A program made the position numbers and the translations under genes. This document shows positions 1 to 64,000 of a stretch of 64,000 nt of DNA, piece after piece. Numbering within the stretch: the stretch's first letter is position 1; every line of letters begins with the position of its first letter. Source of the DNA: Candidatus Parcubacteria bacterium (GTDB lineage Bacteria > Patescibacteriota > Patescibacteriia > UBA1558 > GWA2-36-10); the NCBI GenBank assembly GCA_018664825.1, contig JABJNO010000010.1, positions 8,832 through 72,831 of the forward strand, in the 5' to 3' direction. The notes beneath the pieces were generated by a model. The model ran no database searches, was not told the DNA's origin, and saw only the letters and a program-made list of their open reading frames with translations.

Positions 1-486
1 AATATAACCCTCTAAAGTAGCGCTAGCAGGAGCGTCCTCCAAAAAATCATAATAAGCTTTCCACTCAGCTACATTGTCAGTAGCACTTAAAAATTCTTCA
101 CCTGACAAACCATTTTTATCAAGTGCGTCAGCCATAGCTCGTCTATCCCAGCCCTCAAGTAAAGTAATCGAGGCTTGAGAGTTTTGTGGTCCAGAAATAA
201 TCAAATTGGTAATGTTGCGTATAGAAGCTCCTCTGGGTATCTGATAAGCACCGGCTACAACTTTGTCCTCATAACGCTTGAACCAAAGCCAACTTTCAAA
301 AACAAGCTTACTTTTTATCAAACCAGCTTCATCAAGGCTGATGCTAATTTGGTTGACTCCTTGTCCACTTTTGACAACAAAGGATCTATCCTCATCTACA
401 CCATTACCCCTTATCAAAACAGCCAAAAACCAAATTGTGAAAATAACTCCCAATATTATCAATAATTTTATTATTCTTTTTATCAT
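1..486 (-). CDS. mltG: Endolytic murein transglycosylase MltG/YceG family, partial. The N-terminus lies inside the window; the gene continues beyond position 1.
   Basis: Hand translation of the minus strand gives MIKRIIKLLIILGVIFTIWFLAVLIRG...KVVAGAYQIPRGASIRNITNLIISGPQ...LEGYI with no stop down to position 1. It has an N-terminal TM anchor plus YceG-like motifs. Its ATG overlaps the TGA stop of the upstream gene (ATGA). Confidence 0.55.
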   Translation of the reverse strand, partial: MIKRIIKLLIILGVIFTIWFLAVLIRGNGVDEDRSFVVKSGQGVNQISISLDEAGLIKSKLVFESWLWFKRYEDKVVAGAYQIPRGASIRNITNLIISGPQNSQASITLLEGWDRRAMADALDKNGLSGEEFLSATDNVAEWKAYYDFLEDAPASATLEGYI

Positions 487-1532
487 AAGTATTTATCTAA
501 ATTTCTCTTTTTTATTTCTTTTAACAAATCCTTTAATTCCTGTGATCTTTCTGCAGGACACAAAAATATAGTATCCTCTGTCTCTACCAGCACAGTGTCT
601 TTGATACCAATGGCTGTGATGAGCTTATTACTAGAACTGTACAATAGATTGTCCTGGCAATCAAGCAGGACATTTTTGCTGTTTGAAATGTTTTTTGAGC
701 CCTCTATCAGTTGTTGAATATCTCGAAGAGCACGCCAGCTACCAATATCTGCCCAAGTGATATCAAGTGGCTTGATAATCAAATCTTCTGATTTTTCCAT
801 CAAGCTATAATCAATAGGAATATTTCTTACTTTTTCATACTCATCTTCTAAACTACTCGGGTCTTCTTTTATATTCATCAACGTCTGATATACATCTGGT
901 ATATATTTTTTGTACTGCTCGAGAAGTGTCTTGGCTTTGAATACAAAAATAGCTGAATTCCAAAAATAATTTCCTGCAGATAAAAACTCTTTGGCTGTTT
1001 CTAGATTTGGTTTTTCTCTGTATGAGTTTACTTTGTGTATCTGATCACCAATAACCTCTCCCAACTCAATATATCCATAGGCAGTCTCGGGATAACTTGG
1101 CTTGATTCCCATCAACAATATTTTGTCAGGATTTTTCTCAATGATATTTTCCGAATCTTTGATGGCTTGTATATATTTTTCTTCTTCTTTTATGTGATGA
1201 TCACTATTGATAGTAGCGATGATAGCCTCTGGATCTTTTTGCAACAATACCAAAGCTGCCCAACCAATGGCTATGGACGTACCCCTGGCCTGAGGCTCTA
1301 CAAAAAAGTTTTCTTTTTTGAACTTTAGTTGTTTTTTGATGGCAGATTCCAAATTGACGCCACTGACAATAAAAATATTTTTTTTATCAAAACCAGACAA
1401 AAGCCTATCATAGGTATTTTGCAATAAAGTTTTGTCGCCCAATAGGGCCTTGGTTTGTTTTGGTTTTGATTGGGTCGAAATCGGCCACAATCTAGTCCCG
1501 CTCCCCCCAGCCAAAATAACTGGATACAACAT
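483..1532 (-). CDS. Mannose-1-phosphate guanylyltransferase (sugar nucleotidyltransferase)
   Basis: The N-terminal VILAGGSGTRLWPIS is a nucleotidyltransferase G-rich loop. A length of 349 aa is typical of ManC/GMP. Confidence 0.7.
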   Translation of the reverse strand: MLYPVILAGGSGTRLWPISTQSKPKQTKALLGDKTLLQNTYDRLLSGFDKKNIFIVSGVNLESAIKKQLKFKKENFFVEPQARGTSIAIGWAALVLLQKDPEAIIATINSDHHIKEEEKYIQAIKDSENIIEKNPDKILLMGIKPSYPETAYGYIELGEVIGDQIHKVNSYREKPNLETAKEFLSAGNYFWNSAIFVFKAKTLLEQYKKYIPDVYQTLMNIKEDPSSLEDEYEKVRNIPIDYSLMEKSEDLIIKPLDITWADIGSWRALRDIQQLIEGSKNISNSKNVLLDCQDNLLYSSSNKLITAIGIKDTVLVETEDTIFLCPAERSQELKDLLKEIKKRNLDKYL

Positions 1533-2278
1533 TAGATAAAATTAATAATTATACTCAATATAGCCGTGTATAAGAAAAACAAATAAAAATAATTTTTATT
1601 TATAACCATTTTCAACAAATATAAAGTCCAATAACCCACAAACATTGTGACTACAAAGCCTACCAAATACAACCATTGAAAAGCAAAATCCTGGACAGTC
1701 AAAATAAATGAACCCAAGATAGCTGGAATAGCAAGAATAAATGCATAATCAAATGCATCTCTTTTTTTTATTTTCAAAATCAAAGCAGTGGCAATCACTA
1801 CTCCACTACGAGAAAGCCCGGGTATAACTGCAAAACCCTGGACAAGACCCAGGACGAGGGCAACTTTCCAATTTATTTTTTGATTTGGACCTACCACAAA
1901 CTTTGTAGCTAGTAATAAAAATGTAGTAATCAACAACCAATCTGCAACCGAATAAACAGTTCGAAAATTGTCTATTTTGTCATAAAGTATCCCGGCTATC
2001 AAAACTGTCATTGCAGTACTAAGGATAATATACAGCCACCAATTTTTTTTGTCAGATTTTTTTTTGATAAAAGGTTGGCGGACTATTTCTGTTATTTCTT
2101 TTTTAAAAAATAATAAAATCACCAACAAACTAGCCACGTGCAAAAAGACATCAAATTCTAAACTAGTGTCTATTTTGAGCCAATTGGAAAACAAAACCAA
2201 GTGCCCGGAACTAGAAACAGGCAACCATTCGGTGATGCCCTGGAGTATGCCTAAAAAAATTGTTTCAAATATGTTCAT
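1532..2278 (-). CDS. uppP: Undecaprenyl-diphosphatase
   Basis: MNIFETIFLGILQGITEWLPVSSSGHLVL is the BacA/UppP signature. The protein is polytopic membrane, 248 aa. Confidence 0.85.
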   Translation of the reverse strand: MNIFETIFLGILQGITEWLPVSSSGHLVLFSNWLKIDTSLEFDVFLHVASLLVILLFFKKEITEIVRQPFIKKKSDKKNWWLYIILSTAMTVLIAGILYDKIDNFRTVYSVADWLLITTFLLLATKFVVGPNQKINWKVALVLGLVQGFAVIPGLSRSGVVIATALILKIKKRDAFDYAFILAIPAILGSFILTVQDFAFQWLYLVGFVVTMFVGYWTLYLLKMVINKNYFYLFFLYTAILSIIINFI

Positions 2279-2333
2279 TGTTTTTTAATTATTTTTTGAT
2301 ATAATGACTATATAAACTAATTTTAATATTATT

Positions 2334-2765
2334 ATGGAATACAAATTATTTTTGATACCCCTAGTAATCATGGTGATAAATCAAGGATTAAAAGTGGTAG
2401 TTGATATGTTTCGTGGTGAATTTAGCTGGCCGTCTGTATTTAGCTATGGTGGTATGCCCTCTTCACACGCAGCTGTAGTAGTGTCTCTGGCTACCCTGAT
2501 GGCCCACTATGAAGGTCTGGATTCTCCGGCTTTTGCTATTTCCCTCATCTTGGCTTTACTCACTATCAGAGACGCTGTCGGCATCCGTTGGCACCTGGGT
2601 ACTCATGGCAAAATCCTCAATCGACTCGTCAAAGAGCTACCCGATAGTGAAGAATACAGATTTCCAATTTTGAAAGAAAGATTTGGACACAAGAGTACAG
2701 AAGTGATCGTGGGTATGATGGTCGGTTTTGCTCTTACTGTACTGGCTATCCAATTTATAAAATAA
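2334..2765 (+). CDS. Divergent PAP2 (acid phosphatase/vanadium haloperoxidase-related, YuiD/DUF212-like) membrane protein
   Basis: GGMPSSHAAVVVSLA motif. Small polytopic membrane protein. Confidence 0.5.
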   Translation: MEYKLFLIPLVIMVINQGLKVVVDMFRGEFSWPSVFSYGGMPSSHAAVVVSLATLMAHYEGLDSPAFAISLILALLTIRDAVGIRWHLGTHGKILNRLVKELPDSEEYRFPILKERFGHKSTEVIVGMMVGFALTVLAIQFIK

Positions 2766-2767
2766 AT

Positions 2768-4345
2768 TTATACCAAAGAACTACCAGTCATCTCTGGTGG
2801 TTTTTTTATTCCCATAATTTTTAAAATAGTAGGGGCAACATCTGCCAAAACTCCTACTGGAGTGACATGACTCAAGTCTGTCCCCGTCATCCCTGACAAA
2901 ACACTCTTGCCAGCAAACTCCGAACCAATAATAAAAAGTGGCACCGGACTATTGGTGTGATCTTTTTCTATTTCACCAGTTTGCATATTATAAAGTGACT
3001 CAGCATTGCCATGATCGGCAGTGATCAACACTACACCATCATAAGACAAGGTAGTATCCACAACCTCGGCTATCAACTGATCCAAAATTTCTATTGACTC
3101 AATGGTAGCTTGGATATTCCCACTGTGTCCGACCATATCCGGATTGGCATAGTTGGCAACTACAAAATCATAGGCGCCTTCTTTTATAAATTGAGTTATC
3201 TTGGCTGTAATTTCTCGAGCAGACATAGCTGGCTTTTGATCGTATGATGTCACCTGAGGAGAAGGAATCAATGTCCTGTCTTCACCCTCATATATTGTTT
3301 CTTTGCCTCCGTTGAAAAAATAAGTAACGTGAGCATATTTTTCTGTTTCAGCTATATGCAGTTGTTTGAGCCCAGCCTCTGACAATACTCTGGCCATTGG
3401 CATTTCTATCTGCAAAGGAGGAAAGGCAACTATCGCCGGTAAATCTTTTTCGTATTCAGCCATTGTCACCATAAATAAATTTTGAAAATAATCTCTTTTA
3501 AATTTTTCAAAAGCAGGTAAGACCAAAGATTGGGTCAGTTGCCTAGCTCTGTCAGATCTAAAATTAAAATATATTATTGCATCTTTATCTTTTATTTGAG
3601 CTCTCGGCTTACCTAGGTCATTGGTAATAATAGTAGGAACAAATTCCTCATCATAGACCTTGGTGTCATAAGAATCCTGGATTGCCTTGAGAGGATCTTC
3701 GTATTTTTTATCACTCTCGCCATCCACCATTGCTCGAAAAGCTTTTTCTACTCTATCCCAACGATTGTCTCTATCCATGGCCCAAAACCTACCAGACAAA
3801 GTCGCTATCTGCCCTAGGCCCACTTCTTTGAGCTTGTCTTGTAATTTGGTAATAAAATTGAGACCACTGTTGTATGGGACATCACGTCCATCCAAAAAAC
3901 AATGTACAAAAAGTCTAGTCACTTTTTGTTTTTTGGCTAGCTCTATCAGGGCGTATAGATGCTCGTTGTAGCTGTGGACACCTCCGGAGCTGACCAATCC
4001 CATCAAGTGCAAGGCACTGTCATTTTTTTTGACATGATCACAGGCCTTGATAAAAGCCTCATTTTCATAAAACTCTCCATCGGTAATAGCCTTGGTAATT
4101 TTTGGTAAATCTTGATAGGGAATTACTCCGCTACCCAAGGCCAAATGGCCAACTTGTGAATTACCCATTTCACCCCAAGACAAACCAACTGCTTCTCCGC
4201 TAGCCGCAAGTGGCATAATAGGATAATTTGAAGAATACTTATCAAAATTTGGTGTTTTTGCTAGTGAAATAGCATTGGAACGAGATGGTGGAGCTATTCC
4301 GAATCCATCTAAAATTAGTAATACTACTGGTTTTGGTCTACTCAT
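2768..4345 (-). CDS. gpmI: 2,3-bisphosphoglycerate-independent phosphoglycerate mutase
   Basis: VVLLILDGFGI, ADHGN and metal-binding motifs. 525 aa. Confidence 0.9.
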   Translation of the reverse strand: MSRPKPVVLLILDGFGIAPPSRSNAISLAKTPNFDKYSSNYPIMPLAASGEAVGLSWGEMGNSQVGHLALGSGVIPYQDLPKITKAITDGEFYENEAFIKACDHVKKNDSALHLMGLVSSGGVHSYNEHLYALIELAKKQKVTRLFVHCFLDGRDVPYNSGLNFITKLQDKLKEVGLGQIATLSGRFWAMDRDNRWDRVEKAFRAMVDGESDKKYEDPLKAIQDSYDTKVYDEEFVPTIITNDLGKPRAQIKDKDAIIYFNFRSDRARQLTQSLVLPAFEKFKRDYFQNLFMVTMAEYEKDLPAIVAFPPLQIEMPMARVLSEAGLKQLHIAETEKYAHVTYFFNGGKETIYEGEDRTLIPSPQVTSYDQKPAMSAREITAKITQFIKEGAYDFVVANYANPDMVGHSGNIQATIESIEILDQLIAEVVDTTLSYDGVVLITADHGNAESLYNMQTGEIEKDHTNSPVPLFIIGSEFAGKSVLSGMTGTDLSHVTPVGVLADVAPTILKIMGIKKPPEMTGSSLV

Positions 4346-5911
4346 TTATTTTTTGTTTATTAAAGATTTTGAAGTCATCAATTTTGGTGATTTTACTCCC
4401 AAAATATCCAAAATAGTTGGAGCAATATTGGCCAACTTACCATCTTTTTTTAATTTATATTTTTTGTGATTTACTATGACAAAGGGTACTGGATTCCCAG
4501 AATGCTTTGTATCTACTTCGTCTGTCTTAAGATTTATCATTTCTTCTACATTGCCGTGATCAGCGGTCACTATCAGAGTACCGTTTTTTGCCAAAGTTGT
4601 ATCTATTATTTTCCCTAGATATTGATCAACATACTCTACCGCTTTGATACCTGCCTCGAGATTACCCGTGTGTCCTACCATATCTGGACTAGCAAAATTG
4701 ACTACAATAAAATCAAATTGATCGAGCTCTACTGCCTTGATTACATAATCTCCCACCTCTTTGGTACTCATCTCTGGCTTCTCATCATAAGATAATACAT
4801 TTTTTGATGCAATCTCTACTCTTTCTTCCCCGGCTATCGAATGATCATATCCACCGTTGAAAAAATAAGTGACATGAGCATATTTTTCTGTCTCTGAAAT
4901 ATAAAGTTGTTTAAAATCTTTCATAGCTATGGTCAGGGAATCCGGCAAATCAATACCTGGATAAGCAGTCAAAACTCCTGGCAAGTCTGGTCCAAAATCA
5001 GTCAAAGCTACAAACAACAAATCCTTTGGTATCTTTTTTCTTTGAAAAGAATTTTTGTTTTTTTTCTCAAAATCAGGCTGTACAAATGATTTGGTCAGTT
5101 GACGAGCTCTGTCTGATCTCAGATTAAAAAATACTACCGCATCATTGTCGTTGATCGGTCCAATTGGTTGTTTGTTTTTGACAACAACCGAAGGAGTAAT
5201 AAACTCGTCACTTTCACCTTTGTTGTAAGCCTGATTGACAGCCTCAAGGGCTGACTCTACTTTGTTGCCCTCTCCCATCACTATAGCCTCATATGCCTTG
5301 GCTGTACGATCCCAGGCCTTTTTACGATCCATAGCATAAAACCTACCCATGATAGTAGCAATTTTTACTCGCTTGGTATCAAAGACACTCCTGTATTGTC
5401 CCAGTATCTTCAAAGCTGCAAACCTCGGACTATCACGACCATCGGTAAAAAGATGCAAATAAATTTTTTGCTTTGTTTTGCCAAGGAAAAAACTAAGCAA
5501 AGAAAGCAGATGATCGTCATCCGAATGAGGACTACTGACGTCTGACAAAAGTCCAATCAAATGAATATCTGATTTATTTTTTTCAACATGATTGGCGGCT
5601 TGCAAAAAAGCGGGATTCTTGAAAAATGTTCCGTTGTTTATACTTTTTGAAATTACTACAGCATCTTGCTCAACTACTCTACCAGCACCGATATTCATAT
5701 GCCCTGCCTCGGAATTTCCTGGATGTCCAGTAGGCAAACCAATATTTTTGCCAGAAGCCTGGATATTTACGTTGGGATATTGTTTTAGCAAAGCATCCAT
5801 CCGCGGAGTGTCTGCCAGGGCAATAGCGTTTCCTTTTTTTTCTTTCCAGATTCCCCAGCCATCCAAAATAGCCAACACCAATGGACAATTTTCTTTCTTC
5901 GATTTATTCAT
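4346..5911 (-). CDS. gpmI: 2,3-bisphosphoglycerate-independent phosphoglycerate mutase, divergent tandem paralog
   Basis: LVLAILDGWGI...TADHGN. Same architecture as the downstream copy and directly abutting it (4345/4346). Confidence 0.85.
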   Translation of the reverse strand: MNKSKKENCPLVLAILDGWGIWKEKKGNAIALADTPRMDALLKQYPNVNIQASGKNIGLPTGHPGNSEAGHMNIGAGRVVEQDAVVISKSINNGTFFKNPAFLQAANHVEKNKSDIHLIGLLSDVSSPHSDDDHLLSLLSFFLGKTKQKIYLHLFTDGRDSPRFAALKILGQYRSVFDTKRVKIATIMGRFYAMDRKKAWDRTAKAYEAIVMGEGNKVESALEAVNQAYNKGESDEFITPSVVVKNKQPIGPINDNDAVVFFNLRSDRARQLTKSFVQPDFEKKNKNSFQRKKIPKDLLFVALTDFGPDLPGVLTAYPGIDLPDSLTIAMKDFKQLYISETEKYAHVTYFFNGGYDHSIAGEERVEIASKNVLSYDEKPEMSTKEVGDYVIKAVELDQFDFIVVNFASPDMVGHTGNLEAGIKAVEYVDQYLGKIIDTTLAKNGTLIVTADHGNVEEMINLKTDEVDTKHSGNPVPFVIVNHKKYKLKKDGKLANIAPTILDILGVKSPKLMTSKSLINKK

Positions 5912-5952
5912 ATATTTTTCCGCCTCACCATGTCAAAATGACAAGGTTTATA

Positions 5953-7227
5953 TTAATTATTTAATTTTTCTTCAATGTTTAATAGTCTATTGTACTTGGC
6001 TGTTCGCTCTCCTCTAGAGGTAGAACCTGTCTTGATGTACTCTGCATTTACAGCTACTGCTAAATCAGCAATAGTAGTATCCGCTGTTTCACCACTACGA
6101 TGAGATACTATCACTTGATAATCATTTTCCTGAGCATAACGGATAGCCTCCAATGTCTCTGACAATGTACCTATTTGATTGAGCTTTATCAAAATAGAAT
6201 TTGCTACACCCATCTCAATCCCTTTTTTCAAACGTTTTACATTGGTGACAAACAAATCATCTCCCACTACCACAACATCGTTGTTTTTTATAAACTGATC
6301 ACTTGTAAAATCTTGCCAGTTTTCCCAATCCTCCTGATCTAGTGGATCTTCTACTATACGCAGTGGATATATCTCCATCAAATCAAAATAAAAGTCTATC
6401 AATTCATCGCCTGTTAGATTTTTATTTTCCAAAGGCAATTCATATTTTTTTGTTTTTTCATTATAAAATTCTGAGGCTCCAGCATCTATACCTAGATTTA
6501 TATCTTTGCCTGGTTTGTAACCTGCATTTTCGATAGCTTGTAATATCAAATCAAAAACCTGACGATGTGATTTTACATTTGGTGAATAACCCCCTTCGTT
6601 ACCCAAATCTGTATCCATACCAACTGAGTGAAGTAGCTCTCCCAACTTGTGAAATATTTCACTAGACTGCCTCAATTTGTCTGAAAATGTCTTGGCTTTG
6701 TGAGCGACTAACCAAAATTCTTGAATATTTATATTTGTACCACCATGCGCTCCTCCATTTATGACATTGACTACTGGAGTTGGTAATTTGTATTTTTTTA
6801 GTTTTGGATTGTACAAACTACGGATATATTCATAAAGCTGGACATTGTTTGCTTTGGCAGCAGTACTCATCACTGCTAGAGACACAGCCAAGATTGCATT
6901 GGCTCCTAGGCTTGATTTGTTTTTGGTACCATCAAGATCTATCATCATCTGGTCTATTTGAGTTTGCTCAAACACTGACACGCCTTCCAGGGCATCATTT
7001 ATCTTGGTGTTTACATTTTCTACGGCTTTCAAGACTCCTTTGCCTTCGTAGCGATGTGGATCACCATCTCGTAGCTCATAAGCCTCAAAACGACCAGTCG
7101 AAGCCCCAGAGGGCACCGCAGAAGTAGCTGATGTCCCGTTGGATAGCTCCACTGTAGCCTGGACAGTCGGATTGCCTCGTGAATCCAATATTTCTAAAGC
7201 ATGAATTTTTTTTATTTTGTTTGGCAT
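5953..7227 (-). CDS. eno: Enolase
   Basis: IHALEILDSRGNPTVQATVEL...SGETADTTIADLAV. 424 aa. Confidence 0.95.
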   Translation of the reverse strand: MPNKIKKIHALEILDSRGNPTVQATVELSNGTSATSAVPSGASTGRFEAYELRDGDPHRYEGKGVLKAVENVNTKINDALEGVSVFEQTQIDQMMIDLDGTKNKSSLGANAILAVSLAVMSTAAKANNVQLYEYIRSLYNPKLKKYKLPTPVVNVINGGAHGGTNINIQEFWLVAHKAKTFSDKLRQSSEIFHKLGELLHSVGMDTDLGNEGGYSPNVKSHRQVFDLILQAIENAGYKPGKDINLGIDAGASEFYNEKTKKYELPLENKNLTGDELIDFYFDLMEIYPLRIVEDPLDQEDWENWQDFTSDQFIKNNDVVVVGDDLFVTNVKRLKKGIEMGVANSILIKLNQIGTLSETLEAIRYAQENDYQVIVSHRSGETADTTIADLAVAVNAEYIKTGSTSRGERTAKYNRLLNIEEKLNN

Positions 7228-7242
7228 ATTTTATATTATTAT

Positions 7243-7794
7243 TTATCCCTTTACTCTTCCCAATTTTTTAAGCTCATCAACTTGTGGCTTTAACTCTGGG
7301 TCTGTCAATAAATTTTTATGAACCATTATATCTCTGGGTATTTTTTTGATTTTTGTTCCTCTAATATCTAAATTGCCTCTTACGACCAGCTTGCGAGGAA
7401 GGCTATCAATATTTGACTCACCAACTTTGAGATCTCCAAAAATATCTAAATTGTCTGGGAAAACTATCTTGGAATCTACATTGAACATCCTAATATCTTC
7501 TCTAAACAATATTCTTTTCTTTGATCTGTCTATTATGACCATTTTTTGATAATAATTTATCTTACCAACATCTCCATCAATCAATAAATCTACCAACATT
7601 CGCTTGGATATTTCTGGGTCAAAAAACATCCTACTTATCTTATCCAGGGCAAATATCAGTCCTGATTTTGTTCCTCTGACTTTTTTCAATTTCTTTGCCA
7701 TCACGTCTTCATCAAGAGATTCCGAAAAATCCCCAAAGCTTCTTTTGACTTCGATAAATTCTTGTTTCAATTGTTCGCAGGTTAATTCTGTCAT
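7243..7794 (-). CDS. Hypothetical protein, LRR-like repeat paralog 1 of 6
   Basis: N-terminal MTELTCEQLKQEF helix. LRR-like LPRKLVVRGNLDIRGTKIKKIPRDI repeats. Family C-terminus ...LGRVKG. Confidence 0.5.
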   Translation of the reverse strand: MTELTCEQLKQEFIEVKRSFGDFSESLDEDVMAKKLKKVRGTKSGLIFALDKISRMFFDPEISKRMLVDLLIDGDVGKINYYQKMVIIDRSKKRILFREDIRMFNVDSKIVFPDNLDIFGDLKVGESNIDSLPRKLVVRGNLDIRGTKIKKIPRDIMVHKNLLTDPELKPQVDELKKLGRVKG

Positions 7795-7818
7795 ATTTTT
7801 TTATTCATCCAAGTCTCC

Positions 7819-8157
7819 CTATAAATCTAAGATGACTTTTCCTTGTATTTTTCCTTCTCTTTTCAACTTACGCGCAGCACCGTTCAATCTTTGATCTATT
7901 TTTATATCTCCATCTACATATAATTCTTCAGGTAAATCCTCTGCTGCCGAATTTTCTAAATCCAGATCACCTTTTATAATAATACGATTATTTTTTCTAT
8001 CTATTTCTGCATTGGCCTTTGTCCAGTTTATAATATCTCCAAAACTTTTAATACCATTTGATCCCACTATCATTCGCCATAATTTTTCCATCAACTGATC
8101 AGCTTCAAACAAATTTTTCCATAAAACTATCATGGAAATACTAAAATCTTTTTTCAA
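7819..8157 (-). CDS. Hypothetical protein, short or truncated member (2 of 6) of the LRR-like paralog family
   Basis: C-terminal ...DLPEELYVDGDIKIDQRLNGAARKLKREGKIQGKVILDL matches the family C-terminal motif. It lacks the N-terminal Cys helix. Confidence 0.4.
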   Translation of the reverse strand: MKKDFSISMIVLWKNLFEADQLMEKLWRMIVGSNGIKSFGDIINWTKANAEIDRKNNRIIIKGDLDLENSAAEDLPEELYVDGDIKIDQRLNGAARKLKREGKIQGKVILDL

Positions 8158-8173
8158 TTTATTTATAACCTTG

Positions 8174-8872
8174 CTATGTACTAAATACTTTACCCTTGAC
8201 TCTGGTATCTGCTGATGCCTTTTCAGCTTCTTCTTTTAGGCTCCTATCTACAAAAATATCCCCTCCCACGCTCAAGCCATCTGGTAACTCAGTAACCGGC
8301 GAACCATGTAGAGTAAAAGAACCATCAATTTCTAAATTATGTGGTAATTTTTTTATCGGGGTATTTCTCATATAAAAACCACCTCCCACTTTTGTCTGAT
8401 TAGGAATCTCGTTGATATTGGTATTGTCTATCAAAAAATCACCACCTACATAAACATGTCCCGGTAATTGCTTTATGGGTGTGTAAGATAAATTCAAATC
8501 ACTCATAACAATTATATCACAAGGGAAGCCTTCAAAATTTGATCGCTTAAGATTTAGATTTTTTTCTATAAATATTTCCCTTTCCTCTGCATCAATCTTT
8601 ACATTTTTTTCTACCCAACCTTCTATAGTCTCCTCATCCCCCCAATCATCATTCACGGCATTTTTCAAAATATCGGTAAATATCTCCTTTATTTTTTCAG
8701 GATCAAATAACAATAAATAAACTTCTTGCCTAGTTTCCAAAAACTTCTGTTTTAAATCCCTAACTCTTTCTATGTCCAAATTATTTGATATAGATTCTAG
8801 GTCACCAAAAAAACTTTGCAGCTCAGCAAATTTATTTTCTACTTGTTGACAAGTTATTTTTTCTAAATTCAT
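8174..8872 (-). CDS. Hypothetical protein, LRR-like repeat paralog 3 of 6
   Basis: MNLEKITCQQVENKF N-terminus. Repeats IKQLPGHVYVGGDFLIDNTNINEIP / IKKLPHNLEIDGSFTLHGSPVTELPDGLSVGGDIFVD. C-terminal TRVKGKVF. Confidence 0.5.
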   Translation of the reverse strand: MNLEKITCQQVENKFAELQSFFGDLESISNNLDIERVRDLKQKFLETRQEVYLLLFDPEKIKEIFTDILKNAVNDDWGDEETIEGWVEKNVKIDAEEREIFIEKNLNLKRSNFEGFPCDIIVMSDLNLSYTPIKQLPGHVYVGGDFLIDNTNINEIPNQTKVGGGFYMRNTPIKKLPHNLEIDGSFTLHGSPVTELPDGLSVGGDIFVDRSLKEEAEKASADTRVKGKVFST

Positions 8873-9483
8873 TCTGTTGTTTCTCTAAAAGTTGCTACTC
8901 CACCTTTTATATTTCCGTTTTTTTGTAATCTTTCTGCTTGAGCTTTTAAATCCTCATTTACATAAATATCTACCCCCACTCTCAGTGTATCTGGTAATTC
9001 AGTAATACCTGTATCAACAATACTCAAACTAGCAGTGACCGTAAGATTTCTTGGTAATTTTTTAATAGCTGTCCGATAAAGATTTAGATTTCCTAACACT
9101 TTGAGATTTTTGGGTAATCTAGTTAGCCTACTAGCTGTCAGGTCTAAATTTGGAATAGTAAATATCAATTGCTTTGTTTCTGGATCCAATTCTGTTCTTT
9201 TCCCAACCCAATCTCTCGTTCTTTCTATTGTCATAGGAGCCGGTTCACTCCTATCAATCTTCATATAATTGGGCCCTGCTTCGTGTAATATCCTTGCAAA
9301 ATCTTCTAGAGACAACTCTTCTAGAGCAAAGAAAATATTCTCTTCTAGTATTTCCCGAGCATCCAGCACCTCTTTGATGTCATCTGCATTGGACATTTTT
9401 TCAAACTTTGCAACAAAATCTTGATAAGCATCTTGTACTCCTTCAAAATCTCGCCTGACTTGTTTACAATCAAATTCTGCCAT
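8869..9483 (-). CDS. Hypothetical protein, LRR-like repeat paralog 4 of 6
   Basis: MAEFDCKQVRRDF N-terminus. Repeats LTRLPKNLKVLGNLNLYRTAIKKLPRNLTVTASLSIVDTGITELPDTLRVGVDIYV. C-terminal NGNIKGGVA. It overlaps its neighbours by 4 and 1 nt, which suggests translational coupling. Confidence 0.5.
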   Translation of the reverse strand: MAEFDCKQVRRDFEGVQDAYQDFVAKFEKMSNADDIKEVLDAREILEENIFFALEELSLEDFARILHEAGPNYMKIDRSEPAPMTIERTRDWVGKRTELDPETKQLIFTIPNLDLTASRLTRLPKNLKVLGNLNLYRTAIKKLPRNLTVTASLSIVDTGITELPDTLRVGVDIYVNEDLKAQAERLQKNGNIKGGVATFRETTE

Positions 9484-10145
9484 TATGGTGCTATTACTAG
9501 AACTTGTCCTTTTATTCGTCCTTGTTGTTTTAAATCATTTAATTCTTTCATATATCTTCTTTTCATGCTCAATTTTACATCACCATTGACCTGCATATCA
9601 TGAGGAAAATATATATTAGCCTTACTACCCAATTTTACTCCGCGTATATCCAGCTCATCCACCATCAACCTATCAGGCATCAAGGCTGTTTCTGCTCCAC
9701 TCAAATCTAAATTCCCAACTTGCAAATTATCTGGTAAAAAAACAGCGTCGCCCTTTACTATCTCAAAATTTCCCAAAACTACTATCCTGCGACCAACTGG
9801 GTCTATATCTGTATTTTCCATCAACCATTTGATAGCATCTTCACGATCTTTTATTTCATCATACTCACCATCTGGAGTGGCCGTACTGGATACTCTGGCA
9901 TTATTGGTTATAAGTAGAGAAAGATTGTCTATTACACCTTCAAAATCTAAGGCCTCAATCAATTCCAAAGTTTTACTGGTCATCTCTATCAATCTTTTGA
10001 CGTGCTTGGCTTTGTTTCTGGTGGATTTCAAATCTTTTAAATCATACTCCTTGGTTAGACTAAGATCCGCCTTAAAACCATCAAAAAACTTTTTTAAAAA
10101 TTCTAATTTTTTATATAACTTTCCACAAAAACTACTATTATACAT
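9483..10145 (-). CDS. Hypothetical protein, LRR-like repeat paralog 5 of 6
   Basis: MYNSSFCGKLYKKLEF N-terminus. C-terminal ...LNDLKQQGRIKGQVLVIAP. Confidence 0.45.
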   Translation of the reverse strand: MYNSSFCGKLYKKLEFLKKFFDGFKADLSLTKEYDLKDLKSTRNKAKHVKRLIEMTSKTLELIEALDFEGVIDNLSLLITNNARVSSTATPDGEYDEIKDREDAIKWLMENTDIDPVGRRIVVLGNFEIVKGDAVFLPDNLQVGNLDLSGAETALMPDRLMVDELDIRGVKLGSKANIYFPHDMQVNGDVKLSMKRRYMKELNDLKQQGRIKGQVLVIAP

Positions 10146-10185
10146 ATCTTTCAGGTTCTTATTGCTTGTTTACTAACCAGCATAA

Positions 10186-18508: not shown

Positions 18509-19514
18509 ATATTTCAAATGATTGGCGAAATCTTTCGTACATCTCTTCATCATAATCACCCATACTATAATACCTACCAATGATATAGATAGTATCCCCT
18601 ACCACAAAAATTTCTCCTTCTTCCATATCATTGCCTACTCGCAATGATAAAGACAAGGTGCGAAAATCTTTGAATTGGCCAAACTCAGAAAATACTACTT
18701 CCTGAATAGGGTGAGTGTCCATCGAATCTACCATCTCTTGCATTAGAATATCTGACTCTGGTATTTCCTCATCTTCAGGATATTTATAAAAATCTATAAA
18801 AAATGACACCTCATCATCATCCAAATCTACATAATAGGTATTAGCCTCCATGGTTGTGTCTCTTTGGACAAAACCAAAAACATAACTATCATGCAAGACC
18901 TTGGCAGGAAACTCTACCTTAAAATTTCCCTTTATCGAAGTAAATTCTTTCCATTCTATTTCTTGTTTTTTGACTTCTTCGGCAACTATTTTTTGTTTTG
19001 GTGCTTCAAAATTGTCAAAGGTACCAAAGTAGTTCAATAAATAAAAAATCATTGGTATAGATATCAAGACAGTCAAAATCAAGATAATCAGCCATGGATT
19101 TATTTTTTTATGGGCTACAGCCAGATGACTAGTATCGTCTGTTTTACTTTTGAGTAAATATATAGAATAGATTATAGAAAAAAGATATATCAAAACAATC
19201 CAAGCATCACCTATGGTATCAAATATTCCACCATGATTGATGATGACCGCTAGATAAAAAAGATAAATTACAAAACCAAAAAAATATACAATAGGCATCA
19301 CTAGATATTTTTTGTTTATCTTTTCTCTCAAAACATAAACTACTACCACTATTGATAACAAAAGCAAGACAATCTCTGGTAAGGTAGTAAAAAATAAAAC
19401 ATCATCCAATACTTCGTTGGTATAAATATATTCTACAGTAATACCCAACAAAAGATTGATAGTAGTAACAATTACCATCAGCCAAGTATAAGTTTTGAGT
19501 AGCGTATTTTTCAT
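18492..19514 (-). CDS. Hypothetical integral membrane protein (5 N-terminal TM helices plus C-terminal soluble domain)
   Basis: Hydrophobic N-terminal half. No recognisable catalytic motif. Confidence 0.45.
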   Translation of the reverse strand: MKNTLLKTYTWLMVIVTTINLLLGITVEYIYTNEVLDDVLFFTTLPEIVLLLLSIVVVVYVLREKINKKYLVMPIVYFFGFVIYLFYLAVIINHGGIFDTIGDAWIVLIYLFSIIYSIYLLKSKTDDTSHLAVAHKKINPWLIILILTVLISIPMIFYLLNYFGTFDNFEAPKQKIVAEEVKKQEIEWKEFTSIKGNFKVEFPAKVLHDSYVFGFVQRDTTMEANTYYVDLDDDEVSFFIDFYKYPEDEEIPESDILMQEMVDSMDTHPIQEVVFSEFGQFKDFRTLSLSLRVGNDMEEGEIFVVGDTIYIIGRYYSMGDYDEEMYERFRQSFEILKNPE

Positions 19515-19737
19515 AAGTTTATTTTAGCATTTTTTGGGGTATAAAAAAAGACTTGCCACTTTTTGTGCGGCCAAAAAGTAGCAGAAAAAGCCGCCGAGCA
19601 GAGCCAAGATTCACAGAATTTAGGACTTCGTCATCACTGATGGCACGAAACTCGCCTACAGCTCAAACAATCGCACCATCTCCTTCGGAATGTTCTTCCT
19701 TGTCTCTAAATTTCTAGTTCACCTTGTCTAAGCTCAG

Positions 19738-20289
19738 TTAATTTAAATTATCCCCTATCTCTTTAAAAATAATCTTATCTTCTTCCAGCATTTCATCATA
19801 AGTTTTATATAATGAAATCTCTCCTGTGTTAATATCAATAATAAAATATGATGGTATTTCTTCCATACTACGATACTGAAAATTTTCTAAATTTCCATCT
19901 TTTAAAAAACTACGTAAATATAATAATTCGGAATTATTACCATCACCCAAAATAGTAGAAAAATATTTTTGAGGATTTCCATAATCTAACTTATCATAAA
20001 TATAAATTTTTTGATCTTTTAATAAATACTGGTCTAAATCCAAAATTGAAACGACATTATAATTATGTTTATCATCCCATATTCTATAGTAACCACTTAT
20101 CTTATCTTTATCTATGTTTATAAGACCAAAACAATTTTGAAATGATACATCAGTTCCACTCCTATCTATAAAATTTTCACAATTTGAAATTTTATTTTTA
20201 TAATATAAATTAGACCAAAGGGGGTATAAAAATAGTAATGTTAGAAGTATTATGATAAAAATTAATGATTTATTTTTGTTCTTTAACAT
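19738..20289 (-). CDS. Hypothetical membrane-anchored small protein; candidate immunity protein for the upstream Rhs toxin
   Basis: Sits immediately 3' of the Rhs gene (14-nt gap), same strand. N-terminal TM anchor LIFIIILLTLLFLYPLW. This position is typical of rhs immunity genes. Confidence 0.4.
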   Translation of the reverse strand: MLKNKNKSLIFIIILLTLLFLYPLWSNLYYKNKISNCENFIDRSGTDVSFQNCFGLINIDKDKISGYYRIWDDKHNYNVVSILDLDQYLLKDQKIYIYDKLDYGNPQKYFSTILGDGNNSELLYLRSFLKDGNLENFQYRSMEEIPSYFIIDINTGEISLYKTYDEMLEEDKIIFKEIGDNLN

Positions 20290-20302
20290 ATTGATATTTT
20301 AA

Positions 20303-23300
20303 TTATCTATTAAATTTATGTTCGAATTGTATATCTATATTATAGTTAGAGACTACACCCAAATTCTGCCCTAAAGCTGTATAATTATTGGCTGAATCAG
20401 AAAATAAATTATCATATCCAGAGTCAAAAGAGAAATCATATTTATCTGTAATGTATGTATTAAATGTCCATTCTCCATTTTCTTTATGCCCTCTGATCAA
20501 ATTTGTATACGTACCATGTATTGAAGTTTTTAAATCACCAGAATTAAATTCAAGTCTTTCATCTTTATTAACATTTTTATCACTATACTGTATAATTCTA
20601 TCTTTATTATTACTTTCTGCCTCAGAAACTAAATTTCTTAATTTATCCTTATATTCACCAGATGCTTTTATTTCATCTATAATATAAGAATGCTCATTAT
20701 TTGATCTCACACTAATGTCACTAGGATTCAATGATAAAGAGTGGTCAAGAAAATCCGCAGAAGCTCGCTTACCGGTGGCCTGATAATAACCTACGCCTCC
20801 CACGAAATGAGATTTTATAGTTGCTGTTCCAAGAGGATTTAGCAGCCAAGCTCTTAAAGAGGCGTTTCCTGTTGGATCTACATAAACTACCGGATTATTA
20901 ACTGCGTAGGCATAAGAGTTTAATTCTTGCGGGTTCGCCAAAAGTACACCTGTATCTTTATTATACTCACCTGAGTCTAAAATATCAACCATTAACGGGT
21001 CAATAGATAAGAAATGCCCCGTCTCATTGTCATAGTACCTATTTACAAAATATTGTATACCCGTCTCTTCATCAACTTCTTTTCCGGTAAAGTCATATTC
21101 ATTACTCATATTTGTAACAATGTTTTCGTATGCTTTACTACCATATGGATAATAGTCTATTTGTTCAGCTACTGTGCCCGTATCATCTGTAAGTATAGAG
21201 CTAGAACCCAAATGATCTCCCAATAGATAATATGGATTATCATTGTTGTTTAAAGTAGCTAGTTTTATGTTTCCCAAATATACATGACTTTTAGTATTGT
21301 CTCCCAAATCTTTTTGGAAATATTTATCTACATACTTATCTTCTTTTATTCTACGCCATTCCCAGTGTCCTCCTCCACCCATAGGAGCAGCCATACCTCT
21401 CATCATGATTGGCTCTTCGTGTGGATCTGGTGGGATAAACACATAATCTTCAGTGTATTTGAGCATTCTTTGATTGTTGTGATCATACTTATAATAAGTA
21501 CTATTTTCAGTAGCTATATCATAAGTACTCTTTAGTCTACTGCGGTGATCCCAGGCAAACTTGGTGATGCCACCATTTCTAGTCATATTACCAGCATCAT
21601 CGTACATAAATGTCCTAGTATCATAACCAGACAATTGATGAGGATTGTCATTGTCGTAGTCCATAACGCCAAGATTGCTATTGTAGGTCATATTGCCCAC
21701 AGCATCATACTGATATGTGCGTGTATAATCATCGGTCGGATGAGTGACATAAGAAACTGTACTAGTGCCCAGACGATTTAGATCGTCGTATTGATAATCT
21801 ACTGTCTTGGCCAAGTCAGTATCAGAAGCGTCTACAATCTGCATGATGTTACCGATATTATCATAATCATAGTGCATGTCTTGTAGAGTAGTTGTGCTTT
21901 GTACTGATACCAGATCTGTAAGTCGGAAATTTTCCAATGGATCATAAGTATAATCTGTAATTACGCCATTGGCTCGTTCGTAGTGAGTCATCTGGCCATT
22001 TTGATTGTACTCTATACTGTCTGACAAGATAGCACCTCCTGTGCCTTTATCCAAAAGCACCTCGTCTACTTGCCCCACGCCATTGAATGCGTAGGTGACG
22101 ACCCATCCATTTGGATAAGTAATTTCTTTGAGATTACCACCAAGGTTGTAGTCATACTTCATGACAAAACTTTCGTTTTCTATGGTAGTGGTCGCTGTCC
22201 TTAGTCTACCCAAGGTGTCATAGTCATAGGCCTTGCTATTACCTCCTCCATAATCTGCAAATGACAATTGTCCAACGTCATCGTTTTGATCATAGGTATA
22301 GCTTATTTGATTTGCTCCTGAAAGCTTTTCATACAAAACTCTATTGAGATCATCATAAACATATGATATGGCATCGCCTTTAAAACTAGCTTCTGTCAAA
22401 ACATTACCATTTTTGTCGTGAGTGTAGTTTATCTTTTCTGGAGTAGCGACAGATGACTTATGGACCATGTCCTGCCAGTCTAGATTGTCCAAAACATCAT
22501 AGTGGAAATTACGGATGTTGCCCTGACTGTCTGTGATTTTTTCTAGCTTGTTGGTCAAGGTATAATCATAGCCAGTGGTATAAGTACTAACGCCATTGTA
22601 TTCTTTGACTTCTACTAGATTGCCATATGCATCCTTGGTCAAATCTTTTTGAATACCATTGGCATCGGTGATAGTAGTTTTGAAGCCATCGTATTCGTAG
22701 CTAGTCACTCCTGTTGGAGTAGACTCTGACAATACCCTGTCCAAAGCATCATATGTATATGTCTTGGCTGGCTTGGTCAGATTTGGACTACTGTATGAAA
22801 TACTATTCGTAATATATGGCAAAGACTGATGAACTACTCTACCCTGCGAATCATACAACGTGTCTACTGTAGTATATTGACCAGTTGTAGCTGTGTTGGC
22901 TTTTTTCTGGATTACTCTATCTAGTCCATCATAGTATTCACGGCTAGTACTAAAATTTGATGCGTCAAAATAATCTTTTACCTCTACATAACGAGGTAAA
23001 GTACTATCTTGGTAGCTTATTTCTTGTTTTTTGACCAAGGTGGCTGGAGTGTCAGCGTCTGAAATCCAAACTTCTTTGGTCCTACCAAAAGCGTCAAATC
23101 TATTGACGGTCTTGGCTCCTGTTGGAGATGTAGTTGTTGCTACCTGACTGTTGAATAGATTGTATTCTGTATAGGTTGCTTGGTTGAGATCATTGGTAGT
23201 GGTAGCTGGATATAGATTATGACTATCATAAGCTATGGTTGTAGTAGCTTTTTCAGGGCTAATTTCTTTGTTTACCAGGCCATAACTATTGAACTCTCTA

Positions 23301-26300
23301 TCTATCTCTACACCATCTGTAATGTAGTCTTCTTTGGTAAGATTTACTTTATCTACAGAGCCATGAGCCTGCTTGTTGTAATACAAGTCCTGCTCTTTGC
23401 TGTCTACTGTGTCTGAGATAGTCCTAGTCTTTGGAGCAGACAAAATGTGTTTAGTGGTATTTTGAGCGTATTCATAATCAGTGTCTTTTTCGTCACCTGA
23501 TAAGATGTTGGTTATTTGTCCTGTATCTATATTGGCCACTACTTTACCCAAATTTGCCTCCGTATCTAAATTACCATTTATAAAATTATAATAATTTTCT
23601 TTAGCCACACTAGTTTCATAATATGGTTCTTGGGTATTATGATAATAATTATAAATCGAGGTACCGCTACGAGCTACATTTGATATCCTAAACTCATCCA
23701 TAGAGAACAATCCTGCATCATTGCATGATTCTTTGTGACAAGCCAAAACCAAATGAGTGTTTACAACAGGGTCCAGGGTCAGGGTCACTGGCGCTTGCCC
23801 AGCCAAATCACCATCTATATAAATATAAGCATTATTGGTATCCATCACAAAAGCAAAATGTTGCCATTGTCCTAATTTTATCAAACCAGTATCTGATATA
23901 ACTGTCCAAGTATATTTATCCGCACTAGAAGTAAATACTATATATGAATTATCATTAGAATATTCAACATAAAAGCCATGATCATAGCTATCTTTGTTAC
24001 CCAAGGGTCTACCTGCTATAGCCTTGGCTCCGTTATTTTTTATCCACCCCTCTATACTAAATGCCCCAGCTCCCAAACCACCGATGTTTGTATCCAAACG
24101 CATTGAACCCCCTGTGGATCTATAGGATCCATCAACTTCCTCATTGAAACCAACGTCAATGGCACTTATATTTTCTTCTGTTAAATCATAAGCTGCATTT
24201 CCTTGGGCGTTATCTTTTTTTTCTGCGGTATCCCGAGGACCATCCATGTGGTATAGGGCTATAGTACTAGCATCAGAAGAGTACTCTGCCAAGGGCCCTT
24301 CTTCAAGTAAGTGAATTTGTGTATTTATATTTTCATCAAGATAAGTAAATTTTCTATCACCACTCAAATTGTATGTTAGCCAATTATTATTTTGTTTACT
24401 TAGCAAATTATCACCTGAGTCATATTTACTATTTGATTTTAATCTACCATGTAAATACAAGTTATCATCTTTGGCAATATGATATTCATTTATAGTTTTC
24501 TGCATTTCAGCTCCAACAGAATTTTTGATAGAATAATCAAATTCACCTAGACTATAATAACTTGGATTGGTGGTACCTACGATTGTATCTGCTTCTACAC
24601 TAATACGCCCATCAGCTCCGTTGCCACCATTATTTGAATAACTACCTACTCCACCATCGCCTCCGTAAGCATGAATAAGGTTGGTACCCAAGTCAGCTGT
24701 TTCTATAACTCTTATATTAATACTGCCACCAGAGCCTCCTCCAGCTCCTCCGGTATAATGCCCTGCATTTCCATCCCCATCTCCTCCATCTATACCATTG
24801 GCATTTATTTCTCCATTTACTATCAAACTATTAGCAAAAATCTGAACAATGCCTCCACCGGCACCACCATGAGCTCCATTGGCAGGTAAAGAGTAGCCAG
24901 AGCCTCCTCCGCCAGAACCAGCAAAAATAGGATCCAACTCTTGATTTCCATAAGTCACTCCACCAATGCCATAGGGAGCAGAAACTTGTCCGTCTTGTCC
25001 ATCGGCAACGTGCCCGGCACCGCCACCGCCTCCTGTTCTCTCTAAATTTACATATCCTCCACCGCCTCCTGCACCAGGACCACCTCCCGGTTGACCATAA
25101 AGGCCAGCTGCACCACCTCCAGAATAACCTTTGCCTTCGGCAGTTAAAATACCATCAATCGTAACTTGTCCTTGTACTTTGATTATTACACCCGACTCTA
25201 CTGTGATAGTGTGTCCGGATTGGATGTGCATAGAAGTAAAATTTTTATTAGTAGTCCAAGTTGTAGAAGTTGTAGAAATAAAAACTCCATCTGAACCATC
25301 TCCCATATCTACATCTGGCATAGCTTGTCCTGTTTTATTCTGGGCTTTAGCAAAGCCAAAAACATCTTTTATTTTGTCAGATGGATAACTCTCTGCTTTA
25401 CCGTCTGAATATTGATATTCTTTTCCTATCCACTCATCCATTCCATTATCAACCACCACTTCTTTGACTGTATAAATATTAAAAGGAAGCTCTGGATTTA
25501 GTAGATTTCCATTTTCATCTTTTTCGTTGGCCGAATAATCATAATATACACGTAGCTTGGCGCCCGATTGATAATTTACCTGTTCCAAAATATCCAATTT
25601 TTCTCCCTCACCATAATAAACAGTGTCAGAGGCTGATCCCCAAGAATGCATTACATCTTGCGCTTGATCTCCATTGAAATCTGCAATAGCTACTGGTATT
25701 GAATTATTATAATAACTAATACTGCTTATCCAGCCGGTATCAAATATCGTTTGATCTAATAAATATATAGTCCCTTTAGAATTCCAATCTGTGCCAGAAT
25801 TCCAAGTATCTTTAGAAAAAGATCCTACATCAAAAATTCCATCACCATCAACATCCATGATGTAACTAACATTTAATCCAGAGCTAGTATTTACTACATA
25901 ATGACTTGGTCTATTAGGAGCAGTAAAAACACTAGAATTATATAATAAACTACCTGTATTCAAATAAACTGCTTCGCCCTCATCTATTATTGGTACGCCG
26001 CCTGCCTCATAAGAATAAATACAATAATAATTATAATATACATCTAATAAACCATCATTGTTTACATCGGAAAATCCAAATGGATCACCTCCATATTTTA
26101 AACAATCACTAGAAGCCATGTCCACAGAGACATTATAATCTAAGCCTATATCCCAATTCCCTGTAATGATATTTCGCATATAAACATCCACTTCTGAATC
26201 ATGATTGGCTGGATGATGATTATAAACAATGTCATCATAACCATCTTTGTTCATATCTTGAAACATTACAGTGTTCATAAGTGCTCCACTGTTACCAGCA

Positions 26301-27910
26301 CTCTGAAATAAAGATACTGGTAAAGTATGAACAATCGGAGAATCCCAACCACTCCCATTATTATAATAAATATTTGTATCTGTCACCATATCTATCAAAT
26401 GATCTCCATTTAATTCGGCAAATGATACTGGCACCGAATATCTTATGCCAATACCAGCACAAGTAAAGCCACTGCCAAAACTTTCTGAAAATGCAGCAGA
26501 ACTCGTCCAACCACCGTCTCCGTCATTGAGATAAACATCTGTACTTAAATTTGTATTGGAACAATTTATACGTATATAATCTGTAAAACTGTCAGAATTC
26601 AAATCAATAAACATATCACGCTTATTGGTGGTAACACTCAATCCCTCGCCAAGATAATAGCTATTTGGCAAAGTATAGCCAGTGCCCTCTGCATAAGTAG
26701 TCGGCTGATAACTATATTCAAAATCTACTTGATCTTTTACAGAAAAATTACTACCTTCATAATATTTTGGTACTATAGAATCAAGTAAGTATTTATTCTG
26801 ATTAGTATTTAAAGATAAGTCTAAATCATAAGAAGTAAACAAGCTACCATCAATTTTGATATCTATTTTATCTACTAAATATTTTGTTTGAACTGCAAAA
26901 CCAGTTTCATAAGAAAGATTCAACAAATTATTTTCTACTGGAGTACCATGAGCAAAGGGCTCAAAATTTACTGTAAAAATCCCATCTGTGGTGCCGTATC
27001 CAGTATAAGTAATTTTCTTTGGATAAATTTCCCCTGAATCTTTATAGTATTCATACTTCACATAATTATCATTGGTATCTCTCACTTCTTCGAGCATCCA
27101 TTTATAAACTTGACTGGTATTACCAGGATTATCTTGTCTAGCCAGAGCAGAGCTTCCATAGCTATAAACCGTGCCCATTTTATCAGTAACAATCCACTTA
27201 TTAGCACTATTAAATTCAATCTTAGAAAAATCATTTTCCACTAATTTTCCATATGTACCATAACCATTTCCATCTACACTAATAGGCTCCAATCTACTGC
27301 CATTTAGTAAAAAATAATTTTGACTATACATATTATCAACACCCGTCCTATTTTCTCTACTAACACTAGGCATTGATACTTCCCAACCAAAACCAAGCAT
27401 AGAACCAATGTTTGTCTGCCGATGATTATACTGCAGAGCAACGCTTGGTTGTAGACCGTTTCTACCTTGGGGAATTTGAATAGGATAACCATAACTAAAT
27501 GCACCTGTAAATTCATCTACATTGTATTGACCTGTTTGGTCTTTTGGTTTTAAGCCAGAGTTGTCCCGTCCAGCGTACATATCCAAAGGAACTTCATCTC
27601 CGGAAGTCAACAGTGCCATTGGATCTTCAATCGGCGCTTCAATTGTTGGATCCTCTACTATTGGATCTACTACAATCGGATCATCTATTATTGGTTCTTT
27701 AATAATCTCCGGCACTTGCTTTATTTCCTCCGGAATAGGCAAGGCAAGTTCCTGAACTCCCTCCACAGCCTGCATTTGTTCTACAAGTGCTTCTACTTGC
27801 ACTTCCCTGGCTTGAACAGACAGAGTCGGTGCTAGCGAAGTAAATACCAAACTACAAATCAAAAATCTGATTGTGATTTGATAAAATCTTGATTTTTTAG
27901 TTACTTTCAT
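20303..27910 (-). CDS. Giant secreted Rhs/YD-repeat polymorphic toxin (SpvB-like N-domain, FG-GAP/VCBS repeats, Gly-rich region, LamG-like domain, YD repeats, Rhs core, variable C-terminal domain)
   Basis: Signal peptide MKVTKKSRFYQITIRFLICSLVFTSLAPTLSVQA. SpvB-like segment IQIPQGRNGLQPSVALQYNHRQTNIGSMLGFGWEV. FG-GAP-like VNNDGLLD / DVDGDGIFD / DFNGDQAQD. Many YD repeats (YTYDALDRVLSE, YEYDGF, YDYTLTNKLEKITDSQGN). Rhs core YLLGDHLGSSSILTDDTG...YYPYGS...FTGKEVDEETGIQYFVNRYYDNETGHFLSIDPL...NPVVYVDPTGN, followed by a C-terminal extension of about 220 aa. Confidence 0.85.
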   Translation of the reverse strand: MKVTKKSRFYQITIRFLICSLVFTSLAPTLSVQAREVQVEALVEQMQAVEGVQELALPIPEEIKQVPEIIKEPIIDDPIVVDPIVEDPTIEAPIEDPMALLTSGDEVPLDMYAGRDNSGLKPKDQTGQYNVDEFTGAFSYGYPIQIPQGRNGLQPSVALQYNHRQTNIGSMLGFGWEVSMPSVSRENRTGVDNMYSQNYFLLNGSRLEPISVDGNGYGTYGKLVENDFSKIEFNSANKWIVTDKMGTVYSYGSSALARQDNPGNTSQVYKWMLEEVRDTNDNYVKYEYYKDSGEIYPKKITYTGYGTTDGIFTVNFEPFAHGTPVENNLLNLSYETGFAVQTKYLVDKIDIKIDGSLFTSYDLDLSLNTNQNKYLLDSIVPKYYEGSNFSVKDQVDFEYSYQPTTYAEGTGYTLPNSYYLGEGLSVTTNKRDMFIDLNSDSFTDYIRINCSNTNLSTDVYLNDGDGGWTSSAAFSESFGSGFTCAGIGIRYSVPVSFAELNGDHLIDMVTDTNIYYNNGSGWDSPIVHTLPVSLFQSAGNSGALMNTVMFQDMNKDGYDDIVYNHHPANHDSEVDVYMRNIITGNWDIGLDYNVSVDMASSDCLKYGGDPFGFSDVNNDGLLDVYYNYYCIYSYEAGGVPIIDEGEAVYLNTGSLLYNSSVFTAPNRPSHYVVNTSSGLNVSYIMDVDGDGIFDVGSFSKDTWNSGTDWNSKGTIYLLDQTIFDTGWISSISYYNNSIPVAIADFNGDQAQDVMHSWGSASDTVYYGEGEKLDILEQVNYQSGAKLRVYYDYSANEKDENGNLLNPELPFNIYTVKEVVVDNGMDEWIGKEYQYSDGKAESYPSDKIKDVFGFAKAQNKTGQAMPDVDMGDGSDGVFISTTSTTWTTNKNFTSMHIQSGHTITVESGVIIKVQGQVTIDGILTAEGKGYSGGGAAGLYGQPGGGPGAGGGGGYVNLERTGGGGGAGHVADGQDGQVSAPYGIGGVTYGNQELDPIFAGSGGGGSGYSLPANGAHGGAGGGIVQIFANSLIVNGEINANGIDGGDGDGNAGHYTGGAGGGSGGSINIRVIETADLGTNLIHAYGGDGGVGSYSNNGGNGADGRISVEADTIVGTTNPSYYSLGEFDYSIKNSVGAEMQKTINEYHIAKDDNLYLHGRLKSNSKYDSGDNLLSKQNNNWLTYNLSGDRKFTYLDENINTQIHLLEEGPLAEYSSDASTIALYHMDGPRDTAEKKDNAQGNAAYDLTEENISAIDVGFNEEVDGSYRSTGGSMRLDTNIGGLGAGAFSIEGWIKNNGAKAIAGRPLGNKDSYDHGFYVEYSNDNSYIVFTSSADKYTWTVISDTGLIKLGQWQHFAFVMDTNNAYIYIDGDLAGQAPVTLTLDPVVNTHLVLACHKESCNDAGLFSMDEFRISNVARSGTSIYNYYHNTQEPYYETSVAKENYYNFINGNLDTEANLGKVVANIDTGQITNILSGDEKDTDYEYAQNTTKHILSAPKTRTISDTVDSKEQDLYYNKQAHGSVDKVNLTKEDYITDGVEIDREFNSYGLVNKEISPEKATTTIAYDSHNLYPATTTNDLNQATYTEYNLFNSQVATTTSPTGAKTVNRFDAFGRTKEVWISDADTPATLVKKQEISYQDSTLPRYVEVKDYFDASNFSTSREYYDGLDRVIQKKANTATTGQYTTVDTLYDSQGRVVHQSLPYITNSISYSSPNLTKPAKTYTYDALDRVLSESTPTGVTSYEYDGFKTTITDANGIQKDLTKDAYGNLVEVKEYNGVSTYTTGYDYTLTNKLEKITDSQGNIRNFHYDVLDNLDWQDMVHKSSVATPEKINYTHDKNGNVLTEASFKGDAISYVYDDLNRVLYEKLSGANQISYTYDQNDDVGQLSFADYGGGNSKAYDYDTLGRLRTATTTIENESFVMKYDYNLGGNLKEITYPNGWVVTYAFNGVGQVDEVLLDKGTGGAILSDSIEYNQNGQMTHYERANGVITDYTYDPLENFRLTDLVSVQSTTTLQDMHYDYDNIGNIMQIVDASDTDLAKTVDYQYDDLNRLGTSTVSYVTHPTDDYTRTYQYDAVGNMTYNSNLGVMDYDNDNPHQLSGYDTRTFMYDDAGNMTRNGGITKFAWDHRSRLKSTYDIATENSTYYKYDHNNQRMLKYTEDYVFIPPDPHEEPIMMRGMAAPMGGGGHWEWRRIKEDKYVDKYFQKDLGDNTKSHVYLGNIKLATLNNNDNPYYLLGDHLGSSSILTDDTGTVAEQIDYYPYGSKAYENIVTNMSNEYDFTGKEVDEETGIQYFVNRYYDNETGHFLSIDPLMVDILDSGEYNKDTGVLLANPQELNSYAYAVNNPVVYVDPTGNASLRAWLLNPLGTATIKSHFVGGVGYYQATGKRASADFLDHSLSLNPSDISVRSNNEHSYIIDEIKASGEYKDKLRNLVSEAESNNKDRIIQYSDKNVNKDERLEFNSGDLKTSIHGTYTNLIRGHKENGEWTFNTYITDKYDFSFDSGYDNLFSDSANNYTALGQNLGVVSNYNIDIQFEHKFNR

Positions 27911-27950
27911 ATTGGTGTTGTTAATATTTTAAAATAAATTTCTACTATTA

Positions 27951-28523
27951 TTAATTGTTTAGAAGTAATTCAACATTTTTCTTTGAAAATGATATCAATG
28001 ATAACACAACTTCATCTATGGTATCTGTTGAAAATCTTTTTTTACCCGTAATTTCTGTATCAACCAACTTTTCGTTATCAATATAATAATACCCATCAAA
28101 ACCAAGTTCTACTCTTGTATAATCAAGTGTCCCTGTATTATTAGGATCTGGAAAATATTCTTCCGTTTCGTGTATCATTATTAATTTTTTGTCTAAAAAA
28201 TAATATTCATAAGTAACTACACCATAAGAAAAGCCTAGTTTCTCTACAATCTTATGAATCCCCTCATTTTTAAAATGACCAGTCAATTGCCCACCTCCAT
28301 CAGTCATATGATCCAAAAACTCTTCATTATTCAATATTTTTATTTCATAATTTTCTTCTTGATCCATCAAATCAACCTTATCTTGAATACCTTTAGCTAT
28401 GGTCTCTTGTGAATTATTTTCTACCACATACTCCGTGTTATTATTTCTAAAAATAACAAAAAATATTGAAGCTAAAATTAATATAGCTGCGAGCAATATG
28501 ATTTTTTTGAATTTATTTTTCAT
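27951..28523 (-). CDS. Hypothetical membrane-anchored small protein; candidate immunity protein for the Rhs-core/M15 toxin
   Basis: Starts 3 nt after the stop of the 380-aa toxin, same strand. N-terminal TM anchor IILLAAILILASIFFVIF with an extracytoplasmic remainder. Confidence 0.4.
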   Translation of the reverse strand: MKNKFKKIILLAAILILASIFFVIFRNNNTEYVVENNSQETIAKGIQDKVDLMDQEENYEIKILNNEEFLDHMTDGGGQLTGHFKNEGIHKIVEKLGFSYGVVTYEYYFLDKKLIMIHETEEYFPDPNNTGTLDYTRVELGFDGYYYIDNEKLVDTEITGKKRFSTDTIDEVVLSLISFSKKNVELLLNN

Positions 28524-28525
28524 AA

Positions 28526-29668
28526 TTATTGATTATGTGAATTATATAAATCTTGCCAACTCTCACCAAATGTCATCTGAAAATGTGGATAGTCCATATA
28601 TGGTGCAGTCCAGTTCCCTCCCCACTCAAATCCTTGATCAATCGCTATATTGGCAATATCCTGACTAATTGGTTCCCACTTTGGCTGACCACCTTCCATC
28701 ACCACTACATCTATAGCTCTTCCATAGTTATGATAACTTTGCCCTCCCTTGGCATTTGTAACCCATGGTCCCGTAGGTGGGCTCGTCCTGCTTTGCCAAT
28801 ATAACTCATTTTGATATTCAATAGAACGATAACCCTGCGTCACTCTTAACTGTATATCAAACTGAGCCTCTGTATCATTAATAAAATTGATTGCCGGTTG
28901 TTGTACGCGTGTATCAAGCTGTTTTATTCTTTCGTTTGATACAGCGTCCCAAGTGGCATCATTTTGTATAGAATTATTGCCCGTTTGGCCACCAGAATGA
29001 TTTGGTGTTGATACTACTGTCTGCGCTTGATTGGTAATATTTGGTTTATTAAAAATCCTTGAAGTAAAAAATGAAATAGAATCAACAAATGAATTCCAAA
29101 TTGAACTGATACTAAAATTACCAGTTGGATCTATAAATCTTACAGGATTATTCCTGGCATAGCTATAGCTATTTAGCTGCTGGGGGTCTGTCAAAAAACT
29201 ATTCGGTGAAGATATGAGCAACGGGTCAATACTGACAAATCTAGCTGTATCACTGTCATAATATCTAGCACCAAAATATTGGAGGCTCGTTTCGCTATCT
29301 AGCTCCTTGCCACCAAATTTATAATAATTCGAAATAGCCGAACTTTGATTAATTATACCGCCAAAATCCTCATAATCATTTATCTCTACCACTTGCCCGG
29401 TTTCATTTGTAATGATAGCAGTAGAATCCAAATGATCATTTAGATTAAAATAAATTTCTTGCTCGTTTTCTATAGTAGAAATTTTTTGATCACCCAGATA
29501 AATGTGTAATTTTGTATTTCCTGATTCGTTTACTTCAAAATACTGATCTACATATTTATCTTTATGGATTACTTGTTCCACGTGTAGCCCGGCAGCGATT
29601 ACAACGCCGGGCAACACAAATGTAAAGGAACTGAGCAAAGTTATGCTCCCAAAAATGCTTTTCTTCAT
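28526..29668 (-). CDS. Secreted Rhs-core protein with a C-terminal peptidase M15 (VanY/CwlK-like peptidoglycan hydrolase) toxin domain
   Basis: Signal peptide. Rhs core homologous to the giant protein (IHKDKYVDQYFEVN...YLGDQKIS...YYKFGGKELDSETSLQYFGARYYDSDTARFVSIDPL...NPVRFIDPTGN). C-terminus has SYHNYGRAIDV and EWGGNW...DYPHFQ, which are the M15 zinc-peptidase motifs. Confidence 0.7.
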   Translation of the reverse strand: MKKSIFGSITLLSSFTFVLPGVVIAAGLHVEQVIHKDKYVDQYFEVNESGNTKLHIYLGDQKISTIENEQEIYFNLNDHLDSTAIITNETGQVVEINDYEDFGGIINQSSAISNYYKFGGKELDSETSLQYFGARYYDSDTARFVSIDPLLISSPNSFLTDPQQLNSYSYARNNPVRFIDPTGNFSISSIWNSFVDSISFFTSRIFNKPNITNQAQTVVSTPNHSGGQTGNNSIQNDATWDAVSNERIKQLDTRVQQPAINFINDTEAQFDIQLRVTQGYRSIEYQNELYWQSRTSPPTGPWVTNAKGGQSYHNYGRAIDVVVMEGGQPKWEPISQDIANIAIDQGFEWGGNWTAPYMDYPHFQMTFGESWQDLYNSHNQ

Positions 29669-29812
29669 ACATTTTTAACCTTACTTTAACTAATAAAAAA
29701 CCCAACATAATGCTGGGGTTATAAAATCATAACGAACACAAAAATCATCGGGAATACTTTATGTTCAATATAAATTTGTATTAATGAATTATCCATATAT
29801 TTAATTATGATT

Positions 29813-30232
29813 TTATTTGATACTATAATGCTCTAAAATACTATTAACTAATTTTTCTTTTTGCTCCCACTTGAGTCCTTGTTCAACAACTTTTTCTTCT
29901 ATTTGCAAATGAACTATTTCATGCAATATCGTTTTTACTATCTCATCGGTCTCTCTCTGTATGTTTATATATATTTTATTTGGTAATTTATAACTACCAA
30001 ACGCACCAAACTTAGATAAATATACTTGATATTTTTGATTATCCAGAATTTCTTCATACTTTTTTATCTCACCTTCTAAATCACTAACCAGTTTTTTATA
30101 ATCTAGCTTTTTATACTTATCCAAAACTGACAAATTATAATAAATCTTATTTTTATCTAAAAAATTTTTACACCTTATTGTATTAACAATTGAGACAAAA
30201 TCATTAAATTTATTATATTTACAGACTATCAT
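29813..30232 (-). CDS. Hypothetical small protein with an HExxH motif
   Basis: ILHEIVHLQ is a possible zinc-metallopeptidase-like motif. No other recognisable features. Confidence 0.3.
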   Translation of the reverse strand: MIVCKYNKFNDFVSIVNTIRCKNFLDKNKIYYNLSVLDKYKKLDYKKLVSDLEGEIKKYEEILDNQKYQVYLSKFGAFGSYKLPNKIYINIQRETDEIVKTILHEIVHLQIEEKVVEQGLKWEQKEKLVNSILEHYSIK

Positions 30233-30386
30233 ATGATATTAATGTAAAGTTTTATAGCCGTCGCATATCTATACGCCGTCTATACTGACTACTTTAAATT
30301 TACAGTATCAAAAAACTTTTGTCAACGCTCCCCTATTTTAAGATAACAAAAAACCAGTAAAATTATTTACTGGTTTTTTAATATAA

Positions 30387-33179
30387 TTATTTCTTATCAA
30401 CTACTTCCGGTTGACCATCATAAAGCGGAATCACAAACTGGAATTTAGAGCCCTTTTCTTTTCCTTCGCTCTCTGCCCAGACATTACCACCATGCTCTTT
30501 GATAATCTTTTGAGCAATAAACAATCCCAAACCAGAACCACCTGTATGTATCTGAGCTACTCCACTACCACGGACAAATTTCCTAAACAATCCCTTTGCC
30601 TCTATCGGATCTATACCAATGCCCGTATCCTCTACTACAAAGGTTAGCTCTTTGTCATCAAACTCAGTATAAACAGTGACCGATCCCTTTGGTGTATATT
30701 TGATAGAATTATCAACCAAGTTAAGGACTACCTCCCTAAGCTTGTCACTATCAGCAAAAACTTCTGGTGGTTTTGCTTTTGATTTTTTATAAGTCAATTT
30801 CAAACCTTTTTGTTCCGCTTGATTTTTTAGCTCGGTGACTACACTTTCTATCATATCCGCAATTTGTAACGGATGTTTTTCAAGCTTTAGTCTACCTGAT
30901 TCAATCCTAGATACATTCAAAAAGACATTTATCAATCTAGCTAGACGAGAGGCACTCTCAAACAAATCGCTAATAACTTTTCTAATATTATCTGGTACTT
31001 TACCAAAATCACCATCCAACATCATAGACAGGTAGCCCTTCAACGCAGAAATAGGAGTACGCAACTGATGAGAAGCAATAGACAAAAACTCTGATTTGGC
31101 CTTGTCTAGCTCACGCAAACGCATATTGGCTTCTTGGAGATCGAGGTTTGCCTTTTGCACTGTATTGTAGAGCTTGAGGTTACGAGATACGATACCTACC
31201 TGATTGGTAAGCGCTCCCATCATCTCTATATCAGAAGACGATATCTTGGCTCTTGGTATTGGCATCAGAAAATGAATAACACCAATAATCTTGGCCTCTG
31301 AAAATATCGGTACAGCAACCGAGGTTTTTACCTTTAGTTTTTCTTGGATTTGATCGATTATTTCTTTGGCAACTGGTGGTGACAAAAAGTCAGACATCTT
31401 GTCAGAAAAATTTATCTTACCAGATAGCGCACTATCTGCCCCTAGATTGTAGCCTTGCTCTAGTCTTGTTTGAAAATCGCGAGGATCTTTTTTGACCAAC
31501 TCGAGGGCTTCTCTGGTTGCTTTATTATTGGTAATGGCTCCTACTTTTAGAGCGTTTTTTTCTTTGTCTATAAAACTCAAAATACCACCTACATAGCCAA
31601 GCTCCGAAGCAATACTATCGGCAATCATCTGATTGACTTTGTTTAAATCTAGTGTGCGACTGATCATATTGGTGACAACTTGGATAGTTGTCAAAGATTT
31701 ATTTTTTTCTTCTAGGGCTACATTGGCTACCTTGAGGCTTTTTGTCCTTTCGTCTACTTTACGTTGCAATTCTTTGTTGAGCTGTTCTACCTCTTCGTAT
31801 AGTTTTGATTTTTCAATTGCAATAGCTACTTGAGGAATAAACACTTTAAAGAAATCAACATCTTGATCATTATACAAATCTCCAGAGTGCTTGGCGCTGA
31901 TCAAAAAAATTGCATTTAGTCGATCTTGTTCTACCACTGGGATGACTACCTCCGCTTTTAGAGATTCTGCCTCTTGAGCAAAACTGCCCATCTCTTTATA
32001 ACGCTCTGAATTTGTATCGTGATTATCTCTCTCTCTAATAAGCTCCTCTGTAATAACAAATTCTTTTGATTTTTTAAGATATTTTACAAAACCTTTACTT
32101 AAAGAAAACCTTGCCTTATTTTTTCCTGAACTAACTGCTAAATCAAAATTTTCTTTGGTCGGTACAAAAACAGATATTTCTTTTATTTTTAGTTTATTGA
32201 CCAATAGGTCCGTGGCTCTTTGTAATAGCTTCTGTAAATCAATTTCTCGAGCAATTACATTACCTACTTCCTGGAGAACTTCCTGATAGTCAACTTTATC
32301 TTTATAAAATATCTTGTCAGTAATCTTTGCCCAGACTCTTTTGACGGGATCTAGGAAAATCACCACAATGATTGAATTGACTATATATGTAATCACTTTA
32401 CTACTTTGACTATTACCACCAATTGTATTACCAACTAAAATAACCGACAAAGCAAAAAAACTAGCAACAGCACCAACTAAAACAGCGTACAGAATAGAGC
32501 GGGTAAGAATAAGCCGAATGTTCATCAGACGGTATCTAACAATAGCATAAGTAATGGCAATAGCATAAAAACCAACTAAATAATTGCCAATTGGATATAT
32601 TTGAGAAAACTGAGGTAAAAAATTAAAAAATCCACCACCAAATCCTACAAACGCTGAATATAAAACATACTTTATCTGTTGACCTTTGGCGCCTGTGAAT
32701 TTCTTTTTAGCTTTAAATAATATAAAAACTGCAAAAATAGCTATAAATAAAAAATATACAGGAAAAAGAATATACAATGGACCTGGATCTATCCAATACT
32801 GAAACTCAAATACTGATTTTAAACCTTTTTTAAAAAGTGGCGTTAAACTTAACGCAGACAATACTATAGATATAGCATAACAAATATTAACTAATTTTTT
32901 ATACTTAATCTTTTTCTCAACTAAAGTTAATACGAAATCTAAGAATAAAATTGGTAAAAAAATACCTGCTATATCTAAAATAACTTGAGATAAATATGCA
33001 TAATTATAACTATCAAAAAAAGTAACTCCAAATAAGCCAATGCTCCACAGGGCAATCGAAAAACTTGTTATAGCCCAAAGCTTATTTAATCTAAAATTTT
33101 TATTTTTAAAATATACAAAAGCTGCTAAGATAAAACTTAGAATAGCTGTCAATAAACTAGAGAAAGCAAATCCATTCAT
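30387..33179 (-). CDS. Sensor histidine kinase with an N-terminal 7TM domain and GAF-like sensor region
   Basis: H-box SHQLRTPISALKGY. HATPase_c VEDTGIGID...GGSGLGLFIAQKIIKEHGG. Polytopic N-terminus. 930 aa. No adjacent response regulator. Confidence 0.85.
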   Translation of the reverse strand: MNGFAFSSLLTAILSFILAAFVYFKNKNFRLNKLWAITSFSIALWSIGLFGVTFFDSYNYAYLSQVILDIAGIFLPILFLDFVLTLVEKKIKYKKLVNICYAISIVLSALSLTPLFKKGLKSVFEFQYWIDPGPLYILFPVYFLFIAIFAVFILFKAKKKFTGAKGQQIKYVLYSAFVGFGGGFFNFLPQFSQIYPIGNYLVGFYAIAITYAIVRYRLMNIRLILTRSILYAVLVGAVASFFALSVILVGNTIGGNSQSSKVITYIVNSIIVVIFLDPVKRVWAKITDKIFYKDKVDYQEVLQEVGNVIAREIDLQKLLQRATDLLVNKLKIKEISVFVPTKENFDLAVSSGKNKARFSLSKGFVKYLKKSKEFVITEELIRERDNHDTNSERYKEMGSFAQEAESLKAEVVIPVVEQDRLNAIFLISAKHSGDLYNDQDVDFFKVFIPQVAIAIEKSKLYEEVEQLNKELQRKVDERTKSLKVANVALEEKNKSLTTIQVVTNMISRTLDLNKVNQMIADSIASELGYVGGILSFIDKEKNALKVGAITNNKATREALELVKKDPRDFQTRLEQGYNLGADSALSGKINFSDKMSDFLSPPVAKEIIDQIQEKLKVKTSVAVPIFSEAKIIGVIHFLMPIPRAKISSSDIEMMGALTNQVGIVSRNLKLYNTVQKANLDLQEANMRLRELDKAKSEFLSIASHQLRTPISALKGYLSMMLDGDFGKVPDNIRKVISDLFESASRLARLINVFLNVSRIESGRLKLEKHPLQIADMIESVVTELKNQAEQKGLKLTYKKSKAKPPEVFADSDKLREVVLNLVDNSIKYTPKGSVTVYTEFDDKELTFVVEDTGIGIDPIEAKGLFRKFVRGSGVAQIHTGGSGLGLFIAQKIIKEHGGNVWAESEGKEKGSKFQFVIPLYDGQPEVVDKK

Positions 33180-33180
33180 A

Positions 33181-33852
33181 TTACTTATAATTTATTATTG
33201 GCCAATTATTATTTCTAGCTACTTTATACAATATATTATCCGGATTAACTACATAGGGACGATCAACTAACAACAATAACTCTTTGTCTGAATAATGATC
33301 TGTATAAAAAAAAGTACACAAATTATCACATTTATCACCATATCCCTCTAAGTATTTTTTAAACCTATTTACCTTTTCTTGTCCATCAACAACACGACCT
33401 CTTATTTTCCCTGTATATTTCCCATCCATTACTTCCAGGTCAGTGGATATGTATTCCTTAACGCCCATAAATAAACCTATTTTTTTTACTATAGGCTCAA
33501 GGCTCGTTGAAATTAGAACTACTTTATGACCATTTTTTATATGTTCTTTCACTTCATCTATGGCCTGATTAAATAAATTACCCTCGATATATTCATCAAA
33601 AAAATAATCTACTAAACTTTCCAAGTCCTTCTCTTTCCACCCTTTAAAAAAATTTACTAAAAATTCTATAGCTTTCTTGGGACTTTTTATTATTTGCAAT
33701 TTATAAAACAAAAACCACACATAACCTGTGAGTAAATAAAAAATATTTATCTTTTTATTTTTAAACAAGTACTTTATAAAATACCTTTGACTATACCCAT
33801 TAAGTATAGTATTGTCGACATCAAAAAAAACTACGAAACATTCACTATTCAT
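33181..33852 (-). CDS. HAD-IB family hydrolase
   Basis: Motif I FFDVDNTIL. KVVLISTSLE. Typical partner of PlsC-type acyltransferases. Confidence 0.55.
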   Translation of the reverse strand: MNSECFVVFFDVDNTILNGYSQRYFIKYLFKNKKINIFYLLTGYVWFLFYKLQIIKSPKKAIEFLVNFFKGWKEKDLESLVDYFFDEYIEGNLFNQAIDEVKEHIKNGHKVVLISTSLEPIVKKIGLFMGVKEYISTDLEVMDGKYTGKIRGRVVDGQEKVNRFKKYLEGYGDKCDNLCTFFYTDHYSDKELLLLVDRPYVVNPDNILYKVARNNNWPIINYK

Positions 33853-34441
33853 GCTTGTGCTCTATTAATTTAAAAATAATACCCATTAACTTAACTGTTT
33901 CTTTTTCATAGTCATCAGTATCTACATAAAATTCAGTATCTATATTCATATCTATCTTTTTAAACTTTGGAAATTTTTTATGTTGTGGTAACGCATTGTA
34001 AGCCCCCGTAATACCAATTGGCACAATGGGCACTTTATATTTATAAGCAAACTTTACTGCGCCTATGTGCCCTTTACCCATTTTACCAGACCTAGATCTT
34101 GTACCTTCTGGAAAAATACCCAAAACACCCCCCTTTTCAAATAAATTATCTACTTCCTTATAAACCTGAGATTTATCTTTGACCTTTCTGTCTACTTTTA
34201 TCTGCCCCGTGCTTTTGACAAGTGGCCACCATAATTTACTATTAAAAAATACTTCCGCCGCTAAAAAAGATACTTTCCTTGGGATAACAGCTGATAGTAA
34301 GAAAAAATCTAAATAACTGCTATGGTTAGAACATACTATAAAAGATTTTTTTTGAGGGACATTCTCCAAACCCTTAATTTTACCAAGCCACAAAAATTTT
34401 ACACTAGGTCCAAAAAAAATCTTTATTATTTTATAAAGCAT
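33845..34441 (-). CDS. plsC: 1-acyl-sn-glycerol-3-phosphate acyltransferase family protein
   Basis: NHSSYLDFF (HX4D block) and FPEGTRSRSG. Confidence 0.75.
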   Translation of the reverse strand: MLYKIIKIFFGPSVKFLWLGKIKGLENVPQKKSFIVCSNHSSYLDFFLLSAVIPRKVSFLAAEVFFNSKLWWPLVKSTGQIKVDRKVKDKSQVYKEVDNLFEKGGVLGIFPEGTRSRSGKMGKGHIGAVKFAYKYKVPIVPIGITGAYNALPQHKKFPKFKKIDMNIDTEFYVDTDDYEKETVKLMGIIFKLIEHKHE

Positions 34442-34448
34442 CAGCTTA

Positions 34449-36140
34449 CTATTTATACTTATTTAAAATTTTATATCTTTTTAGTTTCAAGGTTGGGGTC
34501 AACAATCCATTGTCTTGAGCAAACTCTTCACTCAACAACTTGAAACTAGCTATCTGTTCTATCTTGGAAGATTTTCTCAACCTGTGTTCTATCTTGTCTT
34601 GATAAAAATTATTTATCTTCTCATCTGATAAATCAAATTTTATTTTATGCTTTTTGCACCATTTTTTGAGCTGTTCAAAGTTTGGTACTATAAAAGCTGA
34701 AATATATTTATCATTATCACCATAAATCATACTTTGATAAATATACCTACTTTCGTTCAAAACATTTTCAATTCCTTCTGGGAAAATATTTTTACCAGTT
34801 GAAAGTACTATCACATCTTTGGCCCGACCAACAATAGTCAAAAAGCCCTCTTTATCTATAAATCCCAAATCCCCTGTATTTATCCAGCCATCGTGGATTA
34901 TCTCATCAGTCATGGCTTGGTTTTGATAATAACCAAGCATCACATTTTCACCTTTGACCAAAATTTCTTTTTTATCTGATATTTTTATCTGATTACAATC
35001 CAAAGCGTGTCCCACGGTACCAAAACGACTATTTTCCAAACTATTGACGGCAATGATTGGTGAAGTCTCAGTCAGGCCATAACCCTCTATCAATTGTAGG
35101 CCTAGGTTATCAAAAAATCTGATTATCTTGAGGTCTAGTGAAGCTCCTCCAGAGATAGCCATGCGCAAACGACCTCCAAATATTGCCCTGATCTTGTTTA
35201 AGACAATGACATCCAACAAAAACCAATTTATCGCCTCCCACCATTTTAGCTGATTTTTTCTTTTCAAAACTGCTAGCTTCAGGCCTTTGAAAAACATTTT
35301 TTTCTTTAGAGTACTGCCATTTTCTATTTTATCAAAAACTTTTCCATAAATTCTTTCAAAAATACGCGGCACGCTGTTTATAATAGTTGGTTTGGCCTTT
35401 TTGATATCATCGATAATAGTCTGAGTACTACGGGCAAAATATATACTAGCGCCACTAAAAATAGCCGCATAGTAGCCAGCTGTCCTCTCAAAAGCATGAG
35501 ACAGGGGTAAAAATGAAAAAAATCTATCATCATGAGCAATTGGTACTATTCGCTTGGCTGAATCTACATTTATCACCAGATTTCTATGAGAAAGCATTAC
35601 TCCCTTTGGATCTCCGGTTGTCCCCGAAGTATAAATCAAGGTATGTAGACTATCATCAGATACTTGATCTTTTATATCTTCTACTTCTTTTTCTTCTTCC
35701 AAAAATGGCCACTGCTCTACTTTGTTAGGTATTTTGTATGACTTACCAACCATTACTATCTTTTCTAGATTCAAGGCCTTGATTGCTTGCTCATGTTTGG
35801 CCAAAAAATCTACATGAATCACTAGATATTTTGCTCCTGAGTGTTGAATCACCTTTTTGATGTACTCTTCACTAAAAGTAGTATGAATAGGTACAAATAC
35901 TAATCCTAGGGTAGCTGCTGCCAAATCACTGATTATCCACTCTAGAGAATTGGGCAACATCACCGCTACCTTCTCTTCTTTTTTCCAACCATATTTTTTC
36001 CAAGTATGAGCTATGCGCAAACGATAATTATTTAGCTGATTGTAGCTGACTTTTTTGTACTCATCGTCGACCAAAAAAGCTACGGCTGTATGAGAACCAT
36101 ATTCTGCTAATACTTGCTTAAATTTTTCTGCAATTGTCAT
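34449..36140 (-). CDS. Long-chain fatty acid--CoA ligase (AMP-binding enzyme)
   Basis: LIYTSGTTGDPKGVMLSH AMP-binding motif. 563 aa. Confidence 0.8.
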   Translation of the reverse strand: MTIAEKFKQVLAEYGSHTAVAFLVDDEYKKVSYNQLNNYRLRIAHTWKKYGWKKEEKVAVMLPNSLEWIISDLAAATLGLVFVPIHTTFSEEYIKKVIQHSGAKYLVIHVDFLAKHEQAIKALNLEKIVMVGKSYKIPNKVEQWPFLEEEKEVEDIKDQVSDDSLHTLIYTSGTTGDPKGVMLSHRNLVINVDSAKRIVPIAHDDRFFSFLPLSHAFERTAGYYAAIFSGASIYFARSTQTIIDDIKKAKPTIINSVPRIFERIYGKVFDKIENGSTLKKKMFFKGLKLAVLKRKNQLKWWEAINWFLLDVIVLNKIRAIFGGRLRMAISGGASLDLKIIRFFDNLGLQLIEGYGLTETSPIIAVNSLENSRFGTVGHALDCNQIKISDKKEILVKGENVMLGYYQNQAMTDEIIHDGWINTGDLGFIDKEGFLTIVGRAKDVIVLSTGKNIFPEGIENVLNESRYIYQSMIYGDNDKYISAFIVPNFEQLKKWCKKHKIKFDLSDEKINNFYQDKIEHRLRKSSKIEQIASFKLLSEEFAQDNGLLTPTLKLKRYKILNKYK

Positions 36141-36242
36141 TAAATTTTGCTTATTATAGCTATGATCAATTTTACCATAAAAAAAACAGGGCTACAAACA
36201 AATTACCCAATTTTTAACCCCTCCTTGTCAAGATGATGCCGA

Positions 36243-37112
36243 TTATTTGTGCTTTTTGATAAAATTCGTAATTTTCTTAAACAAAAAGTCTCTTCTAGTT
36301 TTGTGAAGTAATCCATGATTATTTTTATCTAGAATAAAAAGCTCCCTCTCTTTTACTTTTAATCTTTTGAATATAAAGTATGAACTACGTGGATGTGATA
36401 CTTCATCTTTGCGAGAATGTAACACCAAAATTGGACATTTCAAATATTTTATTTCTCGCTTGGTATGAAAATCTATAAAATCATAAAGCTGGACCAAAGA
36501 TGGTATTGGAATATGAGTATAACGACCATGAGCGTTGAGCTCGTCCATGTATTCTTTTTTTATCCAACGTTTTCGATATTTTTTATTAAAAATTTTTGCC
36601 AAAGGCAAAAGCATCCTGATCCATCTATCTCGACGTAGATATACAGAAGCTCCTAGAGAAACCACAGCTTTAACATCTGGATACTTGATGGCCGCATGGA
36701 TACACATGTTGGCTCCCATAGAGTGCCCCACCAAATAGACATGTTTGTATCTACGAAGATTTTCTGTCACTGCGTCCTCTACAGAATCAAACCAATTTTG
36801 CCATTTGGTCCTTTTGAAAGTTTCCAAATTCCGACCATGCCCCGCCAACAATACAGTCACCACATCTATGCCTTGTTCGGCTAGATAGTCTGCCAAATGT
36901 CTCATCACAATTGGCGTGCTAGTAAAACCGTGTACCAAAATAGCTACCTTATTGTTTCTAGGCTTGGCTTTTATCTTGAAAGGACGTGCCAATTGAGGCA
37001 CGCCTGGTAAATCAACATATTCTTTCCTGGTTTCTAGTCTTACCATATTATTCCCTTGTTTTATACCTATCTTGTAAATATTGCTGATAATCATCATCCC
37101 GCTCAATAACAT
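36243..37112 (-). CDS. Alpha/beta hydrolase (lysophospholipase/esterase-like)
   Basis: VHGFTS...GHSMGANM (GxSxG nucleophile elbow). Confidence 0.7.
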   Translation of the reverse strand: MLLSGMMIISNIYKIGIKQGNNMVRLETRKEYVDLPGVPQLARPFKIKAKPRNNKVAILVHGFTSTPIVMRHLADYLAEQGIDVVTVLLAGHGRNLETFKRTKWQNWFDSVEDAVTENLRRYKHVYLVGHSMGANMCIHAAIKYPDVKAVVSLGASVYLRRDRWIRMLLPLAKIFNKKYRKRWIKKEYMDELNAHGRYTHIPIPSLVQLYDFIDFHTKREIKYLKCPILVLHSRKDEVSHPRSSYFIFKRLKVKERELFILDKNNHGLLHKTRRDFLFKKITNFIKKHK

Positions 37113-37620
37113 CTTTTATTTTATTTCTCAACCAATCAGCTTTGGGCATGTCTACTTTTTTGGATTTCCAATTCAAATAATCAGATATTCTACGAGAAAT
37201 ACGCAAGGTATATTTTATATTAAACAAATCACGGATATCACCTTTATCTAAAGTTTTTAAAAAATCAAAAATCTTCTGTTTTAAATCTGTATTTTGATAA
37301 AATTCAATTTTTAATCTTTTATTAAAATTTTTATCATCTTTTAAGCTTTGTAAAGTACCATCAATTTTATTACCATTTGGTAATAAACAAAAAACCTCTT
37401 TATTTTGCGACAAAGCCAGGGCTATCAAATAACCAGCTCGAGCATCCAGATTTTTTCCCTGAAATATCAAAGCCTCCATTTTGCCAAACGGTTTTACAGA
37501 TGCATCTTGATTTATACCACCTTTTGAATCATCGACAATTTCAATACCAACCTGCTTGAGGTAGCGCTCAACATGTTTGCTATCTATTGTTTTATCTGAA
37601 CTGTAAAAATAAATTTTCAT
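37048..37620 (-). CDS. Hypothetical protein
   Basis: ORF only. Overlaps the downstream gene by 65 nt, so the true start may be internal. Confidence 0.3.
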   Translation of the reverse strand: MKIYFYSSDKTIDSKHVERYLKQVGIEIVDDSKGGINQDASVKPFGKMEALIFQGKNLDARAGYLIALALSQNKEVFCLLPNGNKIDGTLQSLKDDKNFNKRLKIEFYQNTDLKQKIFDFLKTLDKGDIRDLFNIKYTLRISRRISDYLNWKSKKVDMPKADWLRNKIKDVIERDDDYQQYLQDRYKTRE

Positions 37621-37622
37621 AA

Positions 37623-38606
37623 TTATACAGTAAACTCTCCAATTAAATTTTGCTTCATTACCTTATTGAAATCCGCCAATTCTTTAAAATTGGCCAATGC
37701 CCACATAGTTTTTACAACCGCAGCACTCCACGTACACCCAGATATAACTACAGCCCCCTCAATAGACAATATCCCCTGATAATTATACAAAACAACTGGC
37801 AATTTCCAACTGGCAATTTGCTTTTGCTTATTTTGGTCAATTGACTGGGCAGAAGTCTTGATGATGACACCTTGGTATTTTTTAAAAATTTCTCTATCTA
37901 CACTCCATTCAACTCCTGGAAAATCTTCCAATATCAAAATTTTACTATTTATCTTTTTAAAAATTTCAAATTGTTTTGTCGAATGTTTCAAATCTTTTTT
38001 TATATTTATACCAAATCCAACCTTACCCCAATAAGCATCATTGAAACTAGCAAAAATATTGGTATCATCATGATAATTTTTTACTGCCTGTACAGCTGAG
38101 ATCAACCTAGTACCAGACATTATAGCTGGTCCGGGTAATTTACTGTCCGTAATCTGCAAGGCATTTATCAAGTTTGAACGAAGCCCCAGGCCACCATGCT
38201 TATCTTTTAATTTATTTATTTTTTCCTTTTTGTTCAAAAAGTCTGTTCCACTTATTTGAGAACAGGTCAAGATAATACTCTTTTTTATATTTTGAAATAT
38301 AAACCCCAGGACCAAAGCTGTATTGATAAGTTGACCAGTCTTGGAAACCACTATAAATCCATCCGCATTACCCAGATTATTACTTATCTTATTGGCTATT
38401 TTTTCCCAAATTTGAGGAGTAATTTCTTGATCTTCACCACTGATAAATATTGGCTCAATATCTGCTAAGATGCTCAATTCTGGCATCTGCCTTAGCCAAT
38501 GATCAACATCTAAGCTGTCTTGCACGGCTAAAAACTTAGCCTCTTTATCCAATAATAAAGTTCCACCTGCCAACAATAATATTATTTTTTTCTTTTTTCT
38601 AGCCAT
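37623..38606 (-). CDS. Possible L-asparaginase-family protein
   Basis: N-terminal ILLLAGGTL and an internal GTD resemble asparaginase TGGTIAG/HGTDT. The length fits type I asparaginase. Weak. Confidence 0.3.
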   Translation of the reverse strand: MARKKKKIILLLAGGTLLLDKEAKFLAVQDSLDVDHWLRQMPELSILADIEPIFISGEDQEITPQIWEKIANKISNNLGNADGFIVVSKTGQLINTALVLGFIFQNIKKSIILTCSQISGTDFLNKKEKINKLKDKHGGLGLRSNLINALQITDSKLPGPAIMSGTRLISAVQAVKNYHDDTNIFASFNDAYWGKVGFGINIKKDLKHSTKQFEIFKKINSKILILEDFPGVEWSVDREIFKKYQGVIIKTSAQSIDQNKQKQIASWKLPVVLYNYQGILSIEGAVVISGCTWSAAVVKTMWALANFKELADFNKVMKQNLIGEFTV

Positions 38607-39303
38607 TCTTCAATTTGTCTTTATTGGAAAAAATTAAATAAAAAGCCACAAAATTCATTGGTAAGGTAAATAATGGTCCTAGCCATTCATATTTATAAAT
38701 TCCAAAATGACATAAAAATAAATCAAAATATGAACCAAATATCAACCCCAAAACTATAACCATTAAAAGGATCAAAATTTGTTGCTTAAAAATTCCTTCT
38801 ATATTCTTATATTTGTAAATTAAATTAAATATGGAAAAAATCATTAGAGAAATAAAATACAAAGAATACAAAATGTATAAAAATCTATTATGCTTTAAAT
38901 AGAATATATTGTTAACCTGGTCCCTGTAATATTCAATGACTAAGGTATTATTTAAAGTTGAAAAAATAAAAAATAAGGTCAACATTAAAATTATATAATA
39001 AAATATTGGGTTAATTTTTTTAATTTTATAAGGAAAATACACTGAAAAAAATAATAAAGAAATGGCTATACCGATGGCAAAAATATATATTATTTTAGCG
39101 GACCACTCTCCAAAATAGCCATCCATTGTCATACCAAAAAATAATCCCATGGCCCATAAAAAATTAAAAAATGTTAATAAACTAAAGTATAAATTAACCT
39201 TATTGCGCCATCCTTGAAAAATAATCAATACAGCCATTATCAAATTAACTAGAGCGGCAATTACTAAAGAAAAATTTTGAAATTGTAAAATAGAAATAGT
39301 CAT
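38599..39303 (-). CDS. Polytopic membrane protein, histidine-kinase-N-terminal-7TM-like, no output domain
   Basis: Seven hydrophobic segments with a pattern resembling the N-terminus of the 930-aa kinase. Confidence 0.4.
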   Translation of the reverse strand: MTISILQFQNFSLVIAALVNLIMAVLIIFQGWRNKVNLYFSLLTFFNFLWAMGLFFGMTMDGYFGEWSAKIIYIFAIGIAISLLFFSVYFPYKIKKINPIFYYIILMLTLFFIFSTLNNTLVIEYYRDQVNNIFYLKHNRFLYILYSLYFISLMIFSIFNLIYKYKNIEGIFKQQILILLMVIVLGLIFGSYFDLFLCHFGIYKYEWLGPLFTLPMNFVAFYLIFSNKDKLKNG

Positions 39304-39375
39304 CCCATTAGAAGTTAATTATTATTTTTCCCTGTTAAAAACCCCAAATTTCTAACAAGACACTTATATTTTATA

Positions 39376-40764
39376 TTATTCCTTCACCAAATCTTGCTGA
39401 TGCAACAATAAGCTTCCTACCGCTATATCTAGGTATTTATTGATTTGTTGCAAAAAATTGAGTTGTTGGATTGAAAAAAGCTTATTATCGTTATCAATCA
39501 CTACAAAACCCAATAACTGCTGATTATAGAAAATTGGCAAAGAAATGTCAATCTGTCTATTTTTTAGCTCCTTCAAAAAAACATCATCTTTTTGAAGGTA
39601 ATCAATCTCAGCTGAAATAGCCATTTGGCGCTTTTTTTTGAAAAAACCTACCAATTGACTGTCATGACCAGTCACTAGTCTCTCGCCTGCTGGGAATATT
39701 TGATAAAAAGTTTCGGTATTACCTTTTTTGGAAAGATAAACAAACATCTCCTTAAAATCAACCACTTTACTAATCTCCCGACTAAAGCGAGTCAACAAAA
39801 CATCCAAATCACGGCTAGACCTCAGTACATCAGCCACCTTGTCCTCTGTCTTTTTTATATCACCATCAGGATCAATCAATAAACTAGATACCACTTTGTT
39901 GACCAAGCGAAATATTAGCGGAGCTGCCAGACCGATAAAAACCAAAAAATAAAAAATATTCATCCCTTGAGAAAAATCTATCTTTACCGAATTTGCCAAA
40001 GCAAAATATAAAAAGCTAAATATGCCACCCGTAATCAAGAGTCTCACCAAATCGATCAACGCTTGATAAAAAGATATTTTTATATCATAAAAACGATGCC
40101 TAAAAACAGCATAGGTAGTAAGTACTGCAAACAAAGCAGAACTATTGACTCCAATATAATAAAATTGATGAGTTCCTAGCAAAGGCATGATTATACTAAA
40201 CAGCAAGCTAAAGATCGCTGCCAGTCCGGTACCTACAAAAATATGATCAATTTGTTTTTTGACAACTAGTCCAGCATTGGCTCTGTTTTTGATCAAAAAG
40301 TAAAGTCCATAAGTCATCAATATAGCAAAATAAACTCCAAAAAAATAATAAAGTATTCCTGAGGTATAAGAGATGACTTGATTTTCCAATACAATCTGAC
40401 TGAGGTTGTAATCAGAAAATACAAATCCAGACATTATGATAGCCGGTGCCCAAAGCGATGCTTTTTTCCAGTACTCGACTTCTGACCATTTACCAAAAAT
40501 AGAAAACACCAACAAAACAAATGCTGGTGCCAAATACAATGTTGGTAACAATCCTCCTCGTACCATATAAAGTAATGCTTCCGGATTGCCCATAAAAAAG
40601 ATCACATCGAGTAGTTCGCTGGCCTGCCAAATAGCAAGCAAAGAAATCATCAAAAATAATGCTGGACAACATCTTTTCTTTTTATTAAAAGCAATATAAA
40701 TCAACAATATGATGTTGATAAAAAAAACTACTGCTAAAACTAAGGTTGATAATGCCATATGCAA
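39376..40764 (-). CDS. Membrane sensor-like protein (7TM N-domain plus cytoplasmic GAF-like domain, no kinase core)
   Basis: Polytopic N-terminal about 300 aa, then a soluble domain. Lacks H-box and ATPase motifs. Confidence 0.45.
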   Translation of the reverse strand: MHMALSTLVLAVVFFINIILLIYIAFNKKKRCCPALFLMISLLAIWQASELLDVIFFMGNPEALLYMVRGGLLPTLYLAPAFVLLVFSIFGKWSEVEYWKKASLWAPAIIMSGFVFSDYNLSQIVLENQVISYTSGILYYFFGVYFAILMTYGLYFLIKNRANAGLVVKKQIDHIFVGTGLAAIFSLLFSIIMPLLGTHQFYYIGVNSSALFAVLTTYAVFRHRFYDIKISFYQALIDLVRLLITGGIFSFLYFALANSVKIDFSQGMNIFYFLVFIGLAAPLIFRLVNKVVSSLLIDPDGDIKKTEDKVADVLRSSRDLDVLLTRFSREISKVVDFKEMFVYLSKKGNTETFYQIFPAGERLVTGHDSQLVGFFKKKRQMAISAEIDYLQKDDVFLKELKNRQIDISLPIFYNQQLLGFVVIDNDNKLFSIQQLNFLQQINKYLDIAVGSLLLHQQDLVKE

Positions 40765-40838
40765 AATTTAGGCGCCTGTTTTTAAAAGCCGTCTGTATTA
40801 AATATAGTAAAAATAGATGTTTTTAGCAAGAAAAATAG

Positions 40839-41570
40839 TTAAGATTTTACTTGATTCATGACAATACCTGCTGCTACCGAAGCATTTAATGACTCTGCCT
40901 GACCATGTTTGATAATTTTAAATCGTTTATCAGCCATTTCTTTTATGGTCGTTGATACTCCTTTGGCCTCGTTGCCTATTACTAGTGCGATTTTATCTTT
41001 CTTGTTGAAAGTAGACTCTTCTCCTGCTAGATCTGTCACAACGATTTTGTATCTAGCTTTTTTGAGCTCTGATATCAACCAAGGCAAATCTACATCCGAA
41101 AAAATATTTACATTAAATATTGATCCCATAGTAGCAGAGATTACTTTTGGGTTGTAAGCCTCAACACAGTTGGTACTCAAAAATATATTACGAAAGCCAA
41201 ACCAATCAGCCGTCCTGATGATGGTACCCAAATTGCCTGGATCCTGTATACCATAGAGCAGTAATACGTCTTTGGGGTTGTAGGTAAAATCTTTTTCTTC
41301 AGGTATAGCAAACAAAGCCGCCAGGCCCTGAGGACTTACTTGATTAGAAACTTTTGCAAAATCTTTTTCTGAAAGCCTGATAACATTTTTAAAAACCGAA
41401 ACATCTTCGTTTTGATCAAAAAAATTATCAGTCACATAGATAGAATCCAATAGTGGGTTTCGATATTCTTCAAAAATAACTTTTGGATTTTCTATCAAAA
41501 ACTTTTTGTGCAAATCACGATGTTTTTTCTTTTTAAGTTTTACCAAAAAATCTACTTGGGTTTTACTCAT
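40839..41570 (-). CDS. SpoU/TrmH-family RNA 2'-O-methyltransferase
   Basis: LLLYGIQDPGNLGTIIRTADWFGF SpoU motif. 243 aa. Confidence 0.8.
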   Translation of the reverse strand: MSKTQVDFLVKLKKKKHRDLHKKFLIENPKVIFEEYRNPLLDSIYVTDNFFDQNEDVSVFKNVIRLSEKDFAKVSNQVSPQGLAALFAIPEEKDFTYNPKDVLLLYGIQDPGNLGTIIRTADWFGFRNIFLSTNCVEAYNPKVISATMGSIFNVNIFSDVDLPWLISELKKARYKIVVTDLAGEESTFNKKDKIALVIGNEAKGVSTTIKEMADKRFKIIKHGQAESLNASVAAGIVMNQVKS

Positions 41571-41611
41571 ATGCTTATTTTATCAATTAATATTATAGCA
41601 TTTTTAAAAAA

Positions 41612-41647
41612 TAAAAGCCCGTCTTTTTTTGAAGACGGGCTGTTTTG
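41612..41647. terminator. Bidirectional hairpin terminator
   Basis: AAAAGCCCGTCTTTTTTTGAAGACGGGCTGTTTT. Confidence 0.65.
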
Positions 41648-41648
41648 G

Positions 41649-41724
41649 GCCCGGATACTGGATTCGAACCAATGACCTCTTCCGTTTTTAGGGGAAGCGC
41701 TCTATCCTGCTGAGCTAATCCGGG
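41649..41724 (-). tRNA. tRNA with an atypical 9-nt anticodon loop (isotype undetermined), genomically encoded CCA
   Basis: Minus-strand tRNA: acceptor CCCGGAT/ATCCGGG, D-arm GCTC-AGCAGGATA-GAGC, T-arm ATTGG-TTCGAAT-CCAGT, discriminator C then CCA. The anticodon stem CTTCC/GGAAG encloses CCUAAAAAC (9 nt instead of 7). Confidence 0.55.
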
Positions 41725-41848
41725 AATTTGATGTAGTGAGCTTGAAAAGAAGCGGAACCAGAACTTCTTGGCTTTTTTTGTTGCCCCTGCAAATCAAGTT
41801 TTGGGAGCGCCTCCCAAGACCGACCTACAAGTCAAGCCCACCGTTTTG

Positions 41849-41947
41849 TGGAGCCCACTGACGGATTCGAACCGCCGACCGCTTGATTAGTCTTTAGGTT
41901 TGTACCTGACCAGACCTCAAGTGCTCTACCAACTGAGCTAAGTGGGC
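41849..41947 (-). tRNA. tRNA-like gene with a 23-nt insertion in the anticodon arm, CCA encoded
   Basis: GCCCACT-TA-GCTCAGTTGGTAGAGC-A-CTTGA[GGTCTGGTCAGGTACAAACCTAAAGACTAA]TCAAG-CGGTC-GGCGGTTCGAATCCGTC-AGTGGGC-T-CCA. The D and T arms are canonical, but the anticodon region is 30 nt. Confidence 0.5.
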
Positions 41948-42304
41948 TATAGAATCTTTCTCGTCTATAAAAAGAGGCCGGATGAAAAGGATATATAATC
42001 CTCGATGTTCATTGTTGTGCAGCCACCTAAGCACCAGAACACCCCTAGACGGGATAAGGTTCATCCGGCGATGATAGGGCTGGGTGTCGGAGACATATTG
42101 TCTCAATGTTCATTGTTTACCGCCCTCGCCTTTGGCAGTAAGTGAACATTTTTACAACACCCAGCTGTACGATTTCGGTGCAAAACGAAGAGGTGCTGGG
42201 GAATCAAATTTGATCAATCCCCGGAAACTTCAGGACTACTTTTGAGAAAAGCCTATTTATCTGGACAAAAATAGTTAGAAGGATCTTTACAGCACCTCGA
42301 TTCT

Positions 42305-42379
42305 ATAAAATTGGCACCCCCAGCAGGATTCGAACCCGCGACGCCTGGTTTTGGAGACCAGCGCTCTAACCGGACTGAG
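42305..42379 (-). tRNA. tRNA-Trp (anticodon CCA)
   Basis: GCCCCCA-TA-GCTC-AGTCCGGTTA-GAGC-G-CTGGT-CTCCAAA-ACCAG-GCGTC-GCGGG-TTCGAAT-CCTGC-TGGGGGT-G(CCA). Anticodon loop CU-CCA-AA. Confidence 0.85.
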
Positions 42380-42522
42380 CTATGGGGGCGCCTATTCACA
42401 TGAAAACGAACTATTAAAGCATAGTCTATAATACCACAGGCTAATCTTTTGTCAATAGCCATAAAACCCCTATAAACAAAGGATTTGTCTAAAATATAGC
42501 TAAAATAAGAGGCTTTTACCCC

Positions 42523-42551
42523 TTGACAAAAATACACATATATGTTAGTAT
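42523..42551 (+). promoter_or_regulatory. Sigma-70-type promoter (TTGACA, 17-nt spacer, TAGTAT)
   Basis: Exact -35 TTGACA at 42523-42528 and -10 TAGTAT at 42546-42551 with a 17-nt spacer. It faces a terminator about 120 nt downstream, and there is no CDS between them. Confidence 0.55.
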
Positions 42552-42557
42552 GCAATC

Positions 42558-42703
42558 ACTGTGCCCTTCTTAAGGGTTGTTTGAAAGGTTTCAGTACTTG
42601 TGTGCATTTTGAAACCGCCAGCAGTCTAGACTGCTCAACAAGGATGGTGTCACAATGCCCGATCATATCGCCCCCGTTAGTTTACTAGCGGGGGCCTTTT
42701 TTT
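42558..42703 (+). ncRNA. Candidate small non-coding RNA (about 145 nt), unclassified
   Basis: Bounded by the promoter above and the intrinsic terminator GCCCCCGTTAGTTTACTAGCGGGGGC + T7 at 42670-42703. Internal hairpins: GCCCUUCUUAAGGGU, GGUUUCA...UGAAACC, and the palindrome GCAGUCUAGACUGC. No ORF. Confidence 0.4.
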
Positions 42704-42718
42704 AATAATAATCATAAA

Positions 42719-43486
42719 TTATTTATGAGCAACCAAAGAACGAGCATATTCGATAAAATCAGGCATACTATTAGAAACACCCTCTGCCTGGCCTTTGATA
42801 AATTGAAACACTTCCGCTCCCACCTGATTTGGATCTTTATTGCCAGTATCTAAAGTTAAAAATAACTGTTCTGGTAAAAAATCACCAAACGTAACGAAGG
42901 CCTCATTTAAAGCCTTGATAACATCTTCGTCCTGCAAAAAATCCATAACCTTCCCTTGTCCAGAGGCTAAGTCAATTTCCTCACGTTCTCTTATTATTTT
43001 CTTATCAGCGGTAAAATGAATAAAACCGTTAGGAACAATAATATTTTTATCCTCCACCTCTCTTTGAAAAGCTTCTGCCAACCACAAAGCAGCTCCTTTA
43101 TAGCCAGTTTTTTGAGCTGCATATTCAAAGGCTATGCAACTTATTGGACCTCTATCAAAAACCACTAAATCACCCGGATTCTTAGCTAAATTACCAACAA
43201 GATTATCTGTCCTTCTTTTTTCAAGATCAATTATACGCTGTATGGATTTTTTTATATCAGATATATCCTCTCTAGGAAATGCAGGTAAAGAGCCCATGAC
43301 TGTATATTCTGGAACAACTATAATGCCCTTTTCTCTAATAGATTCTACACTTTTCATAGCTTCTATGGTACTTGTTTTCCCTACATAAGATTCGCCCTCA
43401 ATGGCATTTCCTATGACATTTTTTTCTATCATATGATTCATTAAATAATAATAATATAACATTACAACATAAAAACTATCTTGCAA
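42719..43486 (-). CDS. P-loop nucleoside/nucleotide kinase-like protein
   Basis: Walker A AIEGESYVGKTST resembles the deoxynucleoside/thymidylate kinase P-loop. The true start is probably the internal Met (MIEKNV). Confidence 0.4.
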   Translation of the reverse strand: MQDSFYVVMLYYYYLMNHMIEKNVIGNAIEGESYVGKTSTIEAMKSVESIREKGIIVVPEYTVMGSLPAFPREDISDIKKSIQRIIDLEKRRTDNLVGNLAKNPGDLVVFDRGPISCIAFEYAAQKTGYKGAALWLAEAFQREVEDKNIIVPNGFIHFTADKKIIREREEIDLASGQGKVMDFLQDEDVIKALNEAFVTFGDFLPEQLFLTLDTGNKDPNQVGAEVFQFIKGQAEGVSNSMPDFIEYARSLVAHK

Positions 43487-43494
43487 ACGAAAGA

Positions 43495-44868
43495 TTACCT
43501 TTCCGTTTTTGGCTTATTTGGCTCTTTTTTAGTAAATAAATAATTTATCTTTGCCACTAGACTGACAATTGGTGGCATACTATGCAAAAAGATTGCCGGA
43601 AAACTAAACAAAATTAACCAAAAATAATCTCGATGTTTAATACGAAATGACTTGTCTATTTTTTTATTAGTAAACAAAACCAAAACATAGCTAAGTGGAC
43701 CATAAAAGAAGAATAATATAAGCACTCCTAAAAATAATTCATAATCATATATCATCAGAGGATATAAAAAGCTGAACAAAAATAACCAGGCCATAAACAA
43801 CCAAGCAAGAGCAGGGAGAATACCCTGAAAGCTAAACCATTTCAAAATTAATAAACTTGAATAATTTGGAAATTTATCTTTAAAAAAATTTTCATAACTA
43901 AGATGATCCATTGGACCAAAAAACCAAACATATTTTTGTTTTAAAGCTGACATAAAAGTTGCTGGGGCTTCTGCTTTTTCCAAAACAGGCACTGGATTTA
44001 TCGCTTCACCCAATGATGATAATATATAGCCAAAAAATAAATCTTCAGTCATGGTAATGGTTGGCATAGCTTTTATTTTTTTCAAAAAATCTAAACGTAA
44101 AAACAAGCCATGCCCAACACAATGAGACAAAAAAAACCTTTTTTTAAAATGATTTATAAAAAACGACTGCCTCAACAATCTAGGTATTTCATGAGCCAAT
44201 GTCCAGCGACTATGTAAAACCGCATTAGCCATCAAATATTTTTTGGTAAAAAAGTTATTTTTTGATTTAAAGTCAAAAAAATTGTCAAAAAACAAAGCTG
44301 ATTGCTGAAACACCCTTCGACTCCTGTCCTTAGCCAAAAAGGAAATAGTAGAAAAAGTATTTAAATCTGGTCGTGAGTCAGCATTGTACAGGGCTACAAA
44401 TATATCTCCAAAATCTTTCTTGTACTTTTTTAAAATATAATCAAAAGAATAATTTACCTGATGTACCATTTTGCCATCAACCAGAGGATAATGCAAGTGC
44501 GTAATAATCTGTCTGTTGTATTTTTTGTTGATCTCTTTTTTTAATTTATCTATAAGGTCAATAGTTGTTTTTTTATTTAAACTTTTGACACCCACATCTT
44601 TAATTTCTTTTTCTGTTGATACCAATATTATATCAAGTTTGGCGAGATCATAATTCATCGACAAAAAATAAGTCAAAGTCTTTTTTAATATTTTCTGTTC
44701 TCTAAGTACGGGAATAATAACTATAAAATTTTTATTTTTTACTTTTTGTTTACTATGTATTTTTTGACGACTAAACGTAAGCCATGCCAAAGTAATCGCC
44801 AACATAATATTTGAATATATTGTACGTAATAAAATTATACTAATGACTAATAAAAATATAATTTCCAT
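43495..44868 (-). CDS. Membrane-bound family-2 glycosyltransferase
   Basis: N-terminal GT-A region (FIVIIPVLREQ) plus C-terminal multi-TM region. 457 aa. Confidence 0.55.
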   Translation of the reverse strand: MEIIFLLVISIILLRTIYSNIMLAITLAWLTFSRQKIHSKQKVKNKNFIVIIPVLREQKILKKTLTYFLSMNYDLAKLDIILVSTEKEIKDVGVKSLNKKTTIDLIDKLKKEINKKYNRQIITHLHYPLVDGKMVHQVNYSFDYILKKYKKDFGDIFVALYNADSRPDLNTFSTISFLAKDRSRRVFQQSALFFDNFFDFKSKNNFFTKKYLMANAVLHSRWTLAHEIPRLLRQSFFINHFKKRFFLSHCVGHGLFLRLDFLKKIKAMPTITMTEDLFFGYILSSLGEAINPVPVLEKAEAPATFMSALKQKYVWFFGPMDHLSYENFFKDKFPNYSSLLILKWFSFQGILPALAWLFMAWLFLFSFLYPLMIYDYELFLGVLILFFFYGPLSYVLVLFTNKKIDKSFRIKHRDYFWLILFSFPAIFLHSMPPIVSLVAKINYLFTKKEPNKPKTER

Positions 44869-44872
44869 ATGT

Positions 44873-46123
44873 TTATTTATTTGCTAATTCTTTTGTTATC
44901 GTCTCCCAAACTTTCTGATAATTTTTACCAGTCTGAATTTCAGTGGCCTTGATCCCTTTTTTTATACCCACAAAAAAAATAGACCTTCTCTTTTGTTTGT
45001 CTTTAATTATCTTAAGTGGAGTAGTAGAAAAAACCTTCGCCTCTTCAACAAATATTTTGTACTGATTTCTTGCAAATTCCAATCCCAATTTTATAGATAT
45101 TTTTAGATAAAAAGAAAAAAAACTACCCACTTCTATCGTATGAAACTCATCATCTGACATACGACCACCGGTATTATTTCTTTTCTTTTGAGCAAAATCC
45201 ACCATTTGACCAATGGTGTATTTCAAACCTTTTATTTTTTTATGATAATATCTTCTGTCAAATTTATCTCTTGTTTTGTTACCATATTTTAAGTGTAGAC
45301 ACGATATTTTTGGATCAGGCTGATGATACATACCAAAACCCTTTTTTTGCATTTTATAAGAAAGCTCAATGTGTTCGGAATAGCTAGATGGCCACATATC
45401 TAAATTTACATAATTACCCGCTTTTAAAATTAAGCTCTTATCTGACAAATTAACACCTTTAAATGTATCTACTCTAATAGGTTGCAAAATCACCTTACTT
45501 TTATCCAGATAACGAGGGGATTTTATATACTCTAAGGGCAACTTATCAAACTCGTGATAAAAAAATGTTTTATCAAGCATAACTTTACCGATATCTTTAC
45601 GTTTGACTGTGAATTTTGGGTAAATACTTTTTTCATAAACGGGAAAATTTATTACAGCAATTTTTTTACCTGGTTTTTGTTCTTTGAGCATTTGATAAGT
45701 TAATATCGAACCCAGCAAAAAATATTTACTATACAAACAATCATCATCTCCCATAAAAACCAAATTATTTTTGGTATAGCCCAAGCCAATCTTTCTACTA
45801 CCAGAACAGCCTAGGCGTTTATTGCTCTTTATATATTTTATTTTTATACCATAACGATGACACAGCCAATCAATAGTCGCTTTTGTATAATCATCTGAAC
45901 AATCGTCTACCACAACAAAATCTTCCACTTGATACAAGTGATTGTTTAGCAAAGTTTGAAAAGACCAGGTTAGGGGATTTTTTTGTGGATCAAAAAAGGG
46001 ACATCTGTTGCGGGTAACAAAAAGCCAACTAGCAGCTGGCAATTGCTTGCTATCTTTATATAATTTCAAAAAAGATCTATTGTTCAAAAATTTATTTAAT
46101 TGTTTTTTTTTAATATACATCAA
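44873..46123 (-). CDS. Family-2 glycosyltransferase
   Basis: FVVVDDCSDD...MGDDDC are GT2 DxD-type motifs. Confidence 0.6.
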   Translation of the reverse strand: MMYIKKKQLNKFLNNRSFLKLYKDSKQLPAASWLFVTRNRCPFFDPQKNPLTWSFQTLLNNHLYQVEDFVVVDDCSDDYTKATIDWLCHRYGIKIKYIKSNKRLGCSGSRKIGLGYTKNNLVFMGDDDCLYSKYFLLGSILTYQMLKEQKPGKKIAVINFPVYEKSIYPKFTVKRKDIGKVMLDKTFFYHEFDKLPLEYIKSPRYLDKSKVILQPIRVDTFKGVNLSDKSLILKAGNYVNLDMWPSSYSEHIELSYKMQKKGFGMYHQPDPKISCLHLKYGNKTRDKFDRRYYHKKIKGLKYTIGQMVDFAQKKRNNTGGRMSDDEFHTIEVGSFFSFYLKISIKLGLEFARNQYKIFVEEAKVFSTTPLKIIKDKQKRRSIFFVGIKKGIKATEIQTGKNYQKVWETITKELANK

Positions 46124-46129
46124 TATTTA

Positions 46130-46831
46130 TTACCTATCAAAAACACTAGCAACTCTCAATACCTGAAATGCTTCTCTATAATCACCTAAAGTCATTGCCG
46201 CTCTATAGGCTGACAAATATTTGGCCTTGTCTCCTACAAAATCCGAAATATTTCCTGCCTGCAAGCTTTGAGATTTGTATATCTTGAGAGCGCTTATCTT
46301 TTTATCTATAAAACTTGAAATATCCTCTGTGTATTGATACCGCCCCAACGGTGTCCACACTTCATAAGCCAAAACATTTTTTACCCACCAAGTACATTTA
46401 CCATACTCAAAAAAATTGTTACTGCCAGCCATATCCAAGGCCCTCATAACCAACCTATTTGTCTCTGCGTGATCGGATGATTGCTCTCTTTCATGAGGTA
46501 AATAAACTAAATCTGGTTTTAGCATTCTGACTAATTTTATTATCTTTTTTACATTTTCCAAATCAAGATGATTTATTTGATTGTCTGGAATAGCTAAAAA
46601 ATACATATTATCTTTTGGAATGCCTAAAAATTTAGCCACAGCCAAGGCCTCTTTTTTCCTAACCTCTCCTAATTTTTTAGAATTAATTTTTGGACTAGCA
46701 TTCTCTCCAAAAGATAAATAGCATAAATACACATTATGACCATTACCCAGAGCCTTGGCTATACTACCTCCACAGCCCAATACTTCATCATCTGGGTGTG
46801 GTGCAAAACATAAAATATTATTTATTGCCAT
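46130..46831 (-). CDS. PIG-L/LmbE-family N-acetylglucosaminyl deacetylase
   Basis: ILCFAPHPDDEVLGCGG signature. Confidence 0.75.
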   Translation of the reverse strand: MAINNILCFAPHPDDEVLGCGGSIAKALGNGHNVYLCYLSFGENASPKINSKKLGEVRKKEALAVAKFLGIPKDNMYFLAIPDNQINHLDLENVKKIIKLVRMLKPDLVYLPHEREQSSDHAETNRLVMRALDMAGSNNFFEYGKCTWWVKNVLAYEVWTPLGRYQYTEDISSFIDKKISALKIYKSQSLQAGNISDFVGDKAKYLSAYRAAMTLGDYREAFQVLRVASVFDR

Positions 46832-46924
46832 ACAATATAACTTAATTGCTCTTTTTATAAAATATTACTATAATTATAGTACATAATCTAAGGAAAATAG
46901 TAAATAGCTAATTTTAGACAAATT

Positions 46925-47578
46925 ATGCAAAAAATTAATGCTAGAAAAATAAAAAAATTAGACTTAATATTATTTGATTTTCATAATACATTATCTAATT
47001 CTTTATTTTATACTGGCCTAGAAAAAGAGTACCCCGAAATATCCTACAAATTATCAAAAAATATATTCAATAATAAAAATAAAATTCCCATCCTAGAAAA
47101 ATGGATGAAAGGAAAATATACTTATAAAGAATTTAATAGAATTGTAGCAAAAGAAATAAAATGTAAACCAGCGATACTTGATTACCACTTAGAAAAAAGC
47201 GTCAAAAGAATGTCTTTGAATAAAGACTTAATTTATTTTGCAAAAAATATGAAAAAACGAGGTATAAAAGTTGTAATATTTACTGATAACATGGATCCAT
47301 TTAAAAAAATGGTAGTCCCCAATCTTAAACTTAACGATACCTTTGATAATATAATATCATCTTGGGATTATAAAATGTTAAAAGAGGAAAAAAATGGTAG
47401 ATTTGTAGATGTCATATTAAAACAAATGAAAATCGAAATTAAAAAAACCCTCCTAATAGACGACTCTTTGGGTATATCTAAAATTATAAGAAACAAGGGA
47501 GGACACAGCTATCTATACAAAGATTATAATAATGAATTTCCTAAATTCTATGCTTGGTTTACAAAAAAATTTTTATAA
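46925..47578 (+). CDS. Hypothetical protein, possibly HAD-like
   Basis: LILFDFHNTL is a weak HAD motif-I-like segment. Confidence 0.25.
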   Translation: MQKINARKIKKLDLILFDFHNTLSNSLFYTGLEKEYPEISYKLSKNIFNNKNKIPILEKWMKGKYTYKEFNRIVAKEIKCKPAILDYHLEKSVKRMSLNKDLIYFAKNMKKRGIKVVIFTDNMDPFKKMVVPNLKLNDTFDNIISSWDYKMLKEEKNGRFVDVILKQMKIEIKKTLLIDDSLGISKIIRNKGGHSYLYKDYNNEFPKFYAWFTKKFL

Positions 47579-48245
47579 TTTTACAAATCTCTGAAAATTG
47601 TACCTCAAAATTTAAACTATCCTTTATAGCATAACTAGCATACGACTCTCTAAAACTAACTTTTCTATCATTAAGTAAAGATATTGGGTCATTTTTTATT
47701 TTTTTGTAAATTTTTTTGCCAAGCAACTTTTCATGTAAATAAATTTTGAATTTTTCTTTATCCAGATCATCGATCAATATGTCATATATCTTATTTATAT
47801 CAAAAACGTCCTTAAATTCAGATCTATTTTCTTGAAAGATATTGCTAATTTTTTCGGCAAAAATATCCTCCAAAGAATGTGTCTTTACAGAAAAACCTTT
47901 TTTGTTATATTCCAAGCCTTTATCCTCCCAGCTAAACAACTTCGCTGATAAGGGATAAAAATCTATTTCCAAAATTACCTCTTTATCGTCTTTGATTATT
48001 ATTTTATTTGGATCAGCATCACAAACATATTTTTTATTCAGCTTAACCGCTATTTCCTCCACCACATCAAACAACTCTGATCTGAGCTGATAGTCCTCTA
48101 TAGTAAAATCCAAGTCATTTGAAAATACACGATCCAAGTTATAAATAAAAGACAAAGCAGCTCCACCTTCCAAATATAAATACTTACTGATATCCTTACT
48201 TGATAATAGATACAAAAATTGTAAAAAAATATTTTTATCGTTCAT
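47559..48245 (-). CDS. Nucleotidyltransferase-fold protein (AbiEii/DUF1814-like)
   Basis: LEGGAALSFIYNLDRVFSNDLDF matches the GG...R.S.DLDF motif of pol-beta-superfamily AbiEii-like nucleotidyltransferases. Confidence 0.45.
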   Translation of the reverse strand: MNDKNIFLQFLYLLSSKDISKYLYLEGGAALSFIYNLDRVFSNDLDFTIEDYQLRSELFDVVEEIAVKLNKKYVCDADPNKIIIKDDKEVILEIDFYPLSAKLFSWEDKGLEYNKKGFSVKTHSLEDIFAEKISNIFQENRSEFKDVFDINKIYDILIDDLDKEKFKIYLHEKLLGKKIYKKIKNDPISLLNDRKVSFRESYASYAIKDSLNFEVQFSEICKIIKIFL

Positions 48246-49014
48246 AAAAAATTTTACATTCTAAAGATAATTTTGTTATGTAATCTTCATCTAACATCTC
48301 TCCTTTTATAGCTGAATGAGCCAAGTCGTGCAATAGTAGTAATAGTCTGTGAAAAATCAATATTTCATCATCGATATAATCCATATCATAATGCTTCAAA
48401 AATATTTTTTGCTGAACGTGGCTCAAATCTAATAAATAAAATAATTGCGAAACATCACAACTAGATATATCCAATCTACAATCAGTCCAATCAATTAAAA
48501 ATATATCATCTTTTTGAAAAAATATATTGTGTAAACTCAAATCTCCGTGAATCAAAGAAACTTGGTAATTTTTATTTTTTAATTTTGACTCAATATTTCT
48601 AGCAATTTCACATAACACATCTTCATGTTTATCAATGATTTGAGGTGGTACCTCTTTTAATATTGCTCGCATAATAGAAACTGGCTGATACTTACCGTCA
48701 ATCAAAAAATCATTATAAATATATTTTTTGATGCTAGGCAATATATCCAAAAGATGAATTTTTCTCAAAATCAAAGCTAACTCTTTTATACTATCCTCAC
48801 TCAAATCATCCTTAATCATTTCTCTACCTGACAATTTTTCCTCCAAAAAAACTTTTCCATCAAAATTGCTAACTCGAGGTACAAATGAAAGATTTTCTAA
48901 AAATTTTAAAATATAAAACTCTTTTTCCAAAACTGACTTATCAGCCAAAGATTTTATTATAGTATTTGGTTGATTTTTTAATATTTTATTTTTATGAGGA
49001 TAATCTTTAAACAT
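48235..49014 (-). CDS. Aminoglycoside/choline-kinase-like phosphotransferase (APH fold)
   Basis: IHGDLSLHNIFF (HGDxxxxN catalytic loop) and LIDWTDC (DxD). Confidence 0.55.
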   Translation of the reverse strand: MFKDYPHKNKILKNQPNTIIKSLADKSVLEKEFYILKFLENLSFVPRVSNFDGKVFLEEKLSGREMIKDDLSEDSIKELALILRKIHLLDILPSIKKYIYNDFLIDGKYQPVSIMRAILKEVPPQIIDKHEDVLCEIARNIESKLKNKNYQVSLIHGDLSLHNIFFQKDDIFLIDWTDCRLDISSCDVSQLFYLLDLSHVQQKIFLKHYDMDYIDDEILIFHRLLLLLHDLAHSAIKGEMLDEDYITKLSLECKIFYER

Positions 49015-49085
49015 ATTATTATATATAACCCCTTCTTAAAAAGAGTTTTTAAAACCGTTAGAAAAAATCCCGTCTTAAAACGGGA

Positions 49086-50468
49086 TTAAAATTTTACTTG
49101 GATAGCTCTTTGGCCTTTTGGTGTATCCTGGACATCCACTCCCAGGGCTACCAACTTGTCCCTCAATCTATCTGACTCGGACCAATCTTTTTTTTCTCTG
49201 ACTTCTTTTCTTTTTTTCAAAATAATATCTATCTCACCAGAAAGCTCGAGAGCTTTATTTTTTAAATTTTCCAAATCCAAGCCCAGCACTTCGTCCATCT
49301 TCAAAATACAGCGCATTTTGGCAGAACTTGGGTTGTCTGATTCTATTACTTTTTGTAACACAGCTAGTGCTTTGGCTGTATTTATATCATCAGCCATGGC
49401 TTGATTAAATTCTTCACACAAATCTTTGCACTTTCCTTTTGGTTTGTCATACCAGGCAATCTCTTTGATAATATTTGTCAGCCTACTTTGAGCGGCATCA
49501 AGTGACTCCCAAGAAAAATTCAAAGACTTACGATAATGATTTTGTAAAACTAAATAACGAAACGACATCGGTGAGTAACCCTTTTCTTTGAGATCTTCCA
49601 AACGGACAAAAGTGCCAGCTGATTTTGACATCTTACCACCTTCAAATTTGACATGCTCATTGTGCATCCAATAATTTGCTTGTTGTTTGCCTGTAACAGC
49701 TTCTGATTGAGCCATTTCATTTGGATGGTGGACGGTCAGGTGATCTATACCACCTGTGTGTATATCAAAAGTATCTCCCAGCTCATTACGACTCATCACA
49801 CTACACTCAAGATGCCAACCAGGAAACCCTATCCCCCAGGGAGATTCCCACTCCATGTCGCGTGCTCTATCTTCTGGTGAAAATTTCCAAACTGCAAAAT
49901 CAGTTGGATTTTTCTTTTCTAGATTTTTTTCTACACGAGCACCTTCTTGTTGATCTACATTTGCTAGATTGGCCAGCTTGCCATAGTCCTCAATCTTGGA
50001 AGTATCAAAATACATTCCGTCACTGGTTTTGTACAAATATCCCTTTTCTTCCAAAATTTTGACAAATTCTATCTGATCTTTGATGCTATCAGTTGCTCGG
50101 ATCATCTTTGTTGGCGGCAATATATTGAGATTGTGCATATTGTTCATAAATACCCTACTAAAGTATTCTGCAATCTCCCAGGCAGACTTCCCTGAGCTTC
50201 TGCCAGCTTTTTCGAGCTTGTCCTCACCATCGTCAGCATCCGAAGTCAAATGACCCACGTCTGTAACATTCATAACGTGAGTCACCTTGTATCCTTGGGA
50301 CAATAAAAAACGCTTCATAACATCCCAAATCGTATAAGCTAGTAAATTTCCAATATGTGGATAATCATAAACAGTTGGCCCACAAGTATAAAGGCCTATC
50401 TTATTCTTTTGAATAGGCTCAAAAAGCTCTTTTTGCCTAGTCAAACTATTGTAAACTTTTATTTCCAT
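49086..50468 (-). CDS. cysS: Cysteine--tRNA ligase
   Basis: HIGH motif CGPTVYDYPHIGN, KMSKS, zinc-binding cysteines. 460 aa. Confidence 0.9.
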   Translation of the reverse strand: MEIKVYNSLTRQKELFEPIQKNKIGLYTCGPTVYDYPHIGNLLAYTIWDVMKRFLLSQGYKVTHVMNVTDVGHLTSDADDGEDKLEKAGRSSGKSAWEIAEYFSRVFMNNMHNLNILPPTKMIRATDSIKDQIEFVKILEEKGYLYKTSDGMYFDTSKIEDYGKLANLANVDQQEGARVEKNLEKKNPTDFAVWKFSPEDRARDMEWESPWGIGFPGWHLECSVMSRNELGDTFDIHTGGIDHLTVHHPNEMAQSEAVTGKQQANYWMHNEHVKFEGGKMSKSAGTFVRLEDLKEKGYSPMSFRYLVLQNHYRKSLNFSWESLDAAQSRLTNIIKEIAWYDKPKGKCKDLCEEFNQAMADDINTAKALAVLQKVIESDNPSSAKMRCILKMDEVLGLDLENLKNKALELSGEIDIILKKRKEVREKKDWSESDRLRDKLVALGVDVQDTPKGQRAIQVKF

Positions 50469-50556
50469 AGTATTTATAATTTTAACACAAAACCCAATTT
50501 TGTCTATGTATTAAAAAAATCCCCACAATTAATGTGGAGATTTTTTAATATATTTT

Positions 50557-51855
50557 CTATTCAGCAGAATTACCCAAGGTCAAAATATGCACTATACTTG
50601 CTTTGACTGTCTTGGTTTGCCTATTGGAAACTCCTCTTACCCGGATAATATCATCTACTTTTATATCACCAAATTCTATTTGTTGATTATTTTTGGTAAA
50701 TTTGGTATTACTATCTGTTTCTACTGTCCATTCTTTGTGAGCTATATTGGTCCGAACCAATCGTACATCTATGGATTGATCACTAGAGTCCACTCCTGTC
50801 ACCTTACCCAGGTGTTGGGCTACTCCCAAAGCTTGGATAGAATTGTTCTTTATAAACTTGGCGACCAAGTGTCCTGTGTCTTCTGCTCTTCTACCAATAA
50901 TTCTAATATGATCACCTTCTGAAAATTCTTTCAAAAATGCCTTACCCATATATCTCCTTCTCAAATTGGTATCCTCGTAGATATCAACCATCAATTTCTC
51001 ACCTGGAGCACCCATCAAATTGTTTACATCTCCTTCTTCAAAAAATTTAGAAGGATTGATTTCTACTTCAATAGTAGCAGGCAAAGTGATATCTTCTGGA
51101 ATCATCACAACTGTAGCATCTACCACCCAACGAGTGACTCTCATAAATAATTGTTCACCTCTTCTCAAAACTACTATAATCTTGGCGTCCCAAGTACTAG
51201 AATTACCATCTCCATCATCCAATACTCTGGCACGAATACGATCTCCAATCTCAAAATTGTCCAAAGTAGCTGGATTATACTCACCGGCTACCATCCTAGC
51301 TTCACTGGTGTCCAAAGTAAAAACCTTACTGTTCCAAATGACATCCATTTCATTTGATTCTGGGCGGATAGCTTCTATCCAGCCATTCTTTCCTCGGTGG
51401 TTCCATTTGAAAGAGCGATTTCTTAATTTTTGAGCTACTTTAGCTCCACTATTTGTATAGTGGTCAACTGTATAAGTGACCTGATCACCAGCAATCCAAT
51501 CACTGAGATCAGCTGTCCCTGAGGTATCGGTCAAAACTGAAGTACCATTGTCAATCTCCACTGTTTGATCCTGACTATCATCAGTAGCCCCATTTGGACG
51601 TATAATGATAGTAGTATTTTCAGCTGTAGTATTCCCAATTTCAATCAACACTCCTGTCTCTTCTTCAACCACAGTATCCTCTTTATCTGCATTATTGATC
51701 TCACTTTCACTAAGACCAACATCCTCTGCAGTCACTTCTACGCCAATATCATTTATGGGTGCGATGTCTTCAGCTAAAGCAACTCCAGCACTAGGCAGCA
51801 TTAAGGCAAGTCCTAGAATTATAAATAAAGACTTAAAAATAAATTTTTTTCTCAT
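50557..51855 (-). CDS. Secreted hypothetical protein with repeated DUF5666-like beta modules
   Basis: Signal peptide MRKKFIFKSLFIILGLALMLPSAGVALA. Repeated GDRIRARV / GDHIRIIG / DDIIRVRG motifs. Confidence 0.45.
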   Translation of the reverse strand: MRKKFIFKSLFIILGLALMLPSAGVALAEDIAPINDIGVEVTAEDVGLSESEINNADKEDTVVEEETGVLIEIGNTTAENTTIIIRPNGATDDSQDQTVEIDNGTSVLTDTSGTADLSDWIAGDQVTYTVDHYTNSGAKVAQKLRNRSFKWNHRGKNGWIEAIRPESNEMDVIWNSKVFTLDTSEARMVAGEYNPATLDNFEIGDRIRARVLDDGDGNSSTWDAKIIVVLRRGEQLFMRVTRWVVDATVVMIPEDITLPATIEVEINPSKFFEEGDVNNLMGAPGEKLMVDIYEDTNLRRRYMGKAFLKEFSEGDHIRIIGRRAEDTGHLVAKFIKNNSIQALGVAQHLGKVTGVDSSDQSIDVRLVRTNIAHKEWTVETDSNTKFTKNNQQIEFGDIKVDDIIRVRGVSNRQTKTVKASIVHILTLGNSAE

Positions 51856-51892
51856 ATCTTTTCCTCCTTGTTAATTATCTTATATATAAATA

Positions 51893-52903
51893 TTAAAATA
51901 TTTGGTCTATCATTTCTACCAAACGGACAGAATACCCCCATTCATTGTCATACCAAGCAATAATTTTGACTAGATTGCCTCCTACTACTTTGGTCAAAGG
52001 CAAGTCTACGATAGATGATCTAGGATCACCAATAAAATCAGAAGAAACAACCGGCTCATCAGTCACACCCAAAATACCAGCATATCTCTTTGTCTTACTA
52101 GCTGTAATCAAGGCATTATTTACCTGTTTGACTGTTACATCTTTTTTGAGTAAAAAAGTAAAATCAGAAAGCGAAACAACTGGAGTTGGTACCCTGATTG
52201 CTAGGCCATCAAATAATCCCTCTAGTTCTGGAATCACTTGGGTAGTAGCAATAGCTGCTCCCGTACTTGTTGGGATAATATTTTCGGCTGCTGCTCGTCC
52301 CCTGCGCATATCACTCTTGTTTGGTGAATCCACTAGGCCCTGTCCTCCTGTATACGAATGGATAGTAGTCAGCATTGCCTTGGATACACCAAATTTTGAA
52401 ACCAAAACTTGAGCTACCGGTGCAACGCAATTGGTGGTACAAGAAGCATTGGAAACAACTTTTTGATTTTTATAATTATCTTCGTTGACTCCCAACAAAA
52501 ATGTATCCACATTACCCCCTCCTTTGGCGGGAGCAGAGATAATCACCCTCTTTGCTCCAGCAGTAATGTGGGCGCCAGCTGCACCGTCTTTTACAAAACG
52601 CCCCGTACACTCAAGTACTACATCTACTTTGAGTTTTTTCCAAGGTAATTTTTTTGGATCTGGAACTGCAGTAATATTATATTTTTTTCCGTTGACTACA
52701 ATATTGTTTCCTGAGTGAGAAACTTTTTTGGGATAAATACCATAGACTGTGTCATATTTCAAAAGATAGGCCAGATTTTCTACTGGCGCCAAATCATTGA
52801 TAGCTACCACTTCATATCTATTGCTTGTGAGCATTATTTTGAAAGCAGCTCGACCAATACGCCCAAAACCATTGATAGCTACTCTTATTTTTTTTCTTGC
52901 CAT
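51893..52903 (-). CDS. gap: Glyceraldehyde-3-phosphate dehydrogenase
   Basis: INGFGRIGR and ASCTTNC active-site motifs. 336 aa. Confidence 0.95.
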   Translation of the reverse strand: MARKKIRVAINGFGRIGRAAFKIMLTSNRYEVVAINDLAPVENLAYLLKYDTVYGIYPKKVSHSGNNIVVNGKKYNITAVPDPKKLPWKKLKVDVVLECTGRFVKDGAAGAHITAGAKRVIISAPAKGGGNVDTFLLGVNEDNYKNQKVVSNASCTTNCVAPVAQVLVSKFGVSKAMLTTIHSYTGGQGLVDSPNKSDMRRGRAAAENIIPTSTGAAIATTQVIPELEGLFDGLAIRVPTPVVSLSDFTFLLKKDVTVKQVNNALITASKTKRYAGILGVTDEPVVSSDFIGDPRSSIVDLPLTKVVGGNLVKIIAWYDNEWGYSVRLVEMIDQIF

Positions 52904-52970
52904 AATTTTATTTTATTTTTTACAATAATATTATATCAAAAAAACCAGTTATTTGCTAACTGATTTATTT

Positions 52971-53432
52971 TTAAAAAAATGTTCCCATTTTTTTACCATC
53001 TCTATCTATATACCATTTTACTCCCGCTCTATCTACCTCTGCTTTCCCGTCTTTAAAATCTTTGACATTAGTAAACATTGTATTTGTTATAATATTGCCT
53101 TGCATATCAATAAAAAGCCAGCATTCGCTAGAAGAAGTTTTCATTTGAGCTGCAGCTCGCCCTTCTCTAAAGGGTCTAAGTTGCCTCAGTTTTAATTCTG
53201 CCTTCAAGCGAAGTCTAGCCTCTTGAAAAAGACGATCAGTTAAAATCTGTAATGTCTCTAAATTTCCAGATACAACCTCTTCTAAGGTTCTGGCAATACT
53301 AAAATTCTCCAATTCTTTTGCATTGAGCAGCTCATCAGAAAAAAAGTGAAAATTATCTTTTGTTTCCCCTAATTGCCTTAATGCAAATTTACATTTATCA
53401 GTCATTATTTGTCTTCTTTGATTTTTGAACAA
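52971..53432 (-). CDS. Hypothetical protein, WG-repeat paralog 1 of 4 (true start probably the internal MTDKC)
   Basis: C-terminal FREGRAAAQ...CWLFIDMQGNIITNTMFTNVKDFKDGKAEVDRAGVKWYIDRDGKKMG shows two WG-type beta repeats. Confidence 0.5.
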   Translation of the reverse strand: MFKNQRRQIMTDKCKFALRQLGETKDNFHFFSDELLNAKELENFSIARTLEEVVSGNLETLQILTDRLFQEARLRLKAELKLRQLRPFREGRAAAQMKTSSSECWLFIDMQGNIITNTMFTNVKDFKDGKAEVDRAGVKWYIDRDGKKMGTFF

Positions 53433-53433
53433 T

Positions 53434-53850
53434 CTAAATAAAATCCGTTCTTCTACCTGTCCTATCTATGTACCATCCTTCATCTCCTTTACTCACCCTG
53501 GCTTTGCCGTCTTCAAAATTTAGAACATTATGGAATCTTTCCTTGGTAATAGCTTTACCCCGCACATCAATAAAATACCAACCCTTATGATCCTTAACGG
53601 CTGCTAGGCCTTCTCTAAAACGTCCAATCTCTAATAAACGTAATTCTTTTAGGTAAAGTGTGACAAGGTCATCATTTAATTCATCTATTGAAGCTTCTAG
53701 GCCTTTTATACTTTCAGCCAATGACCCTTTCAGGGCATGTATTCCTTCTATGTATTCCATATCCAAATCATCCAATGATTCTACAAGCATAGAATAAAGG
53801 CTACCTACTTCCAATAATTGTTTTTTTATAGATTCACATCTTCCAAACAT
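53434..53850 (-). CDS. Hypothetical protein, WG-repeat paralog 2 of 4
   Basis: MFGRCESIKKQLLEV N-terminal helix. FREGLAAVKDHKGWYFIDVRGKAITKERFHNVLNFEDGKARVSKGDEGWYIDRTGRR. Confidence 0.5.
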   Translation of the reverse strand: MFGRCESIKKQLLEVGSLYSMLVESLDDLDMEYIEGIHALKGSLAESIKGLEASIDELNDDLVTLYLKELRLLEIGRFREGLAAVKDHKGWYFIDVRGKAITKERFHNVLNFEDGKARVSKGDEGWYIDRTGRRTDFI

Positions 53851-53855
53851 TTTTT

Positions 53856-54323
53856 TTATCGGCTATATCTTTTAAAAATATTACCAACTCTCTTACCAGT
53901 TTTATCTATAAACCAGCAATCACCCTTAAAGCATACTTTGGCTTTTCCATTTTCAAACTTAGCAACCACATCAAAAGGTCCCTCGATAATAGTATCGCCC
54001 TTTGGATCAACATAAAAATAAGCACCCTCATCATAACGAGCCCCTGCCAAACCTTCTCCAAAATTTCCTAGCTCCTTGAAACCCATTTTAGCTTGTAAAA
54101 AAAGTCTACACTCCCCCATAAAATCCTCAAAATGAGACAACAGTAAGGTCAAATCAAAAAATATAGATTTCTTCAAATTTTCTAAGGTATCCAGGCTTTT
54201 TAGTTCCCTTGCTTCAACTACCTCCTCTGCAAAAACTCCGCAAAGACTGTTTACGTGCGCTAGTTTTTCTTTTATAGACCTACATTGATCTATCATTTTA
54301 TTTTTTACTAATTGATCTATCAT
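53856..54323 (-). CDS. Hypothetical protein, WG-repeat paralog 3 of 4 (true start probably the internal MIDQC)
   Basis: FGEGLAGARYDEGAYFYVDPKGDTIIEGPFDVVAKFENGKAKVCFKGDCWFIDKTGKRVG. Confidence 0.5.
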   Translation of the reverse strand: MIDQLVKNKMIDQCRSIKEKLAHVNSLCGVFAEEVVEARELKSLDTLENLKKSIFFDLTLLLSHFEDFMGECRLFLQAKMGFKELGNFGEGLAGARYDEGAYFYVDPKGDTIIEGPFDVVAKFENGKAKVCFKGDCWFIDKTGKRVGNIFKRYSR

Positions 54324-54332
54324 TATTTTATA

Positions 54333-54737
54333 TTATCCATATCTATTAAACTTATCACCAATTCTCTTACCAGTTTTATCTATATACCAACATTCTGAAT
54401 TTAAACACACCTTAGCTTTTCCGTCCTCAAAAGCCCCTGCTGAATCAAAGGTTCCTTTGATAACCATATTCCCTAGTGGGTCTATATAAAAAAGGCCACG
54501 CTGAGCACGAGCTGCGGCCAATCCTTCTTTAAAAACTCTTACTTCTACCAATCCAAATTCTTCTGCCAAAATAACCCGAATAGAATCTTGGCTCATGTTT
54601 AGATTATGTAATATTCTTTTTTTTAGATCGCGTAAACTATCAAAATCTTTTGTTTTTCCTAATTGATCATCAAAAACACCATAAAAGTGTTTTACGTTTG
54701 ATAATACTATTCCTATTGCTTCACACTTTTCTGTCAT
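54333..54737 (-). CDS. Hypothetical protein, WG-repeat paralog 4 of 4
   Basis: MTEKCEAIGIVL N-terminus. FKEGLAAARAQRGLFYIDPLGNMVIKGTFDSAGAFEDGKAKVCLNSECWYIDKTGKRIG. Confidence 0.5.
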   Translation of the reverse strand: MTEKCEAIGIVLSNVKHFYGVFDDQLGKTKDFDSLRDLKKRILHNLNMSQDSIRVILAEEFGLVEVRVFKEGLAAARAQRGLFYIDPLGNMVIKGTFDSAGAFEDGKAKVCLNSECWYIDKTGKRIGDKFNRYG

Positions 54738-55615
54738 TATTTTTTATCTTCGGGTTTTTTACAAACTCTACCCTCAAGATATGGATACTCTACTATTGCT
54801 CCATCGATTTCTAGTCTGACAGTCTGTTTCATAGCATGGACTGACTTGACCTTGCCTTTGCCAGCTCCTGTATTGATGATATCCCCTACTTTGGGTAATT
54901 TGTTTAATTTGTATTTATATACTTCTTCTTCAAAACGCAAACAACACTTGAGTCTCCCACAAGGTCCGGTCATACGATCTGCTCCCCGGTGACTGAGCTC
55001 TTGGTCTTTGATAAACTCTGGACTGACATTACCGATGACGTTGAGCCAATTTTTGCAGCACAATGGCAAACCACAAGGCCCGACATCACCACACATCTTG
55101 GCGGCATCACGTACGCCTATTTGTTGGAGGCGAATTTTACGATGAAAATTTTTGACCAGATCCCTGACTAGTTCTCGAAAATCTACTCGAGTATCAGATA
55201 TAAAATAAAAAGTAAGTCTTCTTTCATCAAAAGATTCTCCAACTTCGATTAGCTTCATCTCAGTCAGACCATGTTTGTCACAAAGCTCTTTGCATTTTGA
55301 CAAATAATCTTTATTTCTACCCTCTATCTCTTTTGCTTTTTTCAAGTCATGATTATTAACCGGCCGAAGCATTGGTTTTATGTCAGAAGCCTTGTCTTGA
55401 GTAAGTGTATTGGTATTTTTACAATTATCACCTTCGCAATCTTGAGAAGGTTGCCAATCTGCCCAACCAGTAATCACTCCCAAATCAGTCCCCAGAGTCG
55501 TCTCTACGATTACCTGGCTATTTTCTCGAATATTTGGATCCATACCTTCACTAAACTCAGGTAAAAAATAATACTCTCTATCTGCCTCGTGAAATCTTAC
55601 TTTAACTACTTTCAT
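54737..55615 (-). CDS. PSP1/YaaT (RicT-like) family protein
   Basis: RVDFRELVRDLVKNFHRKIRLQQIGVRDAAKMCGDVGPCGLPLCC...GPCGRLKCCLRFE closely parallels the Bacillus YaaT PSP1 C-terminal region. Confidence 0.75.
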   Translation of the reverse strand: MKVVKVRFHEADREYYFLPEFSEGMDPNIRENSQVIVETTLGTDLGVITGWADWQPSQDCEGDNCKNTNTLTQDKASDIKPMLRPVNNHDLKKAKEIEGRNKDYLSKCKELCDKHGLTEMKLIEVGESFDERRLTFYFISDTRVDFRELVRDLVKNFHRKIRLQQIGVRDAAKMCGDVGPCGLPLCCKNWLNVIGNVSPEFIKDQELSHRGADRMTGPCGRLKCCLRFEEEVYKYKLNKLPKVGDIINTGAGKGKVKSVHAMKQTVRLEIDGAIVEYPYLEGRVCKKPEDKK

Positions 55616-56321
55616 TATATACTTTGGTTCCTAAATTATTATCACTTACTATTTTCAAAATATTTGCTGGAGTATATTTGAACACTCGCAACTTCAATTT
55701 GTTTTCTCTAGCTAGAGCAAAAGCCGTAGCATCCATCACTTTGAGATCTTTATCCAAACTTTCGGTATAAGATATTTTTTTATAAAGCTTGGCTTTGGGA
55801 TTTTTATCAGGATCAGAATCATAAACTCCATTTACATTGGTAGCCTTGAATACTTCGTCAGCCTTGATTTCCAAAGCTCGTAAAACCATTGTAGTGTCAG
55901 TTGTAAAATATGGATTACTAGTACCACCTGCAAAAACAACAACAGTACCTTTTTGTAAATGCTCGATAGCTTTTTGATGATTGTATGGTCTGACAACCTT
56001 TGGCATATAAAAAGGAGACAGTACAACTGCCTTTTGTCCGATACTTTCCAATATTCCTTGCAAGGCCAATGAATTGATGTGAGTGGCCATCATGCCTATG
56101 TGATCAGCTGTCACTCTTTCCATTTCTGCTCCTTTGACCATCCGTCCCCGAAAAATATTACCTGCCCCAGATACAACAGCTACCTGATGACCAGATTTTA
56201 CCAATTTTTTCAAACTTTGAGCCAATTTTTTTATCTCTCCAAAATCGAGATTAGAAACAGATTCCGCATCTCCCATGGCAGATCCTGAAACTTTAATTAA
56301 AATCCTTTTATTTTTGGGCAT
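55602..56321 (-). CDS. pyrH: UMP kinase
   Basis: ILIKVSGSAMGD and VVSGAGNIFRG. Start assigned to the internal Met MPKNKR (ATG at 56321). The annotated ORF extends to 56384. Confidence 0.8.
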   Translation of the reverse strand: MPKNKRILIKVSGSAMGDAESVSNLDFGEIKKLAQSLKKLVKSGHQVAVVSGAGNIFRGRMVKGAEMERVTADHIGMMATHINSLALQGILESIGQKAVVLSPFYMPKVVRPYNHQKAIEHLQKGTVVVFAGGTSNPYFTTDTTMVLRALEIKADEVFKATNVNGVYDSDPDKNPKAKLYKKISYTESLDKDLKVMDATAFALARENKLKLRVFKYTPANILKIVSDNNLGTKVYNESS

Positions 56322-56456
56322 ATTTTTATTTTTTAATCTATATCCATTATGCCAAATTGAGCTAATAATGGCAATAGTTGACAATATGCCTAAAATTCAA
56401 TAGTATAGAATGTTACTTTAGATCATTACATTTTAAAAACAACTAGGAGGTAATCA

Positions 56457-57539
56457 ATGAACCCCGAAGACAATGAAGTCCCCGTGGATGAGAGGTGTAT
56501 CCATGACATCTATCCACCCTGGTGTGGGATGTGCAAAAAGCTCAAAGAATCAAGAACAAAACGAACTCCGCAGCACCGAGATCCTGGAAGCAAAAAAAAG
56601 GGACTAGTAATTCCTAGCACCAACGTGGTAGATAGGAGTTATGCTTTGGTCCAAACCGCCGGTGGTGAAAAGAAAAACAAGTTTTTACAAATCACCACAG
56701 GAACTCACCGAGTGCACATCAATGGCTTTCCCAACTTTTGGGCCATCAAGAGAATACTAGAAAGAGGTCCTAATATCCAAAGAATCACTATGATTCCTTC
56801 TTTTTTGAGAAAGTTGGGCGAGAAACACAAAAAGCTGTGTACTGACCGAGGTGTTGTTGTCTGTTCTGGCTACCATCGACCTGAGGTAGCTTGGCGTGAA
56901 AATGAATCTCGCTCGGTCCACTACAATGCTCAGCGTAAATTTATGACTGCGCTGGAAGGTGACCAAAAAACCTTGTTTGATGAGTTGATTAGGTTCGGAT
57001 TTACCAGTGCTGAGATGGCAGCTCGATACTTTTGTCTCAACGACGAAGATTTCCTGACTCAGGAAAAAGTCGGCTGGGAATTTGGTTTTGTTGCTTGCAA
57101 TAACACCGCTCCCGTTTCGTCATACATAAACGCTGTCCTCTGCTATCTGGACAACGAGCTCGAAACAGGCCAAGCATCAAAGAGAATTGCTGGCTCCATG
57201 GCAACAAGAGTCAAGCGTCTGCGTGCTTTGATTAGTCAAGAAAAAGTCTTACAGGCTCTCCTTGAAAAACTAGGCATTGAACAATTGCCCGAAGGCATGC
57301 CTCCGGCTATGCTTGATAATTTGGAAGCTATCCTAGCGACCGAAAAAGATGGCCGATTCGCCAGACTCAAGGTTTCTTCTCCTCGTCTCCACAAAATCAT
57401 TGCCCTGCGGTATGGTCGCACTGACAACAAGTGGCATGTCTTACAAGAAATAGGCACTCGCCACAAAGTCACTCGCGAACGTATTCGCCAACTCGAAGGC
57501 CAAGCCTTTGAAGAATTGGGTATTGAACAAGTTCATTGA
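56457..57539 (+). CDS. Hypothetical DNA-binding protein with a C-terminal sigma-70 region-4-like HTH and an N-terminal Cys cluster
   Basis: C-terminal LHKIIALRYGRTDNKWHVLQEIGTRHKVTRERIRQLEGQAFEEL resembles sigma-70 region 4.2. N-terminal CIHDIYPPWCGMC. GC-rich. RBS AGGAGG. Confidence 0.45.
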   Translation: MNPEDNEVPVDERCIHDIYPPWCGMCKKLKESRTKRTPQHRDPGSKKKGLVIPSTNVVDRSYALVQTAGGEKKNKFLQITTGTHRVHINGFPNFWAIKRILERGPNIQRITMIPSFLRKLGEKHKKLCTDRGVVVCSGYHRPEVAWRENESRSVHYNAQRKFMTALEGDQKTLFDELIRFGFTSAEMAARYFCLNDEDFLTQEKVGWEFGFVACNNTAPVSSYINAVLCYLDNELETGQASKRIAGSMATRVKRLRALISQEKVLQALLEKLGIEQLPEGMPPAMLDNLEAILATEKDGRFARLKVSSPRLHKIIALRYGRTDNKWHVLQEIGTRHKVTRERIRQLEGQAFEELGIEQVH

Positions 57540-57548
57540 ACACTAGCA

Positions 57549-57580
57549 CCGGCCGAGCAAAGCTCGGCCGGTTTTTTTTA
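57549..57580 (+). terminator. Rho-independent terminator
   Basis: CCGGCCGAGCAAAGCTCGGCCGG followed by TTTTTTTTA. Confidence 0.8.
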
Positions 57581-57653
57581 TTTGACTAAAAGTATCAGGT
57601 ATTATAAGTTTAGCATCTAGTTCTTTACATATTTGTGACAGCATTTTGAGTTT

Positions 57654-58316
57654 ATGAGCTATAAATCCAGAATACTGTCACAAAAGAGTTGGTATGGTAC
57701 CATCCACCACAACATCGTGGTTCAATTGGCAGTAGGAGGTAATGATGTGAAACGCTTTATAAAAACTACTTTTCAGTGGGATACTATGAAGCTGGAAACT
57801 GATCTACGTGATCAAGAAAGCTCTGATGTAGCCGGAAAAAATATTTGTTATCTGCTCGATGAATTATCTATCGTGTCCGTCCCGCACTCTGCTGGTACAA
57901 GACGAGGCACGGTCTGTCTCAAAATCAAGATGCAAAATGGCGATGGCCCCCAAAAAGACGGAGTTGAAAACCTTAGGCGTCGCCTAATCTCTTTGAGTGA
58001 TTCTCAAAAGAGAAGTATTTCTTTTACCCGTGGATTCCCTGATATGAGCGACAACCCTGCTTTCCGTGTCACTTTTGACCTCAAAAAAGGAGAACAATTC
58101 ACTGATGCCGCTATTGAAGTGGCCAGCTTTATTTTCCACAAGCTAGGAATCAAAGACAGAGAAGCTCTCAAACACCACCTAGGACTTTTTATCACCCGAC
58201 AAGAAACGCTGCTTTTGGTAGCTGGAGATTGGATTCCCTTTGAGCAACATGTCCGCCATCAATATGGTCTACACAATCCAGAACACACCAGTCAAATCGA
58301 ACTCCAACTCGCATAA
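57654..58316 (+). CDS. Hypothetical protein (GC-rich island gene)
   Basis: 220-aa ORF, GC-rich, no recognisable motif. Followed by a terminator. Confidence 0.4.
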   Translation: MSYKSRILSQKSWYGTIHHNIVVQLAVGGNDVKRFIKTTFQWDTMKLETDLRDQESSDVAGKNICYLLDELSIVSVPHSAGTRRGTVCLKIKMQNGDGPQKDGVENLRRRLISLSDSQKRSISFTRGFPDMSDNPAFRVTFDLKKGEQFTDAAIEVASFIFHKLGIKDREALKHHLGLFITRQETLLLVAGDWIPFEQHVRHQYGLHNPEHTSQIELQLA

Positions 58317-58325
58317 ACTCATATA

Positions 58326-64000: not shown

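Follow-up and report, generated by a model that had tools for sequence, protein, structure and literature searches.

Rhs toxins (T6SS, Tc and WapA) and colicin M (proteobacterial bacteriocins) are both well known and have been studied apart. Colicin M acts by a Mg2+/Ca2+-dependent cleavage of lipid II that yields undecaprenol and 1-PP-MurNAc(pentapeptide)-GlcNAc. WapA is a Sec-exported Rhs toxin of Gram-positive bacteria that lack T6SS, with nuclease tips and a wall-binding header; BtpeA (PDB 9jdi) is reportedly a T6SS effector of Bacteroides fragilis. CPR bacteria, from which the locus analysed here originates, are generally episymbionts with reduced genomes. In the TcdB/TcaC-type header of polymorphic toxins, a signal peptide, an SpvB domain and an integrin-like propeller precede the RHS region (Zhang et al. 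2012, PMC3482391). Within the colicin M family (ColM, PaeM, syringacin M and the pectocins; PF14859), D226 of ColM is essential and binds a divalent cation, the H235A and R236A substitutions each leave <2% of the activity, and an R-to-K change in PmnH is thought to be inactivating (PMC8469651). ColM and PaeM cleave Gram-positive lipid II as well, and Cmi has a TM anchor and a domain in the periplasm and requires its disulfide (PMC8469651). Finally, 'Novel Colicin M-like' domains have been described as interchangeable tips alongside VanY-like peptidase tips (Burroughs et al. 2025, eLife, PMC12419801).

Here, we analysed a 64,000-nucleotide stretch of a Parcubacteria MAG (the window), in which the minus-strand ORF 20303-27910(-) is real and uninterrupted and encodes a protein of 2535 aa (NCBI record MBT4849547.1, Candidatus Parcubacteria, annotated "hypothetical protein"). 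We propose, as the account that is probably correct, that this gene is the largest of a four-gene, cell-wall-directed polymorphic toxin operon in which a Sec-exported Rhs cage delivers a lipid II-targeting enzyme and a surface-anchored protein confers immunity (Table 1).

Table 1. Coordinates of the features of the operon in the window, in ascending order
Feature	Position	Strand	Description
Terminator-like hairpin + T-run, operon end	19554..19583	(-)	12-bp stem; consensus scan only
Cognate immunity candidate, 183 aa	19738..20289	(-)	N-terminal TM anchor + exported beta-rich domain (predicted), two invariant Cys
C-terminal toxin domain, predicted colicin M fold	20306..20866	(-)	aa 2349-2535, 187 aa; fold = AF2 model
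D-K-Y-D-F motif	20432..20446	(-)	aa 2489-2493; hhalign-aligned to ColM D226-K-Y228-D229-F
Rhs-associated core, both Asp motifs (…RYYDNETGHFLSIDPL…NPVVYVDPTG)	20867..21154	(-)	aa 2253-2348; TIGR03696 60.7 bits vs cut-off 32.5
YD/Rhs repeat shell	21155..23593	(-)	aa ~1440-2252; RHS_repeat (PF05593) E 5e-11
Laminin_G_3 / concanavalin-like lectin domain	23654..24094	(-)	aa 1273-1419; Pfam PF13385 E 9.7e-19, 68.4 bits vs cut-off 27.6
Glycine-rich domain	24569..25192	(-)	aa 907-1114, 33% Gly (composition)
FG-GAP / integrin-like beta-propeller	25631..26647	(-)	aa ~422-760; six Ca-loop-like D-x-N-x-D-x3-D motifs
SpvB / TcB-N-terminal domain	27032..27511	(-)	aa 134-293; Pfam PF03534 E 3.2e-15, 56.6 bits vs cut-off 22
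Pro/acidic-rich linker	27620..27742	(-)	aa 57-97; 20% Pro, 27% D+E
Sec-type signal peptide	27809..27910	(-)	aa 1-34, ...SVQA|REV; putative cleavage site
TM-anchored ORF, 190 aa	27951..28523	(-)	N-terminal hydrophobic helix; no significant Pfam match
Upstream mini-Rhs, 380 aa	28526..29668	(-)	own signal peptide, last shell strand, Rhs core, Peptidase_M15_4/VanY tip
Terminator-like hairpin 5' of mini-Rhs, start of four-gene unit	29701..29717	(-)	7-bp stem, T-run

The preliminary description had read an Rhs polymorphic toxin in this ORF, and its domain order holds: a signal peptide is followed by a Pro/acidic linker, SpvB, FG-GAP propeller, Gly-rich and LamG modules, the YD shell, the Rhs core and the tip. 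The composite N-terminal architecture is likewise present but not new, being the already described TcdB/TcaC-type header (PMC3482391), and the domain matches support assignment of the protein to this known scaffold. The signal peptide consists of a K/R-rich n-region and a hydrophobic core at residues 9-30, where the 15-mers are more hydrophobic than anywhere else in the protein, and this feature is kept in the orthologues L009-L011. Besides its Pfam match, the SpvB segment matches residues 35-212 of YenB (E 1e-12), TcdB1 (E 7e-8) and SpvB itself. The FG-GAP-like repeats that had been read from the sequence form six loops, at about residues 436, 499, 552, 615, 686 and 744, that are conserved in four orthologues (as motifs at 552, 615 and 686 and as invariant D/N columns at 436, 501 and 744), although FG-GAP_3 (E 6.7e-5) stays below the Pfam cut-off (23.9 vs 26.9 bits); a profile of the N-terminal part matches the propellers of integrin alpha-4 and alpha-V with E-values of 1e-3 to 7e-3. 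The Gly-rich tract extends over some 208 aa rather than the 150 aa estimated earlier. It matches the NCBIfam model AgmC_N (E 9e-10) at 38 bits, far under the model cut-off of 275, and resembles the Gly_rich_2 (PF21722) region of P0016 (BLASTP E 4e-17, obtained with no composition correction and subject to the caveat of low complexity). Between residues 1477 and 2140 there are 15 YD motifs of the strict form aromatic-x-aromatic-[DN], and up to ~25 with a looser pattern, in line with the more than 15 reported initially; the shell further matches NF041261 in 4 stretches and, among PDB sequences, TccC2 (E 1e-15), T6SS Rhs cores and Tse5. The Rhs core reads …FLSIDPL…NPVVYVDPTG, with the DPxG ending present. 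Compared with TcdB/TcaC-type Rhs toxins and the TcB-TcC cocoons (YenB/YenC, TcdB1/TccC2), the signal peptide, SpvB domain, propeller, shell, core and variable tip are alike, whereas here all of them reside in one polypeptide, with the Gly-rich and LamG modules inserted between propeller and shell.

The C-terminal domain, previously put at about 220 aa and described as devoid of any recognisable motif, comprises 187 aa and retains one half of the colicin M signature. Searches of Pfam, NCBIfam and PDB sequences with the tip returned no significant match, structural domains included; PF14859 (Colicin_M) matched neither the tip nor 40 scanned members of its family even at E<=1-10, and HMMER did not match the tip to the ColM, PaeM or PsyM chains in PDB. 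A word-indexed homologue search yielded a single match, and the family emerged from an exhaustive representative search, which recovered at least 148 cluster representatives (50% identity clustering, E<=1e-3). In these the domain is always C-terminal, ending at a median of 5 residues before the protein C-terminus. Most of its carriers have Rhs repeats or an Rhs-core stub, and one is a Peptidase_C39 protein; every named carrier belongs to the CPR (Parcubacteria, Uhrbacteria, Falkowbacteria), that is, to Patescibacteria, not to the Proteobacteria that harbour the colicin M family.

The AF2 model of the tip (pLDDT 94, pTM 0.88) resembles colicin M-like structures. In a Foldseek search against PDB, the best match was the C-terminal domain of BtpeA (9jdi_A; probability 1.00, E 1.7e-3, TMq 0.54), followed by PaeM (4g75/4g76, probability 0.99) and syringacin M (4fzl, 0.89), with modest TM-scores of 0.35-0.39 to PaeM and syringacin M; no fold other than the colicin M-like one exceeded a probability of 0.3, and viral structures gave nothing. 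BtpeA, too, is an antibacterial effector that is secreted, bears its toxin at the tip and has a cognate immunity protein, but it is delivered by T6SS, and its C-terminal domain and the present tip share 12% identity, with no match at the sequence level. The profile of the tip family aligned with that of six ColM catalytic domains (sequences from a protein search plus two plasmid records) with an hhalign score of 33.0 (E 6.5e-5, probability only 64%), colinearly over positions 4-147 of the 151 positions of the ColM catalytic domain, and all 81 controls scored lower (reversed profile, 13.1; 40 column shuffles, <=17.3; 40 block shuffles, <=23.4); against a single ColM sequence, the motif alone was aligned, at a probability of 6%. 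Common to the tip and ColM in the hhalign alignment is an NG-W beta-hairpin followed by D-K-Y-D-F; the tip has an extra N-terminal helical hairpin. Judging from the model and the profile comparison, the tip is a distant colicin M-fold domain: the earlier suggestion of a novel toxin domain survives as a candidate new family within a known toxin fold, not as a wholly novel toxin. With the colicin M family it shares the fold and the colinear alignment of the catalytic domain, but an Rhs cage would take the place of delivery via FhuA/TonB by a receptor-binding and translocation domain. The 'Novel Colicin M-like' tips sit on cystatin-like lipoprotein or 'broken-hairpin' headers and are paired with BamE-like immunity proteins (PMC12419801), whereas the present tip has an Rhs header and an immunity candidate modelled as a TM helix followed by a beta-rich domain.

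A tblastn search with the whole 2535-aa protein identified orthologues in three other Patescibacteria MAGs, L009 (Ca. Komeilibacteria; 64% identity), L010 (66%) and L011 (Patescibacteria group; 50%). The matches start at residues 1-5 and end at residues 2349-2391: in L010 the match stops exactly at residue 2349, and in L009 and L011 it extends to 2385-2391. In L009 and L010, the loci where the end of the core was located, the sequence past NPVI.VDPDG is unrelated to the tip in the window. These comparisons indicate that the orthologues differ in their tips and diverge near the end of the core.

The ORF of 183 aa that follows the tip gene is TM-anchored, as noted originally, and starts 13 nt (not 14) downstream. 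Its homologues are found directly downstream of the tip in L001, L004, L006, L007 and L008, and members of the same family, recognised by HMM (E 4e-22 and 7e-41), occupy this position in L012 and L013; altogether, the tip and this ORF family adjoin in 8 of the 9 loci examined, on a full Rhs, Rhs-core stub or Peptidase_C39 scaffold. The position of an immunity gene, assigned initially from this locus alone, is thus a recurrent one. Together with the domain matches, the orthologues with swapped tips and the recurrent C-terminal domain, this linkage bears out the Rhs polymorphic toxin reading. The protein itself has no significant Pfam, NCBIfam or PDB-sequence match, housekeeping families included, and the word-indexed homologue search retrieved the self-match alone. 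Its AF2 model (pLDDT 77) consists of a helix at residues 5-33 followed by beta strands, for which Foldseek found nothing significant in PDB (the best match, at E 0.055, was to WD40 blades); BtpiA, the immunity chain of 9jdi, was not retrieved at significance, and no relation was detectable to Cmi (YebF-like, PF13995), PmiA, BmiA or any solved fold. With Cmi the similarity is one of topology alone, namely, a TM anchor, an outward domain and conserved cysteines (PMC8469651). Our best reading is that the 183-aa protein represents a new family and is a candidate surface-anchored immunity protein. Because a membrane-anchored antidote gene lies directly behind the toxin gene, the system would be an ordinary type of bacterial weapon with an uncatalogued warhead.

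Two further genes complete the apparent operon, in which four genes are bracketed by terminator-like hairpins. The Rhs core of the mini-Rhs is recognised by TIGR03696 (74.5 bits) and its tip by M15_4 (E 2.5e-13) and VanY (E 6e-10), and the protein shares 47% identity with residues 2188-2354 of the 2535-aa protein. In L009 and L011 the same slot is occupied by proteins with CHAP tips. VanY-like peptidase tips also occur in the systems of Burroughs et al. (PMC12419801); here an M15/VanY tip is borne by the operon partner. The 190-aa ORF, which has TM-anchored counterparts in the same position in L009-L011, is, from its location, the probable immunity gene for the M15 mini-Rhs.

Under our preferred scheme, the 2535-aa protein would be exported via Sec, as WapA is (although WapA has nuclease tips and a wall-binding header), and its Gly-rich and LamG modules would probably mediate adhesion. 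The Rhs core, with its two Asp motifs intact, would, as in TcC and Rhs proteins, cut off the C-terminal 187 residues and enclose them. The tip, in which the metal-binding Asp and the D-x-Y-D half of the ColM signature are preserved, most likely cleaves lipid II, or an undecaprenyl-pyrophosphate-linked precursor resembling it, at the outer face of the membrane of a target cell, which would block both wall synthesis and the recycling of the carrier lipid; a toxin acting at this face would not need to cross the cytoplasmic membrane. The 183-aa protein is predicted to be anchored in the producer membrane by its N-terminus, with a disulfide-containing beta-rich domain outside, where the lipid II of the producer is exposed and where it would neutralise the toxin, presumably by binding. 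TelC, an LXG lipid II phosphatase, likewise combines an extramembrane lipid II-directed toxin with membrane-anchored immunity, but its fold differs (PMC5821083).

The conservation of the tip leaves some room for a different activity. Among 128 family members, D141 and Y143 of the D-x-Y-D motif are conserved in 99% and 96%, respectively, and the final position is occupied by D in 75% of them and by N in 23%; D111 is conserved in 97%. However, of the D-x-Y-D-x5-H-R signature, the tip lacks the H235-R236 half, where Gly-Tyr is aligned instead. Because the H-R pair required for ColM activity (PMC8469651) is absent, the chemistry or the substrate of the tip may differ. The near-invariant D111, P48 and H42-S43 of the tip family, conversely, have no ColM counterpart, and catalytically dead pectocin M1 still lyses cells from the periplasm (PMC5821083). 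The tip could, in principle, use the colicin M fold for another job, cutting a teichoic-acid, S-layer-glycan or capsule polyprenyl-(pyro)phosphate precursor or only sequestering lipid II. We consider this unlikely, albeit a serious contender, given that no positions of the family are better conserved than the metal-binding Asp and the D-x-Y-D core and that an external membrane-anchored immunity protein and a peptidoglycan-directed partner suit a lipid II or cell-wall target.

The same molecule might instead be aimed at the host or prey of the CPR bacterium, causing lysis or nutrient leakage, rather than at competing kin. The origin of the locus from a Parcubacteria MAG, the restriction of all named tip carriers to the CPR and the predicted action of both operon toxins on the wall from outside are compatible with such a use, but the swapping of tips among close orthologues and the tight linkage of immunity genes are a signature of kin or competitor discrimination, so that attack on a host is rather improbable as the sole role; the two roles may both hold, not being mutually exclusive. 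An elaborate version, which we offer as a long shot, is that a CPR episymbiont attacks its host with a TcA-independent TcB-TcC-like cage: the LamG and Gly-rich modules would bind a host receptor, the propeller gate would open, and a lipid II-cleaving enzyme relying on two Asp and a Tyr, without His-Arg, would be released onto the host membrane, with the co-expressed mini-Rhs peptidase aiding passage through the wall and the ensuing lysis or leakage feeding the producer; the tip and immunity families would then be largely Patescibacteria-specific inventions.

The match of SpvB, propeller and TcC-like shell to YenB, TcdB1 and TccC2 could also suggest that the protein is the TcB-TcC component of a Tc (ABC) toxin complex, which would need a TcA pore and have a eukaryotic target. 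We find this highly improbable. There is no TcA-sized gene in the 64-kb window, where the next largest ORF encodes a 930-aa histidine kinase, and no TcA among the called genes flanking the relatives L004 and L006-L008; the protein bears its own Sec signal peptide, in a CPR organism, and header classes of this kind are known from TcA-less polymorphic toxins (PMC3482391). Furthermore, the tip fold is antibacterial in type, and because the tip has a dedicated immunity gene, it would be toxic to a bacterium, the producer itself. A non-toxic surface adhesin or structural YD protein followed by an unrelated membrane protein is scarcely credible, despite LamG, FG-GAP and Gly-rich modules being typical of adhesins, because the protein has an intact Rhs core, its orthologues bear other tips, the pair of tip and downstream ORF co-travels on unrelated scaffolds, and the near-invariant Asp and Tyr of the tip form an enzyme-like pattern.

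The locus brings together, in the same operon, a colicin M-fold tip on a Parcubacteria Rhs cage, an uncatalogued immunity family and a peptidoglycan-directed mini-Rhs. If the activity proposed for the tip is true, the colicin M fold would gain a large family known from metagenomes, with 148 or more clusters at the 50% identity level, and the second half of the active site, which differs in this family, would bear on the still unknown mechanism of colicin M. Ultra-small CPR bacteria would then devote ~10 kb to wall-directed weapons, which would provide a handle on fights with neighbours or on exploitation of hosts. The general picture of polymorphic toxins would stay as it is.

HMM and motif scans of the 64-kb window detected no orphan copies of the tip, immunity gene or Rhs core beyond the two Rhs genes, and the two Rhs-core regions shared no DNA-level repeats that could act as recombination substrates. 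The 340-aa multi-TM ORF at 18492-19514 was considered as a third component and rejected, because a terminator-like hairpin separates it from the operon and L004 has a dissimilar gene in third position. Elsewhere in the window, a BacA/UppP gene (1532-2278, E 1e-57) is encoded, so that the producer has a carrier-lipid cycle of its own, in keeping with the preferred scheme.

That the window holds a real polymorphic toxin locus is well supported. The large Rhs, the product of an ORF without interruption that is identical to NCBI protein MBT4849547.1 (recorded on a 183,689-bp contig, with HON36_01700, 01710 and 01715 as adjoining genes), contains each domain listed in the preliminary description, except that the C-terminal domain beyond the Rhs core, hereafter the tip, comprises 187 aa rather than about 220. 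The FG-GAP region includes six D-x-N-x-D-x3-D loops, spaced by 53-71 aa and invariant across four orthologues, and a profile of the N-terminus matches integrin alpha propellers. In PDB sequence searches, the C-terminal shell matched TccC2 and T6SS Rhs cores, and the N-terminus matched YenB, TcdB1 and SpvB. As judged from sequence, the scaffold belongs to a known class: its succession of signal peptide, SpvB, integrin-like propeller and RHS is the TcdB/TcaC header, which was catalogued among polymorphic toxins in 2012 (PMC3482391). Gly-rich and LamG insertions are likewise present in relatives, and no TcA-sized gene is present within the 64-kb window.

Coordinates of the toxin locus, related loci and other features (window positions unless a locus or residues are named; L009-L011, loci with orthologues of the large Rhs; L001, L012 and L014, loci carrying the tip family)
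Feature	Position	Strand	Details
Large Rhs ORF	20303-27910	-	2535 aa
Signal-peptide-like N-terminus	residues 9-30		then VQA|R; most hydrophobic 15-mers of the protein
Pro/acidic linker	residues 57-97		
SpvB	residues 134-293		Pfam E 3e-15
FG-GAP region			Pfam match sub-threshold
Gly-rich tract	residues 907-1114		208 aa, 33% Gly
LamG	residues 1273-1419		E 1e-18
YD shell			15 strict repeat motifs
Rhs-associated core	residues 2253-2348		60.7 bits, cut-off 32.5
Tip	residues 2349-2535		
183-aa ORF	19738-20289	-	immunity candidate
Terminator-like hairpins	29717-29701; 19583-19554		bracket four co-directional genes
Mini-Rhs slot, window	27951-29668	-	M15/VanY tip
Mini-Rhs slot, L009	2914-4733		CHAP tip
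Mini-Rhs slot, L010	2974-4567		tip unassigned
Mini-Rhs slot, L011	2723-4626		CHAP tip
340-aa membrane protein	18492-19514	-	multi-pass, C-terminal soluble domain
139-aa ORF	29813-30232	-	HEIVH (HExxH) motif
L001 region with mini-Rhs and tip stub	8457-11243		related Parcubacteria-like contig
L012 region with Peptidase_C39-tip fusion and downstream ORF	4001-6325		Candidatus Uhrbacteria, GCA_016209325.1
L014 region with tip carrier	4001-10872		Hadza gut metagenome
HisKA_7TM sensor paralogues	30387-33179; 38599-39303; 39376-40764	-	near toxin locus
HisKA_7TM set, L001	11334-12696; 18877-20747		adjoins toxin cassettes
Elevated GC	13001-15000		0.50-0.52, against about 0.35 elsewhere
Elevated GC	16000-18000		0.42-0.44
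PLP-dependent decarboxylase gene	13663-15108		481 aa
Phosphoglycerate mutase paralogues	2768-5911	-	tandem, full-length, 525 and 521 aa
Co-directional ORFs	7243-10863	-	five or six, 112-232 aa
tRNA cluster	41646-42389	-	three by Rfam, two by ARAGORN
tRNA	41852-41947		96 nt; Rfam, missed by ARAGORN
tRNA-Phe	41646-41724		unusual anticodon AAA (ARAGORN)

One scan of species-representative genomes yielded three orthologues of the large Rhs, from Ca. Komeilibacteria (64% identity), an uncultured MAG (66%) and a Patescibacteria-group MAG (50%). The matches extend from residues 1-5 of the large Rhs through residues 2349-2391, one of them stopping exactly at the core end. In the two orthologues with a locatable core end, the tips that follow NPVI.VDPDG are unrelated to that of the window, and the small downstream ORFs differ in the two orthologues where the contig continues; one orthologous locus also holds an orphan Rhs-core cassette without a start. 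Conversely, the tip of the window is found elsewhere on different scaffolds. On these comparisons, the large Rhs is strictly polymorphic.

Searches of Pfam, NCBIfam and PDB sequences with the tip returned no match, and it had been described as devoid of any recognizable motif, a view that the comparisons below overturn. The AlphaFold2 model of the tip (pLDDT 94, pTM 0.88, with a 40-sequence alignment as input) matches the colicin M (ColM) fold: in a Foldseek search against the PDB, the only high-probability matches were BtpeA-CTD (probability 1.00, TMq 0.54; part of a T6SS effector in B. fragilis), PaeM (0.99) and syringacin M (0.89), the latter two being ColM-like bacteriocins that degrade lipid II (PMC5821083, PMC8469651). 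Furthermore, hhalign aligned the tip-family profile with a six-member alignment of ColM catalytic domains, the ColM sequence having been checked against the PDB. The match runs colinearly from position 4 to position 147 of a domain of 151 residues (score 33.0, E 6.5e-5, probability 64%); the best control scores were 13.1 for the reversed alignment, 17.3 for 40 column shuffles and 23.4 for 40 block shuffles in which the motifs were kept. In this alignment, tip ENGEWTFNTYITDKYDF falls on ColM ANGSWTYNGVVRSYDDKYDF, which pairs D2489 with D226, Y2491 with Y228 and D2492 with D229 of ColM. Among 128 tip-family members, conservation reaches 99% for D141 (D2489), 97% for D111 and P48, and 96% for Y143 (family numbering). 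The tip lacks the H235-R236 pair of the ColM signature DxYDx5HR, and because of this absence we do not claim its membership in PF14859 (Pfam Colicin_M); in ColM, H235 and R236 both matter (PMC8469651). What we do claim is that the tip and ColM share a fold and a metal-Asp/Tyr core, and that the reaction of the tip is probably related to that of ColM.

The tip family, as delineated by an exhaustive HMMER search, consists of 148 cluster representatives at E<=1e-3, in which a median of 5 residues separates the domain end from the C-terminus. All taxon-named members come from Patescibacteria (CPR), namely, Parcubacteria, Uhrbacteria and Falkowbacteria, and the carriers are full-length Rhs proteins of 1875-3258 aa, Rhs-core stubs and one Peptidase_C39 protein. 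In the latter (P0040 of L012, 535 aa), the N-terminal fusion partner of the tip is a Peptidase_C39 domain in place of Rhs, and a 234-aa member of the immunity family discussed below is encoded downstream. In L001, the tip resides on a 248-aa stub with a GTG start and only the Rhs core; this stub is preceded by a 423-aa mini-Rhs, which has a signal peptide and Ntox44 as its tip, and by a 95-aa Cys-rich ORF. The same order, Ntox44 followed by the ColM-like tip, occurs in a Falkowbacteria locus (L013), where two serine recombinase genes adjoin. The distant member in L014 (E 4.6e-4) is carried by a 2096-aa YD-shell protein, directly upstream of which another Rhs, containing a PT-HINT domain, is encoded.

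The downstream 183-aa ORF was correctly located by the preliminary description, the gap after the stop codon being 13 nt rather than 14, and its candidacy as an immunity gene is supported by linkage. Homologues of 171-234 aa, 18-30% identical to it in the alignments made, directly follow the tip in L001, L004, L006, L007, L008, L012 and L013 (HMM E-values of 7e-41 for L013 and 4e-22 for L012), so that, window included, 8 of the 9 loci examined have a family member in this position. The sole exception, L014, encodes instead a different two-TM protein with hydrophobic segments at both ends, which recalls the multiple immunity types of ColM bacteriocins (PMC5821083). [quoted passage not shown] Gene linkage identifies the 183-aa protein as the putative cognate partner of the tip, and its predicted location is where a lipid II-directed toxin would need to be blocked.

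The four genes bracketed by the hairpins are, in order, those for the 380-aa mini-Rhs (28526-29668, minus strand), a 190-aa TM protein, the large Rhs and the 183-aa TM protein. The mini-Rhs consists of its own signal peptide, the last shell strand, the Rhs core (strand and core being 47% identical to those of the large Rhs) and an M15_4/VanY tip, and is followed by a TM-anchored ORF; in each of the four loci, such a pair fills the slot just before the large Rhs. The mini-Rhs would supply the operon with a second, peptidoglycan-directed toxin. A secreted toxin on an Rhs core without a shell is an unusual arrangement. The 340-aa membrane protein, encoded just past the terminator-like hairpin, has no Pfam match and is not similar to the product of the third gene of L004. 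On the other side, the 139-aa ORF, with faint matches to SprT-like and DUF6782 metallopeptidases, lies between a histidine kinase gene and the operon, from which a terminator-like hairpin divides it.

The architecture, the exchange of tips, the likeness in fold and motif, and the linkage of toxin and immunity genes are observed; beyond these, we infer a mode of action. The large Rhs would be exported by Sec and then either stay on display on the cell surface or be released; target binding would fall to the propeller together with the Gly-rich and LamG modules; and the Rhs core, acting like its counterparts in TcC and Rhs proteins, would sever the tip within the YD shell. The released tip would then attack lipid II, or a C55-PP precursor related to it, on the outer side of the membrane of the target, with the anchored immunity protein protecting the producer. 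The genes flanking the toxin locus encode housekeeping functions (aminoacyl-tRNA synthetase, PGK, enolase, two iPGM copies and histidine kinases), and BacA/UppP is among the flanking genes; therefore, the producer has an undecaprenyl-phosphate cycle of its own.

The kind of system and the header class are already known, and ColM-fold tips in polymorphic toxins were recently mentioned, in cases where the headers are different and the immunity proteins BamE-like (PMC12419801). Apparently new are the tip family without a Pfam model and with a DxYD-only signature, its immunity family, and the placement of this tip on Rhs cages in Patescibacteria; a limited literature search turned up no publication about CPR Rhs toxins.

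Several other features of the window deserve mention. Among the HisKA_7TM paralogues near the toxin locus, one is a complete kinase (930 aa, with GAF domains), and the shorter ones have the 7TM part alone or 7TM plus GAF; the same set recurs in L001. The first of the two GC-rich segments covers the decarboxylase gene, which is overlapped by a 346-aa antisense ORF, and the rise in GC in both segments may reflect horizontal acquisition. The tandem mutase paralogues are cofactor-independent, with enolase adjoining and PGK near. Five ORFs scanned in the co-directional array had no Pfam match. Finally, the span of the 96-nt tRNA suggests a long variable arm or an insertion.

Follow-up and report, generated by a model that had tools for sequence, protein, structure and literature searches.

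Rhs toxins are understood as a protein cage that surrounds an unfolded toxin, with an aspartyl-protease plug that works inside this cage. Full-length Rhs/WapA proteins, such as WapA of Bacillus subtilis, and the giant SpvB-FG-GAP-Rhs proteins of Patescibacteria each have a signal peptide and a core that closes with DPxG, followed by a variable toxin and, downstream, an immunity gene. In Enterobacteria (Salmonella, E. coli, Serratia), orphan rhs-CT/immunity cassettes place a truncated core, a tip and an immunity gene beside a full-length rhs. Type VI wall effectors (Tae/Tai, Tse1/Tsi1) couple a wall-degrading effector to an immunity protein exported to the wall compartment, and M15-like tips occur on WHIX type VI effectors (PMC12135965). 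How Patescibacteria breach other cells' surfaces, or compete at them, is poorly understood. A full-text literature search returned nothing on Rhs proteins made of a signal peptide and a core only and, for Rhs toxins in the Patescibacteria radiation, nothing but a passing remark on one giant Saccharibacteria Rhs.

We investigated a locus within a window of 64,000 nucleotides, this being the whole stretch of DNA analysed. Its 380-aa product is organized like the full-length Rhs/WapA and giant Patescibacteria proteins in all four respects. However, it has no YD-repeat cage, PF05593 match or N-terminal plug, and only about 150 aa of the shell are left. The gene resembles the enterobacterial orphan cassettes in its content and in its full-length neighbour, but it differs from them in having its own start codon, ribosome-binding site and signal peptide, in lying upstream, in belonging to a separate lineage and in a core DNA too diverged (59% identity) for recombination with the main gene. 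By contrast with type VI wall effectors, plain Sec export is predicted with no contractile injection machine, and the immunity family is a different, unannotated one. With a probability of about 0.7, we read the locus as a Sec-exported, cage-less polymorphic toxin and immunity pair, in which the toxin cleaves itself, its M15 domain acts on the L-Ala-D-iGlu bond and the partner blocks the enzyme. The interpretation put forward in an initial annotation of this DNA is supported in each of its elements, and the comparison of genomes strengthened it.

Layout of the gene block

The locus comprises the following features.

29701..29717, minus strand: terminator-like hairpin with a T-run, closing the upstream 139-aa gene; 5' edge of the four-gene block
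28526..29668, minus strand: gene for the 380-aa cage-less Rhs-core effector (MBT4849549.1, labelled 'hypothetical protein' by NCBI)
27951..28523, minus strand: gene for the 190-aa candidate immunity protein (MBT4849548.1)
27926..29120, minus strand: exchangeable cassette of toxin tip, immunity gene and short spacer, as delimited against the close relative L090
20303..27910, minus strand: neighbouring gene for the giant full-length Rhs (2535 aa)
19738..20289, minus strand: gene for a 183-aa membrane-anchored protein, 3' of the giant rhs
19554..19583, minus strand: terminator-like hairpin at the end of the four-gene block

Both the 380-aa and the 190-aa open reading frames were found at these coordinates on the minus strand. 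The toxin stop codon and the next ATG are separated by a 2-nt spacer (TAA-tt-ATG), which corrects the 3-nt gap given by the initial annotation. The 380-aa gene starts with its own ATG behind a Shine-Dalgarno-like AAGG; 5' of it lie 144 intergenic nucleotides with the terminator-like hairpin, followed by the unrelated 139-aa gene. When a strong terminator-like site was defined by a stem of at least 7 pairs, 4 of them G-C, and a following run of at least 6 T, a terminator scan gave no such site between 29701 and 19583, and only weaker matches to the terminator consensus occur on the minus strand inside the block. From their sequence, the four genes look like a single transcription unit.

The giant Rhs contains a signal peptide, SpvB, FG-GAP, a Gly-rich region, LamG, YD repeats, a core (aa 2253-2348) and an uncharacterised tip of about 180 aa; no solved relative was found for its last 185 residues. 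It is probably a separate effector of the same block, and the 183-aa protein, which is unrelated to the 190-aa family, is likely the immunity protein for its tip. The short gene lies upstream of the full-length rhs, as noted earlier, and the order of short gene, small gene and giant rhs recurs in L087, L088, L090 and L091.

The carrier: signal peptide and Rhs core

In the 380-aa protein, a signal peptide is followed by about 150 aa that correspond to the shell C-terminus of an Rhs protein, and then by a peptidase M15 domain. The carrier and the start of the tip are composed as follows.

29588..29668, minus strand: signal peptide, about aa 1-27 (MKK, hydrophobic stretch, ..VIAAG), with a predicted cleavage site
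29120..29569, minus strand: C-terminal Rhs core segment (aa 34-183), equivalent to the final ~150 residues of an Rhs shell and ending in DPTG
29120..29374, minus strand: TIGR03696 match, aa 99-183
29225..29227 and 29129..29131, minus strand: D148 and D180, which with R135 are the putative aspartyl-protease residues
28949..29119, minus strand: start of the variable toxin tip, aa 184-240, with a predicted helix at aa 187-206 (low confidence) and an S/T/N/Q-rich linker

At the N-terminus, MKK precedes a hydrophobic stretch of 23 residues ending in ..VIAAG, and homologues carry signal peptides with canonical AXA sites (e.g., ..PVFA|RD and ..LSLA|LG), in agreement with the earlier view that the protein has a signal peptide of its own. 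The core matches TIGR03696 (Rhs_assc_core) over aa 99-183 with 74.5 bits against a cut-off of 32.5. Its proposed homology to the giant neighbour was borne out by BLASTP, in which aa 34-189 aligned to aa 2188-2354 of the 2535-aa Rhs at 47% identity (E = 7e-43), the alignment including IHKDKYVDQYFEV / IKEDKYVDKYFQK and RFIDPTGN / YVDPTGN. No PF05593 or TIGR01643 match was found in the 380-aa protein, and only aa 34-183 are shell-like. Without a YD-repeat cage, the toxin cannot be encapsulated.

Compared with the shells of Tse5, RhsA, YenC2 and teneurin-like proteins, the core aligns to the last ~110-125 residues and retains both Asp-Pro motifs. D148-P and D180-P-T-G are invariant in its homologues. 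Solved Rhs proteins have this segment as a plug within the shell, and the classical aspartyl-protease motif is DPXGX18DPXG (PMC10684867). The 380-aa core differs from the plugs of the Rhs/TcC/teneurin group (Tse5 D1141/D1164; YenC2) in having no surrounding shell and in the spacing of its Asp residues, which are 32 rather than ~22 residues apart. Among 73 truncated-core proteins bearing a signal peptide, D148, D180, R135 and G183 are 97-100% conserved, a count that is partly circular because these sequences were collected by similarity to the core. The core segment has a pLDDT below 50 in the AlphaFold model of the whole 380-aa protein, built on an alignment of 19 sequences only, and thus lends no structural support to cage-free folding or cleavage. 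Self-cleavage, which we infer from the retained residues, is the weakest step of the proposed mechanism.

The idea that the gene is a frameshifted fragment of a longer rhs, which the initial annotation had named as a possible refutation, was rejected. The region upstream holds an intergenic spacer, the terminator-like hairpin and an unrelated gene, and the short-form homologues elsewhere are complete genes of 360-420 aa with canonical signal peptides.

The M15 tip and its partner protein

The following features belong to the enzyme and to the protein encoded next to it.

28529..28948, minus strand: peptidase M15 domain, aa 241-380, most like L-Ala-D-Glu endopeptidases
28730..28732, 28709..28711 and 28583..28585, minus strand: M15 zinc ligands H313, D320 and H362
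28592..28594, minus strand: M15 catalytic Asp, D359
28446..28502, minus strand: membrane anchor of the 190-aa protein, about aa 8-26, predicted N-in

The C-terminal domain proved to be an M15 peptidase, as had been proposed, on both Pfam models: Peptidase_M15_4 (PF13539) matches aa 305-365 with 50.8 bits and VanY (PF02557) matches aa 250-327 with 39.5 bits, each against a cut-off of 25. The motifs SYHNYGRAID and DYPHF align with SNHNYGVAVD and DYPHF of 2vo9. Loss of the His/Asp zinc ligands had been named as refuting the assignment; all of them are present together with the catalytic Asp, and H313, D320, D359 and H362 are invariant among 19 homologues. The nearest solved proteins by sequence are Ply500 (2vo9, 1.6e-19) and LysB4 (6akv, 8.8e-18). 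The M15 part was modelled with a pLDDT above 90 over aa 240-380, and Foldseek placed the model closest to 2vo9 (E = 5.6e-11, rmsd 1.8 A, TM 0.74), followed by 6akv and ChiX (5opz), whereas the VanY and LdcB carboxypeptidases are structurally farther away (rmsd 6-8 A). The model thus has a LAS-type fold.

Ply500, LysB4, Serratia ChiX and Bacillus CwlK share with this domain not only the fold but also SxHxxGxAxD and DxxH, zinc ligands in the order H-D-H and the catalytic Asp. By analogy with them, we infer that it would cut the L-Ala-D-iGlu bond of the stem peptide. Unlike these enzymes, it forms an exchangeable polymorphic-toxin tip with a dedicated partner, and a cell-wall-binding domain is absent from the effector. 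Whether the Rhs carrier is short, orphan or giant, the stretch of aa 184-240 accompanies the M15 domain, and an identical M15 tip module ends the giant Rhs proteins of L009 (2447 aa) and L010 (2684 aa).

The 190-aa protein begins with MKNKFKK and a hydrophobic stretch of 18 residues. Its Lys-rich N-terminus and single hydrophobic helix predict an N-in, C-out topology, consistent with the membrane-anchored protein with an extracytoplasmic body described earlier; this body is modelled as a helix, an antiparallel sheet of 6-7 strands and a helix. The family to which it belongs is sizeable (806 representative clusters), and a hydrophobic N-terminus was present in 124 of 136 members. No Pfam or NCBIfam model matched it, and relatives showed no more than weak MORN_2 traces. 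The best Foldseek match in the PDB had an E of 0.04, and a profile search of PDB sequences with the family gave no match.

Members of this family lie next to M15 tips on short, orphan and giant carriers alike. In L091, an M15 short form is followed by a 191-aa homologue (54% identity, HMM 3.7e-57), and behind the orphan M15 tip P0009 lies P0125, with 58% identity to the 190-aa protein. When about 1.3 Mb from 80 M15 loci was searched with the family, all significant matches (L027, L011, L042, L020, L017 and L010; Bacteroidota, Gammaproteobacteria and Paceibacterota) were directly downstream of an M15 open reading frame. A co-oriented partner occupies this position in L004-L006 as well as in L091 and those six loci. 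The downstream proteins of four other Rhs-M15 loci (L007, L008, L009 and L012) match the family weakly or not at all. With a first profile, in a 14-sequence test set, the partners of L007, L008, L012 and L001 scored E values of 1e-2 to 4e-4; they are not counted as members because these matches were lost in the larger search. At least one member stands alone, that of L089, with no M15 gene nearby. The 190-aa protein co-varies with the toxin type and not with the carrier, with exceptions at L007, L008, L009, L012 and L089; behind CHAP tips on near-identical carriers (L090 and L087) stands an unrelated family. The genetic linkage is observed directly, and neutralisation of the M15 toxin would be its probable meaning; the family would then be a sizeable, unannotated group of probable inhibitors of M15 L-Ala-D-Glu endopeptidases.

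Cassette exchange, related genes and alternative explanations

Comparison with the relative L090 revealed where the two strains part. Between 30000 and 29121, the codon of G183, their DNA is 84.1% identical; no DNA similarity was found across 29120..27926, a span that covers the toxin tip together with the 190-aa gene; and identity is back at 82.5% from 27925 onward, just before the giant rhs. In L090 a CHAP tip fills this gap along with an unrelated anchored protein of 222 aa, 44% identical to the partner behind the CHAP short form of L087. The alignment indicates that tip and immunity gene move between strains as one cassette with its boundary at DPxG. Replacement of the 190-aa protein together with its tip in L090, and the homologues behind M15 tips elsewhere, uphold its earlier designation as a cognate partner.

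A signal peptide with the full 150-aa core was found in at least 35 Patescibacteria proteins, whose sequences diverge immediately after DPxG (G183). CHAP or M15 wall hydrolases make up 27 of these 35 tips: 23 are CHAP (one a sub-threshold match) and four are M15, the protein described here being a further M15 member. The cores of short forms group together (46-82% identity), apart from the giant cores. One homologue with 55% identity, P0004, has no giant Rhs gene called within 10 kb on either side. This, with the conserved signal peptide, fits the independently secreted toxin that the initial annotation had suspected. Judged by its homologues, the 380-aa gene is a conserved architecture, neither a fragment nor an orphan cassette.

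In the mechanism that we propose, a two-gene effector-immunity module would use a carrier reduced to a signal peptide and an Rhs core with no YD-repeat cage. The 380-aa precursor, to judge from its sequence, would be exported by Sec and lose its signal peptide. As the general description of Parcubacteria is that they lack an outer membrane, export would put the effector directly outside the cell. The ~150-aa core, which keeps R135, D148-P and D180-P-x-G, probably cuts after DPTG(N) and would free a tip of about 22 kDa. Like Ply500, LysB4 and ChiX, the M15 domain of this tip may then hydrolyse peptidoglycan stem peptides at the L-Ala-D-iGlu bond. The effector would act on a nearby cell, which could be a competitor or the host under the episymbiont; that the wall can be reached from outside would explain the dominance of wall hydrolases in the cage-less family. 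At the producer's surface, the presumably co-transcribed 190-aa protein, oriented N-in/C-out, would bind and block the enzyme.

Could the enzyme instead serve attachment to, or feeding on, a host? Secreted M15 would then open the wall of a host bacterium locally while the 190-aa protein guards that of the symbiont. This explanation keeps the molecular mechanism of the main reading, and the ecological role alone differs. The source, an uncultured bacterium, is a Parcubacteria MAG, and PMC12102498 and PMC13622651 describe members of this radiation as obligate epibionts; the prevalence of wall hydrolases in the cage-less family and the presence of the locus at the same place in several relatives also suit it. 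However, a tip and partner that are swapped rapidly between close relatives are a signature of kin antagonism rather than of a conserved host-interaction tool, and orphan copies of the partner gene, found in small-ORF arrays behind other Rhs genes, are expected of a defence against neighbours' toxins. We regard a host-directed role as unlikely on this evidence. A housekeeping autolysin, a CwlK-like enzyme that remodels the wall for growth or division with the Rhs piece as a relic or pro-peptide and the 190-aa protein as a regulator, is far less probable still. Ordinary enzymes of the cell wall do include M15 L-Ala-D-Glu peptidases such as CwlK, plain Bacillota proteins of about 220 aa are encoded at many of the 80 M15 loci, and JGI names some homologues CwlK or LdcB. 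Yet an essential enzyme would not give way to CHAP and another partner in a relative with 82-84% identical flanks; furthermore, the same tip module terminates the 2447-aa and 2684-aa Rhs proteins, and the protease residues of the core are strictly conserved.

Two further explanations turn on the adjoining giant rhs. The short gene might be a displaced orphan cassette, a silent spare tip for recombination into its full-length neighbour, given that the two share the core and that classic orphans of the same tip exist (P0009, for example, begins within the core and lacks a signal peptide). We attach next to no weight to this and rejected it: the gene has its own ATG, AAGG and signal peptide, conserved in at least 35 homologues; it lies upstream and not downstream of the giant rhs; and the two cores are separate lineages whose DNA, 59% identical with a longest exact run of 12 nt, offers no substrate for homologous recombination. 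Alternatively, the short protein might depend on the 2535-aa Rhs, being loaded into it, docked on it or co-delivered by it. Such an arrangement can be likened to that of ABC toxins, in which one shell serves alternative C subunits. The recurrent gene order and the apparent single transcription unit are in keeping with this, and PMC11067744 describes Yersinia ABC toxins in which products of distinct loci share a shell. The giant protein, however, has a complete core and a tip of its own, which leaves no vacant place for the short one; no giant Rhs gene was called in the 10 kb on either side of P0004, and a wall hydrolase can reach an exposed wall with no carrier. We consider dependence on the giant Rhs very improbable.

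A Sec-exported toxin and immunity pair, our preferred reading, bears on how Rhs proteins work in general. As a conserved family keeps the plug and discards the cage, the plug would be a self-cleaving pro-domain that acts after Sec export, or else the core is used in an undescribed way. This suggests that the Rhs core can work without a large protein cage and challenges the current picture of the plug as cage-bound. The family also supplies a concrete, exchangeable set of secreted wall hydrolases as candidate weapons in Patescibacteria. A broader proposal, which we hold tentatively and at somewhat less than even odds, is that the Rhs core works autonomously as a self-cleaving module for export and maturation, that its cage-less class is widespread yet unrecognised and in Patescibacteria specialised in wall hydrolases, and that the 190-aa protein founds a new immunity family for M15 toxins. 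If true, each wall-hydrolase tip of Patescibacteria would have its own membrane-anchored immunity family, the two being exchanged together at the DPxG boundary.

The 73 truncated-core proteins with signal peptides fall into three truncation grades, the shortest with a core of only about 75 aa. A homology search with the N-terminal 190 aa of the 380-aa protein returned mainly Rhs fragments of 250-330 aa from other phyla and missed the known closest relatives, which makes it unfit for a clean census of this class of proteins. The same search revealed shorter core classes with signal peptides.

Gene block and domain architecture

A minus-strand block of four genes, all in one orientation, is bounded by two terminator-like hairpins. 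Their protein accessions were assigned by exact-sequence look-up.

Features of the block (all four proteins are annotated 'hypothetical protein')
29717..29701, minus strand: terminator-like hairpin, upstream edge of the block
28526..29668, minus strand: 380-aa ORF (the short form), MBT4849549.1
27951..28523, minus strand: 190-aa ORF, MBT4849548.1
20303..27910, minus strand: 2535-aa Rhs (the giant), MBT4849547.1
19738..20289, minus strand: 183-aa ORF, MBT4849546.1
19583..19554, minus strand: terminator-like hairpin, downstream edge of the block

A scan between the hairpins revealed no terminator-like site of similar strength, only weaker consensus matches. The spacer between the 380-aa stop and the 190-aa start is 2 nt (TAA-tt-ATG) and not the 3 nt of the initial annotation.

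The M15 domain proposed for the 380-aa protein was borne out by profile matches, fold and active-site residues. Residues 250-365 match Peptidase_M15_4 and VanY, both above threshold, and the nearest solved sequences are L-Ala-D-Glu peptidases of phages A500 (2vo9, 1.6e-19) and B4 (6akv, 8.8e-18). In the AlphaFold model, residues 240-380 (pLDDT >90) fit 2vo9 best, at 1.8 A; 6akv and Serratia ChiX come next, and the VanY and LdcB carboxypeptidases fit much less well. H313, D320, D359 and H362 are invariant among 19 homologues. These results establish the identity and fold of the domain and an intact active site; its bond specificity is probably L-Ala-D-iGlu. The whole tip, composed of a predicted helix, an S/T/N/Q-rich linker and the 'TWD...' M15 domain, can be aligned from the cleavage motif on among short carriers, an orphan tip (P0009) and the giant Rhs proteins of loci L009 and L010, indicating that caged and cage-less carriers bear one and the same warhead.

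The N-terminus consists of MKK and a hydrophobic stretch ending in ..VIAAG, and the protein is probably exported by Sec with cleavage of its signal peptide. Residues 34-189 share 47% identity with residues 2188-2354 of the giant Rhs (E = 7e-43). TIGR03696 (Rhs_assc_core) matches residues 99-183 with 74.5 bits (cut-off 32.5), and YD-repeat models gave no match. Among solved structures, the only counterpart of the core segment is the final ~110-125 residues of Rhs, TcC and teneurin shells. In Tse5, this region is a C-terminal plug with the aspartyl-protease motif DPXGX18-19DPXG, in which D1141A or D1164A abolishes toxin release (PMC10684867). The 380-aa protein has the equivalents D148-P and D180-P-T-G, but their spacing of 32 residues is longer than in the classical motif. 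The core part of the AlphaFold model is unreliable (pLDDT <50). The core, which lacks its cage, would probably cleave itself at DPTG.

A Pro/Gly-rich insertion (..IPPDPHEEPIMMRGMAAPMGGGGHWEWRR) occupies about residues 2155-2188 of the giant Rhs (window 21349..21450) and has a counterpart at the equivalent position of the L087 and L088 giants. It lies directly before the point at which the short forms start (IKEDKYVDKYF), so that a short form matches a unit that a loop sets off in full-length Rhs.

Tip and downstream gene swapped as a pair

Comparison with the corresponding locus of a closely related genome (L090, GCA_003358065.1), where the 139-aa upstream gene is 75% and the giant Rhs start 82% identical, delimited a replaced segment. 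BLASTN identity is 84.1% from 30000 down to 29121, the G183 codon in DPTG; similarity is zero over 29120..27926; and identity is 82.5% from 27925 on, starting 15 nt before the ATG of the giant gene. This 1,195-bp replacement coincides exactly with the toxin tip (aa 184-380) and the 190-aa gene. At this place L090 encodes a CHAP tip and a membrane-anchored protein of 222 aa that bears no relation to the 190-aa protein and is 44% identical to the ORF after another CHAP short form (L087). In L091, an M15 short form (68% identity) is followed by a 191-aa protein with 54% identity to the 190-aa protein (family HMM E = 3.7e-57). Taken together, the comparisons demonstrate that exchange at the DPxG boundary moves the tip and the gene after it as a single unit, which is the behaviour that defines polymorphic toxin-immunity cassettes.

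The membrane anchor that the initial annotation gave to the 190-aa protein is also predicted here: a Lys-rich N-terminus and a single hydrophobic helix point to an N-in, C-out topology. In its model (mean pLDDT 85), the anchor precedes a second helix, which leads into an antiparallel sheet of 6-7 strands; a further helix forms the C-terminus. It matched no Pfam or NCBIfam family, informative name, solved relative by sequence or significant fold. The family comprises 806 representative clusters with E of 1e-3 or below (470 with 1e-10 or below), and 124 of the 136 members examined have a hydrophobic N-terminus. In ~1.3 Mb covering 80 M15-containing loci, every significant match lies directly downstream of an M15 ORF (L027, L011, L042, L020, L017, L010); no significant family match was obtained for the partners at L007, L008, L009 and L012. 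Members follow a 251-aa orphan tip beginning within the core and lacking a signal peptide, and a 2684-aa Rhs-M15 of a Paceibacterota genome. Linkage of the family to M15 tips is thus independent of the carrier. Like orphan immunity genes, further copies sit in small-ORF arrays downstream of Rhs genes without M15, and one member stands alone (L089). The ectodomain would most plausibly inhibit the M15 enzyme.

Two arrays typical of Patescibacteria toxin-immunity arrays were also seen. At L004 (7691..9993), an orphan M15 tip and its partner lie among small ORFs including a WapI-family immunity protein; at L009 (8633..9871), a second orphan tip (245 aa, beginning within the core) and a 160-aa ORF lie behind the giant Rhs-M15.

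A cage-less class of Rhs carriers

Among 5.8 billion proteins searched, many homologues of 350-420 aa were found in Parcubacteria, Peregrinibacteria, Paceibacteria and 'Patescibacteria group', with the N-terminal half of the 380-aa protein and an M15 or CHAP C-terminus. Aligned homologues have canonical signal peptides (..PVFA/RD, ..LSLA/LG) and a ~150-aa core in common, and similarity drops sharply directly after DPxG. The 380-aa protein is therefore not a fragment, its signal peptide and core architecture being conserved. All retrieved sequences were sorted by core HMM and a hydrophobicity test.

Classes of retrieved proteins
Class A (n=35, excluding the window's own 380-aa protein, a further M15 member): signal peptide and full 150-aa core; 23 CHAP (one sub-threshold), 4 M15, 8 unknown
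Class B (n=24): core shortened at the N-terminus; e.g. predicted REase (restriction-endonuclease-fold) toxins; G+C-richer bacteria
Class C (n=14): ~75-aa Rhs_assc_core only; mostly lipase or alpha/beta-hydrolase

Equivalents of D124, R135, D148-P149, D180 and G183 are 97-100% conserved in 73 proteins of classes A-C, a partly circular figure because the sequences were retrieved by similarity to the core. Signal-peptide-bearing proteins with still shorter Rhs cores exist outside Patescibacteria. Class B proteins (P0138-P0165) start near 'VVEYYHLDA..', some with predicted REase tips; class C proteins (P0141, P0161, P0164, P0172, P0177, P0180, P0182, P0192, P0195, P0204) keep only the ~75-aa core ('..AHA/FTEQRKFIGEEYD..') before lipase or alpha/beta-hydrolase tips.

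The upstream position of the short gene, pointed out in the initial annotation, is real: short gene, small anchored ORF and giant SpvB/FG-GAP/Rhs gene follow one another in this order in four other assemblies (L087, L088, L090, L091), and the position is therefore ancestral in the lineage. We considered whether the short form is a spare part for the giant gene and rejected this. Short-form cores cluster apart, sharing 46-82% identity across genomes versus 40-52% with the giant core of their own genome (giant cores among themselves, 54-65%); the window's two core-coding stretches have 59% DNA identity, with a longest exact run of 12 nt; and around P0004, a 55%-identical short-form homologue, the region is otherwise syntenic, with no giant Rhs gene called within 10 kb either side.

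The effector would be directed at a competitor or a host. Parcubacteria are generally described as lacking an outer membrane. A wall hydrolase would reach its substrate without crossing any membrane, which we offer as a reason for the dominance of wall hydrolases in the cage-less class of this lineage. Class B nuclease tips would have to travel from such a carrier into the target cytoplasm.

Rhs polymorphic toxins and periplasmic immunity proteins are already known, M15-like antibacterial tips have been described (PMC12135965), and a giant Rhs is mentioned in passing for a Saccharibacteria genome (PMC6031116). A literature search of incomplete coverage yielded no account of a family of signal-peptide-led, core-only Rhs effectors or of the candidate immunity family of the 190-aa protein. 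The initial finding as a whole proved correct; most interesting is what it implies, a cage-independent role for the Rhs core.

Neighbouring genes and other regions of the window

Directly upstream of the short Rhs gene, a 139-aa protein (29813..30232, minus strand) has an HExxH motif (HEIVH) and faint similarity to SprT-like and DUF6782 metallopeptidases (E ~0.05); it adjoins the short gene also in L090 (75% identity) and L091 (61% identity). The giant's tip (~180 aa, window 20303..20860) has no Pfam family or solved relative. The 183-aa ORF after it is membrane-anchored too, which hints that this tip also acts on the envelope.

A plus-strand gene block at 12600..18500 has a G+C of 0.42-0.52, versus ~0.33 elsewhere, and encodes TrpRS, a PLP-dependent decarboxylase, a PfkB-like kinase, a glycosyl transferase family 3 protein and BtpA. 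It may have been acquired horizontally. In the P0004 genome, PGK directly follows the 139-aa homologue, which places both this block and the Rhs island within a variable stretch. Raised G+C (0.40-0.48) at 56000..58000 and 60000..62000 has no explanatory Rfam match. Three tRNA genes lie at 41649..42389 (minus strand); one (41852..41947) is long for a tRNA at 96 nt, suggesting a long variable arm or an insertion.

Follow-up and report, generated by a model that had tools for sequence, protein, structure and literature searches.

What, if anything, is the role of a bacterial gene that preserves the whole body of a tRNA and has its 7-nt anticodon loop replaced by a hairpin-forming segment of 30 nt? 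The question is raised by tRNA-X, a gene found in a 64-kb stretch of DNA from a Candidatus Parcubacteria bacterium that was analysed as a whole and is referred to below as the window. This stretch has the content of an ordinary bacterial chromosome, with genes for ribosomal protein S2, EF-Ts, a PCRF release factor and a sigma-70 factor, for CysRS, a class-I W/Y aminoacyl-tRNA synthetase and glycolytic enzymes; in NCBI its proteins are assigned to Candidatus Parcubacteria bacterium (GCA_018670855.1). The window also encodes, all on the minus strand, two tandem paralogues of cofactor-independent phosphoglycerate mutase (2768-5911), a 2,535-aa RHS/SpvB/laminin-G protein (20303-27910) and an AbiEii-type nucleotidyltransferase toxin (47559-48245). 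The original prediction located tRNA-X without naming its strand, which is the minus strand (41849..41947), and proposed either a short intron or a tRNA-derived structured RNA. The explanation that we favour, with moderate confidence, is that tRNA-X is a tRNA-like structural module no longer used in decoding, probably kept as a signal for RNase P processing or as punctuation.

Results

tRNA-X combines a complete tRNA body with a lengthened anticodon arm

The body of tRNA-X is that of a canonical elongator. The 7-bp acceptor stem (GCCCACU/AGUGGGC) is followed by UA and the 4-bp D arm (GCUC-AGUUGGUA-GAGC) by A26, while the 5-bp anticodon stem (CUUGA/UCAAG, enclosing 30 nt) and the T arm (GGCGG-UUCGAAU-CCGUC), also of 5 bp, are separated by the variable region CGGUC; the discriminator is U73 and the CCA end is encoded. 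As read from the sequence, the tertiary nucleotides U8, A14, G18G19, G15:C48, T54-Psi55-C56 and A58 are kept as well. The Rfam tRNA family (RF00005) matches the gene over its full length with 55.5 bits (E=3e-9 over the 64 kb of the window), and the alignment covers 71/71 model positions with a 30-nt insertion in place of the 7-nt loop. The arms, variable loop, discriminator and CCA that had been described as canonical are intact, and the alignment bears out the original count of 30 nt instead of 7 between CTTGA and TCAAG.

The 30-nt segment (GGUCUGGUCAGGUACAAACCUAAAGACUAA; 41887..41916, minus strand) is predicted to extend the anticodon stem coaxially. The minimum free energy structure of the 99-mer is a cloverleaf with a long anticodon arm (-36.7 kcal/mol; z=-3.0), and 0/200 shuffled sequences were equally stable. 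When folded alone, the arm consists of the helices CUUGA/UCAAG, GGUCU/AGACU and AGGU/ACCU beneath an ACAA cap, that is, 5 bp, an AA bulge, 5 bp, a 4x2 internal loop and 4 bp, with a stability reached by only 4/200 shuffles (z=-2.5). Both folds agree with the earlier proposal that the insert lengthens the anticodon helix into a hairpin.

A 7-nt anticodon loop with U33 and a purine at position 37 is lacking in tRNA-X. ARAGORN missed the gene when run on the window with default settings, and with introns allowed (a check suggested at the outset) its one model was an implausible class-I 'tRNA-Ser(ACU)' from which 23 nt would be spliced out at 33/34 to leave the loop GGACUAA, with GG at positions 32-33. 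Enumeration of all contiguous 23-nt excisions yielded GGACUAA, GGUCUAA, GGUCUGA and similar loops, never with U33, in line with the initial remark that simple excision restores no 7-nt loop of this kind.

tRNA-X has a tRNA-Trp, a structured spacer RNA and another tRNA-like gene as neighbours

On the minus strand, a promoter is followed by tRNA-Trp, a spacer RNA, tRNA-X, tRNA-Y and a terminator, all within a 1.15-kb non-coding stretch between the genes for a 255-aa protein and for a TrmH/SpoU-family methyltransferase. The sigma-70-type promoter (42428..42455; TTGACA-16-TATTAT, 11/12, with an extended TG) is equally readable in two related species, whose loci (L067 and L068, one assembly each) were reached through methyltransferase homologues with 82% and 80% protein identity, respectively. 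The first gene (42312..42389) is a canonical tRNA-Trp(CCA) according to both ARAGORN and Rfam (64.5 bits). The intrinsic terminator (41606..41641), a 10-bp stem followed by a T run, is conserved in L067 and L068. As the order of the genes is kept in all three species and a single promoter and a single terminator enclose them, tRNA-Trp, the spacer RNA, tRNA-X and tRNA-Y are presumably co-transcribed.

The spacer RNA, located between tRNA-Trp and tRNA-X, spans ~230 nt (42078-42305) and is composed of two domains. Domain 1 (42181..42305, minus strand) forms a three-way junction with the closing helix GGUGCUG/CAGCACC, for which RNAalifold predicts 40 pairs across the three species, 7 of them compensatory. 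Domain 2 (42078..42165, minus strand) contains the invariant GGCGAGGGC and is closed by the helix CUGGGUGUUG/CGACACCCAG (written elsewhere as CUGGGUGUUG/CAACACCCAG); here 26 pairs are predicted, including 5 compensatory ones. No Rfam family matched the spacer RNA at E<=5 in the three species, and its identification as RNase P, tmRNA, SRP RNA, 6S RNA, a T-box or a ribozyme found no support in an Rfam match. A scan of viral contigs with domain 2 gave 0 matches.

Between domain 2 and tRNA-X, the window carries an additional module (41948..42077, minus strand) that is absent from L067 and L068. This module includes a 16-nt stretch that directly repeats part of domain 2 (CAATGAACAT..GAG; 42001-42016 and 42102-42117), indicating that several small duplications or insertions have occurred in the operon of this lineage. 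The spacer separating tRNA-X from tRNA-Y is also variable: in the window it covers 41725..41848 (minus strand) with a small hairpin at 41817-41801, in L067 it is reduced to 18 nt, and in L068 it comprises ~127 nt of unrelated sequence.

Two further observations concern the surroundings of these genes. The 3' side of the tRNA-Y anticodon arm (41675-41687) and the 3' end of domain 1 (42182-42194) are 85% complementary over 13 nt; L067 and L068 retain this complementarity only weakly, and chance is its probable origin. A divergently transcribed small RNA (~42558-42705, plus strand) is bracketed by a separate promoter (42523-42551) and terminator (42670-42705), and consists of a long, vaguely SRP-like hairpin that L067 and L068 share, 7 of its pairs being compensatory; its sole Rfam matches are driven by the terminator. 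We also considered whether the tRNA-like genes could be an autoregulatory mimic for the adjacent methyltransferase, which is unlikely given that the terminator and a separate TGnTATAAT promoter intervene.

The operon appears to have a narrow distribution. It is gone at loci encoding homologues of the upstream 255-aa protein with 66-73% identity, so that only three species carry it, and the comparisons below are comparisons of these three. A metagenome scan with the 3' half of the tRNA-Trp of this clade gave 0 matches, and the SpoU relatives among the metagenome matches listed were 31-42% identical, a level unfit for orthology.

The insertion is specific to the lineage of the window

The comparison of orthologous loci that had been recommended was carried out with L067 and L068, the two orthologues available, and neither has the insert. 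At the same operon position, tRNA-X has a 7-nt loop in L068 (GUCUUAA, with the lysine anticodon CUU) and a 6-nt loop in L067 (CUUUAA), so that two of the three orthologues have a non-canonical anticodon loop. Relative to GUCUUAA, ~22-23 nt of the 30-nt segment in the window are extra, and GGUCU...UAA is retained on either side of them. The absence of the insert from the orthologues and these retained flanks identify the ~22-23 nt as a lineage-specific insertion into the loop of a Lys(CUU)-type gene. The G32 of this loop is also found in a normal tRNA-Phe of the same group.

Within the window, the 23-mer has no second copy even with 3 mismatches allowed, belongs to no detectable repeat family and has no complementary target. 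A mobile element was rejected as its source: the 23-mer is unique, no repeat family includes it and integrase or transposase genes are absent nearby. We also searched a genome collection, in which the species of the window is not represented, for any tRNA of the form D-arm...N{39,59}...T-arm. The 61 loci recovered were chiefly tRNA-Tyr genes of Thermoplasmata with introns, and none of them resembled tRNA-X. Across the sequences scanned (genome collection, metagenome and window), the insert is conserved nowhere else.

Other tRNA-like genes of the clade are abnormal as well

tRNA-Y (41646..41724, minus strand; Rfam 51.2 bits), located immediately before the terminator, has a C73, an encoded CCA and a 9-nt anticodon loop (CCUAAAAAC), and is labelled 'Phe(AAA)' by ARAGORN. 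The corresponding loops have 8 nt in L068 (CGUAAAAC) and 5 nt in L067 (CCUUG, or alternatively CCCUUGG, which lacks U33); a canonical anticodon loop is therefore found in tRNA-Y in 0/3 species.

A third gene, tRNA-Z, sits between two spacer domains in L068 (1356-1468, plus strand) and is missing from the window and from L067. It has a Val/Ala-like cloverleaf with A73 and CCA, in which a ~45-nt hairpin replaces the anticodon loop. The inserts of tRNA-X and tRNA-Z have no motif, sequence or shape in common, as would be expected if their expansion were unconstrained. In a more distant relative (L069, 3830-3905, plus strand), a normal tRNA-Met and a normal tRNA-Phe are followed, just upstream of the methyltransferase gene, by a tRNA-like gene whose loop has 8 nt (AUUUCUUG) and which shows a C1xA72 mismatch and lacks CCA. 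At two further loci of more distant relatives (L160, 2380-2450; L161, 295-365; plus strand), the orthologous methyltransferase gene is again preceded by a tRNA-like gene, here a 69-nt tRNA-His(GUG)-like one with G-1, an 8-bp acceptor stem and the 7-nt loop GUGUGAA, devoid of both D arm and CCA (fold z=-4.4); tRNAs without a D arm are rare outside mitochondria. tRNA-Z and the genes at L069 and L160/L161 thus share a position, shortly upstream of this methyltransferase gene. Unselected control loci (L070 and L072-L159) contained 8 tRNAs, all canonical, a number too small to give a rate.

The stems of tRNA-X and tRNA-Y covary while their sequences change quickly

In each of tRNA-X and tRNA-Y, all 63/63 stem cells are paired across the three species and 6/21 pairs show compensatory changes. 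For tRNA-X, 0/500 shuffles reached this covariation, and only 29-46% of cells were paired in slid controls. Preservation of pairing is accompanied by rapid divergence: outside the loop, identity between species is 74-83% for tRNA-X and 80-87% for tRNA-Y, versus 86-96% for tRNA-Trp. Between L067 and L068, the tRNA-Trp genes are 96% identical and the tRNA-X genes 75%, and 3-4/7 acceptor pairs of tRNA-X differ between species. The slow, identity-preserving evolution of a canonical elongator is thus not seen in tRNA-X in these three species. Quick change without loss of pairs argues for a constraint on structure alone, and the sequence comparison indicates that selection on tRNA-X and tRNA-Y would act on their shape and not on the identity elements read by synthetases or the ribosome.

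Discussion

Based on the anatomy of tRNA-X, the covariation of its stems and the abnormal loops of its sister genes, the second alternative of the original prediction, a tRNA-derived structured RNA with an expanded hairpin, is the one that gains support. We propose that tRNA-X arose from a tRNA gene of the Lys(CUU) type, in an operon where one promoter would give rise to a transcript whose structured RNAs are set apart by tRNA shapes. RNase P and the 3' maturation enzymes read the acceptor/T-arm half of a tRNA. Selection would have acted on the L-shaped body alone (acceptor, D and T arms, tertiary nucleotides and CCA), the part seen by RNase P and by the enzymes of 3'-end maturation; the anticodon loop would have been freed from decoding constraint, and indels would therefore have accumulated in it. 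In the species of the window, an imperfect palindrome of ~22-23 nt would have been inserted, lengthening the anticodon arm in a direction that points away from the acceptor/T elbow and so should leave recognition by these enzymes undisturbed. tRNA-X, tRNA-Y and tRNA-Z would then serve as cleavage or stability signals that release and delimit the flanking non-coding RNAs. tRNA-X would accordingly be cut by RNase P and be neither aminoacylated nor used in decoding; punctuation is its most likely role, as argued from the arrangement of the operon.

The main rival explanation is that tRNA-X is a young pseudogene, namely a tRNA-Lys(CUU) gene recently inactivated by a small palindromic insertion (arising from replication slippage or a template switch), which has no function and has had no time to decay. 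Several observations are compatible with such an origin. The insert is present in one of the three species, and the canonical 7-nt CUU loop persists in L068, where tRNA-X may be a working tRNA, in which case the copy in the window may represent a recent loss. That loss would be tolerable since AAG can normally be read by tRNA-Lys(UUU), and the operon of this lineage has undergone the other small duplications and insertions described above. Moreover, the population is clonal: the five assemblies of the window species are identical, with no polymorphism, so that they leave the insertion undated and any constraint since then invisible. We nevertheless regard this explanation as less likely than a structural module. 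Ordinary bacterial tRNA pseudogenes, which tRNA-X resembles in having lost a usable anticodon loop, normally have broken stems and are unconserved, whereas tRNA-X and tRNA-Y retain every pair through compensatory change; not one pair of the tRNA-X stems is broken in any species at 17-26% divergence. The L067 copy of tRNA-X is independently abnormal, with its 6-nt loop, and tRNA-Y is abnormal in all three species and yet its cloverleaf covaries, so that in this operon tRNA shapes that do not decode are, as a rule, retained over the long term. In addition, the reduced genomes of CPR bacteria tend to delete dead DNA.

A less probable explanation, to which we give little weight, attributes a positive function to the insert itself: the expanded arm would be a protein- or RNA-binding module on a tRNA body, in the way that YrlA tethers Ro60. 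YrlA and other bacterial Y RNAs are Ro60-bound tRNA mimics in which a longer helix replaces the anticodon stem; YrlA is circularly permuted, carries the motif GNCGAAN0-1G and is encoded within 4 kb of rsr, the Ro60 gene, on the same strand (PMC4201824). tRNA-X shares with YrlA a tRNA-like body (D, T and acceptor arms) with a lengthened arm, and putatively also the fate of a substrate of RNase P and the CCA enzyme that does not decode. The arm is, as noted, more stable than shuffled sequences. tRNA-X differs from YrlA, however, in being arranged in normal tRNA order, in the absence of the GNCGAA/GGUCCGA motif from its 30-nt segment and in the absence of a TROVE/Ro60 gene from the 64-kb window (ORFs >=180 aa). 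The Rfam YrlA and Y_RNA families (RF02553 and RF00019) did not match tRNA-X, the insert is missing in the orthologues and has no complementary target in the window, and the inserts of tRNA-X and tRNA-Z are alike neither in sequence nor in shape. The arm (CUGGUC...AGGUA...GACUAAUC) may resemble the lower stem of human Y1; identification as a Y RNA on this ground was rejected because both the motif and the Ro60 gene are absent.

A precedent for such a scaffold comes from another bacterium. A Capsulimonadaceae MAG recovered in the genome-collection scan (L063) carries four tandem, non-permuted tRNA-like genes (6276-7184, minus strand) with conserved inserts of 48-82 nt at the anticodon position, which share the helix CC(G/A)UUUCC...GGAAAAUGGUUAUC. 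Directly downstream lies a Ro60 orthologue with TROVE and vWA_Ro60 domains (4498-6162, minus strand). As candidate Y RNAs, these genes differ in topology from the published YrlA, and the array shows that other bacteria also make use of tRNA bodies with an expanded anticodon arm. A sporadic case of a bacterial anticodon-arm insertion was also observed in a Eubacteriales MAG (L026, 6476-6571, minus strand), where a tRNA-Lys(CUU)-like gene has a ~19-nt hairpin just after the anticodon loop and a normal tRNA-Lys(CUU) is found 3.5 kb away.

Splicing is a still less credible explanation. According to this idea, a working tRNA would arise once the 23 nt had been removed and the halves joined, whether through an archaeal-type endonuclease with RtcB or through some novel bacterial pathway. 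Like the introns of archaeal and eukaryal tRNAs, which are handled by EndA together with RtcB or Trl1, the insert of tRNA-X is short, lies within the anticodon loop, pairs with loop nucleotides and extends the helix, and a model was obtained from ARAGORN in intron mode. In those introns, excision at a bulge-helix-bulge (BHB) motif, two 3-nt bulges around a 4-bp helix, restores the loop. Such introns usually lie at 37/38, a position that the insert of tRNA-X does not occupy. In its arm, a 5-bp helix stands between a 2-nt bulge and a 4x2 internal loop, and the 3-4-3 arrangement is absent. Position 33 is a G after any contiguous excision, the class-I 'Ser(ACU)' model interrupted at 33/34 is not credible, the orthologues lack any intron and are partly abnormal themselves, and the host is a bacterium. 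The lack of a BHB motif and of U33, together with the insert-less orthologues, means that no canonical decoder can be obtained from tRNA-X by excision, and we consider an archaeal/eukaryal-type intron very improbable. The search for enzymes that had been suggested recovered neither a splicing endonuclease nor an RNA ligase such as RtcB among the ~50 ORFs of the window, and thus covered 64 kb of the genome, which leaves the splicing idea some room.

To our knowledge, group I introns are the sole established tRNA introns of bacteria. They also interrupt anticodon loops (tRNA-Leu UAA, tRNA-fMet), but are ribozymes of ~200-300 nt. As already stated in the original prediction, the insert is too short for this class, with 23 nt against a core of at least ~200 nt; it is too short for group II as well, and no Rfam intron family matched at E<=1. 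Had the splicing explanation held, tRNA-X would have given bacteria their first example of a short tRNA intron removed by proteins, and setting this explanation aside removes a false lead. Contigs labelled as bacterial MAGs do occur with class-I tRNA-Tyr(GUA) genes containing introns of 13-15 nt at 37/38 (L044, 591-677; L065, 60-128; and L031; labelled Nitrospirales, Robiginitalea and Myxococcales). Their tRNA-Tyr genes are close to eukaryotic ones, and 16 tRNAs of eukaryotic style are packed into the 2.9-kb L031 contig; such contigs are likely to reflect contamination or mis-binning.

Finally, a sequencing or assembly artefact, or a chimeric contig, is the least tenable explanation and can be discounted almost entirely because, although the source data are metagenome-assembled, the tRNA-X region is identical over 2.6 kb (2,648 bp) in five independent assemblies (ENA, Logan and NCBI) from different samples and pipelines.

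Returning to the structural module, its closest functional analogues appear to be mitochondrial tRNA punctuation and the mascRNA of MALAT1 and MEN-beta, in which a non-decoding tRNA shape is kept so that polycistronic or long non-coding transcripts are cleaved at fixed points by RNase P and 3' enzymes; the closest analogue in form would be YrlA. The former systems are organellar or eukaryotic, and tRNA-X is likened to them by its arrangement, its cleavage being a prediction. The insert itself is reminiscent of rRNA expansion segments and intervening sequences, which are common in CPR bacteria and likewise place a lineage-specific hairpin at the tip of a conserved helix, away from functional surfaces. 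These segments differ in residing in rRNA, whereas the expansion of an anticodon loop in tRNA-X would necessarily abolish decoding.

As a tentative generalization, held with less confidence than the proposal for tRNA-X itself, a small clade of Parcubacteria may keep decoding-dead modules, with anticodon loops of 5-6, 8-9 or 30-47 nt, that punctuate the RNAs of the tRNA-Trp operon. If true, bacteria would here have an equivalent of mitochondrial tRNA punctuation and of mascRNA-type processing, and the expandable arm could supply raw material for Y-RNA-like scaffolds, a point relevant to the origin of tRNA mimics such as the Y RNAs. In tRNA-X and tRNA-Y the fold is conserved and decoding apparently is not, their anticodon arms expanding in the manner of rRNA expansion segments. 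There is also a consequence for the annotation of CPR genomes: tRNA-X is missed and tRNA-Y mislabelled by ARAGORN, which distorts estimates of tRNA complement and codon capacity. Lastly, the operon points to two structured RNAs of Parcubacteria that have so far gone unannotated and whose maturation may depend on tRNA-like modules.
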